From NCBI GenBank assembly GCA_043719155.1, contig JAYSUJ010000002.1, positions 1 to 53,333 on the forward strand: a stretch of DNA of 53,333 bases, given 5' to 3'. Every line of letters begins with the position of its first letter. Position 1 is the first letter of the stretch. Position numbers and translations under genes: made by a program. The DNA comes from a bacterium (GTDB taxonomy: Bacteria; Patescibacteriota; Minisyncoccia; Phycocordibacterales; UBA5272). Below are positions 1-53,333 of this stretch, one piece after another. The notes under the pieces were generated by a model. It was not told where the DNA came from and did not search any database. It saw only the letters and a program-made list of their open reading frames with translations.

Positions 1-124
1 AGTGCTGGTCTTTGGAACTATCATCTGGATTTTGCAAATTAAATTGAAAACGGAATTTGGGAGTGGTTTTTAAATTCTTAAAAGGGAGCGGGTCTATTAG
101 CAATAGAATTATTTTTTTTCGCAT
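1..124 (-). CDS. Possible hypothetical protein, N-terminus only (runs off window)
   Basis: ATG at 124 opens MRKKIILLLIDPLPFKNLKTT... with no stop before position 1. Confidence 0.3.
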   Translation of the reverse strand, partial: MRKKIILLLIDPLPFKNLKTTPKFRFQFNLQNPDDSSKDQH

Positions 125-146
125 ACTCTAAATTATATACCCACGC

Positions 147-177
147 AAAAAAAACACAAGTTTCCTTGTGTTTTTTG
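147..177 (-). terminator. Intrinsic terminator after rpsL
   Basis: aaaaaaacacaag-tttc-cttgtgttttttg inverted repeat with T-tracts on both strands, immediately after the rpsL stop. Confidence 0.7.
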
Positions 178-184
178 TTTGTAT

Positions 185-604
185 TTAAGCTTTCGCTTTA
201 GGTCTTTTAGCTCCGTAAAGTGAACGCCCTTGTCTTCTGTTTTCTACCGATGTAGCATCTAGACGACCTCGTACAATGTGGTACCGCACCCCGATCAAGT
301 CTTTTACACGTCCTCCACGGATCATAACTACCGAGTGTTCTTGGAGTTTGTGACCGATTCCAGGAATGTAGGCCGTAACTTCTACTCCGTTTGTCAGACG
401 AACTCTGGCGATCTTTCGAACAGCCGAGTTTGGCTTTTTAGGAGTAGTTGTTGTAACTTTTGTACACACACCTCGTTTAAACGGAGCGTTGTAAAAAATT
501 GGCTTGTTTTGCAAAGTGTTAAAACCTTTAGAAAGTAAAACTGAACGAGAGTTTCGCTTTTGTTTACTTCTCGGCTTTTTAATTAATTGATTTACTGTAG
601 GCAT
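185..604 (-). CDS. rpsL: 30S ribosomal protein S12
   Basis: MPTVNQL start, [28 protein letters not shown] motifs. Confidence 0.98.
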
Positions 605-649
605 AGAATTTATTACTATCTTAAGATATTATTTTATTATTATAGCAAA

Positions 650-1201
650 TTATTTTGCGAATGGCATTCCAATTAATCTGAAAAACACTTCTGCTTCTTT
701 TTTCGACTTTGAAGTAGTGACTACAGTTACACCTAATGAGAAGACATCTTTTAACTCTTCGTCACGAATTTCTGGGAAAATAGTATGTTCTTTTATACCT
801 AAAGACATGTTCCCAAGTTGGTCAACACCAGAGATGTTTACACCACGGAAGTCTTTTGTACGTGGGAAAGCAACTTTTAATAGTTTTTCCAAGAAATCAT
901 ACATTCTGTTTGCACGCAAAGTAACCACTACACCAATTGGGTCACCTGTACGAGTTTTAAAGCTCGCAACAGCCTTTTTAGCCACACGAATAGCAGGTTT
1001 TTGTCCTGTAATTTGGGCAATTCTTTTTGAAACGTGATCATTCCAGTTTTTGTTATTTTTGATACCTTTTCCAGTACCAATAGAAACAACAACTTTGACC
1101 AAACGAGGAGCAGAAAGTGGATTTTTGTATCCAAATTCACCCTTCATAGTTTCAAAAGAATTTTTTTCTAATTCTCTTACACTTTTGTTTTCACTTTTCA
1201 T
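650..1201 (-). CDS. rplE: 50S ribosomal protein L5
   Basis: PRLVKVVV, ITGQKP, AKKAVASFKTRTG, VTLR, FPRTKDFRG, EHTIFPEI motifs; ATG start at 1201 preferred over GTG at 1219. Confidence 0.97.
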   Translation of the reverse strand: MKSENKSVRELEKNSFETMKGEFGYKNPLSAPRLVKVVVSIGTGKGIKNNKNWNDHVSKRIAQITGQKPAIRVAKKAVASFKTRTGDPIGVVVTLRANRMYDFLEKLLKVAFPRTKDFRGVNISGVDQLGNMSLGIKEHTIFPEIRDEELKDVFSLGVTVVTTSKSKKEAEVFFRLIGMPFAK

Positions 1202-1300
1202 ATACCTTGTTTGTCTCACAATGCATTTTTAAATTTACATTTATACTTTGCAGCGAGGGGCTTAGTTTTAAATTTCTTTCGACTTATTTTTTTAATTAAG

Positions 1301-1721
1301 AATTATAATTTGCAGGCTTTGAGGGATTCCGGAACTTGTGAGCTCCGGAAATTATTCATGTTTTTTGTTCACTAGTCTGAAGGGTTCGCCTTCAACTCGA
1401 TTTTCATCTCAATAAGTATATTAAGATGGAAAATTTTTCCATTTGCGCCGCCGAACCGAATCTTTTGCACGACGACTTTTGGGTTCCGTTCGAGTCCAGT
1501 AAAGCCATTGTAGTGAGGTATTACCCTAGCTACGGTTTGCTCTATCGTTTCTCCAATGTGTGTTTCAACCCACAACACCGGCCGGTGTACAGTTTGCAGA
1601 TGGGTTATGGGCGGGAAAGCGTCTGTTTGACGCATTTCACCGCAAATAATTTCCAAGCAGATTTCACTTATCATTGCCGGGGACCTCCTTCAAATCCCTC
1701 AAAGCCTACAAAATTATAATT
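1301..1721 (-). other. Stem-enclosed mini-gene cassette 1 (arms 1301-1328 and 1693-1721; hairpin 1327-1350)
   Basis: aattataatttgcaggctttgagggatt is the near-perfect reverse complement of aatccctcaaagcctacaaaattataatt. Confidence 0.85.
1372..1674 (-). CDS. Hypothetical cassette cargo protein (100 aa)
   Basis: ATG preceded by AAGGAGGT; fills the loop of cassette 1. Confidence 0.7.
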   Translation of the reverse strand: MISEICLEIICGEMRQTDAFPPITHLQTVHRPVLWVETHIGETIEQTVARVIPHYNGFTGLERNPKVVVQKIRFGGANGKIFHLNILIEMKIELKANPSD

Positions 1722-1738
1722 TCGTAACACCAGAGAAA

Positions 1739-1972
1739 CTATTTAGCTAAAACTACGTTTGAGATGTGTAGAGGGTTGGCTTTCTTTACGATAGTTCCCT
1801 TTTCACCATCTTTTTTCGCTTTAACATTTTTAGTTTTCAAGTTTATACCATCAACTAGAACTTGTTCTAGTTTTGGAAAAACTTGTAGTACTTTTCCTGT
1901 TTTACCTTTATCGGCTCCGGCTATTACTTTCACATTATCTCCTTTTTTAATCATATATTTTGGTTTGCTCAT
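1739..1972 (-). CDS. rplX: 50S ribosomal protein L24
   Basis: IKKGDNVKVIAGADKGKTGKV KOW motif, PLHISNV; ATG at 1972. Confidence 0.96.
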   Translation of the reverse strand: MSKPKYMIKKGDNVKVIAGADKGKTGKVLQVFPKLEQVLVDGINLKTKNVKAKKDGEKGTIVKKANPLHISNVVLAK

Positions 1973-1982
1973 TTTATTTTTC

Positions 1983-2401
1983 AATAATGAGTATCACCTA
2001 TTTGTTTACAATAATTACAATCTTTTTCAAGTAGCGAAGTTTTGATTTTAAACATCAAAACTTCGCTAGCACAACTTAAACTTAAAGAATACGCCGACTT
2101 ACAAAATAGAGATAGTACGGCGAGTAGAAACAGTGGAAACGGACAAATATCCCATGATTGAATGTTTTTTTCCAATCTTCGAAATATCGGTCTGCTCTCA
2201 TCTTCGCCTCTTCGTCATCCACTGCTTTGAAAATCTGCACTTTTTCAAGTGACCTTACAATGCCCAACCAATAATGCACATCAACACGCATACGTAATTC
2301 GTACAAATTAGTTGTTCCGTTAGCCATTTATATTCTCTCCTTCGGTTGTGTTGAAAAAAACTACAATTTGTTTTGTAAACAAATAGGTAACACACATTAT
2401 T
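1983..2401 (-). other. Stem-enclosed mini-gene cassette 2 (arms 1983-2030 and 2351-2401; 15-bp perfect hairpin 2032-2068)
   Basis: aataatgagtatcacctatttgtttacaa pairs with ttgtaaacaaataggtaacacacattatt. Confidence 0.85.
2082..2327 (-). CDS. Hypothetical cassette cargo protein (81 aa, FKAVDDEEA motif)
   Basis: AAGGAG SD before ATG; fills the loop of cassette 2. Confidence 0.75.
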   Translation of the reverse strand: MANGTTNLYELRMRVDVHYWLGIVRSLEKVQIFKAVDDEEAKMRADRYFEDWKKTFNHGIFVRFHCFYSPYYLYFVSRRIL

Positions 2402-2429
2402 TATTTTTAAAAGAACTATTTATTTTTAA

Positions 2430-2810
2430 TTATAGGACTTCAGGTGCTAGTGAAATAAGCTTTTGATACCCCAAACCTGCCAATTCTCTTGGTACTGGAC
2501 CAAAAATACGGTTAGCTCGAGGTTCTTTTGCTTGTTTACCTTTTCCGTTAATAATAACTACCGCGTTGTCAGAAAATGAAATGTATGAACCGTCAACTCT
2601 TCTAAAAGGTTTTTTGGTTCGCACAATCACTCCGTAAACTACGTCTTTTCTTTTTATCATCTTTCTTGGTTCAGCAACTTTAATAGACAACACTACCACG
2701 TCTCCTACATAAGCAGTTCTGTGGCGTGTACCTCCCAAAATTGTGAACACCCGACCATGCGTACCACCAGAGTTATCTGTGATAACCACGTTTGTTCCGA
2801 TTTTTATCAT
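2430..2810 (-). CDS. rplN: 50S ribosomal protein L14
   Basis: DNSGG, VGDVV, VIVRTKK, RRVDGSYISFSDNAVVII, RIFGPVPREL, ISLAPEVL. Confidence 0.98.
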   Translation of the reverse strand: MIKIGTNVVITDNSGGTHGRVFTILGGTRHRTAYVGDVVVLSIKVAEPRKMIKRKDVVYGVIVRTKKPFRRVDGSYISFSDNAVVIINGKGKQAKEPRANRIFGPVPRELAGLGYQKLISLAPEVL

Positions 2811-2846
2811 ATTTATTTTTAAATATTTACACTAGTTGCCCTCTTT

Positions 2847-2877
2847 CCTCTCCTTTGTAAGGAGAGGCTAGGTGAGG
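2847..2877. repeat. GC-rich REP-like palindrome cctctcctt-tgt-aaggagagg followed by ctaggtgagg
   Basis: Perfect 9-bp inverted repeat in an AT-rich spacer upstream of rplN. Confidence 0.55.
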
Positions 2878-2947
2878 TAGAGCTAGGCCCTCAAAATATT
2901 TTTATTTTGATTCGATTATTAATTTTAAGCGTGTGACATTAAATTTT

Positions 2948-3179
2948 ATATCCAGTGCCACAAATTAAATCCAATTAAATTCTTTTAGGAAAGTGGACGA
3001 AAGTTGCACACTTTCCCCCACGGTCTAGTTTAATTCCATAGCGTTAACAAGTAACCCTATGAAAAAAATACCAAGACCTACATAAAGTACCCACATTTTA
3101 ACCACCTCCTTTCGGCTTATGATCATGTTGGGGACTCCTAAAAAAATTAAATTAAGATTTAATTTGTGACACTCGATAT
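2948..3179 (-). other. Stem-enclosed mini-gene cassette 3a (arms 2948-2990 and 3136-3179; hairpin about 2988-3016)
   Basis: atatccagtgccacaaattaaatc pairs with gatttaatttgtgacactcgatat. Confidence 0.85.
3025..3096 (-). CDS. 23-aa hydrophobic peptide MWVLYVGLGIFFIGLLVNAMELN (not in ORF track)
   Basis: Hand-translated; preceded by AAGGAGGTGG SD; occupies the loop of cassette 3a. Confidence 0.7.
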   Translation of the reverse strand: MWVLYVGLGIFFIGLLVNAMELN

Positions 3180-3216
3180 TTATTTTTTAATGTGCAGTTT
3201 TTTAAGCAAGTTTTTA

Positions 3217-3590
3217 AGTTTAATTTACTTATTGACTTGGTTGAGGGGACGAGCGAGACCTGATTGTTTCGCTCGTCCCAAGGTTCTAGGTGGTTGGCTC
3301 CCACTCAACTTCTTGAAGCTGAAGCTTGTAGATTTTTAGTTTTCTGAACCGGCTTGGTTCTTGGCTAAAATGTTTGACACGATATTTTTCTGCAGCATTT
3401 TGTGCTTCTTTACTATTGCCACAGAAATATAGAGTTACGTTTTTGCCTTCCCACAAACTTTTGGAAAAATTTACATCCCATACGAACTCTTCATAGAAAA
3501 GTCTGTACGGATGCCCCATATTGAGTTTTTGGTTTCCCATTTTTGTTCCTTTCCCAGTTGCCTCAACCAAGTCAATAAGTTTCTTAAACT
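3217..3590 (-). other. Stem-enclosed mini-gene cassette 3b (perfect 20-bp arms 3227-3246 and 3561-3580; hairpin 3246-3279)
   Basis: acttattgacttggttgagg / cctcaaccaagtcaataagt. Confidence 0.85.
3286..3540 (-). CDS. Hypothetical cassette cargo protein (84 aa from MGNQKL)
   Basis: GAAAGGA before ATG 3540; the longer ORF-track start lies inside the stem arm. Confidence 0.7.
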   Translation of the reverse strand: MGNQKLNMGHPYRLFYEEFVWDVNFSKSLWEGKNVTLYFCGNSKEAQNAAEKYRVKHFSQEPSRFRKLKIYKLQLQEVEWEPTT

Positions 3591-3600
3591 TTGTCTGACT

Positions 3601-3867
3601 TTATTTCACTTTCTTTGTTACCATAAAACTTTTATCTTTTGAATAAGGTTTTGTGGCTACAATTTCTACCATATCGTCGATTTGAAACTCATTATTTTCA
3701 TCATGAGCTTTTATCTTTTTGTCGATAGAGTAGTACTTTCCATACTTAGGATGTTTTACATAACGTGACACTTTTACCACTACAGTTTTTTGCATCTTGT
3801 TACTTACAACTTTTCCTCGCAAAGTTTGTCTTTTTGCTGTTGGTGTTTTTGTCTCAGTTTCTTTCAT
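3601..3867 (-). CDS. rpsQ: 30S ribosomal protein S17
   Basis: LRGKVVSNKMQKTVVV, HPKYGK, KAHDE. Confidence 0.97.
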   Translation of the reverse strand: MKETETKTPTAKRQTLRGKVVSNKMQKTVVVKVSRYVKHPKYGKYYSIDKKIKAHDENNEFQIDDMVEIVATKPYSKDKSFMVTKKVK

Positions 3868-3880
3868 AAATTATATATTT

Positions 3881-4309
3881 TTATTCAAGTTTTCGACCTA
3901 CTACCTTACAAGTAATTGGTAATTTTGTGGCAGCTTTTCGCAAAGCTTCACGCGCTACAGCTTCGGTTGTCCCATCAATTTCGAAAATGATTTTTCCAGG
4001 ACGAACATCTACTGCATAGTGGTCAAGGTCTCCCTTTCCTTTACCCATGGGAGTTTCAGCTCCTTTTTGAGTAATTGGACGGTCGGGGAAAATTCGGATC
4101 CACACCTTACCAGTTTTACCAGCAGCACGAACCAGAGCTTTACGAGCAGCTTCGATTTGATTCGAAGTAATTCTCGCTTGGGTCATGGCTTTTAAACCGA
4201 ACGCCCCAAAAGCCAAGTCGATGCCACGAGTCTCTGCCCTATCCATTTTAAGAGGATTTTTTCGAGCCGTCATCCATTTTCTAAATTTAACTTTTTTTGG
4301 TACTAACAT
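3881..4309 (-). CDS. rplP: 50S ribosomal protein L16
   Basis: MLVPKKVKFRK, QIEAAR, WIRIFPD, MGKGKG, KLP. Confidence 0.98.
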   Translation of the reverse strand: MLVPKKVKFRKWMTARKNPLKMDRAETRGIDLAFGAFGLKAMTQARITSNQIEAARKALVRAAGKTGKVWIRIFPDRPITQKGAETPMGKGKGDLDHYAVDVRPGKIIFEIDGTTEAVAREALRKAATKLPITCKVVGRKLE

Positions 4310-4317
4310 ATTATTTT

Positions 4318-5010
4318 TTACACATTGCCCTTGGCAAGTTTTTTCTTAGAGAATATTTGACCTTTATATATCCACACTTTGATACCCAAAACTCCGTAAG
4401 TCATGTGGGCTTTTTCACGAGAAAAGTCGATGTCGGCACGAAGTGTTTGTAGAGGAATATTTCCCTTTTTCAAAAACTCAGTTCTTGCCATATCTGCTCC
4501 ACCAAGACGTCCACCAAGAGAAATTTTCACTCCCAGCACTTCTTTGTTTTGCATAACTTTTTCAACAGTGCCTTTCAAAACTCTTCGGAATGGAAGACGT
4601 TTTTCTAGACCTTCCGCCACCATCATTCCTACAACACGAGCGTTGGACTCAGCTTGAGCGATCTCTACTATTTCTATTTTAAGGTCTGCTGGAGCAACAA
4701 TTTTCTTTTGCTTCATAAACTTTAAAGTAGCATTTTTAAGATCTACTACACCCTCTCCCTTTTGACCAAGGATAAGTCCAGGTCGAGCAGAAGGGATAGA
4801 TATTTTCCAAAACTTTTGATTTCTTTCCATCAAAATTTCACCAATCATTTTTCCACGCAACTTTTTAACTAGAAATTCTCTAACCAAAACGTCACCTGTC
4901 AAATTTTTAACGAAATCTTTTCCTTTTATCTTGTTTTTAGTTATCCAGTTACTTCTCCAGTCACGGATAACACCAAGACGATAAGAATAGGGGTTTACTA
5001 TTTTTGTCAT
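4318..5010 (-). CDS. rpsC: 30S ribosomal protein S3
   Basis: RLGVIRDWRSNW, ARPGLILG KH domain, GRLGGADMARTE, PLQTLRADID, GIKVWIYKG. Confidence 0.98.
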   Translation of the reverse strand: MTKIVNPYSYRLGVIRDWRSNWITKNKIKGKDFVKNLTGDVLVREFLVKKLRGKMIGEILMERNQKFWKISIPSARPGLILGQKGEGVVDLKNATLKFMKQKKIVAPADLKIEIVEIAQAESNARVVGMMVAEGLEKRLPFRRVLKGTVEKVMQNKEVLGVKISLGGRLGGADMARTEFLKKGNIPLQTLRADIDFSREKAHMTYGVLGIKVWIYKGQIFSKKKLAKGNV

Positions 5011-5025
5011 ATTTTTATTTCAATC

Positions 5026-5352
5026 TTATTTTACTCCTAGAGTTATTAAGATATGAGATGTTCTTTTTAATATCGGGAAAGCTCGACCTCGGGCGCGAGG
5101 CATTGACCTTTTCATAGTCAAACCATCGTCCACACGTGCTTCCTTTACAAATAGACTTTCTCTATTTTTTCCATCGTTTTTCACAGCGTTAGCTATGGCA
5201 GACAAAAGAACTTTTTTCACCGGAGATGAACCTCTTTTTACAAGGTTGTTCAACTCGTTTAGTGCAACATCAACTTTCTTACCTTGGATCAAGGTAGTTA
5301 CTAGTCTAGTTTTACGAGGTGCTTGTCTATAATTTTTTAGTATTGCTTTCAT
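5026..5352 (-). CDS. rplV: 50S ribosomal protein L22
   Basis: RQAPRKTRLV, SAIANA, PRARGRAFPILKRTSHI. Confidence 0.98.
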   Translation of the reverse strand: MKAILKNYRQAPRKTRLVTTLIQGKKVDVALNELNNLVKRGSSPVKKVLLSAIANAVKNDGKNRESLFVKEARVDDGLTMKRSMPRARGRAFPILKRTSHILITLGVK

Positions 5353-5363
5353 AAATTTTTATT

Positions 5364-5711
5364 TTATTTTTTAGCAGGACCTTTAGCTTCAGCTGAGGCT
5401 GAAGAGGCTTTTGCTGCAGCAATTTCCGCTTCTTTCTTTTTCATGTCGATTTCTTTTTGCATCTTTCCTCCATGACGAGTAAACTTACGCGTTAAAGAAA
5501 ATTCTCCAAGTTTGTGACCAACCATATCTTCAGTTACGAACACATCGATAAAAATTTTACCGTTGTGAACTTGGAAAGTAAAACCAACCATTTCCGGAGA
5601 AATTGTTGAACCTCTTGCCCAAGTTTTGATAGTTGCCCCAGCTTTTGCTACTCGCACTTTTCTCATCAGTCTTTCATCTAAGAAAGGACCTTTTTTTAAT
5701 GATCTTGTCAT
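5364..5711 (-). CDS. rpsS: 30S ribosomal protein S19 with Lys/Ala-rich C-terminal extension
   Basis: [32 protein letters not shown]. Confidence 0.98.
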
Positions 5712-5720
5712 ATTATGTTA

Positions 5721-6581
5721 TTAAGCCTGTAGCCCTTTTAGATCGCGCTTCGACTTGCGACGAGTTACAATAAATACATTAGAATACTTCTTCGGTGTAC
5801 GAGTCTTAACTCCAAAGGCTTGTTTACCTTCACGAGTCTTAGGCCCACGACGAAGTCCTACTCCTTGGCGACCTTCACCACCACCGTGTGGGTGGTCAAC
5901 CGGGTTCATGGCAGTACCACGAACTGTAGGTCTCACACCAAGCCAGCGGTTACGCCCCGCTTTACCAAGATTTACAAGGTGATGCTCGTCATTTGAAACC
6001 GCTCCAATACTTGCAAAACAAGTGTCCAACACTTTTCTCACTTCCCCAGAAGGAAGTTTGATAGATGCCCAACCCAAATCTTGTCCAAGCACCTGAATAA
6101 AGTTTCCAGCCGAACGTCCTAGTTTCGCTCCACCTTTAGGGTGCAGCTCAACGTTGTAAATAAAAGTACCTACCGGGATTTTAGAAATAGGAAGTCTATT
6201 TCCTACGGTTACAGAAGCCTCGGCAGAAGTGATAATTTCAGCTCCTACAGCTAAAGACTTTGGAGCTAAAATATATCTTCTCTCACCGTCTTTGTAAACA
6301 ACAAGAGAAATAAATCCACTTCGGTTTGGGTCATACTCTACAGTCTCTACTTTCGCAGGAATGTTTAGTTTGTCAGCATAGATAAAGTCAACTAAACGTT
6401 GGGTTCTCTTGTGCCCACCACCCTTGTGTCGCACAGTTATACGACCATGTCCATTTCTACCAACATGTCTCTTTATACCCTTTGTCAGGGCTTTATGAGG
6501 TTCTTGGGTAGTTATGTATTCTCTATAGTTAATAGAAACTCTATTACGTTGAGATTTTGTATACGGTTTATATGTTTTCAT
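5721..6581 (-). CDS. rplB: 50S ribosomal protein L2
   Basis: GRITVRHKGGGHKR, EYDPNRS, RGTAMNPVDHPHGGGEG. Confidence 0.99.
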   Translation of the reverse strand: MKTYKPYTKSQRNRVSINYREYITTQEPHKALTKGIKRHVGRNGHGRITVRHKGGGHKRTQRLVDFIYADKLNIPAKVETVEYDPNRSGFISLVVYKDGERRYILAPKSLAVGAEIITSAEASVTVGNRLPISKIPVGTFIYNVELHPKGGAKLGRSAGNFIQVLGQDLGWASIKLPSGEVRKVLDTCFASIGAVSNDEHHLVNLGKAGRNRWLGVRPTVRGTAMNPVDHPHGGGEGRQGVGLRRGPKTREGKQAFGVKTRTPKKYSNVFIVTRRKSKRDLKGLQA

Positions 6582-6630
6582 ACTAATTTTTCTTTCGATT
6601 TTAATTTTTCATCTAGCAAACTTTTTGGTT

Positions 6631-6990
6631 TATCCAGTACTACATTTTGCAAAAAACTTTGTTAACTTTGAGGGGTGCACGAGCAGCTACATTTCTGTAA
6701 GCCGCTCATGCTAGGCAAATGATGTCAGATTTCGATTGAATTTAGAGAGGCTTCATCAAAAATTCCCAACTTCAACAATTGCTGAAGTTTATTTTCGAAA
6801 GACTCAGTAACTTCTACGAAACTTGTGGCTTCTTGACATACCGTGAATTGGGTTTTGACACCATCCACGACCAGAGTGAACCTAACATCAAAAACTTTAG
6901 TTTCGCTCGCTTTGTCAGACATGAGACTCTTCCTTTTCTGTTTGCCCTCAAAACTAACAACTTATTTTTCACAAAATGTAGTACTAGATA
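6631..6990 (-). other. Stem-enclosed mini-gene cassette 4 (arms 6631-6674 and 6945-6990; hairpin about 6677-6711)
   Basis: tatccagtactacattttg...ttgttaactttgaggg pairs with ccctcaaaactaacaa...caaaatgtagtactagata. Confidence 0.85.
6725..6922 (-). CDS. Hypothetical cassette cargo protein (65 aa)
   Basis: AAAGGAAG before ATG; fills the loop of cassette 4. Confidence 0.7.
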   Translation of the reverse strand: MSDKASETKVFDVRFTLVVDGVKTQFTVCQEATSFVEVTESFENKLQQLLKLGIFDEASLNSIEI

Positions 6991-7017
6991 TTAAACTTTA
7001 AAAGTTTGTATCATCAT

Positions 7018-7425
7018 TTACAGTACGATAGAGTCTCCGGCTTTCAGAGTGATATAGGCTTTTTTGCCTCCACCACGCATACCATAGCGACCTTTCGTAA
7101 CTTTTTCCTTTTTCGGAGAATTTACAATGTTAATTTTTAGAACAGTAACTTTATATTTTGTTTCCAAAACTTTTTTTAGTTCTGTTTTGTTTTCAGTTTT
7201 TGGTATGTTGAGTACGTATACATTTTTATCTGAAAGCTTGGTAGCTTTTTCGGTAATTCTGTATGAATAATCATTTTTAACCTCAACTTCACTTGTAGCT
7301 TTTACAGCTTTTGCTTTAGGAGTCTTAACTTCTTTGGTTTCTGTTTTTTTAACAGCCACTTTTTTAGTTTTAACCTCTTCTACAATTTCTGCATCTACTA
7401 CTTTCTTTTTTCCGAATAATGCCAT
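7018..7425 (-). CDS. rplW: 50S ribosomal protein L23 with Lys/Glu-rich N-terminal extension
   Basis: ITEKA, NKTELK, YKVTVLKINIVN, KKAYITL; position between rplD and rplB. Confidence 0.93.
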   Translation of the reverse strand: MALFGKKKVVDAEIVEEVKTKKVAVKKTETKEVKTPKAKAVKATSEVEVKNDYSYRITEKATKLSDKNVYVLNIPKTENKTELKKVLETKYKVTVLKINIVNSPKKEKVTKGRYGMRGGGKKAYITLKAGDSIVL

Positions 7426-7460
7426 ATATTTTTTATATTTATTCTTTCGACTTTTATTTT

Positions 7461-7797
7461 AATATTTGAGTACCACCTATTTATTTACAATTATAGATTC
7501 TGATGGTTGGCCAAGTTTCCCTTCGGGAAACTTGGCCTTGGTTCCAGACTAATCTTAGTTAGCCAGACTTGGTTTCTACTGCTTTTTTGTTCTTTGCCCG
7601 TTTCCAGACAAAATATTTTAAGACAGTTATCAAAACCGCGCCAACTAACACAAAGAGTAGACATGCTGCAAGCATTGGTAGCAAAACTTTTACCACCTCT
7701 TGCATCAATAGCTCTAGTTGATGTTGTGTCATCTTACCTCTCTCAGTTGAACCATCAGAGCCTACAACTTATAAATAAATAGGTAGCACTCAATATT
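7461..7797 (-). other. Stem-enclosed mini-gene cassette 5 (48-nt arms 7461-7508 and 7750-7797; perfect hairpin 7509-7537)
   Basis: gagtaccacctatttatttacaattatagattctgatggtt pairs with aaccatcagagcctacaacttataaataaataggtagcactc. Confidence 0.88.
7559..7732 (-). CDS. 57-aa single-TM peptide with basic tail, MTQHQLELLMQEVVKVLLPMLAACLLFVLVGAVLITVLKYFVWKRAKNKKAVETKSG (not in ORF track)
   Basis: Hand-translated; GAGAGGT before ATG; fills the loop of cassette 5. Confidence 0.72.
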   Translation of the reverse strand: MTQHQLELLMQEVVKVLLPMLAACLLFVLVGAVLITVLKYFVWKRAKNKKAVETKSG

Positions 7798-7844
7798 TTT
7801 TGTCAAAGGAACAATTTGTTTTTTAGTTTATGAGACTTTTTGCT

Positions 7845-8507
7845 TTACGCAATTTTCTGTTCTAAGAATTTTGTCATATTTTCTACATCGACCATTACTA
7901 TGTAACGAGTGTTCATAACGTCTAATGCAGACGCCTGAGCAATTGTTTTTACGGTAACTTGTGGAATATTTCGAAACGCACGCAATAATGTTTCAGATTT
8001 TTCAGGGGTATAAATAACCATGTTCCCTGCTTTTCTGAAGGTAAGATTTTTAAAGTTCTCTACTTTTGACAAGTTTGTCAAAATAGATTCTGCTTCTTTT
8101 GTTTTTGGTTCGTTAAGAGTAATTTTGTCTACTAGTAAAATTTTACCAGAACGCAATTTGTCTGAAAGGACCATACAGAAAGCCAGACCACGAGATTTCT
8201 TGTTGATCTTTTTAGAATAATCTTTGTCCGAACGAGGACCGAAGGTAATACCACCACCACGCCAAATAGGTGAACGGATAGAGGCATGACGCGCTCTGTC
8301 CATTTCCTTTTGTGGCCAAGGCTTGATACCACCACCACGAACTTCGTTACGAGTTTTAGTATGGGCAAGTCCAGCTCTTTTGTTTGATTGTTGAGAAACG
8401 ATAACTTGGTGAACCAAGTCTTTGTTAAGCTTCAAACCAAACACAGACTCTGACAGAGTAACTTCCGCAGCTTCTTTACCTAATTGTGTATATTGTTTTG
8501 TTTTCAT
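7845..8507 (-). CDS. rplD: 50S ribosomal protein L4
   Basis: [40 protein letters not shown]; ATG 8507 (MKTKQY) preferred. Confidence 0.97.
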
Positions 8508-8533
8508 ATATTTTATTTTGCACAAAAGTATTT

Positions 8534-8942
8534 TATCAAGTACCACAATTTATTTAGAATGATTGTAAATTTTGTTAGAGGCACAAGCAATTTCATTTCT
8601 TACTTTCGCTTGTGCTAGGGTTTATTGTCTTAAACTCGAGAAGTGCTGATTGTAGTTGTTTCTACAATTTTTTGGAACTCTCCGAACTCGAGAAGTTTCG
8701 CGCCTATGTAGTTGGCACGTGCGTTTGAAATTATCTGGTTTTTATTCACAACAGCATCTTCATCAGATTCTGCTTTAAAAAAAACCATTCTTTCGTTCCA
8801 ATGTGGCTGATCACTGTCGTCATAGTTCCGCGTCGCAACTTGGTACAAGACTAAGTAAGTTTTCACTTTGCCTACTCCTTTTTTTGCTACCCCCAAGAAA
8901 ATTTACAATTTTATTTTTCTAAACAAATTGCGATACTCGATA
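8534..8942 (-). other. Stem-enclosed mini-gene cassette 6 (arms 8534-8573 and 8898-8942; hairpin 8581-8615)
   Basis: tatcaagtaccacaatttatttagaa pairs with ttctaaacaaattgcgatactcgata. Confidence 0.85.
8630..8866 (-). CDS. Hypothetical cassette cargo protein (78 aa, FFKAESDEDA motif)
   Basis: AAGGAG SD before GTG at 8866; fills the loop of cassette 6. Confidence 0.72.
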   Translation of the reverse strand: MKTYLVLYQVATRNYDDSDQPHWNERMVFFKAESDEDAVVNKNQIISNARANYIGAKLLEFGEFQKIVETTTISTSRV

Positions 8943-8968
8943 TTTACTTTTTAATGTGCTATTTCAAT

Positions 8969-9592
8969 TTAGTTAGAAACTATTTCTATTACCCCACCTG
9001 GTATACCTGGCACCGCACCCTTTACGAGCATAGTTTTAGTAACTGGGTCTATTGCTAATACTTTTAAATTTCGTACTGTTATTCTTTCTGTACCCATTCT
9101 TCCGGCCATTTTCATGCCTTTGACTACACGTCCTCCGGCACGCCCACCTCCACCGATAGATCCAGGCTCACGAAGAGCGTGATGCACATTGTGGATAGGA
9201 CCTTTACCTTTGAAACCATGTCGTTTTACAACACCTTGAAAACCTTTACCTTTAGAAATACCAGAGATAGTTACCGTGTCACCTTTTGCAAATTGGTCAA
9301 CACCTAGCACTTGTCCAACTGTAAAGCCAGTGATTTCAGCATCTGCTTTCGCAGCTCTGAACTCCATAACTTTTTGGAAAAGTCCTGCATATTGTTTTAC
9401 TTGAGGCTTGTTTACACGATGTCCTTTTTGCACTCCGTACCCTACTACCAATGCTGGATAACCATGTTTGTTCTTGTCTTTTATCTCAAGAACCGTCATT
9501 TCAGCGAATGATAAAATAGTTACTGCATGTGCCTCTGCGTTTTCATCAAAGTATTGAGTCATTCCTGACTTTTTTGCGAGCATTACTTTCAT
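8969..9592 (-). CDS. rplC: 50S ribosomal protein L3
   Basis: KSGMTQ, GISKGKGFQGVVKRHGF, REPGSIG, KGMKMAGRMG, VKGAVPG. Confidence 0.98.
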   Translation of the reverse strand: MKVMLAKKSGMTQYFDENAEAHAVTILSFAEMTVLEIKDKNKHGYPALVVGYGVQKGHRVNKPQVKQYAGLFQKVMEFRAAKADAEITGFTVGQVLGVDQFAKGDTVTISGISKGKGFQGVVKRHGFKGKGPIHNVHHALREPGSIGGGGRAGGRVVKGMKMAGRMGTERITVRNLKVLAIDPVTKTMLVKGAVPGIPGGVIEIVSN

Positions 9593-9668
9593 ATTTTTTC
9601 TTTTAAGAGGAATCTTTTTTGCATTTGAGATTCATTAACATTAATTTATTAATTTTTAAATTACTTTC

Positions 9669-10041
9669 TATCAAGTATCACATTTTGTTTATAACTTTTT
9701 ATTACAAATTATATTCTTTAAGAAGTGGGAGAGGTTCGACTCTCCCGAAGGTGTTCAGACCGACACTAGCCACGGCCAGTAGTAGCGGTAAAAAAGCCAG
9801 GTGACCAATGCACACGCAGCTAGAAAGTCAAAGAACATGACATAGTAGCCAAGAATATAGCCATATGGCCCGGACTTGAAACCTGTTAACCGCTCAGCAA
9901 TTTTAAAAAATATACTGAGACGGATAACCACAAAGGCTCCGTAGACAAAAATGATCAAGTTCATTGTTGACTCCTATTTTCCTGTTTGGTTTGCCTTCTT
10001 AAAGAATACAATTTGTTGTAAACAAAATGTGATACTCGATA
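9669..10041 (-). other. Stem-enclosed mini-gene cassette 7 (arms 9669-9725 and 9995-10041; hairpin 9727-9746)
   Basis: tatcaagtatcacattttgttta...tattctttaagaag pairs with cttcttaaagaata...taaacaaaatgtgatactcgata. Confidence 0.87.
9755..9964 (-). CDS. Hypothetical two-TM membrane cassette cargo protein (69 aa)
   Basis: AGGAG SD; two hydrophobic stretches; fills the loop of cassette 7. Confidence 0.72.
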   Translation of the reverse strand: MNLIIFVYGAFVVIRLSIFFKIAERLTGFKSGPYGYILGYYVMFFDFLAACALVTWLFYRYYWPWLVSV

Positions 10042-10059
10042 TATTTAATTTGTAAAGAA

Positions 10060-10479
10060 CTACATCATCTTTACCTCCACATCTACCCCACTTGGAAGTG
10101 CTAAGTTTGTCAGAGCTTCGGTCAATTTTGCATTTGGGTTCACAATGTCCAACACTCTTTTGTGAGTCCTTATTTCAAATTGTTCTCTCGAGTTTTTATA
10201 CACGAAAGATGAACGAAGTACTGTATACTTGCGTATCTTTGTAGGCATAGGTACAGGACCGATAACTTTCGCTTCGTACTTTTCGGCAGTTTCCAAAATT
10301 TTCTTAACAGAAATGTCAAGAATTTTTGATTCAAATGCAGAAACTGCTATACGAAGTTTTGGTATACTGTCTACTTTTGCCATCTTCGATGATGACACAA
10401 CTTTTTTTACAGCTACTTTTTTAACAGTAGTAGTTTTTTTAGCCACAACTTTTTTTGTTTTTACTTCTGTTTCTGCCAT
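10060..10479 (-). CDS. rpsJ: 30S ribosomal protein S10 (NusE) with Lys-rich N-terminal extension
   Basis: GPVPMPT, YTVLRS, KNSREQFEIRTHKR, LPSGVDVE. Confidence 0.98.
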   Translation of the reverse strand: MAETEVKTKKVVAKKTTTVKKVAVKKVVSSSKMAKVDSIPKLRIAVSAFESKILDISVKKILETAEKYEAKVIGPVPMPTKIRKYTVLRSSFVYKNSREQFEIRTHKRVLDIVNPNAKLTEALTNLALPSGVDVEVKMM

Positions 10480-10500
10480 AATTTTTTGTTAATGAACATG

Positions 10501-10579
10501 TTACTCTTATCTACTTCTGGGATCACCACCAAACCAATATTATTGATCGGGGTGTGATCCCACAAGGGTTTATGAGTAA
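10501..10579 (-). other. Structured spacer between tuf and rpsJ (possible r-protein leader or processing hairpin)
   Basis: tgggatca...tgatccca and outer ttactc/gagtaa complementarity; no U-tract. Confidence 0.45.
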
Positions 10580-10583
10580 ATAA

Positions 10584-11777
10584 TTACTTAATTATTTTTG
10601 TAACAACACCAGCACCTACAGTTTTACCACCTTCACGAATAGCGAAACGAGTGTTCATTTCTAGTGCTACTGGCGCGATCAGTTTAACTGTAAACTTTGC
10701 ATTGTCTCCTGGCATCACCATTTGTACACCTTCTGCAAGAGAAATTTCTCCTGTAACGTCAGTTGTACGAATGTAGAATTGAGGTTTATAACCTGTCAAG
10801 AATGGAGTGTGACGACCACCTTCTTCTTTCTTTAATACGTAAACTTCAGCTTCGAACTCTGAGTGAGGAGTTACAGACCCTGGTTTAGCAAGTACTTGTC
10901 CACGAGTAATGTCTTCTTTCTTCAAACCACGAACCAGGATTCCAGCGTTGTCGCCAGCTTGCCCTTGGTTAAGAGATTTGTTGAACATTTCAATACCTGT
11001 AACAGTAGCTTTCAAAGTGTCTTTAAGACCTACAACTTCGATTTCTTCACCAACTTTTACTATACCTCTTTCGATTCTTCCTGTAACTACAGTTCCACGT
11101 CCTTCGATAGAGAAGATATCTTCTACTGGCATCAGGAATGGTTTGTCCATGTCACGTTCTGGGATCGGGAAATAGGTATCAAGAGCATTTGTAAGCTCTA
11201 GAACTTTCATTGCCCAAGGGTCAGTATTGTCTTTAGACTCAAGAGCCTTAAGACCTGATCCACGGATAACTGGAGCATTTTTGTCGAAACCGTTTTTCTC
11301 AAGTAGCTCTCGCAACTCTTCTTCAACGATGTCAAGCATTTCTACATCGTCCACCATATCACATTTGTTCATGAATATGATGATTTTTGGCACACCTACT
11401 TGTTTTGCAAGTAGAACGTGTTCACGAGTTTGTGGCATGGCACCATCAGTCGCAGCAACCACTAGGATAGCTCCGTCCATTTGGGCAGCACCAGTAATCA
11501 TGTTTTTGATATAGTCGGCGTGGCCTGGCGCGTCTACGTGTGCATAGTGTCTAGTTGGCGTCTCATACTCGTTGTGTGAGATGTTAATAGTAATACCACG
11601 CGCTTTTTCCTCAGGAGCCTTGTCAATACCGTCGATGCCAACAAGCTTTGCTGAAAACCCTGCGCCATTTCTAGCAAGGGTGTTTAGGATAGCTGCGGTT
11701 AAAGTAGTTTTTCCGTGGTCTACGTGTCCGATAGTTCCCACGTTCATGTGTGCTTTAGTTCGGTCAAATTCTGCCAT
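10584..11777 (-). CDS. tuf: Elongation factor Tu
   Basis: [47 protein letters not shown]. Confidence 0.99.
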
Positions 11778-12045
11778 ATATTTAATCTATAAATTATTAT
11801 TGTTTTTAATTTACCAGTTGCTTTTTAAAGAAGCCACAAACTTTTTGTTCAATTCGTATTTTTAGTACATCTATTCGCCTAAAAATACCAGAGGAACTTT
11901 CCTGCAGAACAGGAAATTGTCTCATAAACACCTTCACTTTTTTTATTCTAGGTATTTTTTTACAAATACAAACAAAAATCGCTAAGAGCGTTAGCGACAA
12001 TAATAGCACAAAATACGCACAAAATCAAGCAATTTTCCACCAACT

Positions 12046-12285
12046 TTAACTTAAAAAGAGGTCATTCAACTCTTTGTATTTTTCAGTTATTTTGCAAGTC
12101 TCCTTGTAAATAGAGTTTAGGGTTCCAATAGAAATTTCAGCATGGTTTGGAACAGTTAGATGTTTTCCTTCAAACACAAACTTCATATGACTTCCTTTTT
12201 GACTGGTAAAAACAAATCCCACCTCTTCTAAAGCCTTGACTACTTCTTTCACTTTGTGAAGTCTAAATTTCTGAGGCATAAACAT
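12046..12285 (-). CDS. hicA: HicA-family mRNA interferase toxin
   Basis: VVKALEEVGF..SQKGSHMKF..TVPNH..ISIGTLNSI. Confidence 0.88.
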   Translation of the reverse strand: MFMPQKFRLHKVKEVVKALEEVGFVFTSQKGSHMKFVFEGKHLTVPNHAEISIGTLNSIYKETCKITEKYKELNDLFLS

Positions 12286-12472
12286 TGCTAGAGACCACCA
12301 CAGTATAGGGCGATTTTACAACTGATTCTTCAAAATGAAGAGCAACGGCTTCGTCTATATTTCGCATCAACTCATCCAAAGTTTTAGCCTGAGTTACAAT
12401 GCTTTCCTCTTGGGCATTAGCCACAAAATAGCCGTCTTCCCACTTGGTTACGAAAAAAGTTAATGTTTTCAT
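12263..12472 (-). CDS. hicB: HicB-like antitoxin (short, no DNA-binding domain)
   Basis: EDGYFVA..IVTQAKTLDELMRNIDEAVALHFE; overlaps hicA. Confidence 0.85.
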   Translation of the reverse strand: MKTLTFFVTKWEDGYFVANAQEESIVTQAKTLDELMRNIDEAVALHFEESVVKSPYTVVVSSNVYASEI

Positions 12473-12496
12473 ATTTATATTTTACCACGAAAAGTA

Positions 12497-14887
12497 CTAG
12501 TCAACAACGACGGTTCTAGAGGTTGTAGCTGTACTTGTGCCAAAAATAGCTGTGTAAGTCACCGTAAAAATAGCTGGGAAAGAGGCTGCAGAACCTATCG
12601 CAGCAGGTGTCAAAACGTTGAAAAAATCACTTGTTACAGCCACAGTGGTAGTTGCACTATTTGCATCTGTAAATATTGCTGCTGCCCCTGCGTCCACATA
12701 GTTTATAGTGGTGCTAGCGATATGTTCTGGGTTAGGTCCTAAAAGGGTTATAGAAAGTCCTGTACCCCACACAGCATTTGTTACTGATGTTGCTAGCACT
12801 ACACCTTGTCTAGACTCAAGATAGTTTACCTTTTGCTCTAAAATAGTCGTCCTACTTTCTAGACTTACTACTCTGTTTACTATATCACCGAAAATCTTAC
12901 CTACTCTTTCGTCCAACTCTTTTATAGCGTTTATATATATTGCCGACAAAGCCTGATAATTCACCTTAAGTTTACCTAAACCGTCTGGAATTATTACTTC
13001 AGGAAAAGCTTTTTGAACTTCCTGTGCGATGTACCCAATCTGGGTAGTTGTCCCATTTTCCTCATCTATCCAATTGAAATTAACAGTTCTAAACATTTTT
13101 ATTTTATCTAAAACATTTGTAACTGTTGCAATATTTTTCTTCAAAGTTTCATCAGAATAAAAACCGTAACAGCTTTGCAGAGAATCTTTAGTGACAACTC
13201 CTAAAGGACTCACACAAAGTATCCTATCGGCTCCTGTTGAAATAGCTAGGTTTGAAAAATTGGGTGCAACGAAATTTCCACTCACTAGAACATTACCTTG
13301 CACAGATAACACTTCACTAGGTGTAGTAGTTCCCCCTATTCCCACTTTGCCACTATTGGCTACAAAGATAGTAGACGTAGCTTCGGACAAGCTTGTTGTA
13401 CTGCCCCTAAAAGTAAAGCCATTTTGTAAACTAGCGGCTAGTGGGCCAGAGACGGACAGGTTTGTGAAAAAACCATTAGTTACTGTCGCATAGGAAAAAG
13501 TAGCGTTTGCAGCTATCAAATTTGCATTTAATGAGTTGGTGGTAGAGGCGTTTATGGCTTGAAAATTACCGGTATACCAGTTTGTTGACGTACCACTAGT
13601 AAAAGTGGCTAGACTGCTCTGGAGGTTGGTGTTATTTATATTTGTAGCTGTTAAATTGGTACCTGAAAAGTTGGTTGTGAAAAAATTAGTCGTGGTTGCA
13701 CTGGTTCCGGTCGCATTTGTAAACAGTAAGTTTGTTATGTAGGCTGTCAACAAGTTTGAAACGTTGGCAAACATGTTGGTTGAGGTAGCAGCTGTAAAAG
13801 TCGCAAGGCTCGCTAGTAAGTTTGTAAAGTTTCCTAGGGTTCCAAAAAAGCTGTTGGCGTTAGAGGTGCTGGCATTGCTAGTTGAGGCATAAAGTACAGG
13901 TGTGAAAAGTGAGGTAGTAGCGTTGACAACTTGGGCACTTAAATTGCCCCCAGAAAAGCCACCCCCTGCCCCTTGCAAATCTGTGGCACATTCAAAAAGT
14001 GCAGTTGTGCTGTTGTAAACAACTTTTTGAGCAGGTAAGTTACAACTAGAAAGTCCTGCTCCAGAGATTTTAGACAAGCTAGCATTGCCGGTTGGGTCTA
14101 CCGCAGTACCTGTGGTCGCCCCAAAGCCGTTGTACTGCCCGCCTGTAGCATACTGGGAAAGAAACTGGGTACTGCCGCCCCCACTTGCCCCGTCTCGCCC
14201 ATTTAGGCCGTCTTTTCCGTCTCGCCCCGCCGGGCCTGGGACAGCTTTTTCTATCACCTGATACACTATTTGTGGCCTAGATGTAGTGTTGGTTGGGGCA
14301 GCAGTGGGTGTAGGTACTGGCTTTTGCTGTTGCAGTACAACTTCTTTTATCGGTGCTACTGGTTTTACAGGTGTAACTATTTCGGTTTTTATGTTTTGTA
14401 TCACTTTTTCAGCAGGCTTTTCTGAAACAATAAATTTATTTGAGGGCTGCGCTACAGTTGGATTTATTTTTACGTCCAAGATAGCCTGAGTTTTGGACAA
14501 CTCTTTCGTTTTTATAGTAGGGTACAAAACATTTGTACCTGTGGCGAGCTGGTTATTGTCTCCAATTTCTTTATAGCCTACTATCTCGGCGGTAGAGTAG
14601 CTGCCACCTTTTTCAAATGTGTTTTTCTCTGTAAGAAAGCACCTTGCGCCTGTACTCACAGCTTTAAAACTACAATAGGTGTTGAGTTTTAGCACCTTTG
14701 CAAAAGACTGTTCGTCATAATATATTTTTTCTATCACTTCGCCACTTTTGTCTTTTAGGTAGGCGTAGGAAAGGGCCGACACTTGCGAAAGACTCGCAAG
14801 TGCAAACACCCCAAATAAGGTTACAGTTAGAATTTTTTTCTTACCATTCATACAACTCAGTATACTGTCACTTTTTTTATTTTGCAT
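12497..14887 (-). CDS. Secreted fibre-like protein: short collagen, NATxTN repeats, Peptidase_S74-type intramolecular chaperone, C-terminal Ig-like domain
   Basis: Signal peptide; GPAGRDGKDG; GKVGIG; SDETLKKNI..IGYIAQEVQ..VNY..AIKEL; ITLLGPNP..DAGA..VTYTA..SRTVVV. Confidence 0.8.
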   Translation of the reverse strand: MQNKKSDSILSCMNGKKKILTVTLFGVFALASLSQVSALSYAYLKDKSGEVIEKIYYDEQSFAKVLKLNTYCSFKAVSTGARCFLTEKNTFEKGGSYSTAEIVGYKEIGDNNQLATGTNVLYPTIKTKELSKTQAILDVKINPTVAQPSNKFIVSEKPAEKVIQNIKTEIVTPVKPVAPIKEVVLQQQKPVPTPTAAPTNTTSRPQIVYQVIEKAVPGPAGRDGKDGLNGRDGASGGGSTQFLSQYATGGQYNGFGATTGTAVDPTGNASLSKISGAGLSSCNLPAQKVVYNSTTALFECATDLQGAGGGFSGGNLSAQVVNATTSLFTPVLYASTSNASTSNANSFFGTLGNFTNLLASLATFTAATSTNMFANVSNLLTAYITNLLFTNATGTSATTTNFFTTNFSGTNLTATNINNTNLQSSLATFTSGTSTNWYTGNFQAINASTTNSLNANLIAANATFSYATVTNGFFTNLSVSGPLAASLQNGFTFRGSTTSLSEATSTIFVANSGKVGIGGTTTPSEVLSVQGNVLVSGNFVAPNFSNLAISTGADRILCVSPLGVVTKDSLQSCYGFYSDETLKKNIATVTNVLDKIKMFRTVNFNWIDEENGTTTQIGYIAQEVQKAFPEVIIPDGLGKLKVNYQALSAIYINAIKELDERVGKIFGDIVNRVVSLESRTTILEQKVNYLESRQGVVLATSVTNAVWGTGLSITLLGPNPEHIASTTINYVDAGAAAIFTDANSATTTVAVTSDFFNVLTPAAIGSAASFPAIFTVTYTAIFGTSTATTSRTVVVD

Positions 14888-14899
14888 AGGTTATCCACA

Positions 14900-17800
14900 T
14901 TATATAGTTGGTGGCTCTGTAGCCGGCTCTGCTGGTGGCACCGGGTCCAACACTGGCTCTGCTGTTATTTCTGTTGCTGGTACTACTTCAGGAGCAGGTA
15001 CGGTTGCAGGAGTGGTTGTTGGCAATGGGTTTACAAGTTTGTCTTGTTTTGTGTTTTTATAATTTATAAAATCTTTCAGATCATTTTCATTTATACAAGT
15101 TTGCCCTAAACACAATTTGTCTGTTTGTACCTCTTTAGCAGAAAGTTTATTAGTCACCAACTCGGTAACTACTAACAACCCACTGTTTAGCAGGTCTACT
15201 TTTTTGTTTAACTCAGTCAGTCTTTGTAGCATAAAGATCTGCATTTTTACAAAGCTCAGACTTTCAATTTTATCTGAACTGGTCGCTGCAAAACTTGCGT
15301 CCAAAAACTCTGGGTTTATAGCTGTAAATTGCTCTAGAAATAAATTATCTATAACTGTATTTAAGGTGGTAGTTGAGTTGTAAACGTTGACCGAGTTTGA
15401 AATAGCAGAGCTGACCGAGCTGTCTATCCGACTGTTAACAGTGTTTACTAGACCTGCAAAACTAGAGTTGTTTAAAGCCAGCTCTATACTAGAGTTGATA
15501 GTAGTGGTCGAGATGCTATTGCCTCCATTTTTAAGTATCTCAGGGTCATACCAAGTCGGCGCCACTTGCACCTCTATCTTTCCAAGCACTCCATCAAAAG
15601 CGTCTATTGCGTGCCCCACAATGTACCCAGCTTTCAACATTTTTACACCTACCCCAGGTACAGAGCCAACGCCAATCGGGTCTCCTTTTTTGATATTTCC
15701 ATTTTCATTGGAAACTTTAGTTTCAACAATACCTAAATATCCTACAGTTCTAGCATTTACTTTGCCTTCGTTTTTTGTATTACCGACAAACCCCGTTCTA
15801 TTTGAAACCACGCCAATAATGGTATCTATAAAAACTCCTTTTGTATACCCAGATTCACCATGTGTGATGATATCCCCATATTCAGTCTCAGTATCTACAA
15901 TCAAAATTTCCCCAAAATCTGCTCCGTTAGTATTATACGCTACAGTTATTCCACCAACATCATTTCTTAGTGAAATCCTCCCAACAGATGTACCGTCGGT
16001 TTCGTTAGTAGAACTTGCAAAAAATCTGACAAAGGTCGCACAATCTGCTGATGTAGAGTAGTTAGAGTTTCCACTTGAAACACATGTATTAGGAATACCA
16101 GCGCCAGTGTTCAACCTCAAAACAGAACTAGTATTAGATGTTGTTGTCGCCAAGTTTGTCATTGCAAAAGCAGCGCTGCCAGTAGTCGTGCCGGGGACAT
16201 TATCTACAAAATTCACTTTATAGTTGTTAGTCACAAACGGCCCACCTACAGAAAGTTTGTCCGCTACTCTGAGTGAACCCAAATCAACAAGAAGTCTCAA
16301 ATAGTTTAAGTTTAAATCTTTGGTAGTAAGGGTGTCGGTGTAAAAATTGGTAGTAGTGGCTTGGGTAATAGTAGCCAAAGTCCCAGAAATATTTGTTCCA
16401 AAGATGTTTGTAGAGTTAAAGTTTGTGACAAACCAATTTGTAGACGTACCATTAGTAATGGTCGCATTTGTACCCATTATATTTGTAGCAACCAGCAAAT
16501 TGTCTATGTTTGCATTTAGAGCAGACAACATATTGGAAACTCTAAAGTTGGTGGTTGTCGCATCTGTAAAAGTAGCAGAATTTACAACTACAAGATTGTC
16601 TATCTTAGAGTTAAGAGAGTTGAAAACATTGGCAAATAAATTTGTAGAAGTAGCTTGGGTAAAAGTAGCTTTTATACCCATCACGTTTTCATTGGTAAGG
16701 TTGGCAACCAACAAACCTGTAATAGTAGCGTTTCTTATTATTGCCCCATCTATAGCCAAATTTGTGGCTGTGGCGTTGGTCAAAGTAGCATTCACAAACT
16801 CAGAATTTTGAGAATTCAGATTCACCACTCTAGCATTTTGGGTAAACCAATTTGTAGAAGTACCACTAGTGATAGTCGCCAAGTCTCCAACAGTAGAAGA
16901 GGCGAACAAATTTCTAATTTCTGTCACCCCTAACAACTTTGTTGTACCTGTAGCTGTAAAGTTAGTAGTACTTAGACTTGCAAATTGTCCAGTTTGCGCT
17001 GTGACAGCGTTTACTGCGAGTGTGTCTATTTTGGAGTTTAAAGCTGTGAAAATCTCGGTAAATAAATTGGTAGAGGTCGCTGTTGTAAAAGTGGCGTAGT
17101 TAATGATAGTTGAAGAGGCAGAGATGTTTAGTGCATAAATAGTCTTGGTTGCCAGAAAGTTTCCTGCGATTATATCTTTATTAAACAGAGTATTGCCATT
17201 TACAATTAAAGTTGAGTCAATATTAGTAACATTTGTTGAGGTACCAATCCTTACAGCTGACGAGAAAGTTGGTAAATCTGAATAAGTTCCAATGTTAATT
17301 TCAGAGCCAGAGAGATCTACCTTATGTTCTAAATTACCGATACGTACGATACCTGAACCTGCTGTTCCCAAATTTAAATCACCCAAAAATGCTGCATCCC
17401 CATGAAAAGTGTTTGCACCATAAAAATCATTGTATCCAATTGTTGGAGCTGTACTAGAACCAAAAATATTTGAAGAAGAATTTCCTCCTCCAAATTGATT
17501 GTTTACTTGGTCACCAGTCCCAAAATAGTTTTGAGTTCCTGCACCTACACCAAAATAGTTTTCTGTGATGTTTGCTAGTTGTCCGCCAGACCCAAAAAAG
17601 TTAGTTGCATCTAGACCATTTCCAAACTGGTTGGTAAGACCTGTTCCTGTTGCCAGTGTCACTGCCCCACCAGCATATATTTCATTAAAGGCTGTCAAAC
17701 CTGCCAAGATCACAGTGCCTGTAGCTGTTAAGTTTCCTGTTATTAGACTACCTAACTGCAAGCTAGAGCCAGTCGCATTTATAAATCCAAGTTGCCCAAA

Positions 17801-20800
17801 GTTTCCAAATAAAATATTGGAAGTGGTCGCAAAAATGGAAGTGGTTGTTGCCTCGGTGATGGTTGCCCTTTTACCTATGATGCCGTTGTAGGCAACACTG
17901 TCTGTCTCGATAATATCTGCATAAATTTTAGTAAAAGTTGCATTTGTGATAGTAGCATTCGCAAAGTTCACCATATTTGGAAACATGATGTCAGCCCCAG
18001 ACAAGTCAAGTTTTCCAGAAACTGTAGTGGTGCCGGACAGAGTACTAGTACCAAAGAAATTGTTTACCCCGAACAAATTTGTAAAGTTTGAGCTTAGAAA
18101 ACTTGAAAATAAATTAGTTGAAGTGGCATTGGTATTTGTTGCATTTTGGATTTTTGAGTCAGTGGCGTTTAGGTTCATCACACTAGCGTTGGTTATTTTA
18201 GAATTTGTTGAGTCAAAATTCATAGCAAACAAGTTGGTGCTACTTGCGTTCGTATTTGTCGCTTTTTTCACCGTCAACTCTTCAGCCGAAATATTTAAGA
18301 GTCTTGCAAAGCTAGCCCAAATATTTGTACTGGTAGAGTTGGTAACTGAAGCGTTGTTGGCAAATAAATCGTTCAAAAGTGCTGAGCCTGTAGCCACCAA
18401 GTCTGTCGTCACGATTTTTGTAGTGGTAGCGTTGGTAACAGTGGCGTTAGTTGCCAACAAATTTGTGGTGGTAAGGTCTGTGAACGCAGCTGAGATAGCA
18501 CTCAACAAATTTGCAAACAAATTGGTAGAGGTTGAGTTTGTTAGGGTCGCATTTCTAGCATTTAAGTTGTCAGAGTTTGTTGTACTTGCATTTACACTTG
18601 AAGAATTTACAGTCGCCAAGTTTGCCGTCCCAGTTGCCGAAATGTTTGTGGTAGAAATATTTGCAAGTTGGGCATTGCTTCCTGTTGCATTTCTAAACAA
18701 CAAATTGTTGGTGTTCAGGTCTAAAATCCTAGCAAAACTTGCCCAGATATTTGTAGAAGTGCTATTTGTGACTGTTGCCCTAGCAGAAAATAGGTCTTGA
18801 GCTGTTAAAGTGTCTACATTTGTAGTACTGGCGTTTACAGTAGTCACGTTTACAAATTGGGAATTTGCATTGATAGTGTTTAGGGTTAGTGAGTTTAAAT
18901 TTGTTACATTGGCATTTGTACCATTAAAATTTGTACCGTTAAAAGTAACAGCATTGGAAGTGGTTGCATTACTAGTTGAAGCGTTAGAGGTCACAAAATT
19001 TGAATTGTTACCAAACAGAATTGCGATATTTGCTGAAATTAAATTTGCAAAGTCGGCCAATAAATTGTTAACAAATAAATTAGCAGAAGTCGCATTTACT
19101 ATTGAGGCATTTTGTGATGACAGGTTGGTGTTTACCAAGTTGGTGATAGTGGCGTTAGCAATGCCACTTGATGGAAAAATAATGTCAGCATTTGTCAGGT
19201 CAAGCTTGCCAGAAATGGTTGTTGTACCAGAAAGAGTCGTAGTACCTACAATGCTCACCAAAAACGCAGAAAAGCTATTTGCAAATAAGTCTGAGGTAAC
19301 AGTAGCTGAGGTTATGGTTGCTCTTTCGGTCAAAAAGCTAAAAATATTTGTCCCAGAGTTTGGGTTGCCGATATTTGTAGTACTAGCGCCAAAAGAGTTT
19401 ATATTTGTAGTGCCCACAATGTCATTAAAACCATTGGTACTAAAATTAACAAAACTATTTATAGCAAAGTCACCAGCTGCAACTAACACATTACTATTTG
19501 TACTGTAGGAAAATAAATTATTTGTATTTAACCTGTCAACATTTACAATTGAACTGTTTAGAAATACAGAGTCAATAAAGTCTGACGAGATGAAATTTGA
19601 GAAAGTGGAACTGGCAAAAGTAGTTGAGGCTATTAAGAAATTGGTGGCCACGCTCGTAAAAGTAGCATTTTTAGGATACGCACCTAAAATACCTGACAGG
19701 TCAAAAGTTGTAGTCGACCCGTTTGTATATGTAAACAAAATATTTGTACTTGAGGTAGCCACACTTGCAATCCCGACTCCATTAAGACCGTTTGTACCAT
19801 TAAGTCCTGCAACCCCTGCCACTCCAGCTGCACCGTTTACCCCGTTTGTTCCGTTTACTCCACTTGAACCGTTGGCTCCGTTTGCGCCATTCGTTCCATT
19901 TGTGCCATTAAGTCCATTTATGCCGTTGGTACCATTCGTTCCATTTGTACCGTCTAGACCATTTATGCCGTTGGTTCCGTTTACTCCGGCCACACCTTGT
20001 GTACCTGTTGCCCCTGTAATAGTCGGTATTAAAATATTTGTCGTAGATCCATTTGAGAGGTTGAAAGTTAGTAAATTTCCTAAGGCTGTGATTAGAGAAA
20101 CTCCAACACCATTTAGACCATTTATACCATTTGCCCCACTTGCTCCGGTTGGTCCAGTAGCTCCATCCACACCAGCCAAGCCCTGTACACCCGTAGCACC
20201 TGTTGCACCAGTTAAGCCAATCGGGCCTTGAAGGCCTGCTGGTATAGTAAAGTTTTGAAAAGTTGAGTCAGAATAGCTAATTGTTAAAATACTTCCAGCT
20301 GAAGTTATACCCGAAATCCCACGACCTACGGCACCAGTAGCACCTGTTGCCCCTGCTGCTAAGTTTATAATGGTTGATGAACCGTTGGTTAAATATAAGG
20401 TAAAGCTGCTAGCATCTGTGGTAGTAGAAATACTAGCTACGCCCATTCCGTTTAAGCCGTTCAGACCATTGCTACCATTTGTACCATTGTTTCCATTTGT
20501 GCCTGCTGGACCAGCAACACCTGTTGCACCTTGTATACCCTGTATACCGGCGACACCTTGTGGGCCAGCTGGACCAGTGATACCCTGAGGGCCTGTAGCA
20601 CCTGTTGCACCCTGAGGGCCAGCTACACCTTGGTCACCTTTTACTCCCTGAATACCTGTGTCACCCTTTGGACCAGTAGATCCATCTTGACCTGCGGGAC
20701 CTTGGGAACCTGTAGAGCCCACAGAGCCTGCCACACCTTGTGGCCCAGAAACTCCTTGAGGTCCTGCTGGACCCGTGAGACCTGTTGCACCAACAGAACC

Positions 20801-23620
20801 AGTTGCACCCACGGCACCCGCTGTACCTGTAGCTCCTGTAATAGTCGGTATTAAAATATTTGTTGTAGATCCATTTGAGAGGTTGAAAGTTAATAAATTA
20901 CCTATGGCTGTAATAATTGACACACCTACACCGTCAACACCTGCAGTACCGTTTGCCCCTGTAGCTCCATTTATAGTTGGTATAGTTAGTGTGGCTGTAG
21001 TGTTGTCTGAAAAGTTAAAACCTAGCAATGATCCGTTGGTTAAGTCTTGGAAAATACCTAAAAGACCACGTCCTGTTAAGCCGGTTAGACCTATGGCCCC
21101 CGTTGCCCCAACAGAACCATTATTACCTGCTGGACCTTGAACACCAACTGGACCTTGTGGACCCGTCGGACCAGCTATACCTTGAGTTCCCGTAGCCCCC
21201 TGCAAACCAGATAACCCTTGTAAGCCATTTGTGCCAGCTGGTCCGACAGCACCTGTTGCTCCAGTATTACCTTGAGGGCCAGCTGGACCTTGTGGACCCG
21301 TGGCTCCTGTCGGTCCAGCAGGTCCTATGAATGTCGGTACTGTAAAAATATTTGAAGAACCATTTGATAAATTTACAATCAAGTTGTTACCACTTTGGGT
21401 AACTCCGGATACGCTAGTACCCGTAGAACCAGTCAGACCTGTTAACCCAGTTAAACCCATTACACCTTGCGTGCCTGTTGCCCCCTGCAAACCAATATCG
21501 CCCTTTAAACCAACAAGACCCTGAGAACCAGTATCACCTTTGTCACCTTTTGTACCAGTATCACCTTTTACTGTCGGTACAGTTATGGTGGCTACTGTGT
21601 TATTTGAAAAATAGAACCCTAAGTTTGTAGCGTCTTGTAAAATACTTAAAATCCCCCTACCTGTGTCACCAGTTGGTCCTACTAGTCCTGTATCGCCTTT
21701 GTCACCTTTCGCACCTTGCAAACCTGTTGCACCAGTCGCTCCGGTCGGTCCAATTGCGCCAGTATCACCCTTTTGTCCCTGTGTGCCTTGTGGTCCTGTA
21801 GCTCCAGTTGCACCTGTCAAACCTGTGTCTCCTTTTACAGTTGGTATAGTTATTGTAGCTGTAGTGTTATCTGAGAAATTGAAACCAAGTAACGCTCCGT
21901 TTGTTAAATCTTGGAAAATTCCCAATAGTCCACGGCCAGTTAAACCAGTTGCACCTGCGGCACCGACGCCTCCAGTTGCGCCAGCTGCCCCAGTAGGACC
22001 AGTTAGGCCTGTCGCACCTGTAGAGCCAGTGGCACCTTGTGGCCCTGTAACACCTGTCGAACCTTGAGAGCCCGTCGCTCCGGTTGCACCAGCTGGACCC
22101 GTTAGCCCTGTTGCTCCTGTAACACCTTGGGCGCCGGTTGCACCAACATTACCAGCAGCACCTGTGGCTCCTTGAGGACCAACTGGCAAATTAAAAATAT
22201 CTGATGTTCCACTTGTGTAGTTAACAGTTAAAACTGTACCACTTTGTGATTGGGAAATTCCTGTTATACCTCTTCCGTCTAGCCCCGTGTCACCTTTATC
22301 TCCTTTGGCTCCTGTGGCACCAGTCGCACCGACTGCTCCATTTGACCCAGCTGCCCCAGTTGGACCCGTTAGCCCTGTTGCACCTGTAGAACCAGTTGAG
22401 CCTTGTGGACCATTTGGACCCTGACTTCCTTGCGAGCCAGTGGCACCTTGGGCACCGGTTGGTCCTGTGAGACCCTGTACTCCTTGTGAACCAGTTGCAC
22501 CACTAGGTCCTGTTGCCCCAACAGCTCCTGTAACTGTGGGGATAGTAATAGTCGCCGAAGTATTATCTGAAAAATAAAAACCTAGATTTGTACCATTTAA
22601 AGCATCTTGTAAGATAGTTAAAATACCTCGTCCGGCCACACCCACTGCGCCAGTACTACCTGTGTCTCCCTTTATCCCTTGTGTACCTTGTGAGCCAGTT
22701 GGGCCAGACGCACCTTGTGCACCAGTGGCACCGTTTGGACCTGTCGCTCCTGTGGCCCCAGTTGCTCCTGTAACAGTTGGGATAGTGACCGTTGTTGTGG
22801 CTCCATCTGTCTTCGTAAAAGTTAACATATCTCCCAGTGCTGTAATTAGAGATATACCTACACCTACTGTACCTTGTGTACCAGTTGCCCCAGTTGCACC
22901 CATTACACCTGCTGTGCCTGTCGCCCCTTTTTCACCCATCAAACCTTGCACCCCTGACAACAATTTGATTGTTGTCGAAGCCACCCCGTCTATATATAGT
23001 GTAAACGAGTCAGTCGTAGTGGAAATAGCAGTAATGCTAGACCCAGTTGCCCCTCTTGCCCCAACCTCTCCAGTCGGACCTACTGTTCCTGTAGCACCGG
23101 TAGCCCCTGTCGCCCCACTTCCCCCCCCAGAAAAACCTCCATATTGTGCTCCGTTGGTCAAATTTGAAAAATTAAAATTTGAACCTAGTCCAAAGACACC
23201 TCCTGAACCATTTGTATTTAAATTGCTCGCAGTATTTACGCTAGTGTTTGTAGCTGGCAGATATATAACTCTAGTTTCATTTACCACTTTGGTAATAGGG
23301 TTTACATAAGTTACATTAGTGTTGGTAGTTGAGGTTCCAGTATTTACTGAAGCACTTGTGGTAGTTGCTATATTATTTTTTGGAAACAACAGCGAACTAG
23401 ATAAACCATCTTTTACGAAAATGTCGGTTTGACATAGTTTGTTATCATCTTTAGGTACAAGAGTAGCAAACGTACAGTAAATCCTAATAGAGAAATCTCC
23501 AAAGAGGTCTGACTGTTGAGTTGTAGATTGTGCAAAAATATTTTGGAAAGAAAGTAAGACTGAAATTGTAATAAAAAATATATTTATAGAAAAACTTTTT
23601 GCGTTTTGAAATAATTTCAT
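14900..23620 (-). CDS. Giant (2906 aa) secreted collagen-like fibre/adhesin with N-x-T repeats and a C-terminal Peptidase_G2-like autoproteolytic chaperone domain
   Basis: Signal peptide; about 1100 aa of Gly-X-Y blocks with GRGI/GVGI spacer domains; NATSTN repeats; [23 protein letters not shown]. Confidence 0.85.
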
Positions 23621-23743
23621 AAAAAGATTGGGTTGATTAATAGATTTGCTATCTTGTACAGATTATAAATAAAAAAATGTGTTTGTACTCTACACAAATA
23701 CTAGTGTAGCTCTTTTCGATTTAAAACAAACTTTTCTTTGTGG

Positions 23744-23821
23744 ACAACTCACAGAAGTACCTTTAGGTATAACCGCAGGAAATACTTTAGTACAACTCAC
23801 AGAAGTACCTTTAGGCATAAC
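23744..23821. repeat. Two 30-bp direct repeats with 48-bp period
   Basis: acaactcacagaagtacctttagg(t/c)ataac at 23744-23773 and 23792-23821. Confidence 0.85.
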
Positions 23822-23840
23822 ACCCACTTCATCGCCATAT

Positions 23841-23871
23841 CAAAAAAACAAGGCGACGCCTTGTTTTTTTG
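23841..23871 (-). terminator. Intrinsic terminator after the 1251-aa gene
   Basis: caaaaaaacaaggcg/cgccttgttttttg inverted repeat with T-tracts. Confidence 0.75.
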
Positions 23872-23884
23872 TTATTAGTTAAAT

Positions 23885-26800
23885 TTAATTTGTAACTTCC
23901 GTAACTGGCACAACTACAGCTGGCTCAACCACTATTACCTTTTCGCTTTTTTCATTAGGCGTAACCGGCTCAGTAACAGGAGAAGTAGGAACGTCTACAG
24001 GAACAATTTCAGGTATAGCTTCTGAAATGTCTACTTTTTTAATCACAGCCTTGGTGTCTAAGTAGTTTCTAAACTCTAGCATTTCACTTTCTGTAAAACA
24101 AGCTTGCCCAACACAGAGCTGTTGTACTGTGACTTTGTTTGCTTTTACGTCATTTGCTTTTAGAGTTGAAATTGCAAGCGTCATGTTCAAATAAACATCT
24201 GATAATTTTTCGAAAGTAGTTTTTATAAGCGCTGTAAATTTATCTGCAATAGTCAATTCTGTATCGTCGGCAGTCGTCCCATCGGAATAAGTATTTTTTA
24301 TAAATACATAAATTTTCCCAGACCCATCATCATCTGTCAAAGCTTGACCTATAACTTGCCCTGACCCTGTGGCTTTCATTGCTTTTCCAGCAACGCTGCC
24401 GGCTGTCAAGAAATCTCCAGCTTTTACCTTACCATTTTCATCTGTAACTTTTACTGGCACACGTCCTGAAAGCCCTACAATCACGGCTTTTCCAGTACCG
24501 TCAGCCTCACCGATAACCATTCCAGGTTTTGTAGAGATAATTCCCAACACATTTTTTTGGTATCTCTTATTTGACTTTGCAACTTGAGAAATACCAGTCC
24601 CGTCTAGAGCTACAACATCCCCTTCTTCTACGGTATTGTCAGCTGTGTAGTACACCTCTGCAAGATCGGCACCTCCAAGTTTGTAAGCAACTACTTTAGC
24701 TCCCGCATCTAATGTAACTGGTGCAGATATTCCCCCAAGTCTCCTACCGAAATTTAGAGTTACAGTTCCACCACCTCTAGTAGATAGCACTCCACTAACA
24801 TTGAAAGCTACCGTTCCACCAGATGTGTTGATATCAACTTTTGAACAATCCGCAGATGCAGAAGCAGTACTTGTGACCAACTCTATTGCCCTAAAATTAC
24901 AACTCCCCAACCCACCTGAGCTCAAAAACCTTACTGAAGCACCACTATTTACCGCATTTGCACCGGAGATAGTCCCAGTTGCACTTATATACCAAACTTC
25001 ATTTGCCCCAACTGTAAAACTAAGATCCGATACAGGAGCCAGAGTTGTACTGTCTGAACTAAATCCAGAACCAAGAACCGCATTTGCATTCGAGCCTGCA
25101 CTTGGGTTTACCAATGTAATTAGTGAAGTGGTGGAAATTTTTCCATTTACAATACTCGTTAATATGTTTGTAGAAGTTGCAAAAGAGATTTCATTTGAAG
25201 TTGTAGCTCGCGCTATATTTTCAACCAAAGTCTTTGTAAAGGTCGCAAAATTCTCCGCGTACAAATTTGCAATATTTGCGTTTAAGATAGAAGTAGAAGC
25301 GACAGTACCAGTTGCTAGAGCGAAAATACCATTTGAGGCAAAATTCGTCGTTGTAGCGTTGGTAATTGTAGCGTTTGTTCCTGTTAGGTTTGTAAACAAA
25401 AGTGAGGTGAAATTTGCCAAACTAGAGAACAAATTAGTTGTCGTTGCGTTTGTAATTGTTGCATTTATTGAAACCAAGCCATCTATTTTTGCGTTCAAAG
25501 TGTTAAACAAAGTTGCAAACAGGTTGGTTGAAGTTGCGTTTGTTAAAGTTGCATTCACAGAAGTTATACCACTTGCAAAAACATCTCCAGAAATAAGTGC
25601 ATTACCATTTACCGACAAGGCTTGTGAAGGTGTATCAGTACCAACCCCCACATTCCCACCGTTTCTGTTTAAAATCAAATTTGAGTAAGAAATACCTTGG
25701 TTCACAGCTTGGATAGACCCATAATCATTTGTAGTGTTGTAGCCAACCAAAAGCTGCTTGTTTGTATCTGTTTTACCACCCACAACCAATTGATATGGAA
25801 CTGGCCCGCTTTGGTCTTGAGTTATATACGTGATCCCCAAGTTTGTTGTACCTGTTGCTGTTAAGTTTGTTGTTGCAAAGTTACTTGAAGTTGCATTGGA
25901 AACAGTTGCGTTTGTAGCTGTAAGATTTGTAAATGCAGCTGTCAAAGCATTAAACAAAGTTGCAAACAAGTTAGTTGTCGTAGCGTTTGTTAGTGTTGCA
26001 TTTGTACCAAGCAAGTTTGAAGTTGAAGTGTTCGTTGCCACTAGGTTAGTAGATGTCGCATTCGTCAGTGTTGCATTGGTTGCAGTCAAGTTTGTGATGA
26101 AAGCAGAAATTGCATTCAACATAGCCGCAAAAGAATTTGTGCTTGTGGAGTTGGTGATAGATGCATTTTCAGAGAATAAATTTGTGTTGGTAGCATTAGT
26201 AATCGAAGCTGTAGTGCCAAACAAATTGTTAATGGTTGTAGAGGCGATAGTACCTGTCGCAAAGGCAAATGTTCCTGTTGAGGTCACATTTGTTATTGAA
26301 AGGTTTGTACCGGTCGCATTATTAAAGAAAAGGTCAAAAACTCGCAACAAATTTACAAATAAATTGGTAGTAGTAGCCGCTGTAAAAGTAGCCAAATTTC
26401 CATATAAATTTGAGATTATGGTTGTACCAGTTGCAGTTAAGTTTGTTGTACTTGCATTTGCAACTTGTAAATTTGTTCCCGTGGCACTTGTAAAGCTTAG
26501 ATTTTGAACAAAAAGGTTTAGGAAATTTGCCCAAGTCGCAAACAAATGGGTTGTCGTAGCTTCTGTTATTGACGCCTTTACTGAAAATAGATTGGTAGAA
26601 GTAGAATTTGTAAATGATGCATTTTCAGAGAATAAATTTGTGTTGGTAGCATTAGTAATCGAAGCTGTAGTGCCAAACAAATTGTTGATGGTCGTAGAGG
26701 CTATGGTACCTGTCGCAAAGGCAAACGTTCCTGTTGAGGTCACATTGGTGATTGCAAGATTTGTACCGGTCGCATTATTAAAGAAAAGGTCAAAAACTCG

Positions 26801-27640
26801 CAACAAATTTACAAATAAATTAGTTATAGTAGCATTTGTTAAAGTTGCAAAAGTTCCAATTAAGTTTGTCGTAGTTGCGTTTAGCAGTGCAGCGTTTGTA
26901 GCTACAAAGTTTGTAGTTGTTGCGTTGGTCAGTGTCGCATTTTGCGACAACAAGTTTACCAAGTTAGCAAAAAGTGAATATATGTAAGTTGAAGTTGCAT
27001 TTGTTAGAGAAGCATTTTGGGCAAATAAATTGGTAGTTGTAGAGTTTACAGACACTAAATTTGTAGAAAACGTGTTTGTAGCTGTAACGTTTGCAAGGTA
27101 TGCATTTTGCCCAGTTATATCTCCTGTTGTTATCTTTTCACTAGTTAAAAAGTGAATGAAAGTAGAATAAATATCTCCAGGTACTGTTGTCTGATAAGGG
27201 TTGGAATTAGTGTTACCCCCAGCGTAAATGTAGGCAGTTGGGCCTACAGCAGCGCCTCCGATTGTTGTTTGATAGACAATAGTAGTAGTACCGTTTCTAC
27301 CATCTTTTCCGTCTCGCCCAGAAACATACACAACTTGGGCGTTTTTAGTGTTCACACTTGTAGCGATAACATTGTTTATTTGTTTAGCTTTGTTTTCGGT
27401 TAAAACTGACCCCTTAGTTTCAGCATTTTCACTTTTATCTACCACTAAAATATTGGTGTTACAGGCTTTGTTGTCTGCCCCTGGCACAAAATCAGCAAAA
27501 GTACAATAAACTTTTATAGAAATGTTTCCGATAAAGTCCATCTTTTTCGTTTCTAAAACACTTTGGGCAAAAGTGTAAGAAAAGGCAAAGACAGTTGTAG
27601 TAATAAGGGCAAAGACAGTGTTTTGGATATTTTTAATCAT
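23885..27640 (-). CDS. Large secreted fibre protein paralogous to the 2906-aa protein, with N-x-T repeats and a Peptidase_G2-like C-terminal domain
   Basis: Shared N-terminal SIxxYCTFAxxVPxxDNKxC; GNVGVGT; GADLAEVY..GIISTKPG..GLSGRVPVKV..GKAMKA..VIGQAL; shared LCxGQxC tail. Confidence 0.85.
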   Translation of the reverse strand: MIKNIQNTVFALITTTVFAFSYTFAQSVLETKKMDFIGNISIKVYCTFADFVPGADNKACNTNILVVDKSENAETKGSVLTENKAKQINNVIATSVNTKNAQVVYVSGRDGKDGRNGTTTIVYQTTIGGAAVGPTAYIYAGGNTNSNPYQTTVPGDIYSTFIHFLTSEKITTGDITGQNAYLANVTATNTFSTNLVSVNSTTTNLFAQNASLTNATSTYIYSLFANLVNLLSQNATLTNATTTNFVATNAALLNATTTNLIGTFATLTNATITNLFVNLLRVFDLFFNNATGTNLAITNVTSTGTFAFATGTIASTTINNLFGTTASITNATNTNLFSENASFTNSTSTNLFSVKASITEATTTHLFATWANFLNLFVQNLSFTSATGTNLQVANASTTNLTATGTTIISNLYGNLATFTAATTTNLFVNLLRVFDLFFNNATGTNLSITNVTSTGTFAFATGTIASTTINNLFGTTASITNATNTNLFSENASITNSTSTNSFAAMLNAISAFITNLTATNATLTNATSTNLVATNTSTSNLLGTNATLTNATTTNLFATLFNALTAAFTNLTATNATVSNATSSNFATTNLTATGTTNLGITYITQDQSGPVPYQLVVGGKTDTNKQLLVGYNTTNDYGSIQAVNQGISYSNLILNRNGGNVGVGTDTPSQALSVNGNALISGDVFASGITSVNATLTNATSTNLFATLFNTLNAKIDGLVSINATITNATTTNLFSSLANFTSLLFTNLTGTNATITNATTTNFASNGIFALATGTVASTSILNANIANLYAENFATFTKTLVENIARATTSNEISFATSTNILTSIVNGKISTTSLITLVNPSAGSNANAVLGSGFSSDSTTLAPVSDLSFTVGANEVWYISATGTISGANAVNSGASVRFLSSGGLGSCNFRAIELVTSTASASADCSKVDINTSGGTVAFNVSGVLSTRGGGTVTLNFGRRLGGISAPVTLDAGAKVVAYKLGGADLAEVYYTADNTVEEGDVVALDGTGISQVAKSNKRYQKNVLGIISTKPGMVIGEADGTGKAVIVGLSGRVPVKVTDENGKVKAGDFLTAGSVAGKAMKATGSGQVIGQALTDDDGSGKIYVFIKNTYSDGTTADDTELTIADKFTALIKTTFEKLSDVYLNMTLAISTLKANDVKANKVTVQQLCVGQACFTESEMLEFRNYLDTKAVIKKVDISEAIPEIVPVDVPTSPVTEPVTPNEKSEKVIVVEPAVVVPVTEVTN

Positions 27641-27720
27641 ATATTCTTTTTTGATACTCTAAATTTTAATAATTTTAATTTACTATAAAAGCTACTCTTG
27701 TTAATTTTTAACACCGAACA

Positions 27721-27888
27721 CTACAACCGAACCGATAAACCTTGCTCAGTCTGCATCTCTTGTAGCTTTGCTTTATAAATATTTCGTCCGTTAATGTACG
27801 CCACTGTCACGAAAAAAGCAATAAGCAAGAGACAGATGCGGATGATGCTTCCCTTATTATTTTTGATAAATTCTACTAAATTGTTCAT
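27721..27888 (-). CDS. 55-aa single-TM small protein (MNNLVEFIKNNKGSIIRICLLLIAFFVTVAYING...), not in ORF track
   Basis: Hand-translated; A-rich leader like other host genes; co-oriented with neighbours. Confidence 0.55.
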   Translation of the reverse strand: MNNLVEFIKNNKGSIIRICLLLIAFFVTVAYINGRNIYKAKLQEMQTEQGLSVRL

Positions 27889-28003
27889 AAAATTTCTTTT
27901 TTTTAATTTAACTTTTTAATTTACTCTAATTAAACTTATCCAGCATTATACACTTTTACCCAAACAAAAAACAAGCTTGACAGGCCAAACCTGTATTTTA
28001 TTT

Positions 28004-28564
28004 CTATTTTACAGCAATTTCTTTACCTTTTATGGGCAGCCCCAGCTTCATTTTTTTCTCATTATTCAAATCACTTGTGATGTTTAGGTCCTCAGAAAAA
28101 GCGGTTATTTGCATTAGTAAATTTTCAGCATTATAGGCCATTTTTTCCTGTATTTCTGCATTGGCCAAATCAAAGTTGCCCTCTTTTTTAAGCAAGTGTA
28201 GAGTTACGGCATGGGTTATTTCGTGTATGAGTGTATATTTGGAAAAACTCTCTACGACCATAAGGTCTTTGGTTGGATTATAAAACCCGCCAGTACTCCC
28301 TTTAAAAGTTGCCAAACAAAAAGTCAAAATGTCCCCGTCTACATGCTTTATTTCCCCACATTTCTTTATTTCGTAGGGCGATACTTCTTTGTTAACTGAA
28401 GCATCTATACGCCCAGATGTAGTGGCTAGGTTGTAGGCTTTAGAGCTACCTTTAGTGGCTTTCTGTTGTTGAAAAACCGAAAAAGCCTTATTTGAAAAGG
28501 CTAAAATTGAAATTGTACCAAACAAAAGTACACCCCAAAACACAAACTTTTTTACTCTCAACAT
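28004..28564 (-). CDS. Exported protein with HExxH zincin-like motif
   Basis: N-terminal signal/TM; GGFY..LIHEITHA..EKMAY. Confidence 0.65.
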   Translation of the reverse strand: MLRVKKFVFWGVLLFGTISILAFSNKAFSVFQQQKATKGSSKAYNLATTSGRIDASVNKEVSPYEIKKCGEIKHVDGDILTFCLATFKGSTGGFYNPTKDLMVVESFSKYTLIHEITHAVTLHLLKKEGNFDLANAEIQEKMAYNAENLLMQITAFSEDLNITSDLNNEKKMKLGLPIKGKEIAVK

Positions 28565-28691
28565 AATTTTAATTTTAAAGCATTACTCAAAGACTTTTAC
28601 TTACTCTAAAAATCTTTACTTTACAAAATACTTTATGTTGTTATAATAGCACAAAATTATACATCAGTCAATATCATTTGTACAGCTATTT

Positions 28692-29531
28692 TTAATGTAT
28701 TTTTTGTGAAAACACCCCTGATTCTTGGTCCTTTTCTTTTCTGGCGATATTTTGAATTTCAGAAAATTCTTTTAATTCTTGAAAACTTTTAAAAGTTCTG
28801 GTAGCAGTATCAAGCATTCCTCGCTCGTAAAATATTTCAGCCGAGTCTTCTGGTATCAACATTCTCCAGTCAAAACTTATTTTTTCTTTTTTCGATAAAA
28901 CTTGGTTTAGCTCATCAAAAATATTGGTGGTACAAGATGAAAACAAAGTGTTATAAAATTCTGGTTCTAAATGAGCTTTTTTAGCTCTTTCTAAAGACAC
29001 TTTAAACAACGCTTGTTTCTGGTTTTCAGACAATTTCAATTTGAAAGAATACAGCCTGTCGTCCCTCACCACAGTGCGCAAAGTCACAATATCTTTTTCA
29101 TCTACCAACATATAGAAAATATTGTATTTCTTGAAGATGCCGTAAAGTGGGTTGTAGCTGTCCCCCTCTACTTTTCTAGCCTCGACTGAAACCGATAAAA
29201 ATCTACCATCTTTAAAACCAAAAGTTAAAAAAGTATGGGCGGCTTGATAGCCCCAAAAAGGATTGACAAGGTAATAAACACTTTCAACTTGGTCCAAAGC
29301 ATAACTTCTTTCATCATATTTTATTTCATATTCTTTTTCTGACTGACCATAGCTAAAATTCTTGATTTTAGAAATTGTTACACTAGATGTAGCATTTGAA
29401 GAAAAAGTGATTTCAGGGGCTATTTTGGCGTCTACAGTCCAGTTTTTGTCATTGGTAGGAGTCAATAAAAACAAATAAACTATAAATACTACAACTGGTG
29501 CCAAAACTAATTTATAAATTTTATTTTGCAT
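28692..29531 (-). CDS. DUF4105 / Lnb N-terminal-domain-like membrane-anchored protein
   Basis: AHTFLTFGF, SVEARK, PEFYNTLFSSCTTNI motifs. Confidence 0.8.
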   Translation of the reverse strand: MQNKIYKLVLAPVVVFIVYLFLLTPTNDKNWTVDAKIAPEITFSSNATSSVTISKIKNFSYGQSEKEYEIKYDERSYALDQVESVYYLVNPFWGYQAAHTFLTFGFKDGRFLSVSVEARKVEGDSYNPLYGIFKKYNIFYMLVDEKDIVTLRTVVRDDRLYSFKLKLSENQKQALFKVSLERAKKAHLEPEFYNTLFSSCTTNIFDELNQVLSKKEKISFDWRMLIPEDSAEIFYERGMLDTATRTFKSFQELKEFSEIQNIARKEKDQESGVFSQKIH

Positions 29532-29533
29532 AC

Positions 29534-32146
29534 CTAGTACACTGACACAACTAACTCAGACACAGTGCCATCAGTATTTACTTTTGTCACTTTTTTCTCA
29601 CCATTGTCAGCATATGTATGACTGGACACACTTTCACAACTAGTAGCTGTTGCATTTTTTGTCATATTCAGATTTTCAATATTACCATCTCCCCAGTTTA
29701 GCTTTACACTTTCACATACACCATTTACTAACTCACCAGTAACTTTTATTTTTACAGACTTTTCTAGTTTAGTAACAAGTTGTAGCCCAGAACTTGACAG
29801 ACCAGCACTGGCATCAGATATTTTAAACATTTCAGAATACGACTCATTCAAAATCTTAGGACTGGTAGAGCCGGTAGGACAGTCCGTAAAACAAGCATTT
29901 CTGTTGTCATAAAAACTTGCCTTTACAAAGTACTCTGTGTCTTTAGATAAAACTACTCCATTGGCCAGTTTCTTTTCTACTTTCCAAGTATAGCTTCCAC
30001 TAGGAGTGTAGTATGTACCTAGGTCTGGGACTTTTGCAATAGTTCCCACCACCTCATACTTTTTAGTTTTAGAGCTCATGTTTACAACTTCCAAAAGTAC
30101 ACCCTCGCCATTGATGTCAGAGTTGTTTAACCAAGACAACTCTGTGCTTTTACCAAAAACTTTTTCTCCAGAACTTATTTCAACTTTTCTTTCAGTTTCA
30201 TTTATCTTTATGATGGCGCTTTGGTTATCCGTCTGATACACATTTGAATATGTGTCGACGGTTAAAGTTATTGGGTATGTGCTGTAGGTCTTGTTCAAAG
30301 AAATTACAACCCTAAACTTATTTACCACTTCTTGCCCAGGTGAGAGTGTTATGTACTCATCTTTTAAGGTTAAGCAAGTCGGCGCAGGATTGTACCCAAA
30401 ATAGTCGTAAAGATCTACACCATTTGCACGCAAAATATCACCTTCATAGTTATCACAAACTGTTTTCTTGTAAGTTATACTAAAAAATCTTGAGTTATTT
30501 TTATGTATTACAGAAACCACCATTGTGTCACCTTTTTTATACTCTACTTTATCTGTTTTTACAAAAATATTTAAACCTTCTTCACTTGCCGTATTCGGAG
30601 TTGTCTTTGGGATTTCACCCACCCTAAACTTAGTTTCTTTTGCTAACATAAGTATTCCATACAAGTTATTCGCAAAAACTAATCTGAAAGTTTTGCTACC
30701 ATTAGTCATACCAGTTGGAACATAAGTTTCAAAACTTGTAGCAATACTTTCCCCGTTTTTTAGTGTTTTGAAAGATTGCTGACCACTAGTTAAAGTGCAG
30801 ACATTTTTTTTAACAGAAAAAACATCTTCATAGTTTTTACCCTCAAACTGCAAGGCAAAAGGAGAGGTTTCTACACAGGGAAAACTGTTGTAATAATAAA
30901 CATCATGACCGGAGTTATTTTTAGCCTCAGCTTTTATAGTTATCTTGTCTCCAACGTTATAACTAGACTTGTCTGTTGTGACTGACGCATCCAGCAGCAC
31001 ATTACCACTTGGTATAGGCTCTACCCTCAGAGTTTTAGAAACATTTACACCATCATTTTTAAGGCAGCTTAAAGTAAAGTTCATAGGGTAATTTGTAACG
31101 TTTAAATTTTCCCCACCAAAGTTTATAGCTTCTTTGTCTCTAAAACCATCTCCACTGATTGTACAACTTTTTACATTTAAAGTAGACCAAGAAATATAAG
31201 TATTCCCTTCACAAGGGGTAGAGCCTTTTACCTGTGTACCAAAAAGTCTTTTGCTAGAGGAACTAAATGCAGGTGCAGCACCTGTACAAACAGCTTTTAT
31301 GTTTGCACCATATCGCTCGGCTTTAAAACTAGTTATACCCTCTTCACTTCCTCTGTTGCCAGCACCCAAGAGTATACCAGCAGCCCGACTACCAGTTCCG
31401 CAAACCACATTAAAAGTTTCGTTGACAGTTTTAGCTGAGACTATTTTTGTACCGCTTGTCGCCACTTTTTCCCCATTTATTGCACATTCATCCACATTTT
31501 CGGCCTGCCAGTTTATTTCAGCTTTTTGACCTATCTCTAGGGCTGACGGATTTATAGATGCATTTAAGCTGGGTGCCGGGGGTATAGCTTGGTTGGGCGA
31601 GATAAAAATTTCTTTTTTAAAGTTGTTCTTATTAACATCATCACAAGCTATCTCCAATTTCAAGCCTCTGCTTACTTTAAAAACTTTTGTACCATTACTT
31701 TCTACACTCACCTCATTTAGCTTACAATTTAAAGCATTTTTAGACTCCCAATTTACAGTCACACCCTCTTCATTAGAACTAACAGGATAGAGGGACAAAG
31801 TCAGATCAGTTTTTATCTCTACTTTTGGCTCATATTTACACCACAAAGATTTTATTTTACTATATGTATCTGGACCGACTTTGCCAAAGGGGTACATGCC
31901 ATTTTGAGTTTGAAACTTTCGTACTGCTTGGGCTGTCTCATAGCCAAAAAAGCCACTGGCTACAACTTTTGGGTTTCCCTCTTTTTTTAAGACTTCTTGT
32001 AGCTTGCGTACATCCTCGCCAATGTCACCCCTGTAAATTTCTCTCTTAAAAGAGCTACAAAAGTCTGGATACTTTTCTGCACTGGCAGTTAAAGTGGATA
32101 TGGCTGATACTGAAAATAGTGTTACTAAAATTAATAATTTATTCAT
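29534..32146 (-). CDS. Secreted peptidoglycan-binding-domain protein with Ig-like repeats
   Basis: GEDVRKLQEVL..GFFGYETAQAVRKFQ..GKVGPDT; TDKSSY/TDKVEY repeats; ATG 32146 gives a signal peptide. Confidence 0.85.
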   Translation of the reverse strand: MNKLLILVTLFSVSAISTLTASAEKYPDFCSSFKREIYRGDIGEDVRKLQEVLKKEGNPKVVASGFFGYETAQAVRKFQTQNGMYPFGKVGPDTYSKIKSLWCKYEPKVEIKTDLTLSLYPVSSNEEGVTVNWESKNALNCKLNEVSVESNGTKVFKVSRGLKLEIACDDVNKNNFKKEIFISPNQAIPPAPSLNASINPSALEIGQKAEINWQAENVDECAINGEKVATSGTKIVSAKTVNETFNVVCGTGSRAAGILLGAGNRGSEEGITSFKAERYGANIKAVCTGAAPAFSSSSKRLFGTQVKGSTPCEGNTYISWSTLNVKSCTISGDGFRDKEAINFGGENLNVTNYPMNFTLSCLKNDGVNVSKTLRVEPIPSGNVLLDASVTTDKSSYNVGDKITIKAEAKNNSGHDVYYYNSFPCVETSPFALQFEGKNYEDVFSVKKNVCTLTSGQQSFKTLKNGESIATSFETYVPTGMTNGSKTFRLVFANNLYGILMLAKETKFRVGEIPKTTPNTASEEGLNIFVKTDKVEYKKGDTMVVSVIHKNNSRFFSITYKKTVCDNYEGDILRANGVDLYDYFGYNPAPTCLTLKDEYITLSPGQEVVNKFRVVISLNKTYSTYPITLTVDTYSNVYQTDNQSAIIKINETERKVEISSGEKVFGKSTELSWLNNSDINGEGVLLEVVNMSSKTKKYEVVGTIAKVPDLGTYYTPSGSYTWKVEKKLANGVVLSKDTEYFVKASFYDNRNACFTDCPTGSTSPKILNESYSEMFKISDASAGLSSSGLQLVTKLEKSVKIKVTGELVNGVCESVKLNWGDGNIENLNMTKNATATSCESVSSHTYADNGEKKVTKVNTDGTVSELVVSVY

Positions 32147-32153
32147 AGCTAAT

Positions 32154-33185
32154 TTAGTTTTTACGATTACGTAAGTGGTGATGCCTGTCATGCGCAAAGA
32201 GCAACAAAACTAGTCCAAGCAAAATGAAAGATATAGCCCCCCAAACTTTGTTAACCCAAGTGTTGTCAAACATACTGCCGCTTGGCAGTACCTCACCAAT
32301 TACTGTCGAGTTGCAGTCTATAACCCCAATATCTTTGTCTGAGGCTTGGTCTGCACTAGTATTTTTAACTCGCAATAGGTAGCTACCCTCAGCCAAAGTT
32401 TTCTCTGGTATGACTACAGCAAAAGTTTTGTTAATACCCACCACTTCATTTACTTTTTTTTCAAACATTACACTTTGTGTCTTGTCCAAGACAGACACTT
32501 CGTACTTGCCTTGCACACTCTTGTCAGCTCCTGCCAATAAATCAATATTGAAATTGTAAGCGCTGTCTTTACATAAAATAGTCTCGCCTGAAAGGGTAAA
32601 AGCCGCTGACTTTTTCTTAACAATTGGGGTCACAGTTTTTATCACATCAACACTTGCGGTAATAGACTTAGGTGTATCTACCATCCCGCCAATAGAAAGC
32701 AGAATTTCTTTTTTCTCTATACCCGTATCTACATTGTCAGAGTCCAAAGCTTGGCCACCCAAGATATTTACATAGGCCTGTCCATTTTTAACTGCAGTGA
32801 ATGTGTATTTTACAAAGTTACTGCTGGCTGCCAGCCCTTTTGGGTAGCCAGCAGTACGCACTATTATTCCCTCGCTAGTGTCAGTTAGCTGGTATGGCAC
32901 CTCACGAAGTGGTATGGCCGACTCGTCGCCAAACTCAGCACTTTTAAATTTAAGTTTTTCTGCGTCATAGGAAAGTTTAGAAGAAACTGTAAAGACTGGG
33001 TTAGCTGCGTCTGGACGTATACGCAAACTAATGGTTACATCTTGTCCTACGTTTGGCTCTAGCTCACTCACCAAGACATTGGTCGGCATGGGTGCGGCCA
33101 AAACAGCTGTGAAGAATAGACCTGCTAAAGACGCAGCTAGACCGAGAGATTTTAAATTTTTACTAAATGTATTTCGTACTTGCAT
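32154..33185 (-). CDS. Cohesin-like domain protein with C-terminal TM anchor
   Basis: VGQDVTISL..LSYDAEKLKF..G..FTAVKNGQA..ALDSD; hydrophobic C-terminus. Confidence 0.7.
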   Translation of the reverse strand: MQVRNTFSKNLKSLGLAASLAGLFFTAVLAAPMPTNVLVSELEPNVGQDVTISLRIRPDAANPVFTVSSKLSYDAEKLKFKSAEFGDESAIPLREVPYQLTDTSEGIIVRTAGYPKGLAASSNFVKYTFTAVKNGQAYVNILGGQALDSDNVDTGIEKKEILLSIGGMVDTPKSITASVDVIKTVTPIVKKKSAAFTLSGETILCKDSAYNFNIDLLAGADKSVQGKYEVSVLDKTQSVMFEKKVNEVVGINKTFAVVIPEKTLAEGSYLLRVKNTSADQASDKDIGVIDCNSTVIGEVLPSGSMFDNTWVNKVWGAISFILLGLVLLLFAHDRHHHLRNRKN

Positions 33186-33207
33186 ATATTTATTTAATTT
33201 ACTCTCT

Positions 33208-34140
33208 TTATTTTAGCCCTACCTTTGTTCCCCAGTAGATCATGATAATGTTAAAGTCCAGCAAGCTGACCAACCCGTCACAGTTTAGGTCAGCTTTGTT
33301 AGCCACTTTACACCTGTCAGGCTTGGACAAACCCTTATCTACAGATGCACTTTTACCCCAGTTTACCATTAGCTGGTTGTAGTCCAGCAGGTCGACACTT
33401 CCTTTGTCGTCAATGTCGGCACGATAGTTGTTGGCATAGTCAGTTGTTTGATTTTGTGGCCCAGCTTGGGTTTGATACTCGCTAGCCTTAATGGTTTGGG
33501 TGTTTATTAAACTGTTTACAATGTTTAGATCGGGTATTATTCCGCCTCCGCCTCCGCCACCTCCACCACCTCCGCCGCTACTTGGTCCAGTTGGCGGCAC
33601 TCTATTTGGTATTATTTTCCAATCAGTCTTTACACAAGTATCTGCCCCACTGGCGCAATCAAACTTTATCCACCCTCCATAACTCCCTCCTGCCCAAGCA
33701 TAACCATTCAACTCGCTGCCTATTGATCCTGATGTACTGATGGCCCCAACTCTACCAACACTAGTTGAAGTAGAGATACCAAAATTTATCCATCCTGAAA
33801 TCTGTGACCAAGCCATGCCACTGGCAACTCCTGTATTTGGGTCAAAGACAACCCCTTCTGTACCTGTTACATTCATGTTTATCCACCCCAATTCATTTCC
33901 CCACGCATAGCCATTAAGCACACCATTCGTATCAATAGTTATAGGTGTAAGTCCAGTTGGTATTTGTGGTGCCCAATTTATTTTTCCAGCTTGTCCTACA
34001 GAACAAGCAGAGTCGTGACAAACCAATGAATATTTAGAGGTCGCGTCAATTGTTCCATTTGAGGCATCAGCTAAAACCATGTTTGAAATTGAAGCGATTA
34101 ATAATAATGTAAAACTTACAAGAGAAATTTTTCTGTTCAT
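33208..34140 (-). CDS. Secreted GYAW/GWI-repeat protein with poly-Gly linker and dockerin-like EF-hand pair
   Basis: GYAWGNELGWI repeats; ADIDDKGSVDLLDY..NWG and ADLNCDGLVSLLDF..YWG. Confidence 0.78.
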   Translation of the reverse strand: MNRKISLVSFTLLLIASISNMVLADASNGTIDATSKYSLVCHDSACSVGQAGKINWAPQIPTGLTPITIDTNGVLNGYAWGNELGWINMNVTGTEGVVFDPNTGVASGMAWSQISGWINFGISTSTSVGRVGAISTSGSIGSELNGYAWAGGSYGGWIKFDCASGADTCVKTDWKIIPNRVPPTGPSSGGGGGGGGGGGGIIPDLNIVNSLINTQTIKASEYQTQAGPQNQTTDYANNYRADIDDKGSVDLLDYNQLMVNWGKSASVDKGLSKPDRCKVANKADLNCDGLVSLLDFNIIMIYWGTKVGLK

Positions 34141-34302
34141 GAAAAAAGTATACAGCCATCTATTTTTTTTTCTAAATTTTTTTGTTGATAACTTTGTTAA
34201 AATACAAAATTCTTACCGAAAAAGCTCCTTACCCCCTAAAGAGTTATTATTCCCCTACATGATCAGAAAACAAAAAACCTCTTCTCTAGGGGTGAGTGTG
34301 TT

Positions 34303-34423
34303 TTACTTATCAACATTTACAACTTCTCCCGCCTGTCTTCTAATTGTTCTCATGGTTCCCTCTCTAACTTCTTAAAATTTTCACAATTTCTTGTCCTGAT
34401 AGCACTTTGAAAATCTTTGGCAT
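34303..34423 (-). pseudogene. hicA: hicA pseudogene with internal deletion
   Basis: MPKIFKVLSGQEIVKIL joined out of frame to EVREGTMRTIRRQAG; the GSH core is missing; 121 bp. Confidence 0.75.
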
Positions 34424-34429
34424 ATTAAA

Positions 34430-34639
34430 TTAATTAGGAACTTTATCTGAATAAAGAATAGTAAAATATGGAGATTTCACTGGCTCATCTTCAAAATATA
34501 GTTCAACAGCTTCTTTGATGTTTTTAAGTAAAATATCCAATGTCTCTCCTTGTGTTACAATCCCAAAATTTCCTCCATCTGCTGTGTATACGCCATCCTC
34601 AAAAAAAACATTAAAATTAATTAGATTGTTTATGTTCAT
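34430..34639 (-). CDS. hicB: HicB-like antitoxin
   Basis: EDGVYTA..IVTQGETLDILLKNIKEAVELYFE; paralogous to 12263-12472. Confidence 0.85.
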   Translation of the reverse strand: MNINNLINFNVFFEDGVYTADGGNFGIVTQGETLDILLKNIKEAVELYFEDEPVKSPYFTILYSDKVPN

Positions 34640-34845
34640 GATTATATCATATAATACGTGCTATCGGCCTTTTTATTACATTTTCTCCCAACTACAAGGG
34701 CACCAAGTGCTTTAGCACAAAACCCCTCTTGCGAAGGAGGTTTTGTTTTTTCCTTGAAACCTTTAATCTTTCAGAAAATAATTTTAGTTAAATACATTTG
34801 ACTAAATTTTGACTGAAATTATTTCTTGATATAATATGAGAAATT

Positions 34846-35241
34846 ATGAAAAATTTTACGAAATGGTTTGATTTAAAAAGTAATCTAAATTTCAAAGAAT
34901 ACATCCCAGAAACTTCTGAAATTTATTTCAGAGAAAGAGAGATATGGTTTGCAAGTATTGGTTTAAATATTGGCATAGAAGAGGATGGCAAGAATGGTCT
35001 TTTTGAAAGACCTGTTTTAATTTTAAAAAAATTTAATCAAAAAATGTTATTGATAATCCCATTAACGACACAAGTAAAAGAATTCAAATACCAAGCTCAA
35101 TACAAATTAAATGGAATTATTTATGGTGCAAAACTTAGTCAGATAAAACTAATCGACTCAAAAAGACTTTTAAGGAAGGTAGAAATTTTAGATGGGGAGC
35201 AATTTAAAATTATAAAAAATAAATTCTTAAAAATGTTTTAG
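34846..35241 (+). CDS. PemK/MazF-family toxin, no adjacent protein antitoxin
   Basis: EREIWFASIGLNIGIEEDGK..FERPVLILKK..IPLTT..LSQIKLIDSKRL. Confidence 0.88.
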   Translation: MKNFTKWFDLKSNLNFKEYIPETSEIYFREREIWFASIGLNIGIEEDGKNGLFERPVLILKKFNQKMLLIIPLTTQVKEFKYQAQYKLNGIIYGAKLSQIKLIDSKRLLRKVEILDGEQFKIIKNKFLKMF

Positions 35242-35333
35242 AGTCCTTAACAAAAACAAAAAACCTCTTACGGGTTTTTCTCGGAGTCTTGCGACCATAG
35301 TCATAAGTTATATGAATAGCTTATGTTAACTAA

Positions 35334-35361
35334 AGTATATCCCAAATTCATTTTTTGTCAA
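35334..35361 (-). promoter_or_regulatory. Sigma70 promoter convergent on toxin 1
   Basis: TTGACA-16 bp-TATACT on the minus strand. Confidence 0.7.
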
Positions 35362-35503
35362 CCAAATTTTTTTCAACCACAAGGGCACCAAGTGCTTTAG
35401 CACAAAACCCCCTCTTTACTAGCCAAAATTATATCTTGACATATAAGAGTTAGTTTTGCAAAATATACTGGTTTGGTAAGTTGTTTTTTGCTATAATCAC
35501 AAA

Positions 35504-35908
35504 ATGAAGAATACAGAACTCCTGCTAAATATAGTTGAACAATATTTTAAACTTAAAGATGGGGAACTAATCGAAAAACACTTAGAATTAATAAAAATTT
35601 TCAATAGAAGTGAACAACAAATTTTAATTAGCAGAAAAGCATTGAAACATTTTGTAGAGAGCAGAAAACGTGAACTATCAATCAATCATTCAGACAAAAA
35701 TATTATAGAACTACTTAAGTTTGCTATTTCAAATATTGAAAATGTATTTACAAGCTATGATTCTGCGGATATAGGTGAACAAGGTAGAAAAATATTGTCC
35801 AAAGACTATTCCAATTTAGGATTTCCTCACCTGCGTATAGTCTACGATGAAAAAAATAATAACTTAGAAATTGTATCCATCCATTTCAGAAAAAATAGAA
35901 GAAATTAA
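35504..35908 (+). CDS. Hypothetical 134-aa protein, possibly a RelE/barnase-like (BECR-fold) nuclease
   Basis: ALKHFVESR motif and LRIVYD..LEIVSIHF C-terminal strands; toxin-array context; TGcTATAAT upstream. Confidence 0.55.
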   Translation: MKNTELLLNIVEQYFKLKDGELIEKHLELIKIFNRSEQQILISRKALKHFVESRKRELSINHSDKNIIELLKFAISNIENVFTSYDSADIGEQGRKILSKDYSNLGFPHLRIVYDEKNNNLEIVSIHFRKNRRN

Positions 35909-36034
35909 AAAACCCAATTTTATTTGGGTTTTTTAATTAGTTAGAGGGAGCGGCAGGGTTGCCCCGGTTTCCCTATGAGTACCTTCTTGCGAAAGTCCGC
36001 AGCAAGCCGATTTTCTGTCGTCTAACTGTTAAGG

Positions 36035-36063
36035 AGTATATACCTAGACATGTCTTTTGTCAA
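36035..36063 (-). promoter_or_regulatory. Sigma70 promoter convergent on gene 2
   Basis: TTGACA-17 bp-TATACT on the minus strand. Confidence 0.75.
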
Positions 36064-36222
36064 CCACAAGGACACCAAGTGCTTAGCACAAAACCCCCTG
36101 CTTTCGCAGGGGGGTTTGTTTTTTCCTTGAAACTTTTAAACTTTCAGAAAATAATTTTAACTGATTGAGTAAGGGTTAGTTGGTAAGTTGTAAATGGCTC
36201 ATGATTTTGTTAAAATAGACGA

Positions 36223-36606
36223 ATGAATAAAGATTTCAAAAATTGGAATATTCTAAAACAAGAAATAGAAAAAAGTGAGGTGGAGATTTTTGCAAATAAG
36301 CGTGAAATTTGGTGGGCACATATTGGAACAAATATTGGCTCTGAAGTTTGTGGAAAGAACCAACCTTTTGAGAGACCTGTTTTAATACTAAAGGTTTTTG
36401 CTAAAAATTTAATATTGGTTGCACCACTTACTACAAAATTTAAAAACACCAAAAATCATATCGTGATTAAAGTTGGAGAAAATACCTCTTATTTAATGGT
36501 AGAACATACAAAAACTATTAGCACTAAGAGGTTGTCCAGAAAAATTAGCAAACTTGGGGAAACTATTTTTTCTGAAATTTACAAAAAATATAAAGAATTA
36601 TTTTAA
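36223..36606 (+). CDS. PemK/MazF-family toxin, no adjacent protein antitoxin
   Basis: REIWWAHIGTNIGSEVCGK..FERPVLILK..APLTT..KTISTKRL. Confidence 0.88.
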   Translation: MNKDFKNWNILKQEIEKSEVEIFANKREIWWAHIGTNIGSEVCGKNQPFERPVLILKVFAKNLILVAPLTTKFKNTKNHIVIKVGENTSYLMVEHTKTISTKRLSRKISKLGETIFSEIYKKYKELF

Positions 36607-36660
36607 AATCGAAAAGTCCCTTTCGGGACTTTTCTCGGAGCCTTTCGGCCATGTGTGGAC

Positions 36661-36688
36661 AGTATACCAAGTCCATATTTTTTGTCAA
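36661..36688 (-). promoter_or_regulatory. Sigma70 promoter convergent on toxin 3
   Basis: TTGACA-16 bp-TATACT with extended TG on the minus strand. Confidence 0.72.
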
Positions 36689-36902
36689 CCAAACTTTTTT
36701 CAACCACAAGGGCACCAAGTGCTTTAGCACAAAACCCCCTGCTTTCGCAGGGGGTTTTGTTTTTTCCTTTAAACTTTTATTCTTTCAGAAAATAGTTTTA
36801 GTTAAATATATTTGACTATATTTTGGCTGAAATTATATCTTGATATAAACTTCGTTTCACTCACAAAAGAAAATAAATTTTCTTTTGATTCGCTACACTA
36901 GA

Positions 36903-39900
36903 TTATTGACGGATTGAGTAAGAGTTAGTTGGGAAGTTGTACACTGTCGCAGCAGAAATGTTTGTACCACCACCAACTGAGTCATCCCAAGTAGTTGTAC
37001 CTGGAGTAACCGATGAAGAAACTGTAACTACTGTAGAAGCAGTAACTGTTCCAGCAACGTTAGCATAAAGACTGAAAGTCTTAGATGTATTAGGGGCAAT
37101 TGTGTATCCAGCTGGAGATGCTCCAAATGTCATTACACAAGCACCTATAGCAGTACAACCAGATGAGACACTTGAACCAGAGATAGTAGTATTACCATCT
37201 GCAATTCTTGCTCCAGACAATACTACTGAAGTTAAACCAGACACAGCAACATTGAATGCAAGGTTGTTGATACGGATTTGTCCAGCAGCGTCAGCAGCAA
37301 TAGTAACTTCACCAATTTTGTTTTCAGCTCCGATAGTAAGACCCGTTTGTTGTGTAGAACTTACAGTAAAGGTTGGTTTAGAACCAACGATCATATGTGA
37401 AGCTGTAACAGCAGTACCTGGAGTTGGAGTGATAGATTGTACAGTATTTCCATCATTGTAAGTAACAGTTGTAGCTGTTAGGTTTACAGTAACAGGAGAG
37501 TTAGCTGAACAGCCGTTTACAGTACCAACACACACAAGACCAACAGTAACTGGAATGTTTATACCAGATGCGTCAGCAGGAACAACTGAACCTACATTGT
37601 AGATTGTTGCAGTTCCACCAACAAAGTTTGCTGACTTACCATTCATCATTACAGTAGTAACTGTGTTAGTAGGAGCAGTAAACGTAACATCTTTAACAGT
37701 TGCACCAGCAGTACCGTTAGACTTGAAGTTATACGTACCAATTACAAACGCAGTTTGATTTCCTGTTACAAGTTGTGCAACTGGAGAAAGACCTGTGTTG
37801 TAAGTAACTCCACCTGCCGCTATTACAGCTGCATTTGAAGTCGTGATAGATCCTAGAACAGTGGCAGTTGTAGCTGACAAGTTAGAAGTGTTACCACGGT
37901 AAGTAATGTTAAATGATGGCTGTACAGTTAGAGTAGATGCACCTGAACCAAAGTCTGCATACACATCAAATACTTTCGTAGTTGATTGTGGAATAGACAA
38001 TTGAGCCGAGAATGCGTTTGAACTAGTTATAACTGGATTACCAATTGGAGTACCTACTACAGTCGAACCATCCTTAATTGTAAGGTTAGTCAATTGATTA
38101 GCAGGTTGCATTGTGTTTCCAGCTCCTGCAACAAGAGTAACAGACAAGTTGTTTACAGTAACTCCTTCTGCAGATCCAGTTTGGATAGAGAATGAACCAA
38201 TTTTAACAGCTTGTGCGTTTGGCGCTTTTGTAGAAGTAGAGAAACCAGAAGTTGCTCCAAAAGTTACATTATTTCCGATTGTAAGAGTTTGACCTCCAGA
38301 AGCAGAAGTGTTTGTAGTTTGTGAAGACGAAATTCCTTGTGCATTTTGAGAACCAACTAACAAGTTAGCTGTAATTGTGCCTGCAGTATAGGCAACAGAT
38401 GATGAGTTCAAAGTGTCAGCTCTAAGTTCTACTGTAACAGATTGTCCAGCAGGAATATAAAGTGATGAACCAAGACCATTAAATGCGAATGCAATACCAG
38501 CAGCATTAACTCCGATTGTAATCGGGTTAATATTTGAACCAACTTGACCTCCATTTACATAGAGAGCTACGTTAGCCAAAGTAACTTGTCCCCCAGAAGC
38601 GGCAGTAAGACCACCTGCACCTGTTGTAGTGTTGAAATTTAAAGTTGTAACTTTAACATCTTCACCATAAGAAGTAAATTTCCAAGCTCCGATTTTTACA
38701 TTTGAGGCTCCACCAACCAAGTTTGTTTGGTTATTGAAAGCAGTATCTTGTGTAATTGTCAAAGAACCAGTGTTTACAGTAATTTGTCCTGCATTAGAGT
38801 TAACTAAGTCATTACCATTATTTGTAACATTTACATAGATACCAGGAAGAGTTGAGTCTTCTACACGGATATCTGTTCCTCTTTCTACAGACATGTAGAA
38901 ATTTCGGTTTGCACCAGCCACAACATCAGCTCTAAGTTCTACCAAGTGTGAACCAGTATTCAACATAACAGGGTTAGCCATCATGTCAAAAATGAATTGA
39001 TTCATAGAGTTGATAGCTCCACTTCCTTTTGAAACACCGTCAATGTACAATTGTGCATTTGAAAGTGTGTTTGAAGGAGCAGATCCAATCATCTTGAAAG
39101 TAATCCCAGCAAATTTTGCAGGATTAGTTCCGATACTAAGAGAGTTAGACCAAATGATTTGATTCATTGATCCAGCATTTATAGCAGTAGCAGATGGGTT
39201 TGGAGTTGCAGTTGGGAAATTAGCTGTTACTGTTTGAGCAGAAGAAATTGAAAACAATGGACCATTTACTCCTTCAACCGGAGTTGAAGTCGCACCCATC
39301 ATAGTCACTGACTTCATAGCAACACCAACAGTTTGACCTGAAGATGATGTACAGCCAGAGATTCCCGCTTTACAGATATCAGCTCTTACAGTAATAGTTT
39401 TTGTACCATTAACTGTAAAGATTCCTGAACCTGAAGAAAAACGGATAGTTCCATTTGTAAGTACAGATGACGCATCTGTAATACGAGTTGCCCCGTCATA
39501 CAAATACACATTTCTAAGTGTAGAGTTTGAAGACAGACCTATTCTTTGCAATTCTAGAACAGTCACAGATCCGTTTCCAGATACTACGAACTCTCCTAAT
39601 TTTGCTCCAGATTGTCCTTCAACTAATACAGATACTGGAATATTGTTAGAAACAACGCCTGAGCCAGTATTTGTAACAGGAGGAACGGTTGTAGTGTTAC
39701 CAGTAGCTGAACAAATTTTGTTCAAAGCCATTCTAGTAAGAGGTCCAGCGTATCCTGAAACAGGAGACACACCATTAGCAGCTTGGAATCTCTTCACAGC
39801 AGCCATAGTTGCAGGTCCGAATCTTAGAGACTCATACCCAGCAGAACCAGCACCAGACGCAGCTACACGAGTAGCAGCATCCATGTTTAATAATTTTTGC

Positions 39901-40055
39901 AAATTTTGTACATCCGTTGAAACAGCTCCAAGTTTTAAGTTGGTGTTGAATTGGTATGCGCAAGTATTTGTTTGTGCAGGAACAGTTGCGAAAGCTGCTG
40001 ACAAAGTCAGAGCAGCTACAGCAACAGAACCCAACACAGATTTAGTTAATGCCAT
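36903..40055 (-). CDS. Major surface/S-layer-like protein with N-terminal peptidoglycan-binding domain and beta-rich repeats
   Basis: Signal peptide; LKLGAVSTDVQNLQKLLN..FGPATMAAVKRFQ..GYAGPLT; Thr/Ser/Gly/Val-rich. Confidence 0.82.
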   Translation of the reverse strand: MALTKSVLGSVAVAALTLSAAFATVPAQTNTCAYQFNTNLKLGAVSTDVQNLQKLLNMDAATRVAASGAGSAGYESLRFGPATMAAVKRFQAANGVSPVSGYAGPLTRMALNKICSATGNTTTVPPVTNTGSGVVSNNIPVSVLVEGQSGAKLGEFVVSGNGSVTVLELQRIGLSSNSTLRNVYLYDGATRITDASSVLTNGTIRFSSGSGIFTVNGTKTITVRADICKAGISGCTSSSGQTVGVAMKSVTMMGATSTPVEGVNGPLFSISSAQTVTANFPTATPNPSATAINAGSMNQIIWSNSLSIGTNPAKFAGITFKMIGSAPSNTLSNAQLYIDGVSKGSGAINSMNQFIFDMMANPVMLNTGSHLVELRADVVAGANRNFYMSVERGTDIRVEDSTLPGIYVNVTNNGNDLVNSNAGQITVNTGSLTITQDTAFNNQTNLVGGASNVKIGAWKFTSYGEDVKVTTLNFNTTTGAGGLTAASGGQVTLANVALYVNGGQVGSNINPITIGVNAAGIAFAFNGLGSSLYIPAGQSVTVELRADTLNSSSVAYTAGTITANLLVGSQNAQGISSSQTTNTSASGGQTLTIGNNVTFGATSGFSTSTKAPNAQAVKIGSFSIQTGSAEGVTVNNLSVTLVAGAGNTMQPANQLTNLTIKDGSTVVGTPIGNPVITSSNAFSAQLSIPQSTTKVFDVYADFGSGASTLTVQPSFNITYRGNTSNLSATTATVLGSITTSNAAVIAAGGVTYNTGLSPVAQLVTGNQTAFVIGTYNFKSNGTAGATVKDVTFTAPTNTVTTVMMNGKSANFVGGTATIYNVGSVVPADASGINIPVTVGLVCVGTVNGCSANSPVTVNLTATTVTYNDGNTVQSITPTPGTAVTASHMIVGSKPTFTVSSTQQTGLTIGAENKIGEVTIAADAAGQIRINNLAFNVAVSGLTSVVLSGARIADGNTTISGSSVSSGCTAIGACVMTFGASPAGYTIAPNTSKTFSLYANVAGTVTASTVVTVSSSVTPGTTTWDDSVGGGTNISAATVYNFPTNSYSIRQ

Positions 40056-40651
40056 AATTTATTTAATGATTTTTAATGTCGCCAATTTTCTTAGGATTTG
40101 CGAGATTGTAATTGCGACAGAGTAAATTTTAAATTTATTTTTTTATACTTTTAACTTTGTTATTTTATTTAACGCTATTAATTTCTAGAAAAATGAAAAC
40201 TTAGATATTTTTCCCCACCGTTGTTTATACAGAATTATATTTCCCCTATAGCTTAATTTAATTTTAAGCTGGTAGAAACTAGTTTCCTGTTAATTGATGA
40301 TAATAAGAAATTTGTTTTGTCATCTTTGGTTGTGACACCAAAGACCGCATTTCTCGTACGATCGAAATGCAAAGATCGTGATATTAAACTATTGCTAGTT
40401 TTAATACCAAAAGTTTCGATTCACATTTTTCAATATTTAATTGTCAATGATCATCACAAGCTCTAGAGAGATTAAGGACACGACCCCTAATATCACTTTC
40501 TTTTAACGCTTGCAAATTGTTATTACCGATCAATCAATTAATTAATTGACTGAAAAGTCTCCCCCCACACACCTAGATACGAACTTACCCCTGTTTTGTG
40601 ACAAGGAAAAGTGGTTAAAAAAGCGGCAGGAGGATAACTAGTATTGTACCA
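40056..40651 (-). promoter_or_regulatory. About 600-nt structured 5' leader with extended -10 (TGgTACAAT, 40643-40651) and a boxA-like site (40441-40453)
   Basis: Several hairpins; TGATCATTGACAA on the minus strand; no ORF of 60 aa or more within it. Confidence 0.55.
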
Positions 40652-40704
40652 TGAAATGGGTGTTTTAACTAGGCTAAAATCCTGTACAAAAAACTTAATA
40701 CACA

Positions 40705-40965
40705 CTAATACACACTATCGTGGTCGCCAATATCTACAATCAAAATAGTCTTTTCAACTATTATTATAAATATGACCCTGTCTTTATAATTTAATCTGCA
40801 ACTATACCTGTCTGCAAATTTTCCTGCCAGTTTGTGCATTTTTAAACTCGGTGAAAATGGATCTATTTCTAACTTAGAAAAAACTTTACTAAGGGTAACA
40901 CTTTGCTCGACTGTTAGTTTTTTAATTTTTCTTTTGACGAACTCTGTGACTTCTATTTTGTACAC
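40705..40965 (-). CDS. RelE/YafQ-family mRNA interferase toxin
   Basis: DPFSPSLKMHKLAGK..YSCRLNYKDRVIF..DIGDHDSVY. Confidence 0.88.
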   Translation of the reverse strand: MYKIEVTEFVKRKIKKLTVEQSVTLSKVFSKLEIDPFSPSLKMHKLAGKFADRYSCRLNYKDRVIFIIIVEKTILIVDIGDHDSVY

Positions 40966-40971
40966 ACTCTC

Positions 40972-41196
40972 TTACCCCAAATTTAAATCCCGCCAATTTG
41001 TGGTCTTGCCTTTTTTGTATTCTTTTAAAGCATCTGAAGTTCTCTTTTCTATGCTTTTTTTGGTAATCTTCCAACCTGTAGTTTGTGTTTTTTGAGACTT
41101 TAAAAGATTCGTTAGGAAAAGTTTTGGTACAACTACAAAAGGCCCCTTTTCAGAATTGTAGTCAAAAAGTTTTTTATCTAAAATTACGTTATTCAT
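40972..41196 (-). CDS. Putative cognate antitoxin
   Basis: Small ORF directly upstream of the toxin; FVVVPK and DALKEYKKGKT motifs. Confidence 0.7.
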   Translation of the reverse strand: MNNVILDKKLFDYNSEKGPFVVVPKLFLTNLLKSQKTQTTGWKITKKSIEKRTSDALKEYKKGKTTNWRDLNLG

Positions 41197-41222
41197 ATCT
41201 CTAAATATACCACACCTTAAAA

Positions 41223-42023
41223 CTATTTCAAATAGTACTTTGCCCAGCGTTTCTTGCCCAACATTATCACTTTTTTATCTCGCATCAGCTCTAACAAATC
41301 TCTTTGCAAAGTTTTAGAGTTTACCCCTTTTACTTTTGCCACAATCTCGCGTATAGCCCCTCCCCCATTTACAAGAGCCTTTAACACATTTTGCCTTCTT
41401 TCATAAATTTCTTTTTCAGTAGTTTCAACATCTGTTTCAGCCCCCTCTTCTTCAGCTGCTAAAAAAGTACTTTCCAATATTTTTTTAGGGGAAGCTGGCA
41501 CAACCACATTCTGGAATGGAGACTTGGCAGACAGGTTTGCGTAGGTGATATTTGAAGCCATAAAAGTGTCGGGAGATGCGGCCGGGACCTCGGCAAAATC
41601 AAGATTTGCTTTAGTAGAATTTATAGCTGCTACAACCGCACTTTCTTTGGCTATTTTTCTAGCCAGACTGTCATCCATTTCTTTCAAATTTACCAAGGGA
41701 CTGAGTTCATTATTTTTTTGATTTATTAAATGCAAAATATGTTTTAAAAAGGCTAGCTGCGAGTCGATGAAAACCTGGGCATTCATAACTGAAACATGTT
41801 GACTGAGCTTTGCAAAATCTACCAAGTCAACCAAATATGCCACAGCTGCATAGACTTGTTTTAAGTCTTCAACTTTTCCATCAGAGCTGCGAAAAATTTG
41901 AGCCAAAGCTAAAAGCTCAAAACTTTGGTCTTGCAAAAGACCTATCAGTTTTGCTTGTTTACTGTCTACCTTGTTGGCTATAAAACTTATAGCCAGACTT
42001 ACTTTTTTTATATATTCAAACAT
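41223..42023 (-). CDS. Hypothetical protein with C-terminal winged-helix (DeoR-like) domain
   Basis: RRQNVLKAL..IREI..VNSKTLQRDLLELM..GKKRWAKY. Confidence 0.7.
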   Translation of the reverse strand: MFEYIKKVSLAISFIANKVDSKQAKLIGLLQDQSFELLALAQIFRSSDGKVEDLKQVYAAVAYLVDLVDFAKLSQHVSVMNAQVFIDSQLAFLKHILHLINQKNNELSPLVNLKEMDDSLARKIAKESAVVAAINSTKANLDFAEVPAASPDTFMASNITYANLSAKSPFQNVVVPASPKKILESTFLAAEEEGAETDVETTEKEIYERRQNVLKALVNGGGAIREIVAKVKGVNSKTLQRDLLELMRDKKVIMLGKKRWAKYYLK

Positions 42024-42093
42024 ATTTTATACTCATTTTATGTTTTATTAAAATTTTATCTCTCTTTATTTATATAGCTTTTTTAGCTTTATA

Positions 42094-42256
42094 GTGTCTT
42101 TTATATGTATTTTATACTCTTAGACTGGCTTTAACTTTTTTATAAAAGACATCTATACAATTTACAATCCTGAGCGTTTTCTGGATGTCCTTTACACTCT
42201 CTCTCAAAGACATTTTTAAGACATTTACATTATACCATAAAAGACATCAGGTGTCT
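42094..42256. promoter_or_regulatory. Cluster of AAGACAT-type motifs in both orientations (putative operator array)
   Basis: Copies near 42094, 42144, 42185, 42206, 42218, 42239 and 42251. Confidence 0.6.
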
Positions 42257-42404
42257 AATCAGCCTCGTGCCCTTTCCCCTTGTGTTTTTGTATCCACAAA
42301 TTCCAATATTTGTGGGACTTTTTTGCAGCCAGACCATGCTAAACTAAATAAAAGCCTGGCTCCTGTTTAGGTAATTGTAAACAAGTAATAATAGAGAAGA
42401 AAAT

Positions 42405-44975
42405 ATGAAGAAAACCAAGAAAAAGAGTGCGGATAGATTTGAGGATTTTGAGGCTGAGCAACTACCCTTTGTGGGTGCAAGTTTTTTGGAAAGGCACCCC
42501 ATACATGCAGGTAAAACTTTTGGAGTTTTTTTACTCCTCTTAACTGTGTTTTCTTTTTCCTCTTTGTTTGGCTTGGCAGGGTCTCTGGGTCGCGACTATT
42601 TTACTTTTTTTACCGAAGTTTTTGGTACCTATGCCTATATCGCCCCGCTTATCTATTTACTCTTTGCCTATCTCATACTCCGCAAACATTTTCACGTGTT
42701 AAAGTCTATTCGTTTTTGGTGTTTTGTAGCTCTATTTTTCATCGCCTTTATCTTTCTTGGTTTCTTTGCCATGGCAGGCTTGGCCGGAAACTCTTTAGCT
42801 AGACTTTTACAAATAACTTTTGGAAACATCCCTACCGTTTTCCTGCTTTCTTTATCTGCCCTTCTCATCTTGTTTAGACTTTTCGAAACCAGTATTTCGG
42901 AAATAGTGTCCAACCGCTTTAGCCCAAAAAGTGAGTTGTTAAACCTCGAGTCAGAAGTAGAGGAGGAAGCAGTGGAGACCTACAAACAAACTTCCAATTT
43001 TTTTCAAAAAGTCTTTTCCTTTTTCAGTTCTAGTAAGCCTAAAGTTGTAAAAAATTTGGACATAAACCACCTAGACCGTTTTGGCAATGACGCAAGCTTT
43101 GGGGACAATCATGAAAACCCTGACGGCCAATATGAGGAAGTGGAAGAAGAGGTAGAACAAGTGGACCACAGCAAAGACGATGTACGCATGTCTATGTATG
43201 AGGCAGCCGGTGTAAAACTTTCAAAAGAAGAGAGGGAGAAAGTCACAATAAAAAGACTGGTCAGAAAAGAAGTGCCGACCGAAGTTTTGCAAGTCAAAAA
43301 AGATAACGCTGAAAAGATAAAGCAAATCCAAGACACCTATCAAAGACCGCCCATTTCCATGTACACCGAAGACTCTGGTAAAAGCTCGGCCGGAGACAAT
43401 AAAGAGAATGCAAGAATAATTAAAAGAACCTTAAATGACTTTGGCATATCCGTAGAGATGGACGAGGTGACAGTAGGGCCAACGGTAACACGTTATGCTC
43501 TAAAACCAGCACAAGGAGTAAAGATAGAAAAGATAATGAATCTTGCAAACAATATCGCCCTCGAATTGGGCGTGTCTTCTGTGTCTATTACCAGAGTTCA
43601 TGAAAGGTCTCTCATCGGTATAGAAGTGCCCAACAAACAAAAAGCCAAACTTGGTCTGGCCAACCTTTTGGGGACCAAAGAGTTTAATGAAAGAAAAGAA
43701 AAGTTGACGCTCGCTTTTGGAAAAGACATTTACGGCTCCCCTGCTTTTGCCGACATGGCAAAAATGCCACACTTACTAGTTGCAGGTACCACAGGTGCCG
43801 GAAAGTCGGTTCTGGTACATGGCTTGATCAACTCTCTCATTTATAAAAACTCTCCGTATGACTTGAAATTTATTTTGGTTGACCCGAAAAAAGTAGAATT
43901 TGCCTTGTACGCCAACTTGCCTCACCTTTTTACACCTGTTATCAAAGACCCTAAAAAAGCAATACAAACTCTAAATTGGCTAGTCCAAGAAATGGACAGG
44001 CGTTATCAAGTTTTAGAAGATGCAGGCAAACAAAACATTTCTTCTTATCACCTTTTTGTTGCTGAAAAATATAAAAAACTGGAAGGAAAAGTTTCCAGTC
44101 GTGATGCAGTCTTGACTGAAAAGTTGCCAGAGAAAATGCCTTACATTATTTTAGTTATAGACGAGTTAGCAGACTTTATGATGAAATACCCCAAAGAAAT
44201 GGAGAGCGGCATCGTAAAGCTAGCCCAAATGTCACGGGCCGTCGGCATTCACCTCATCCTCGCTACCCAAAGACCTTCGACTAACATTATTACAGGTGTT
44301 ATCAAAGGAAACATCCCGTCTCGGGTTGCTTTACGTGTTGCTTCTCAAGTTGACTCAAGAGTAATTATCGACCAAGGTGGAGCCGAAAAACTGTTAGGTT
44401 ATGGTGACTTACTTTTGCAAACTTCTGACAGTCCAGACTTGAGGCGTATTCAGTCTCCAAACGTTACCGAAGAAGAGACAAAGGAAGTGGTGGCTTATTT
44501 GCGCTCAAAATACGATGACCTGGTAGCTGAAGATTTAAAAACTGCAGACGGAAGCATTGTCGGTAGTCAAAATTTAAATAGTAGCTTTAACGGTGGAGGG
44601 AATAATGGTCCAGTTTCAGATTCAGACTTTAATAGTGATGACGATAAATACGAGGACGCCAAACAAGTAGTAATGCAAACAGGAAAAACTTCTATTTCCA
44701 ATTTGCAGGTAAGACTAGGTACCGGCTATGCCAGATCTGCCAAGCTTATCAACATGTTGGAAAGCGCAGGGGTTATCATCACCGTCAATGATAACAATGG
44801 TAAAAAAGTAAAAGTAGTTCGCGGACAAGAAAATGCGAATCAGAGAACTAGTGAGGACTTAGAAAAAGTTGCTGACAAGATCTTAGATGGAAAACAGGTG
44901 GACCAAGACGAGTATGAAGATGCAACTGAAAATGGCAATAAACAAGAAAAAAACTCCGGCTTCTTTAGGTTTTAA
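42405..44975 (+). CDS. ftsK: DNA translocase FtsK/SpoIIIE
   Basis: N-terminal TMs; GPTVTRY; MPHLLVAGTTGAGKSV; DELAD; ATQRPS; GAEKLLGYGD; gamma domain LQVRLGTGYARSA. Confidence 0.97.
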   Translation: MKKTKKKSADRFEDFEAEQLPFVGASFLERHPIHAGKTFGVFLLLLTVFSFSSLFGLAGSLGRDYFTFFTEVFGTYAYIAPLIYLLFAYLILRKHFHVLKSIRFWCFVALFFIAFIFLGFFAMAGLAGNSLARLLQITFGNIPTVFLLSLSALLILFRLFETSISEIVSNRFSPKSELLNLESEVEEEAVETYKQTSNFFQKVFSFFSSSKPKVVKNLDINHLDRFGNDASFGDNHENPDGQYEEVEEEVEQVDHSKDDVRMSMYEAAGVKLSKEEREKVTIKRLVRKEVPTEVLQVKKDNAEKIKQIQDTYQRPPISMYTEDSGKSSAGDNKENARIIKRTLNDFGISVEMDEVTVGPTVTRYALKPAQGVKIEKIMNLANNIALELGVSSVSITRVHERSLIGIEVPNKQKAKLGLANLLGTKEFNERKEKLTLAFGKDIYGSPAFADMAKMPHLLVAGTTGAGKSVLVHGLINSLIYKNSPYDLKFILVDPKKVEFALYANLPHLFTPVIKDPKKAIQTLNWLVQEMDRRYQVLEDAGKQNISSYHLFVAEKYKKLEGKVSSRDAVLTEKLPEKMPYIILVIDELADFMMKYPKEMESGIVKLAQMSRAVGIHLILATQRPSTNIITGVIKGNIPSRVALRVASQVDSRVIIDQGGAEKLLGYGDLLLQTSDSPDLRRIQSPNVTEEETKEVVAYLRSKYDDLVAEDLKTADGSIVGSQNLNSSFNGGGNNGPVSDSDFNSDDDKYEDAKQVVMQTGKTSISNLQVRLGTGYARSAKLINMLESAGVIITVNDNNGKKVKVVRGQENANQRTSEDLEKVADKILDGKQVDQDEYEDATENGNKQEKNSGFFRF

Positions 44976-44994
44976 ATTGTGCTAAAATAGGAAC

Positions 44995-45345
44995 ATGCTT
45001 CTTCGCAAAATACTTTTAATTGTTTTAATTTCTGCTTTTGTTTTATCGGTCATGGTCTATGGTTACTACAAAGCTTTACCACTTTTTCTAGGCCCAAAAA
45101 TTGAGCTATCCAGCCCAAACTCAAGTGTAAACGAAGTTAGTGCTGACCTCTTGACTATCATAGGCAATGTTTTTAGAGCTAAAGCCCTATATATAAATGG
45201 TGTGCCTACCAGCTTTACTGAAGCTGGACATTTTGAAACAGTACTGCCACTTTTTACAGGTGTAAACCTTATCCACATACAGGCTTTGGACAATTTTGGC
45301 AGGTCTACAGAAGTAGTAAAGAGCATCGGGCTGACAAAAAAATAG
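44995..45345 (+). CDS. Membrane-anchored Ig-like hypothetical protein
   Basis: N-terminal TM; GP..SP..G..LYING..GVNLI..A.D.FG pattern. Confidence 0.7.
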   Translation: MLLRKILLIVLISAFVLSVMVYGYYKALPLFLGPKIELSSPNSSVNEVSADLLTIIGNVFRAKALYINGVPTSFTEAGHFETVLPLFTGVNLIHIQALDNFGRSTEVVKSIGLTKK

Positions 45346-45350
45346 ATAAA

Positions 45351-46061
45351 TTATTCTATTGTTTTGTATTTTATCCAATCAAAAATTTCTTGATTTAAGT
45401 CTGTGCCTTTTTCAAGCTTACTTAGAAACTCTTGTTTGTTCACAATTTTACTGCACACTACCGGGATGTGTGAAGTAAAATAATTATTAAATGACGAGTG
45501 GGGATAGTTTTGCAGAAAATTTACAGCTTTGGGAAAATCTGCAATCCCTACATCTCTCCAATTTGTTTGAAATATTTTAAGCGGGTTTAGATGTAAATAT
45601 GAAAATAGGTACTTGTAGTACTCAGAGCTTTTTACATGTTCGGATTTAAACCTGCCCTCAAAAACCACCCCTGTTTTGTCGTACTTTTTGTTGTAATATT
45701 GTGAATACGAAGACGTTAATCTCTTCATGAAAATCGCTACATTATTATTATAATTTTTATGCATTGCATTGTCACCTCCAACTTTACTTTTTGGAACATG
45801 AAGCATAAGATGGAAATGATTGGACATTTGAACAAAGGACAGTATGTCGACTAGACCTGTTCCTCTTTCCATCGTGTATACATTTATTTTATTTTTTATA
45901 ATTTCACTAAAACGAAATCTCTTTGACCCATTGCAAATGTAGAGCATTTTTCTAAATCTTTCATAGTCTTGACTGTCATGAAAAATAAGATGTTTAAAGC
46001 TACCCCTATTGTAGACATGATAAGTTTCATTTTCAACAAACTTTACTTTTCTTTGAGTCAT
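45351..46061 (-). mobile_element. REP-associated tyrosine transposase (RAYT, Y1 HUH family)
   Basis: YHVYNRG..IF..DY.RF; MSNHFHL (HUH); YYNKKYDKTGVVFEGRFKS; YLHLNP; YPHSS. Confidence 0.88.
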
Positions 46062-46109
46062 ATTTAACCTAAATAAATTGTAGCATAAAATATTTTTTAA
46101 ATAAACTCA

Positions 46110-46131
46110 CTGCACACTACCTGGTAGTGTG
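46110..46131. repeat. REP-like palindrome cacactacc-t-ggtagtgtg; related copy at 45450-45472
   Basis: Perfect 9-bp inverted repeat containing GTAG upstream of the RAYT; ctgcacactacc is repeated inside the gene. Confidence 0.6.
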
Positions 46132-46198
46132 GTGGTATATTTTGAAAAAAGTCTTATACTTTTTATGTAGTTAAAATTAAAAGTAAACAAATAAAAAT

Positions 46199-47323
46199 AT
46201 GGCTAAAGATAAAAAAGAAAAAGTGTTGAAGGAGACTGGTGAAAAAGATGTTAAGAAAATGGACACAAAAGAACATAAGAATGAGACCGACGCTAGTAAT
46301 AAAAAAAGTATCGACCAGACACTGAAGGAGATACAAGGTAAGTTTGGAGCTGAGTCCATCATGAGACTTGGTGATACTCCAAAAATCGACATCGGCGTAG
46401 TCCCAACAGGCTCCATTGGTATAGATGAAGCCTTAGGTATTGGTGGACTACCTCGAGGTAGAATTATTGAAATTTATGGACCTGAGTCTTCTGGTAAAAC
46501 AACTTTAACCCTCCATGTAATTGCCGAAGCTCAAAAAATGGGAGGCATTTGTGCTTTTATCGATGCTGAGCATGCCATGGACCCAGAATACGCAACCAAG
46601 CTTGGTGTAAAAATATCTGAACTATTAATTTCCCAACCAGAAAGTGGCGAGCAAGCCCTAGACATTGTAGAGAGTTTGGTTCGTTCTGGGAAAATGGACG
46701 TTGTGGTTATCGACTCTGTAGCATCTCTTACCCCAAAAGACGAGATCGAGGGTGAAATGGGTGCCCACCATGTAGGTAAACAAGCTAGACTAATGTCTCA
46801 GGCTTTGCGAAAATTGACAGCTATCGCCGCTAAAACAAAAACGGTTATAATTTTCATTAACCAAATCCGTATGAAGATCGGAGTAATGTTTGGTAACCCC
46901 GAGACAACTCCAGGAGGAAATGCTTTAAAATTTTACTCTTCTGTTCGTATAGACATTCGTAAAACGGCTCAAATAAAAAAGGGAGAGGACGTAGTCGGTA
47001 GTCGTACCAAAGTAAAAATTGTGAAAAACAAAGTGGCCGCCCCTTTTAGAACTACTGAGTTCGACATAATCTACAATGAAGGAATTTCCAAAGAAGGAGA
47101 AATAATCGCCCTTGGTGAGAAATATGAGATCTTGCAAAAGCAAGGTAACAGCTATGCCTATGGTGAGGAAAAATTGGGACGCGGCTACGATGCAACTCGT
47201 ACATATCTGCGAGAAAATAAAGCAATATCAGAAAAAATTCTGCAAGAAATTTTAACTAAAATGCGTACTGCCCCAGTTCCAAATGAAAAAGCTGATGATG
47301 GCGAGGAACCAAAAGACGAGTAA
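46199..47323 (+). CDS. recA: Recombinase RecA
   Basis: [45 protein letters not shown]. Confidence 0.99.
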
Positions 47324-47326
47324 AAT

Positions 47327-48019
47327 ATGTCAGAACCAGGGTTTAACCCAAGCAAAAGACAACGCAAGATTGTTGCTGAAATTAGAGCAGCTGCTCATGA
47401 GAAAGATAAATATCAACTAGATATAAAAAGTACAAGTCTTGCCTTTGCCAGACAGTTTAGTGAGGCGAAATTGATGGACCAAGTTTTAACATATCTCACC
47501 TTTAAAATGTTTGAGGAAAGTGAGCCAGGTATAGTTTTGTCTGACGAAGAAATCTGGGCCAAAATACAAAGTGTAATTGGGGGTGAATTTATTTTAGATT
47601 ATGCTGTTTGTGAATTTGAAGAAGCCCTAAATGTAAAAGCTGACAATCTAGGCTTACCCGAAATGGAGTTTGAAGACCAAGATGCTTTAGTAGAATTCCT
47701 TGTAAGTCCAGGGGCAAGAAAATATCTAAACCTGAACGACATACCCGATGGTGAAATGACGGATCTTGAAACAGAGAAGACAGATCTTTTGGATTGGTTT
47801 ATGGAGATACTGGAAAAGGTTTTTGGAGAAAAACATACCGCCCTATTTACTGAAATAAAAAAACAAATATATTCTACTAATTTGGAACTAAGAACTAAAG
47901 ACATGTATTACACCCCCTGGACCATGATCGTGCATGTGGTATTTGCAAACATTTACAATGTTGGTCAAAAGCATTACATGGATTTTGTGCAAGACCAAGA
48001 CCTCGACCCAGAAAACTAA
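47327..48019 (+). CDS. Acidic hypothetical protein
   Basis: 230-aa ORF 3 bp after recA; no family recognised. Confidence 0.7.
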   Translation: MSEPGFNPSKRQRKIVAEIRAAAHEKDKYQLDIKSTSLAFARQFSEAKLMDQVLTYLTFKMFEESEPGIVLSDEEIWAKIQSVIGGEFILDYAVCEFEEALNVKADNLGLPEMEFEDQDALVEFLVSPGARKYLNLNDIPDGEMTDLETEKTDLLDWFMEILEKVFGEKHTALFTEIKKQIYSTNLELRTKDMYYTPWTMIVHVVFANIYNVGQKHYMDFVQDQDLDPEN

Positions 48020-48093
48020 AAATGTACATAAAAAACAGCTATAGAAAAATAGCTGTTTTTTTGCTATAATACAGCCATAGAATATAAACAAAT

Positions 48094-48681
48094 ATGGCAA
48101 AATTAGACTACAACGAAATTAAACAAGGAGTGGTAATTATCCACGATGACCAACCTTATGAAGTAATAGACAGCCACTCAGCTAGAAAATCTATGGGTAA
48201 ACCTTCCAACCAAGTTAAAATGCGTAATGTTTTAACTGGGAGAACCATAGAAATAGCTTTTCACGCAGCTGACACTGCTGACGAAGCTGAGATCACCAAA
48301 AGAGACATAAAGTTTATGTACTCTACCCCCAAGGGTGAATATTGGTTTTGTGCAGCTGACAAACCAGCTGACAGATTTATGCTTGCCCAAGACGTTTTGG
48401 GAGAACAAGTAAAGTTCATGAAAACCAATATTATTGTGAAGGCTAAAGTTTTTGAATTTAATGATGTGGAAAAAATAATCGGGATTATCCTACCAGTAAA
48501 GATGGAGTTTAAAATCATCGAATGTCCACCAAATGTTCGTGGTGATACAATTTCAGGAGGTAACAAAATAGCTACAATTGAGACTGGGGCTAAAGTAAAT
48601 ATCCCGCTCTTCGTAAATAATGGAGAAACTATTCGTGTAAACACTGAGACTGGTGAGTACGTAGAAAGAGTTCGGGAATAG
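48094..48681 (+). CDS. efp: Elongation factor P
   Basis: VKMRNVLTG, PPNVRGDT, KIATIETGAKVNIPLFV, VNTETGEYVER. Confidence 0.95.
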   Translation: MAKLDYNEIKQGVVIIHDDQPYEVIDSHSARKSMGKPSNQVKMRNVLTGRTIEIAFHAADTADEAEITKRDIKFMYSTPKGEYWFCAADKPADRFMLAQDVLGEQVKFMKTNIIVKAKVFEFNDVEKIIGIILPVKMEFKIIECPPNVRGDTISGGNKIATIETGAKVNIPLFVNNGETIRVNTETGEYVERVRE

Positions 48682-48695
48682 CCAAGGCAAAAAGA

Positions 48696-48725
48696 AAAGG
48701 CGGCAACTATCGTTGCCGCCTTTTT
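48696..48725. terminator. Bidirectional intrinsic terminator
   Basis: aaaggcggcaac-tatc-gttgccgccttttt between convergent genes. Confidence 0.85.
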
Positions 48726-48741
48726 GACTTGGAGTCGAGAC

Positions 48742-48954
48742 CTACTTAACTGGTTGTTTTGTCACTTGAAACTGCCACCCAGAGTTGGTTTTAACTAGTT
48801 TTTTAGACCAGTCTATAGCCAAACCTTGGGTTGAATATTTCAGCACAAAGCTAGAGAAAGAGTTATGCTCTCTCGGATCATAGTTGACAGCCATCGGCTT
48901 GTCCTCCATATTACCCTTGCCCACGCCTATTGTACACCTAAAAACAAAAACCAC
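48742..48954 (-). CDS. Small hypothetical protein (likely start 48909, MEDKPMAV)
   Basis: Fills the gap between the rpsR-downstream hairpin and the terminator. Confidence 0.4.
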   Translation of the reverse strand: MVFVFRCTIGVGKGNMEDKPMAVNYDPREHNSFSSFVLKYSTQGLAIDWSKKLVKTNSGWQFQVTKQPVK

Positions 48955-48984
48955 AAGTTTTCACTTGTGGTAAATTGTTTACAA

Positions 48985-49194
48985 CTATCTCGCGATGTAA
49001 GGCATCAAAGCCATGAACCTTGCGTTTTTAATCGCAGAAGCCAATTGTCTTTGCATTTTAGAACTTACACCAGTTCTTTTCCCAGCCATGATACGTCCAT
49101 TTGGGTTTATAAACTTAGAGATGATTTTCACATCTTTATAGTCTATAAAATGGATATTATTTTGCTGGAAATAACATTGTTTATTATTTCTCAT
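48985..49194 (-). CDS. rpsR: 30S ribosomal protein S18
   Basis: IDYKDV, GRI..RTG..QRQLASAIKNARFMALMPY. Confidence 0.97.
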   Translation of the reverse strand: MRNNKQCYFQQNNIHFIDYKDVKIISKFINPNGRIMAGKRTGVSSKMQRQLASAIKNARFMALMPYIAR

Positions 49195-49215
49195 AATATT
49201 TTATTTTAAAACTTT

Positions 49216-49686
49216 TTAAAACGGTATGTCTTCGGGATTTATGGAGTCGCCGTAGTCTATTGTTCCCAGATTATCATCTAACTGCACTTTTTCATTTGCC
49301 CCTTCTTTAGGGTTTGTTGCTGGTTTAGCATAATCGCCACCTGCCCCACCTCCAGAAGTTTTTGGACCAAACTGTACATTTTCAGCGATAATCTCGGTTC
49401 TATACATTTTTTTACCAGTCTCTTTATCGTCCCAACTTCGAGTTGTCATTCTTCCCTCTACATATATTTGAGAACCCTTTTTCATCCATTGAGCCACAAT
49501 TTCTGCTTGCTTACCAAAACATGCAATGTTGTGATAATCTACAGCTTCTTGTTTTTCTCCTTGGGCGTTTTTCCAAGTTCTGTTAGTTGCCACAGAGAAG
49601 GCACACACTTTTGAGCCGGTCGGCAAAGATTTTAGCTCTGGGTCTCGCGTTAAATTCCCTACTACAATCGCCTTGTTGATATACAT
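49216..49686 (-). CDS. ssb: Single-stranded DNA-binding protein
   Basis: NKAIVVGNLTRDPEL, KGSQIYVEGR, DIPF tail. Confidence 0.98.
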   Translation of the reverse strand: MYINKAIVVGNLTRDPELKSLPTGSKVCAFSVATNRTWKNAQGEKQEAVDYHNIACFGKQAEIVAQWMKKGSQIYVEGRMTTRSWDDKETGKKMYRTEIIAENVQFGPKTSGGGAGGDYAKPATNPKEGANEKVQLDDNLGTIDYGDSINPEDIPF

Positions 49687-49751
49687 AATTTATTTTAATT
49701 TTATTTATAATAAATCAATTATATCGCTTTTAATAATTAGTAACAACTTGA

Positions 49752-50303
49752 CTATTTAGCTTCCACGTCTTCTTTTACAAGTGGGGTATCGCCACCTAGG
49801 TCGGTAATAGTACCTGCCTCAGCAACAACCTCATTCTTTACGTCAGCAGCAATTACCTCATCTATAAGTTGATCATTTTTCAAGTCCGCAACTTTAATTT
49901 CAGTAAGCTCTGTCAAAACTGTATTTTCTCTTAGAGTTTTTACAGTTAAGTGACGAAGACACTTTTCATTTAAGTCTAATCTAAAGTATTCCTCAATTGC
50001 CTTAATGCCAGCAGGGTCAACTTCAAACTTTACCCAATAAAAATGCGCATAGTCAGCACGTCTTATCTTGTTGTTAATATGTTTCTCAACCGTATACGCT
50101 AATTTGATGTGTACAGGAGTTCCTTCACTTATAATGTTTGCTTCCAAACCAGAAAGTTTCCCCTTTAGAGAATCTACAGTTTGGCTGAGTGCTGAACCTT
50201 CCAGTTCTGGCACAAAGAGAGCCGATATCTCGTATACACGAGATGCCCCCACGTTTGATTCTATGTTATTCATAGATGTATATTCTAACACACTTTTCTC
50301 CAC
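49752..50303 (-). CDS. rpsF: 30S ribosomal protein S6 with acidic C-terminal extension
   Basis: YEI, KLAYTV, F, LRHL pattern; rpsF-ssb-rpsR synteny. Confidence 0.88.
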   Translation of the reverse strand: MEKSVLEYTSMNNIESNVGASRVYEISALFVPELEGSALSQTVDSLKGKLSGLEANIISEGTPVHIKLAYTVEKHINNKIRRADYAHFYWVKFEVDPAGIKAIEEYFRLDLNEKCLRHLTVKTLRENTVLTELTEIKVADLKNDQLIDEVIAADVKNEVVAEAGTITDLGGDTPLVKEDVEAK

Positions 50304-50324
50304 ATTTCAATCAAAAAATATTTA

Positions 50325-51380
50325 TTAGTTGCCGCTGTAGGGTACAGTTTTAATGTTGTCTGGGTTACTGTTTAAGTTTACCGAGGCATATGTTGGCACA
50401 TGTTTAAAGGTAAAGCAAGAGTTTCCAGTGTGGTAGTCCCATGACTTGTCACCATTTTCCCAGTTAATGGTTTGAGGCATATTTGAGTTAAAATTTGCAC
50501 ATAAAGTGTAGTCTGCATCTGTTACCTTTAGAGTCATATCTGTTTTCTTTAACGAGCTAGCCACATAAGCATTGGTTATGTCTGACAGGTTGAAAATTCT
50601 CTTTCCAAAATTTTGACTTTGATTGTCTATTTCATTTTTTATGTTTTGAACATTTTGCAAAGTTATAGAGTCAAGCCTATATAGCCTAGCTTCTTTTGGT
50701 GTACCTATCACACTAAAAGAAAATACTAAAGTAAACAACGTTACAGCCACTAACAAAGTAGCAAACACTTTACTTATCATCGTCTCTCTTGGGTTTTTAC
50801 CATCGGCAACCAAGGCAAAGTACGTGGCTATCATCCCCACAATAACTAAAGCCACACCACCTTTCATAAACACAGCTATAGGTAAATTTCCATACAACCA
50901 AGAGTAAACCACATAAACAAAGCCTGAAAAAGCCATGATCGCCCCACCGATATAAACCAAAGTTTGCATAAACAAATATAGCCTTTCTGGGCGCAGGTTT
51001 TTATTTTGCTGAAACTTGGAAATTAGCCAAAATGCCAAAAATAGCGCCGTAACCGAAGACACCACCACCATAGCAAGTGGAAAAGCAAAAGCGTCGTACA
51101 CTACCCCACTTCCAGAAAAACCAGATTGCCCATAATTTGAAATAGCATTTACGGCATCTGGATATTTCAAGTCAATAAGTGAATAAAGTATAGACCAAAC
51201 AGAAGACAAACACATGTAAACCACTATCCAGAAAAATGAAGCCAGGGCCGTGTAGAGAGCTTGCCCTGGTAAATTCTCATGGGGTACAGAGTCTTTGTAG
51301 AAAATTTTAGAATAAACAATAAAACAAATTGTAAAGAATACTAACCAGCCGATAATTGGTAATAGAAATTCGAATATCAT
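50325..51380 (-). CDS. Multi-pass membrane protein, DUF5671-like
   Basis: About 7 TM segments; GTPKEARLYRLD, YTLCANF and WDYHTGNSCF motifs; ATG 51380 preferred. Confidence 0.7.
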   Translation of the reverse strand: MIFEFLLPIIGWLVFFTICFIVYSKIFYKDSVPHENLPGQALYTALASFFWIVVYMCLSSVWSILYSLIDLKYPDAVNAISNYGQSGFSGSGVVYDAFAFPLAMVVVSSVTALFLAFWLISKFQQNKNLRPERLYLFMQTLVYIGGAIMAFSGFVYVVYSWLYGNLPIAVFMKGGVALVIVGMIATYFALVADGKNPRETMISKVFATLLVAVTLFTLVFSFSVIGTPKEARLYRLDSITLQNVQNIKNEIDNQSQNFGKRIFNLSDITNAYVASSLKKTDMTLKVTDADYTLCANFNSNMPQTINWENGDKSWDYHTGNSCFTFKHVPTYASVNLNSNPDNIKTVPYSGN

Positions 51381-51429
51381 ATTTTTATATTTTTTGTCTT
51401 TTAGACTATACTGTAGTTTAGCATAAAAT

Positions 51430-51882
51430 ATGTCTAAAATTTCAGTAGTGCAAATCTTCAAGAAAAATAATCAATCAGAAAATTTAGATAAAATAATTTC
51501 TAACAATTCAGATTTTCTACACAAATTAAATGTAGAATACATAGTTTTAGACCATTTAGAAAGTTACAATATTGTGACTTTTATAAAAAAACATACTAAT
51601 CTAAAATATTTTAGAGAAAAATTTACAAATAGCAAAAAAAGCTTTTTGCAGGTAATTAATTTTGTAAGTAAAGACACAGAAAAAATTATTTTTTTAAAAA
51701 GTAACGATTTACTCTCGTTTGAAAATATTGAGTTGCTGGAAAAAAAAAGACCAAACTTATACAAAAACAAGATCTCAAAACTTGTTGAGCTAAAAGAATC
51801 AGATTTCAAATTTGATAACTTTAACCTGATTATGAAAGAAAAGAAAACTTGGTTTGAAAAAATTTATTTATTTTTTACTTAA
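51430..51882 (+). CDS. Very AT-rich hypothetical protein
   Basis: 150-aa ORF, Lys/Asn/Ile-rich; no family recognised. Confidence 0.5.
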   Translation: MSKISVVQIFKKNNQSENLDKIISNNSDFLHKLNVEYIVLDHLESYNIVTFIKKHTNLKYFREKFTNSKKSFLQVINFVSKDTEKIIFLKSNDLLSFENIELLEKKRPNLYKNKISKLVELKESDFKFDNFNLIMKEKKTWFEKIYLFFT

Positions 51883-51909
51883 TTTAAAACTTAAATTTAT
51901 CAAAATCCT

Positions 51910-53211
51910 CTACAACTTTTTAATTCCACTCAATACTAAGAATACTGCAAAAGTTGTGACTACTGGTAATATATTCCATATATAGTCGGTTGCTGGATTG
52001 GCGAATTGAAAGAAGAAAACGACGACACCGAGAACCATAGAAATCGCAATTTCTTTATCGAACTTTTTTAGATCGAACAGCATACCACCAAAAAATGGCA
52101 AGACAACAACCCCAACCATGGGTACAGTGCTTAGAAGAAAGGTGATAAACGACTCTACAAACATTGAAAGCAAAATGGTAACAAACGAAATTACACCTAT
52201 TGTTACTTGAATAAGTCTAACACCAGATACGTCTTTGAAATACTTTTTCAAATTAAATATACTCGCTGCAGTTGTACCAACATAGAAAAGCGCAGTGTCT
52301 ACAGAACTCATAAGTGCCGCCACCATAGCAATAAAAACAAATGGACTATAATCCAAGAAATATGTACCCACAACTTGATAAAAAACTTGCATCGGTTCTG
52401 TACCCGGAAAAACCGCTTTCAAGGTAAAAGCAACGTAGATAATTGGAGCCATCAAAGCCACGTATAGCAATCCACCCAAAAATACACCTTTTGTGGCAAC
52501 CTCAGCACTCTTGGCACCTAACAAGGGTTGCCACTGAGCTGGCTTAACGATATTTTGAAAGAAAATAACTGGCCCTAACATCCAAAATGCGCCCGTGAAC
52601 CATTTGGAAAACTCATAATCAACTTGTGTGACAACTGCTGGCAAGGCTAAACAAATCGCTCCAAAAACCAAGACCATCAAGACGTACTGCAAAACATCGG
52701 TTCTTACAATTGTTCTAAAACCGCCCACAACAACATAAGCAAGCGTGAGCCCAAAGGTAATTACAGTTGCCGAAAATTTATCCAATTGCAAAAAATGTTT
52801 GAAGATATCTAGGTTTGCTGAATATGCTCCAATTACGACTGTCATCACAAATAGTAAAGTAACTAATCCATAAACAAACTCGGACTTCTTCCCCACCACC
52901 AGACCAACAAAATTAGACAGAGTATGCACCTGCCCAGTTTCTGCTTTATTCCAAAATTTGGGAGCCAAGAAACCCAGCAAAAAAGTAGTTACAAAAAAAG
53001 CTGAGAACAAGCCAGCACCAGCTGGACCGAAAATAAGAATAATGCCGAACCCAAACAAAATAGAAGCAGGGTCAATAACGGCCGCTACAATCGAGCAAGC
53101 AACTTCAAAAACTTCCATATCTTTAGTCCCGACTAAATATACCTTTTCGTCTCCACTTGGAGTTCCCCTATTGGAATATTTAACGATAAAAATTATTAAT
53201 AAGGTGTACAA
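51910..53211 (-). CDS. Sodium:solute symporter (SSS) family transporter
   Basis: YLVG, YVVVGGFRTIVRTDVLQ, WQPLLGAKS, AALMSSVDT motifs; many TMs. Confidence 0.88.
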   Translation of the reverse strand: MYTLLIIFIVKYSNRGTPSGDEKVYLVGTKDMEVFEVACSIVAAVIDPASILFGFGIILIFGPAGAGLFSAFFVTTFLLGFLAPKFWNKAETGQVHTLSNFVGLVVGKKSEFVYGLVTLLFVMTVVIGAYSANLDIFKHFLQLDKFSATVITFGLTLAYVVVGGFRTIVRTDVLQYVLMVLVFGAICLALPAVVTQVDYEFSKWFTGAFWMLGPVIFFQNIVKPAQWQPLLGAKSAEVATKGVFLGGLLYVALMAPIIYVAFTLKAVFPGTEPMQVFYQVVGTYFLDYSPFVFIAMVAALMSSVDTALFYVGTTAASIFNLKKYFKDVSGVRLIQVTIGVISFVTILLSMFVESFITFLLSTVPMVGVVVLPFFGGMLFDLKKFDKEIAISMVLGVVVFFFQFANPATDYIWNILPVVTTFAVFLVLSGIKKL

Positions 53212-53333
53212 GAGAAAAAGTATTATATATTAGGACCTAAAATTCTAGTTTGAAATGCAACTAGCACTAGTGGGTTTCTAGGGAGCTTGCTCCTTAGAGG
53301 GCACTAGCAAACCGGTATTGTAAAATACCACTA

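Follow-up and report, generated by a model that had tools for sequence, protein, structure and literature searches.

BoxA-like 5′ borders of RNA-structured small-ORF cassettes in the ribosomal-protein operons of a UBA5272 bacterium (Patescibacteriota)

Introduction

In the rrn leader of Escherichia coli, boxA, the NusB/NusE site associated with the antitermination complex, is followed by the 16S leader-trailer helix, which is cut by RNase III; a tethering model for boxA and this helix has also been published (both described in PMC10250234). BoxA is found in mRNA as well: Baniulyte et al. (2017, PMC5725501) describe it in the 5′ UTR of suhB and predict it upstream of rpsJ in three gammaproteobacterial genera.

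The DNA studied here is a window of 53,333 nt, the whole stretch that was analysed, from contig JAYSUJ010000002.1 of assembly GCA_043719155.1 (Patescibacteriota; Minisyncoccia; Phycocordibacterales; UBA5272). Its S10/spc operon contains a set of stem-flanked small-ORF cassettes, several of which begin with a word resembling boxA.

Results

Cassettes and their borders

The genome contains 11 RNA-structured small-ORF cassettes, every one located between ribosomal-protein genes. Eight of them occupy seven spacers of the S10/spc operon (1200..10059; inverted repeats I1-I3, I5-I9, I12 and I14), namely c7 between S10 and L3 (9593-10059), c6 (L3-L4, 8508-8968), c5 (L4-L23, 7426-7844), c4 (L23-L2, 6582-7017), c3b and c3a (within 2811-3600; c3a is the second cassette between S17 and L14), c2 (L14-L24, 1973-2429) and c1 (1202-1738). 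These cassettes, the boxA-like sites of the window and their 3′ partners all lie on the minus strand. Cassettes with the same boxA-like block are present on contig C25 (S8-L6 at 742, S5-L15 at 2890 and L10-L7/L12 at 16938). The enclosed product is a small ORF of 33-100 codons preceded by a GGAG-type ribosome-binding site, which the host's ribosomal-protein genes lack; none of the cassette ORFs reached the cut-off of any Pfam family. At two shared insertion sites, a sister contig carries different ORFs, the borders being conserved and the ORFs unrelated. The cassettes are spanned by contigs from two DNA runs, and no cassette-free or excised form was found in four DNA runs.

The initial annotation had reported five boxA-like words just upstream of the cassette stems, and all five are present in the sequence: AGTTCTTTTAAAA in c2 (2417-2405), TGCACATTAAAAA in c3a (3196-3184), TGTTCCTTTGACAA in c5 (7813-7800), AGCACATTAAAAA in c6 (8960-8948) and AGTTCTTTACAAA in c7 (10061-10049), the latter overlapping the S10 stop codon; three further copies are found on C25. 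Each of the five is followed, 5-7 nt in the 3′ direction, by a conserved stem base, ATAT(C/T)GAGT(A/G)(T/C)CAC, and the motif and the stem base compose a conserved 5′ border of about 40 nt. Most sites are located 75-95 nt upstream of the cassette ORF.

Similarity to the 16S leader motif

A position weight matrix (PWM) was obtained by expectation maximisation on the 16S leaders of 30 relatives, with the cassettes excluded; the resulting 20-nt motif, GTTCTTTGAAAACAAAATAG, comprises boxA and an A-rich tail. Scanning of 1,974,886 genome positions placed the genome's own 16S leader at rank 1 (21.1 bits; C23:25129, 158 nt upstream of 16S) and six cassette 5′ borders at ranks 13, 17, 23, 27, 29 and 37 (13.1-15.2 bits). 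All of these borders match on the sense strand and keep a constant register relative to the stem base. Within the window, the 20-mers are GTTCTTTTAAAAATAAATAA in c2 (2397..2416; 14.2 bits, rank 23), GCACATTAAAAAATAAATAT in c3a (3176..3195; 14.0 bits, rank 27), GTTCTTTACAAATTAAATAT in c7 (10041..10060; 13.1 bits, rank 37) and GCACATTAAAAAGTAAATAT in c6 (8940..8959; 10.5 bits, rank 144). The c5 site, GTTCCTTTGACAAAAAATAT (7793..7812), contains an additional base compared with the leader motif and scores 4.7 bits ungapped and 12.1 bits when a 1-nt insertion is allowed; it lies within DNA missing from the same-genus genome G001. Altogether, 7 of the 11 cassettes have 5′ flanks scoring 10.5-15.2 bits, with c5 added when the insertion is permitted. 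Cassettes c1, c3b and c4, listed in the initial annotation as having no clear site, indeed score -8.2, -8.5 and 2.8 bits, so that 3 of the 11 are without the motif; their stems are present nonetheless.

Non-cassette intergenic DNA yielded 9 matches of at least 13 bits in 206,686 positions. Among 2000 dinucleotide shuffles of the first 70 nt of each cassette, the observed score was reached 1-3 times for six cassettes (twice for c2, twice for c3a and three times for c7), 28 times for c6, 201 times for c5 ungapped and 368 times for c4; c5, c4 and W49 were not significant in the ungapped scan. The cassette copies are paralogues and therefore not independent events, so these statistics overstate independence.

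The alignment of two leaders and 11 cassette borders shows a shared register through TT, AA and AATAT, and the cassette motif aligns with the genome's rrn boxA through the following AAATATTGA. The A-rich tail gives about half of each 20-nt score; with the 12-nt core only, the cassettes score 6.3-11.4 bits versus 14.3 bits for the rrn boxA. Per-position information in this core correlates between cassettes and rrn leaders (rho 0.63, p 0.03). The G at motif position 8, found in 91% of the relatives' leaders, occurs among the cassettes in c5 only. None of the cassettes contains the strict consensus GYTCTTTRAMAA exactly; by manual count, the cassette sites match the consensus GYTCTTTAANA, as given in PMC5725501, at 9-10 of 11 positions and the genome's rrn boxA at 9 of 11. 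C4 and T6, the positions altered in a loss-of-function boxA allele described there, are kept at all sites.

Stems and the outer helix

The cassette folds have predicted energies from -137 to -270 kcal/mol. The arm pairs (n=744) include 79 G.U against 4 A.C, and this excess indicates that the stems are selected at the RNA level. In most cassettes, the motif and the sequence 3′ of the 3′ arm form an outer helix, found in minimum free energy (MFE) folds and duplexes of c6, c5, c4, c3a, c2, C25a, C25b, W48 and W49; the motif core is paired with its cognate 3′ partner in 9 of 11 cassettes tested. Cognate pairing averages -7.3 kcal/mol versus -4.3 kcal/mol for non-cognate pairing (permutation p 5e-5), and compensatory changes occur; the sister contig, for example, has G-C where C25b has A-T. 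The outer helix is real.

In c2, the partner is AAAATGAGC (1967..1975; -5.5 kcal/mol), which contains the L24 start codon; in c3a it is TTTAATGT (2936..2943, in folds and duplex), in c5 GTCGAAAGAAT (7441..7451; -11.3 kcal/mol) and in c6 TACTTTTGTGC (8520..8530; -10.3 kcal/mol). Cassette c4 has a degenerate counterpart of the motif, CAAACTTTTAAAGTTTA (6992..7008), pairing over 9 bp with AAAAAGTTTG (6617..6626): the boxA consensus is lost and the helix is retained. Conversely, c7 and C25c have high-scoring motifs and near-absent partners (-2.6 and -1.9 kcal/mol). The partners differ among cassettes in sequence and distance, and the reverse complements of all cassette 3′ flanks score no higher than 0; hence, conservation of the 5′ strand concerns its sequence and not merely its role as half of a helix. 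In the rrn leaders of the family, boxA pairing beats shuffles in only 4 of 27 and is not a general rrn feature.

Other boxA-like sites in the window

The gene rpsJ (10060..10479, minus strand), encoding S10 (NusE), has a Lys-rich N-terminal extension in its translation. Another boxA-like site, GTTCATTAACAAAAAATTAT (10478..10497; 11.7 bits, rank 75), closely follows a stable hairpin, I4 (10501-10579, z -4.1), and stops 1 nt short of the S10 start codon; the relatives' tuf-S10 spacers contain no counterpart of at least 11 bits.

A promoter-proximal boxA, GATCATTGACAATTAAATAT (40433..40452; 17.8 bits, rank 3), serves as an internal positive control; it has TTGCAA-17-TATTAG upstream, and an ORF of 1050 aa (36903-40055) with a PG_binding_1 domain begins about 380 nt downstream. 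A further promoter-proximal boxA-like site, GTATTTTGTAAAGTAAAGAT (28612..28631; 13.4 bits), in the context of TTGACT-17-TATTAT, precedes a 186-aa ORF and a 1251-aa repeat protein.

Relatives and factor genes

The S10 operons of 20 relatives contain no such cassettes, and their sense strands yield two matches of at least 11 bits in total; the same-genus spacers are 2-30 nt long. Of 96 genomes of the family, this one alone gave strong matches to a model of the cassette 5′ ends. As the relatives' operons are without cassettes and almost without sites, the motif must have arrived with the insertions.

The genes nusB (105.6 bits) and rnc (245.3 bits) are adjacent on contig C27, and nusA, nusG and an inositol-monophosphatase (SuhB-family) gene are present as well. 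No rho gene was found in the assembly, which is 90% complete, and Rho antitermination is therefore unlikely to be the purpose of the sites. The assembly does not include this genome's 16S trailer or 23S leader. Thus, the checks that the initial annotation had proposed, namely resemblance to the genome's own rrn boxA, enrichment over intergenic DNA, shuffles and relatives' spacers, and the presence of nusB and rnc, all came out in its favour.

Discussion

The best explanation is that the boxA-like word forms the conserved 5′ border in a family of insertions with RNA structure, and that this border copies the start of the genome's own 16S leader, including the boxA core, the A-rich tail and the first bases of a leader-trailer-type helix. 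Tentatively, at a little below an even chance, the border may act as an rrn-type boxA, first loading NusB-S10 during transcription and afterwards becoming buried in the helix. Factor binding, tethering and cleavage are all inferred steps. As RNA polymerase transcribes the operon, the emerging single-stranded motif would be bound at once by NusB-S10 together with NusA, NusG and a SuhB-like protein, which would keep the polymerase processive over a structured segment possibly poorly translated by the host; the 5′ arm would stay tethered close to where the RNA leaves the polymerase, allowing the long stem to close once the 3′ arm emerges 220-400 nt later. The motif could then pair with the short partner just past the 3′ arm, releasing the factors. 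RNase III could plausibly cut the closed stem, which would free the cassette from the mRNA of the ribosomal proteins. Counting against a boxA, the cassette sites are operon-internal and not promoter-proximal.

Perhaps the word is only the 5′ strand of the outer helix, extending the cassette stem across an A-rich internal loop, with no Nus factor bound; the helix would then make an RNase III substrate longer or hold the neighbouring cistrons together, and the boxA likeness would be inherited from one ancestral cassette or be a by-product of U-rich/A-rich pairing. The significant cognate pairing, visible in MFE folds and duplexes of nine cassettes, the compensatory changes, the moderate likeness of the core to the rrn boxA and the paralogy of all copies agree with this explanation, and a purely structural role would explain why c4 has kept the helix while its consensus decayed. 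We nevertheless consider it rather unlikely, since the 5′ strand follows one pattern in a fixed register while neither the sequence nor the spacing of the partners is constant, none of the 3′ flanks resembles the motif when reverse-complemented, c7 and C25c score high almost without a partner, the variable positions are common to cassettes and rrn leaders, and the likeness to the genome's leaders reaches beyond the paired part. It is improbable that the 40-nt border is instead the DNA-level end of a mobile or recombining cassette, a recognition site for an inserting or exchanging enzyme with incidental boxA resemblance. Eleven insertions in one genome, all in ribosomal-protein spacers and absent in 20 relatives, with conserved borders around unrelated ORFs that fall below every Pfam cut-off and differ in the sister contig at two shared sites, would fit such an element; however, the 79:4 ratio of G.U over A.C indicates selection on the sense RNA and not on DNA repeats, none of the four DNA runs contains a cassette-free or excised form, an unsystematic search identified neither a recombinase nor clear target duplications, and this explanation would not account for the resemblance to the rrn leader motif.

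It appears very improbable that TT(G/T/A)A(C/A)A, located in the 3′ half of the word, serves as a -35 box and makes each cassette its own transcription unit. Such hexamers do occur (TTGACA in c5, TTTACA in c7, TTAACA in C25a and C25c), and the leader PWM also catches one likely -35 box (C25:15395), but a sigma-70 scan of 1200-10700 flagged no cassette 5′ border (20 sites versus 22.1 +/- 5.0 in shuffled sequences), the sequences seen by eye 16-18 nt downstream (TATCAC, CACAAT, TACCTA) contain no conserved TAnnnT, and a transcript from such a start would be without the 5′ arm, though this arm is conserved at the RNA level. Scarcely probable at all are chance words: the spacers are AT-rich, GYTCTTTRAMAA is never exact in the cassettes, and three sites are non-significant ungapped, but the fixed register, the restriction to the sense strand and ranks 13-37 of 1.97 million speak against chance, as do the intergenic counts, the 1-3 of 2000 shuffles reaching the score of six sites and the two matches across the relatives' operons.

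The preferred reading, an rrn-type boxA at the border, draws on the likeness to the rrn leader: a few nucleotides lie between a boxA-type word and the ensuing 5′ strand of a helix with very long-range pairing that encloses the product, the best match of the same motif is the genome's own 16S leader, and nusB, S10, nusA, nusG, a SuhB-family gene and rnc are all in the genome. Unlike the rrn leader, the cassettes enclose a small protein-coding ORF and not rRNA, lie inside a ribosomal-protein operon with no promoter of their own, are repeated 11 times, pair the motif core with a 3′ partner, mostly do without the conserved G of the lineage, and have no boxB-type hairpin ahead of the motif. As with the mRNA sites described in PMC5725501, boxA is found outside rRNA in translation-related genes, and the site at 10478-10497 lies within 50 bp of a start codon, the distance used there. 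The sites discussed in that paper are single and promoter-proximal and repress translation or promote Rho termination; the cassette sites lie mostly 75-95 nt before the ORF and ahead of a long-range stem, in a genome where rho was not found.

Like phage "morons", MITE-like insertions and small foreign gene islets, the cassettes are small lineage-specific ORFs absent from relatives, but they have no detected promoter of their own, their inverted repeats are maintained at the RNA level, and their insertion is restricted to ribosomal-protein spacers. The polycistronic messages of phage T7 contain RNase III-processed stems between genes. The cassettes likewise place structured RNA between cistrons, where it could divide the message into pieces with stable ends; however, the T7 sites are local hairpins not known to have a boxA, whereas the cassettes form long-range helices around a whole ORF.

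The initial annotation had suggested that the cassettes mimic the design of rRNA operons and borrow their antitermination and folding machinery. This suggestion is partly supported. The layout of boxA before a long helix, the motif likeness and the factor genes agree with the design; the borrowing may follow from it, with the paired core, the missing conserved G, the lack of a detected rho and the three cassettes without the motif counting against it, and the encoding of S10 in the same operon adds no testable weight. Judging from sequence, these small extra genes seem to be built for transcription and folding in the manner of miniature ribosomal RNAs.

The Cassettes and Their Host Operons

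The assembly that holds the window amounts to 987 kb in 42 contigs, with about 36% G+C. The genes on the minus strand of the window follow the order tuf, S10, L3, L4, L23, L2, S19, L22, S3, L16, S17, L14, L24, L5 and S12; seven spacers of this S10 operon are 420–790 nt long, compared with a few nucleotides ordinarily, and contain eight small-ORF cassettes (c7, c6, c5, c4, c3b, c3a, c2 and c1). In each unit, a small ORF (33–100 codons) with a GGAG-type ribosome-binding site is enclosed by two long complementary arms and followed by a GC-rich hairpin. Three further units (C25a, C25b and C25c) occupy the S8–L6, S5–L15 and L10–L7/L12 spacers of another contig, C25, and every one of the 11 units lies in a ribosomal-protein spacer. 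Contigs of two DNA runs span the units unchanged, and low-depth fragments from two more runs of the same study are identical; no cassette-free form was seen in the contigs of these four DNA runs from one study. A Pfam search of the 11 cassette ORFs reached no family cut-off.

The 16S rRNA 3′ tail of relatives is GGATTAATTCAAT-like and lacks a CCTCC anti-Shine–Dalgarno sequence in 31 of 32 genes (L005–L016, L051–L071), the exception as regards CCTCC being L051, a second 16S gene within one genome; the 16S 3′ end of the studied genome itself lies outside the assembly. Since, in addition, GGAG or AGGA stands 5–12 nt before the start codon of all 11 cassette ORFs, and no GGAG is found upstream of the host ribosomal-protein genes, the cassette ORFs may be foreign and poorly translated.

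Several other features of the operon can be mentioned. The S12 gene (rpsL) is located directly 3′ of L5 (185–1219, minus strand), a junction shared with G001, a cassette-free genome of the same genus; S14, S8, L6, L18, S5, L15 and SecY are encoded on C25, not on the contig of the window, and the L16–S17 interval has no L29 gene. Structured leaders directly upstream of L5 and L14 (1202–1290 and 2811–2930, minus strand) have counterparts in G001, in spacers of 73 and 118 nt, and a ...ACGGGAAAAGT(T/C)CCGTAG... hairpin is common to these two spacers. Both leaders have the appearance of native regulatory RNAs unconnected with the cassettes.

The boxA-Like Word at the Cassette Borders

The initial annotation had pointed to five boxA-like words on the minus strand just upstream of the first arm, in c2 (about 2404–2417), c3a (3184–3196), c5 (7800–7813), c6 (8948–8960) and c7 (10,049–10,061), and the words are found at exactly these positions. 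It had seen no clear site in c1, c3b and c4, which also holds: the c4 version is decayed, and c1 and c3b represent a different subtype that has none. The words stand 5–7 nt 5′ of the conserved stem base ATAT(C/T)GAGT(A/G)(T/C)CAC, and the C25 cassettes have GTACATTAACAA, ATTCTTTTAAAA and GCACATTAACAA at the equivalent place. The sites fall into two classes, (G/A)TTCTTT(T/A)A(A/C)AA and G(C/T)ACATTAA(A/C)AA, with one extra base in c5. Every site is on the sense strand of the operon, upstream of the 5′ arm, and is operon-internal, not promoter-proximal.

Two leaders and 11 cassette borders can be aligned gap-free over the core and the AAATAT(T/C)GA after it; among these 13 sequences, position 4 is almost always C, and positions 6–7 are TT in every one. 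As described for E. coli, C4 and T6 are changed in a non-functional boxA allele (PMC5725501), and mutation of U-141 of the rRNA operon (rrn) abolishes boxA function (PMC10250234). All cassette sites retain C4 and T6; that the E. coli rules carry over to this lineage is assumed. By our own count, the cassette sites match 9–10 of the 11 positions of the gammaproteobacterial consensus GYTCTTTAANA, as it appears in PMC5725501, and the genome's own rrn site matches 9 of 11.

Comparison with rRNA Leaders

A reference motif was derived from the 16S leaders of relatives (33 loci, minus the three near-duplicates L009, L061 and L071) by expectation maximisation for one 20-nt motif, with no cassette sequence included. 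This gave GTTCTTTGAAAACAAAATAG, in which a boxA core is joined to an A-rich tail; it is found 76–242 nt ahead of 16S and is in most cases preceded by a promoter and a hairpin. Scanning both strands of the studied genome (1,974,886 positions) with the resulting matrix gave the top match, of 21.1 bits, at C23:25129 (GTTCCTTGAAAATTAAATAT), where a TTGACT-17-TAGAAT promoter precedes the motif and a 16S gene follows 158 nt further on. This 16S gene is truncated by the contig end, and a general 16S search of the genome gave no match; the first 572 model positions from the 5′ end lie at C23:25287–25894 (locus L072, 388–995), with an insertion after about position 70. The 23S gene is truncated at a contig start, and the genome's own 16S trailer and 23S leader are outside the assembly.

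The cassette 5′ borders rank 13, 17, 23, 27, 29 and 37 in the genome scan, and c6 ranks 144; the 20-nt scores are 10.5–15.2 bits in 7 of the 11 cassettes, and c5 attains 12.1 bits when an indel is allowed. The claimed likeness to the genome's own rrn boxA stands as regards the gap-free alignment and these 20-nt scores; it is less exact in the core. The 12-nt core alone scores 6.3–11.4 bits in the cassettes versus 14.3 in the own rrn site, the A-rich tail contributing about half of each 20-nt score, and c5 is the only cassette with the motif-position-8 G that 91% of the relatives' leaders have. The strict consensus GYTCTTTRAMAA is absent from all cassettes and has two matches in the genome, both within or beside coding sequence. 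The per-position information of the leader set and that of the cassette set correlate over the core (rho 0.63, p 0.03).

Non-cassette intergenic DNA contains nine matches of at least 13 bits in 206,686 positions, two real leaders among them. At this intergenic rate about 0.02 such matches would be expected in the first 70 nt of the 11 cassettes, and six were observed, in copies that are paralogues of one another. When these 70-nt stretches were shuffled with dinucleotides preserved (2000 times each), the observed score was reached 1–3 times for six cassettes, 28 times for c6, 201 for c5 and 368 for c4. The sense strands of the S10 operons of 20 relatives yielded two matches of at least 11 bits.

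Cassette Arms and the Outer Helix

The arms form 32–69 predicted pairs (−36 to −65 kcal/mol), exceeding the length of about 17 bp around the product taken for a long-range helix. Among 744 arm pairs of 13 cassettes there are 79 G·U pairs and four A·C mismatches, which shows selection of the arms at the level of the sense-strand RNA.

Minimum-free-energy folds of the whole spacers show an outer helix, set off by an A-rich internal loop, in which the motif is paired with a short segment just beyond the 3′ arm. The specificity of this pairing was assessed with the 24 nt before the stem in 11 cassettes sharing the common stem base (nine own and two from a metagenome contig of a close relative, hereafter the sister contig; c1 and c3b were excluded). 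The mean energy was −7.3 kcal/mol with the cassette's own 3′ flank and −4.3 kcal/mol with the flanks of others, and 1 of 20,000 permutations was as good; the exceptions are c7 (−2.6 kcal/mol) and C25c (−1.9 kcal/mol). The partner tracks the motif class: GCACA is found with TGTGC, TTCCTTTGAC with GTCGAAAGAA and CAAACTTTT with AAAAGTTTG, and at their shared site C25b pairs AATTCTTT with GAAGAATT and the sister contig pairs GTTCTTTTAC with GTAAAGAAC. The two strands of the outer helix are not equivalent: the reverse complements of all 3′ flanks score no more than 0 bits with the leader matrix, and the 5′ word is constant in pattern and register, unlike the 3′ partners, whose sequence and distance vary. 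Eight other high-scoring intergenic sites of the genome have no long-range partner comparable to those of the cassettes.

Pairing of boxA as a native rrn design of the family was also considered. Raw duplex energies favoured it, but no more than 4 of the 27 leaders exceeded a control with shuffled trailers, and the idea was rejected.

Arrival of the Motif with the Insertions

Comparison with relatives places the boxA-like motif within the inserted DNA. No 400-nt unit of this kind occurs in the operons of 20 relatives, some of which have unrelated inserts of 2–3 kb, and the corresponding spacers of G001 are 2–30 nt long. In the L4–L23 spacer, the text shared by G001 and the studied genome is interrupted from just ahead of the motif to just ahead of the L23 start codon. 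A model built on the 5′ border sequences, run over 96 family genomes, matched only the copies of the studied genome, with nothing convincing in the 95 others (eight training copies 36.8–49 bits, c4 16.8 bits, all other genomes at most 22.4 bits).

The sister contig has two cassettes at the same sites, S5–L15 and S17–L14, with GTTCTTTTACAAAA and GTTCTTTAAAATAA and with different ORFs. When these loci (L048 and L049) are compared with C25:2866–3363 and window positions 2930–3215, the borders are the same and the ORFs are different, encoding shorter, hydrophobic peptides of about 30 aa. At these two spacers, judging from the sequences, the cargo of the cassette changes and the bracket is kept. 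Pattern scans for more cassettes gave one chance match, in Spiribacter, among genome contigs, five loci in metagenomes, of which only two, both on one contig, were cassettes, and none in viral contigs.

Nus Factors and Other boxA-Like Sites

The presence of nusB and rnc, which a boxA interpretation had called for, was established: nusB is located at C27:12299–12718 (105.6 bits), with rnc (245.3 bits) adjoining. The two genes, the latter encoding RNase III, lie side by side on a single strand with about 55 nt between them (C27:11584–12718, minus strand). NusE is encoded in the window as S10 (10,060–10,479), and nusA, nusG and an inositol-monophosphatase gene (Inositol_P, SuhB-family) are present. 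A search of the 90%-complete assembly found no rho gene, its only matches being weak ones to other ATPase-like ORFs. According to PMC13753749, Rho is absent from some bacteria, and intrinsic termination is also hampered by the rrn complex.

The tuf–S10 spacer contains a stable hairpin (z −4.1) followed by the boxA-like GTTCATTAACAAAAAATTAT (10,478–10,579 together, minus strand), which has genome rank 75 and whose end lies 1 nt short of the S10 start codon; a hairpin and then a boxA-like word thus stand ahead of the NusE gene itself. The tuf–S10 spacers of relatives have no counterpart of at least 11 bits.

The third-best match in the genome (17.8 bits; 40,433–40,452, minus strand) comes just after a promoter-like TTGCAA-17-TATTAG site and precedes, by about 380 nt, a 1050-aa ORF (36,903–40,055) that has a peptidoglycan-binding domain; it is likely a boxA in the mRNA leader of a very long gene. 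Another promoter-proximal boxA-like site (13.4 bits; 28,612–28,631, minus strand), 10 nt after TTGACT-17-TATTAT, precedes a 186-aa ORF (28,004–28,564) and a 1251-aa repeat-rich protein (23,885–27,640). Together, the two sites suggest putative Nus-type processivity signals ahead of long surface-protein genes.

Discussion

Enrichment of the word over chance, on which its reading as boxA depended, is borne out by the six borders of at least 13 bits and by the shuffles, and coincidence, to which the higher shuffle counts of c4 and c5 would be open, is scarcely credible as a general explanation. A promoter function is very improbable: a sigma-70 scan, for −35 and −10 hexamers spaced 16–18 nt apart, placed no cassette 5′ border among 20 promoter-like sites, a count not above that of shuffles. 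The motif could also mark a cassette end at the DNA level, which we regard as improbable. A MITE-like transposable element with terminal inverted repeats fits poorly in two respects: the ends are asymmetric, the 5′ motif having no mirrored 3′ copy, and the mismatch spectrum indicates selection on RNA and not on DNA.

The main rival is a purely structural outer helix, with the word as one of its pairing strands. Cognate pairing agrees with such a helix, and the constancy of the 5′ strand against a variable partner does not follow from it; we consider this explanation rather unlikely, albeit the strongest of the competitors. The reading to which we tentatively give preference, with a confidence slightly short of even, is that the word is an rrn-type boxA border, acting co-transcriptionally and later sequestered in the outer helix. 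It is based on the rrn leader model as outlined in PMC10250234, where NusB-bound boxA holds the leader strand close to the RNA exit so that the leader–trailer helix forms once the trailer emerges; this layout fits that of the cassettes directly.

A broader proposal, in our view rather unlikely, is that boxA, with an immediate helix of the leader–trailer type, forms a portable bracket by which foreign small genes are housed in essential operons. Each cassette would reload the Nus complex, would loop out and close during transcription in the manner of a small pre-rRNA, and would then be excised by RNase III; with the cassettes looped out, closed and cut out, the transcription and expression of the downstream ribosomal-protein genes would be undisturbed.

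BoxA and leader–trailer helices count as features of rRNA operons, apart from a handful of single mRNA and CRISPR-array cases. The known mRNA cases include predicted sites upstream of rpsJ (PMC5725501). The parts, namely boxA, the leader–trailer helix and boxA in a few mRNAs, are already known, and a non-exhaustive literature search found no description of boxA-bracketed genes in ribosomal-protein operons, nor of the present combination. It recurs eleven times within essential ribosomal-protein operons, each time around a protein-coding mini-gene: a two-part rRNA layout set within the most conserved operons of the bacterium. If functional, it would mean that the Nus complex can be loaded repeatedly within a single mRNA, that its RNA-tethering role can serve mRNA architecture and that an rRNA-style fold-and-excise module can render insertions in essential operons harmless. 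The own rrn site, the two promoter-proximal mRNA sites and the two classes of cassette sites offer a concrete small set of RNAs for NusB–S10 specificity in an uncultured small-genome lineage apparently without Rho.
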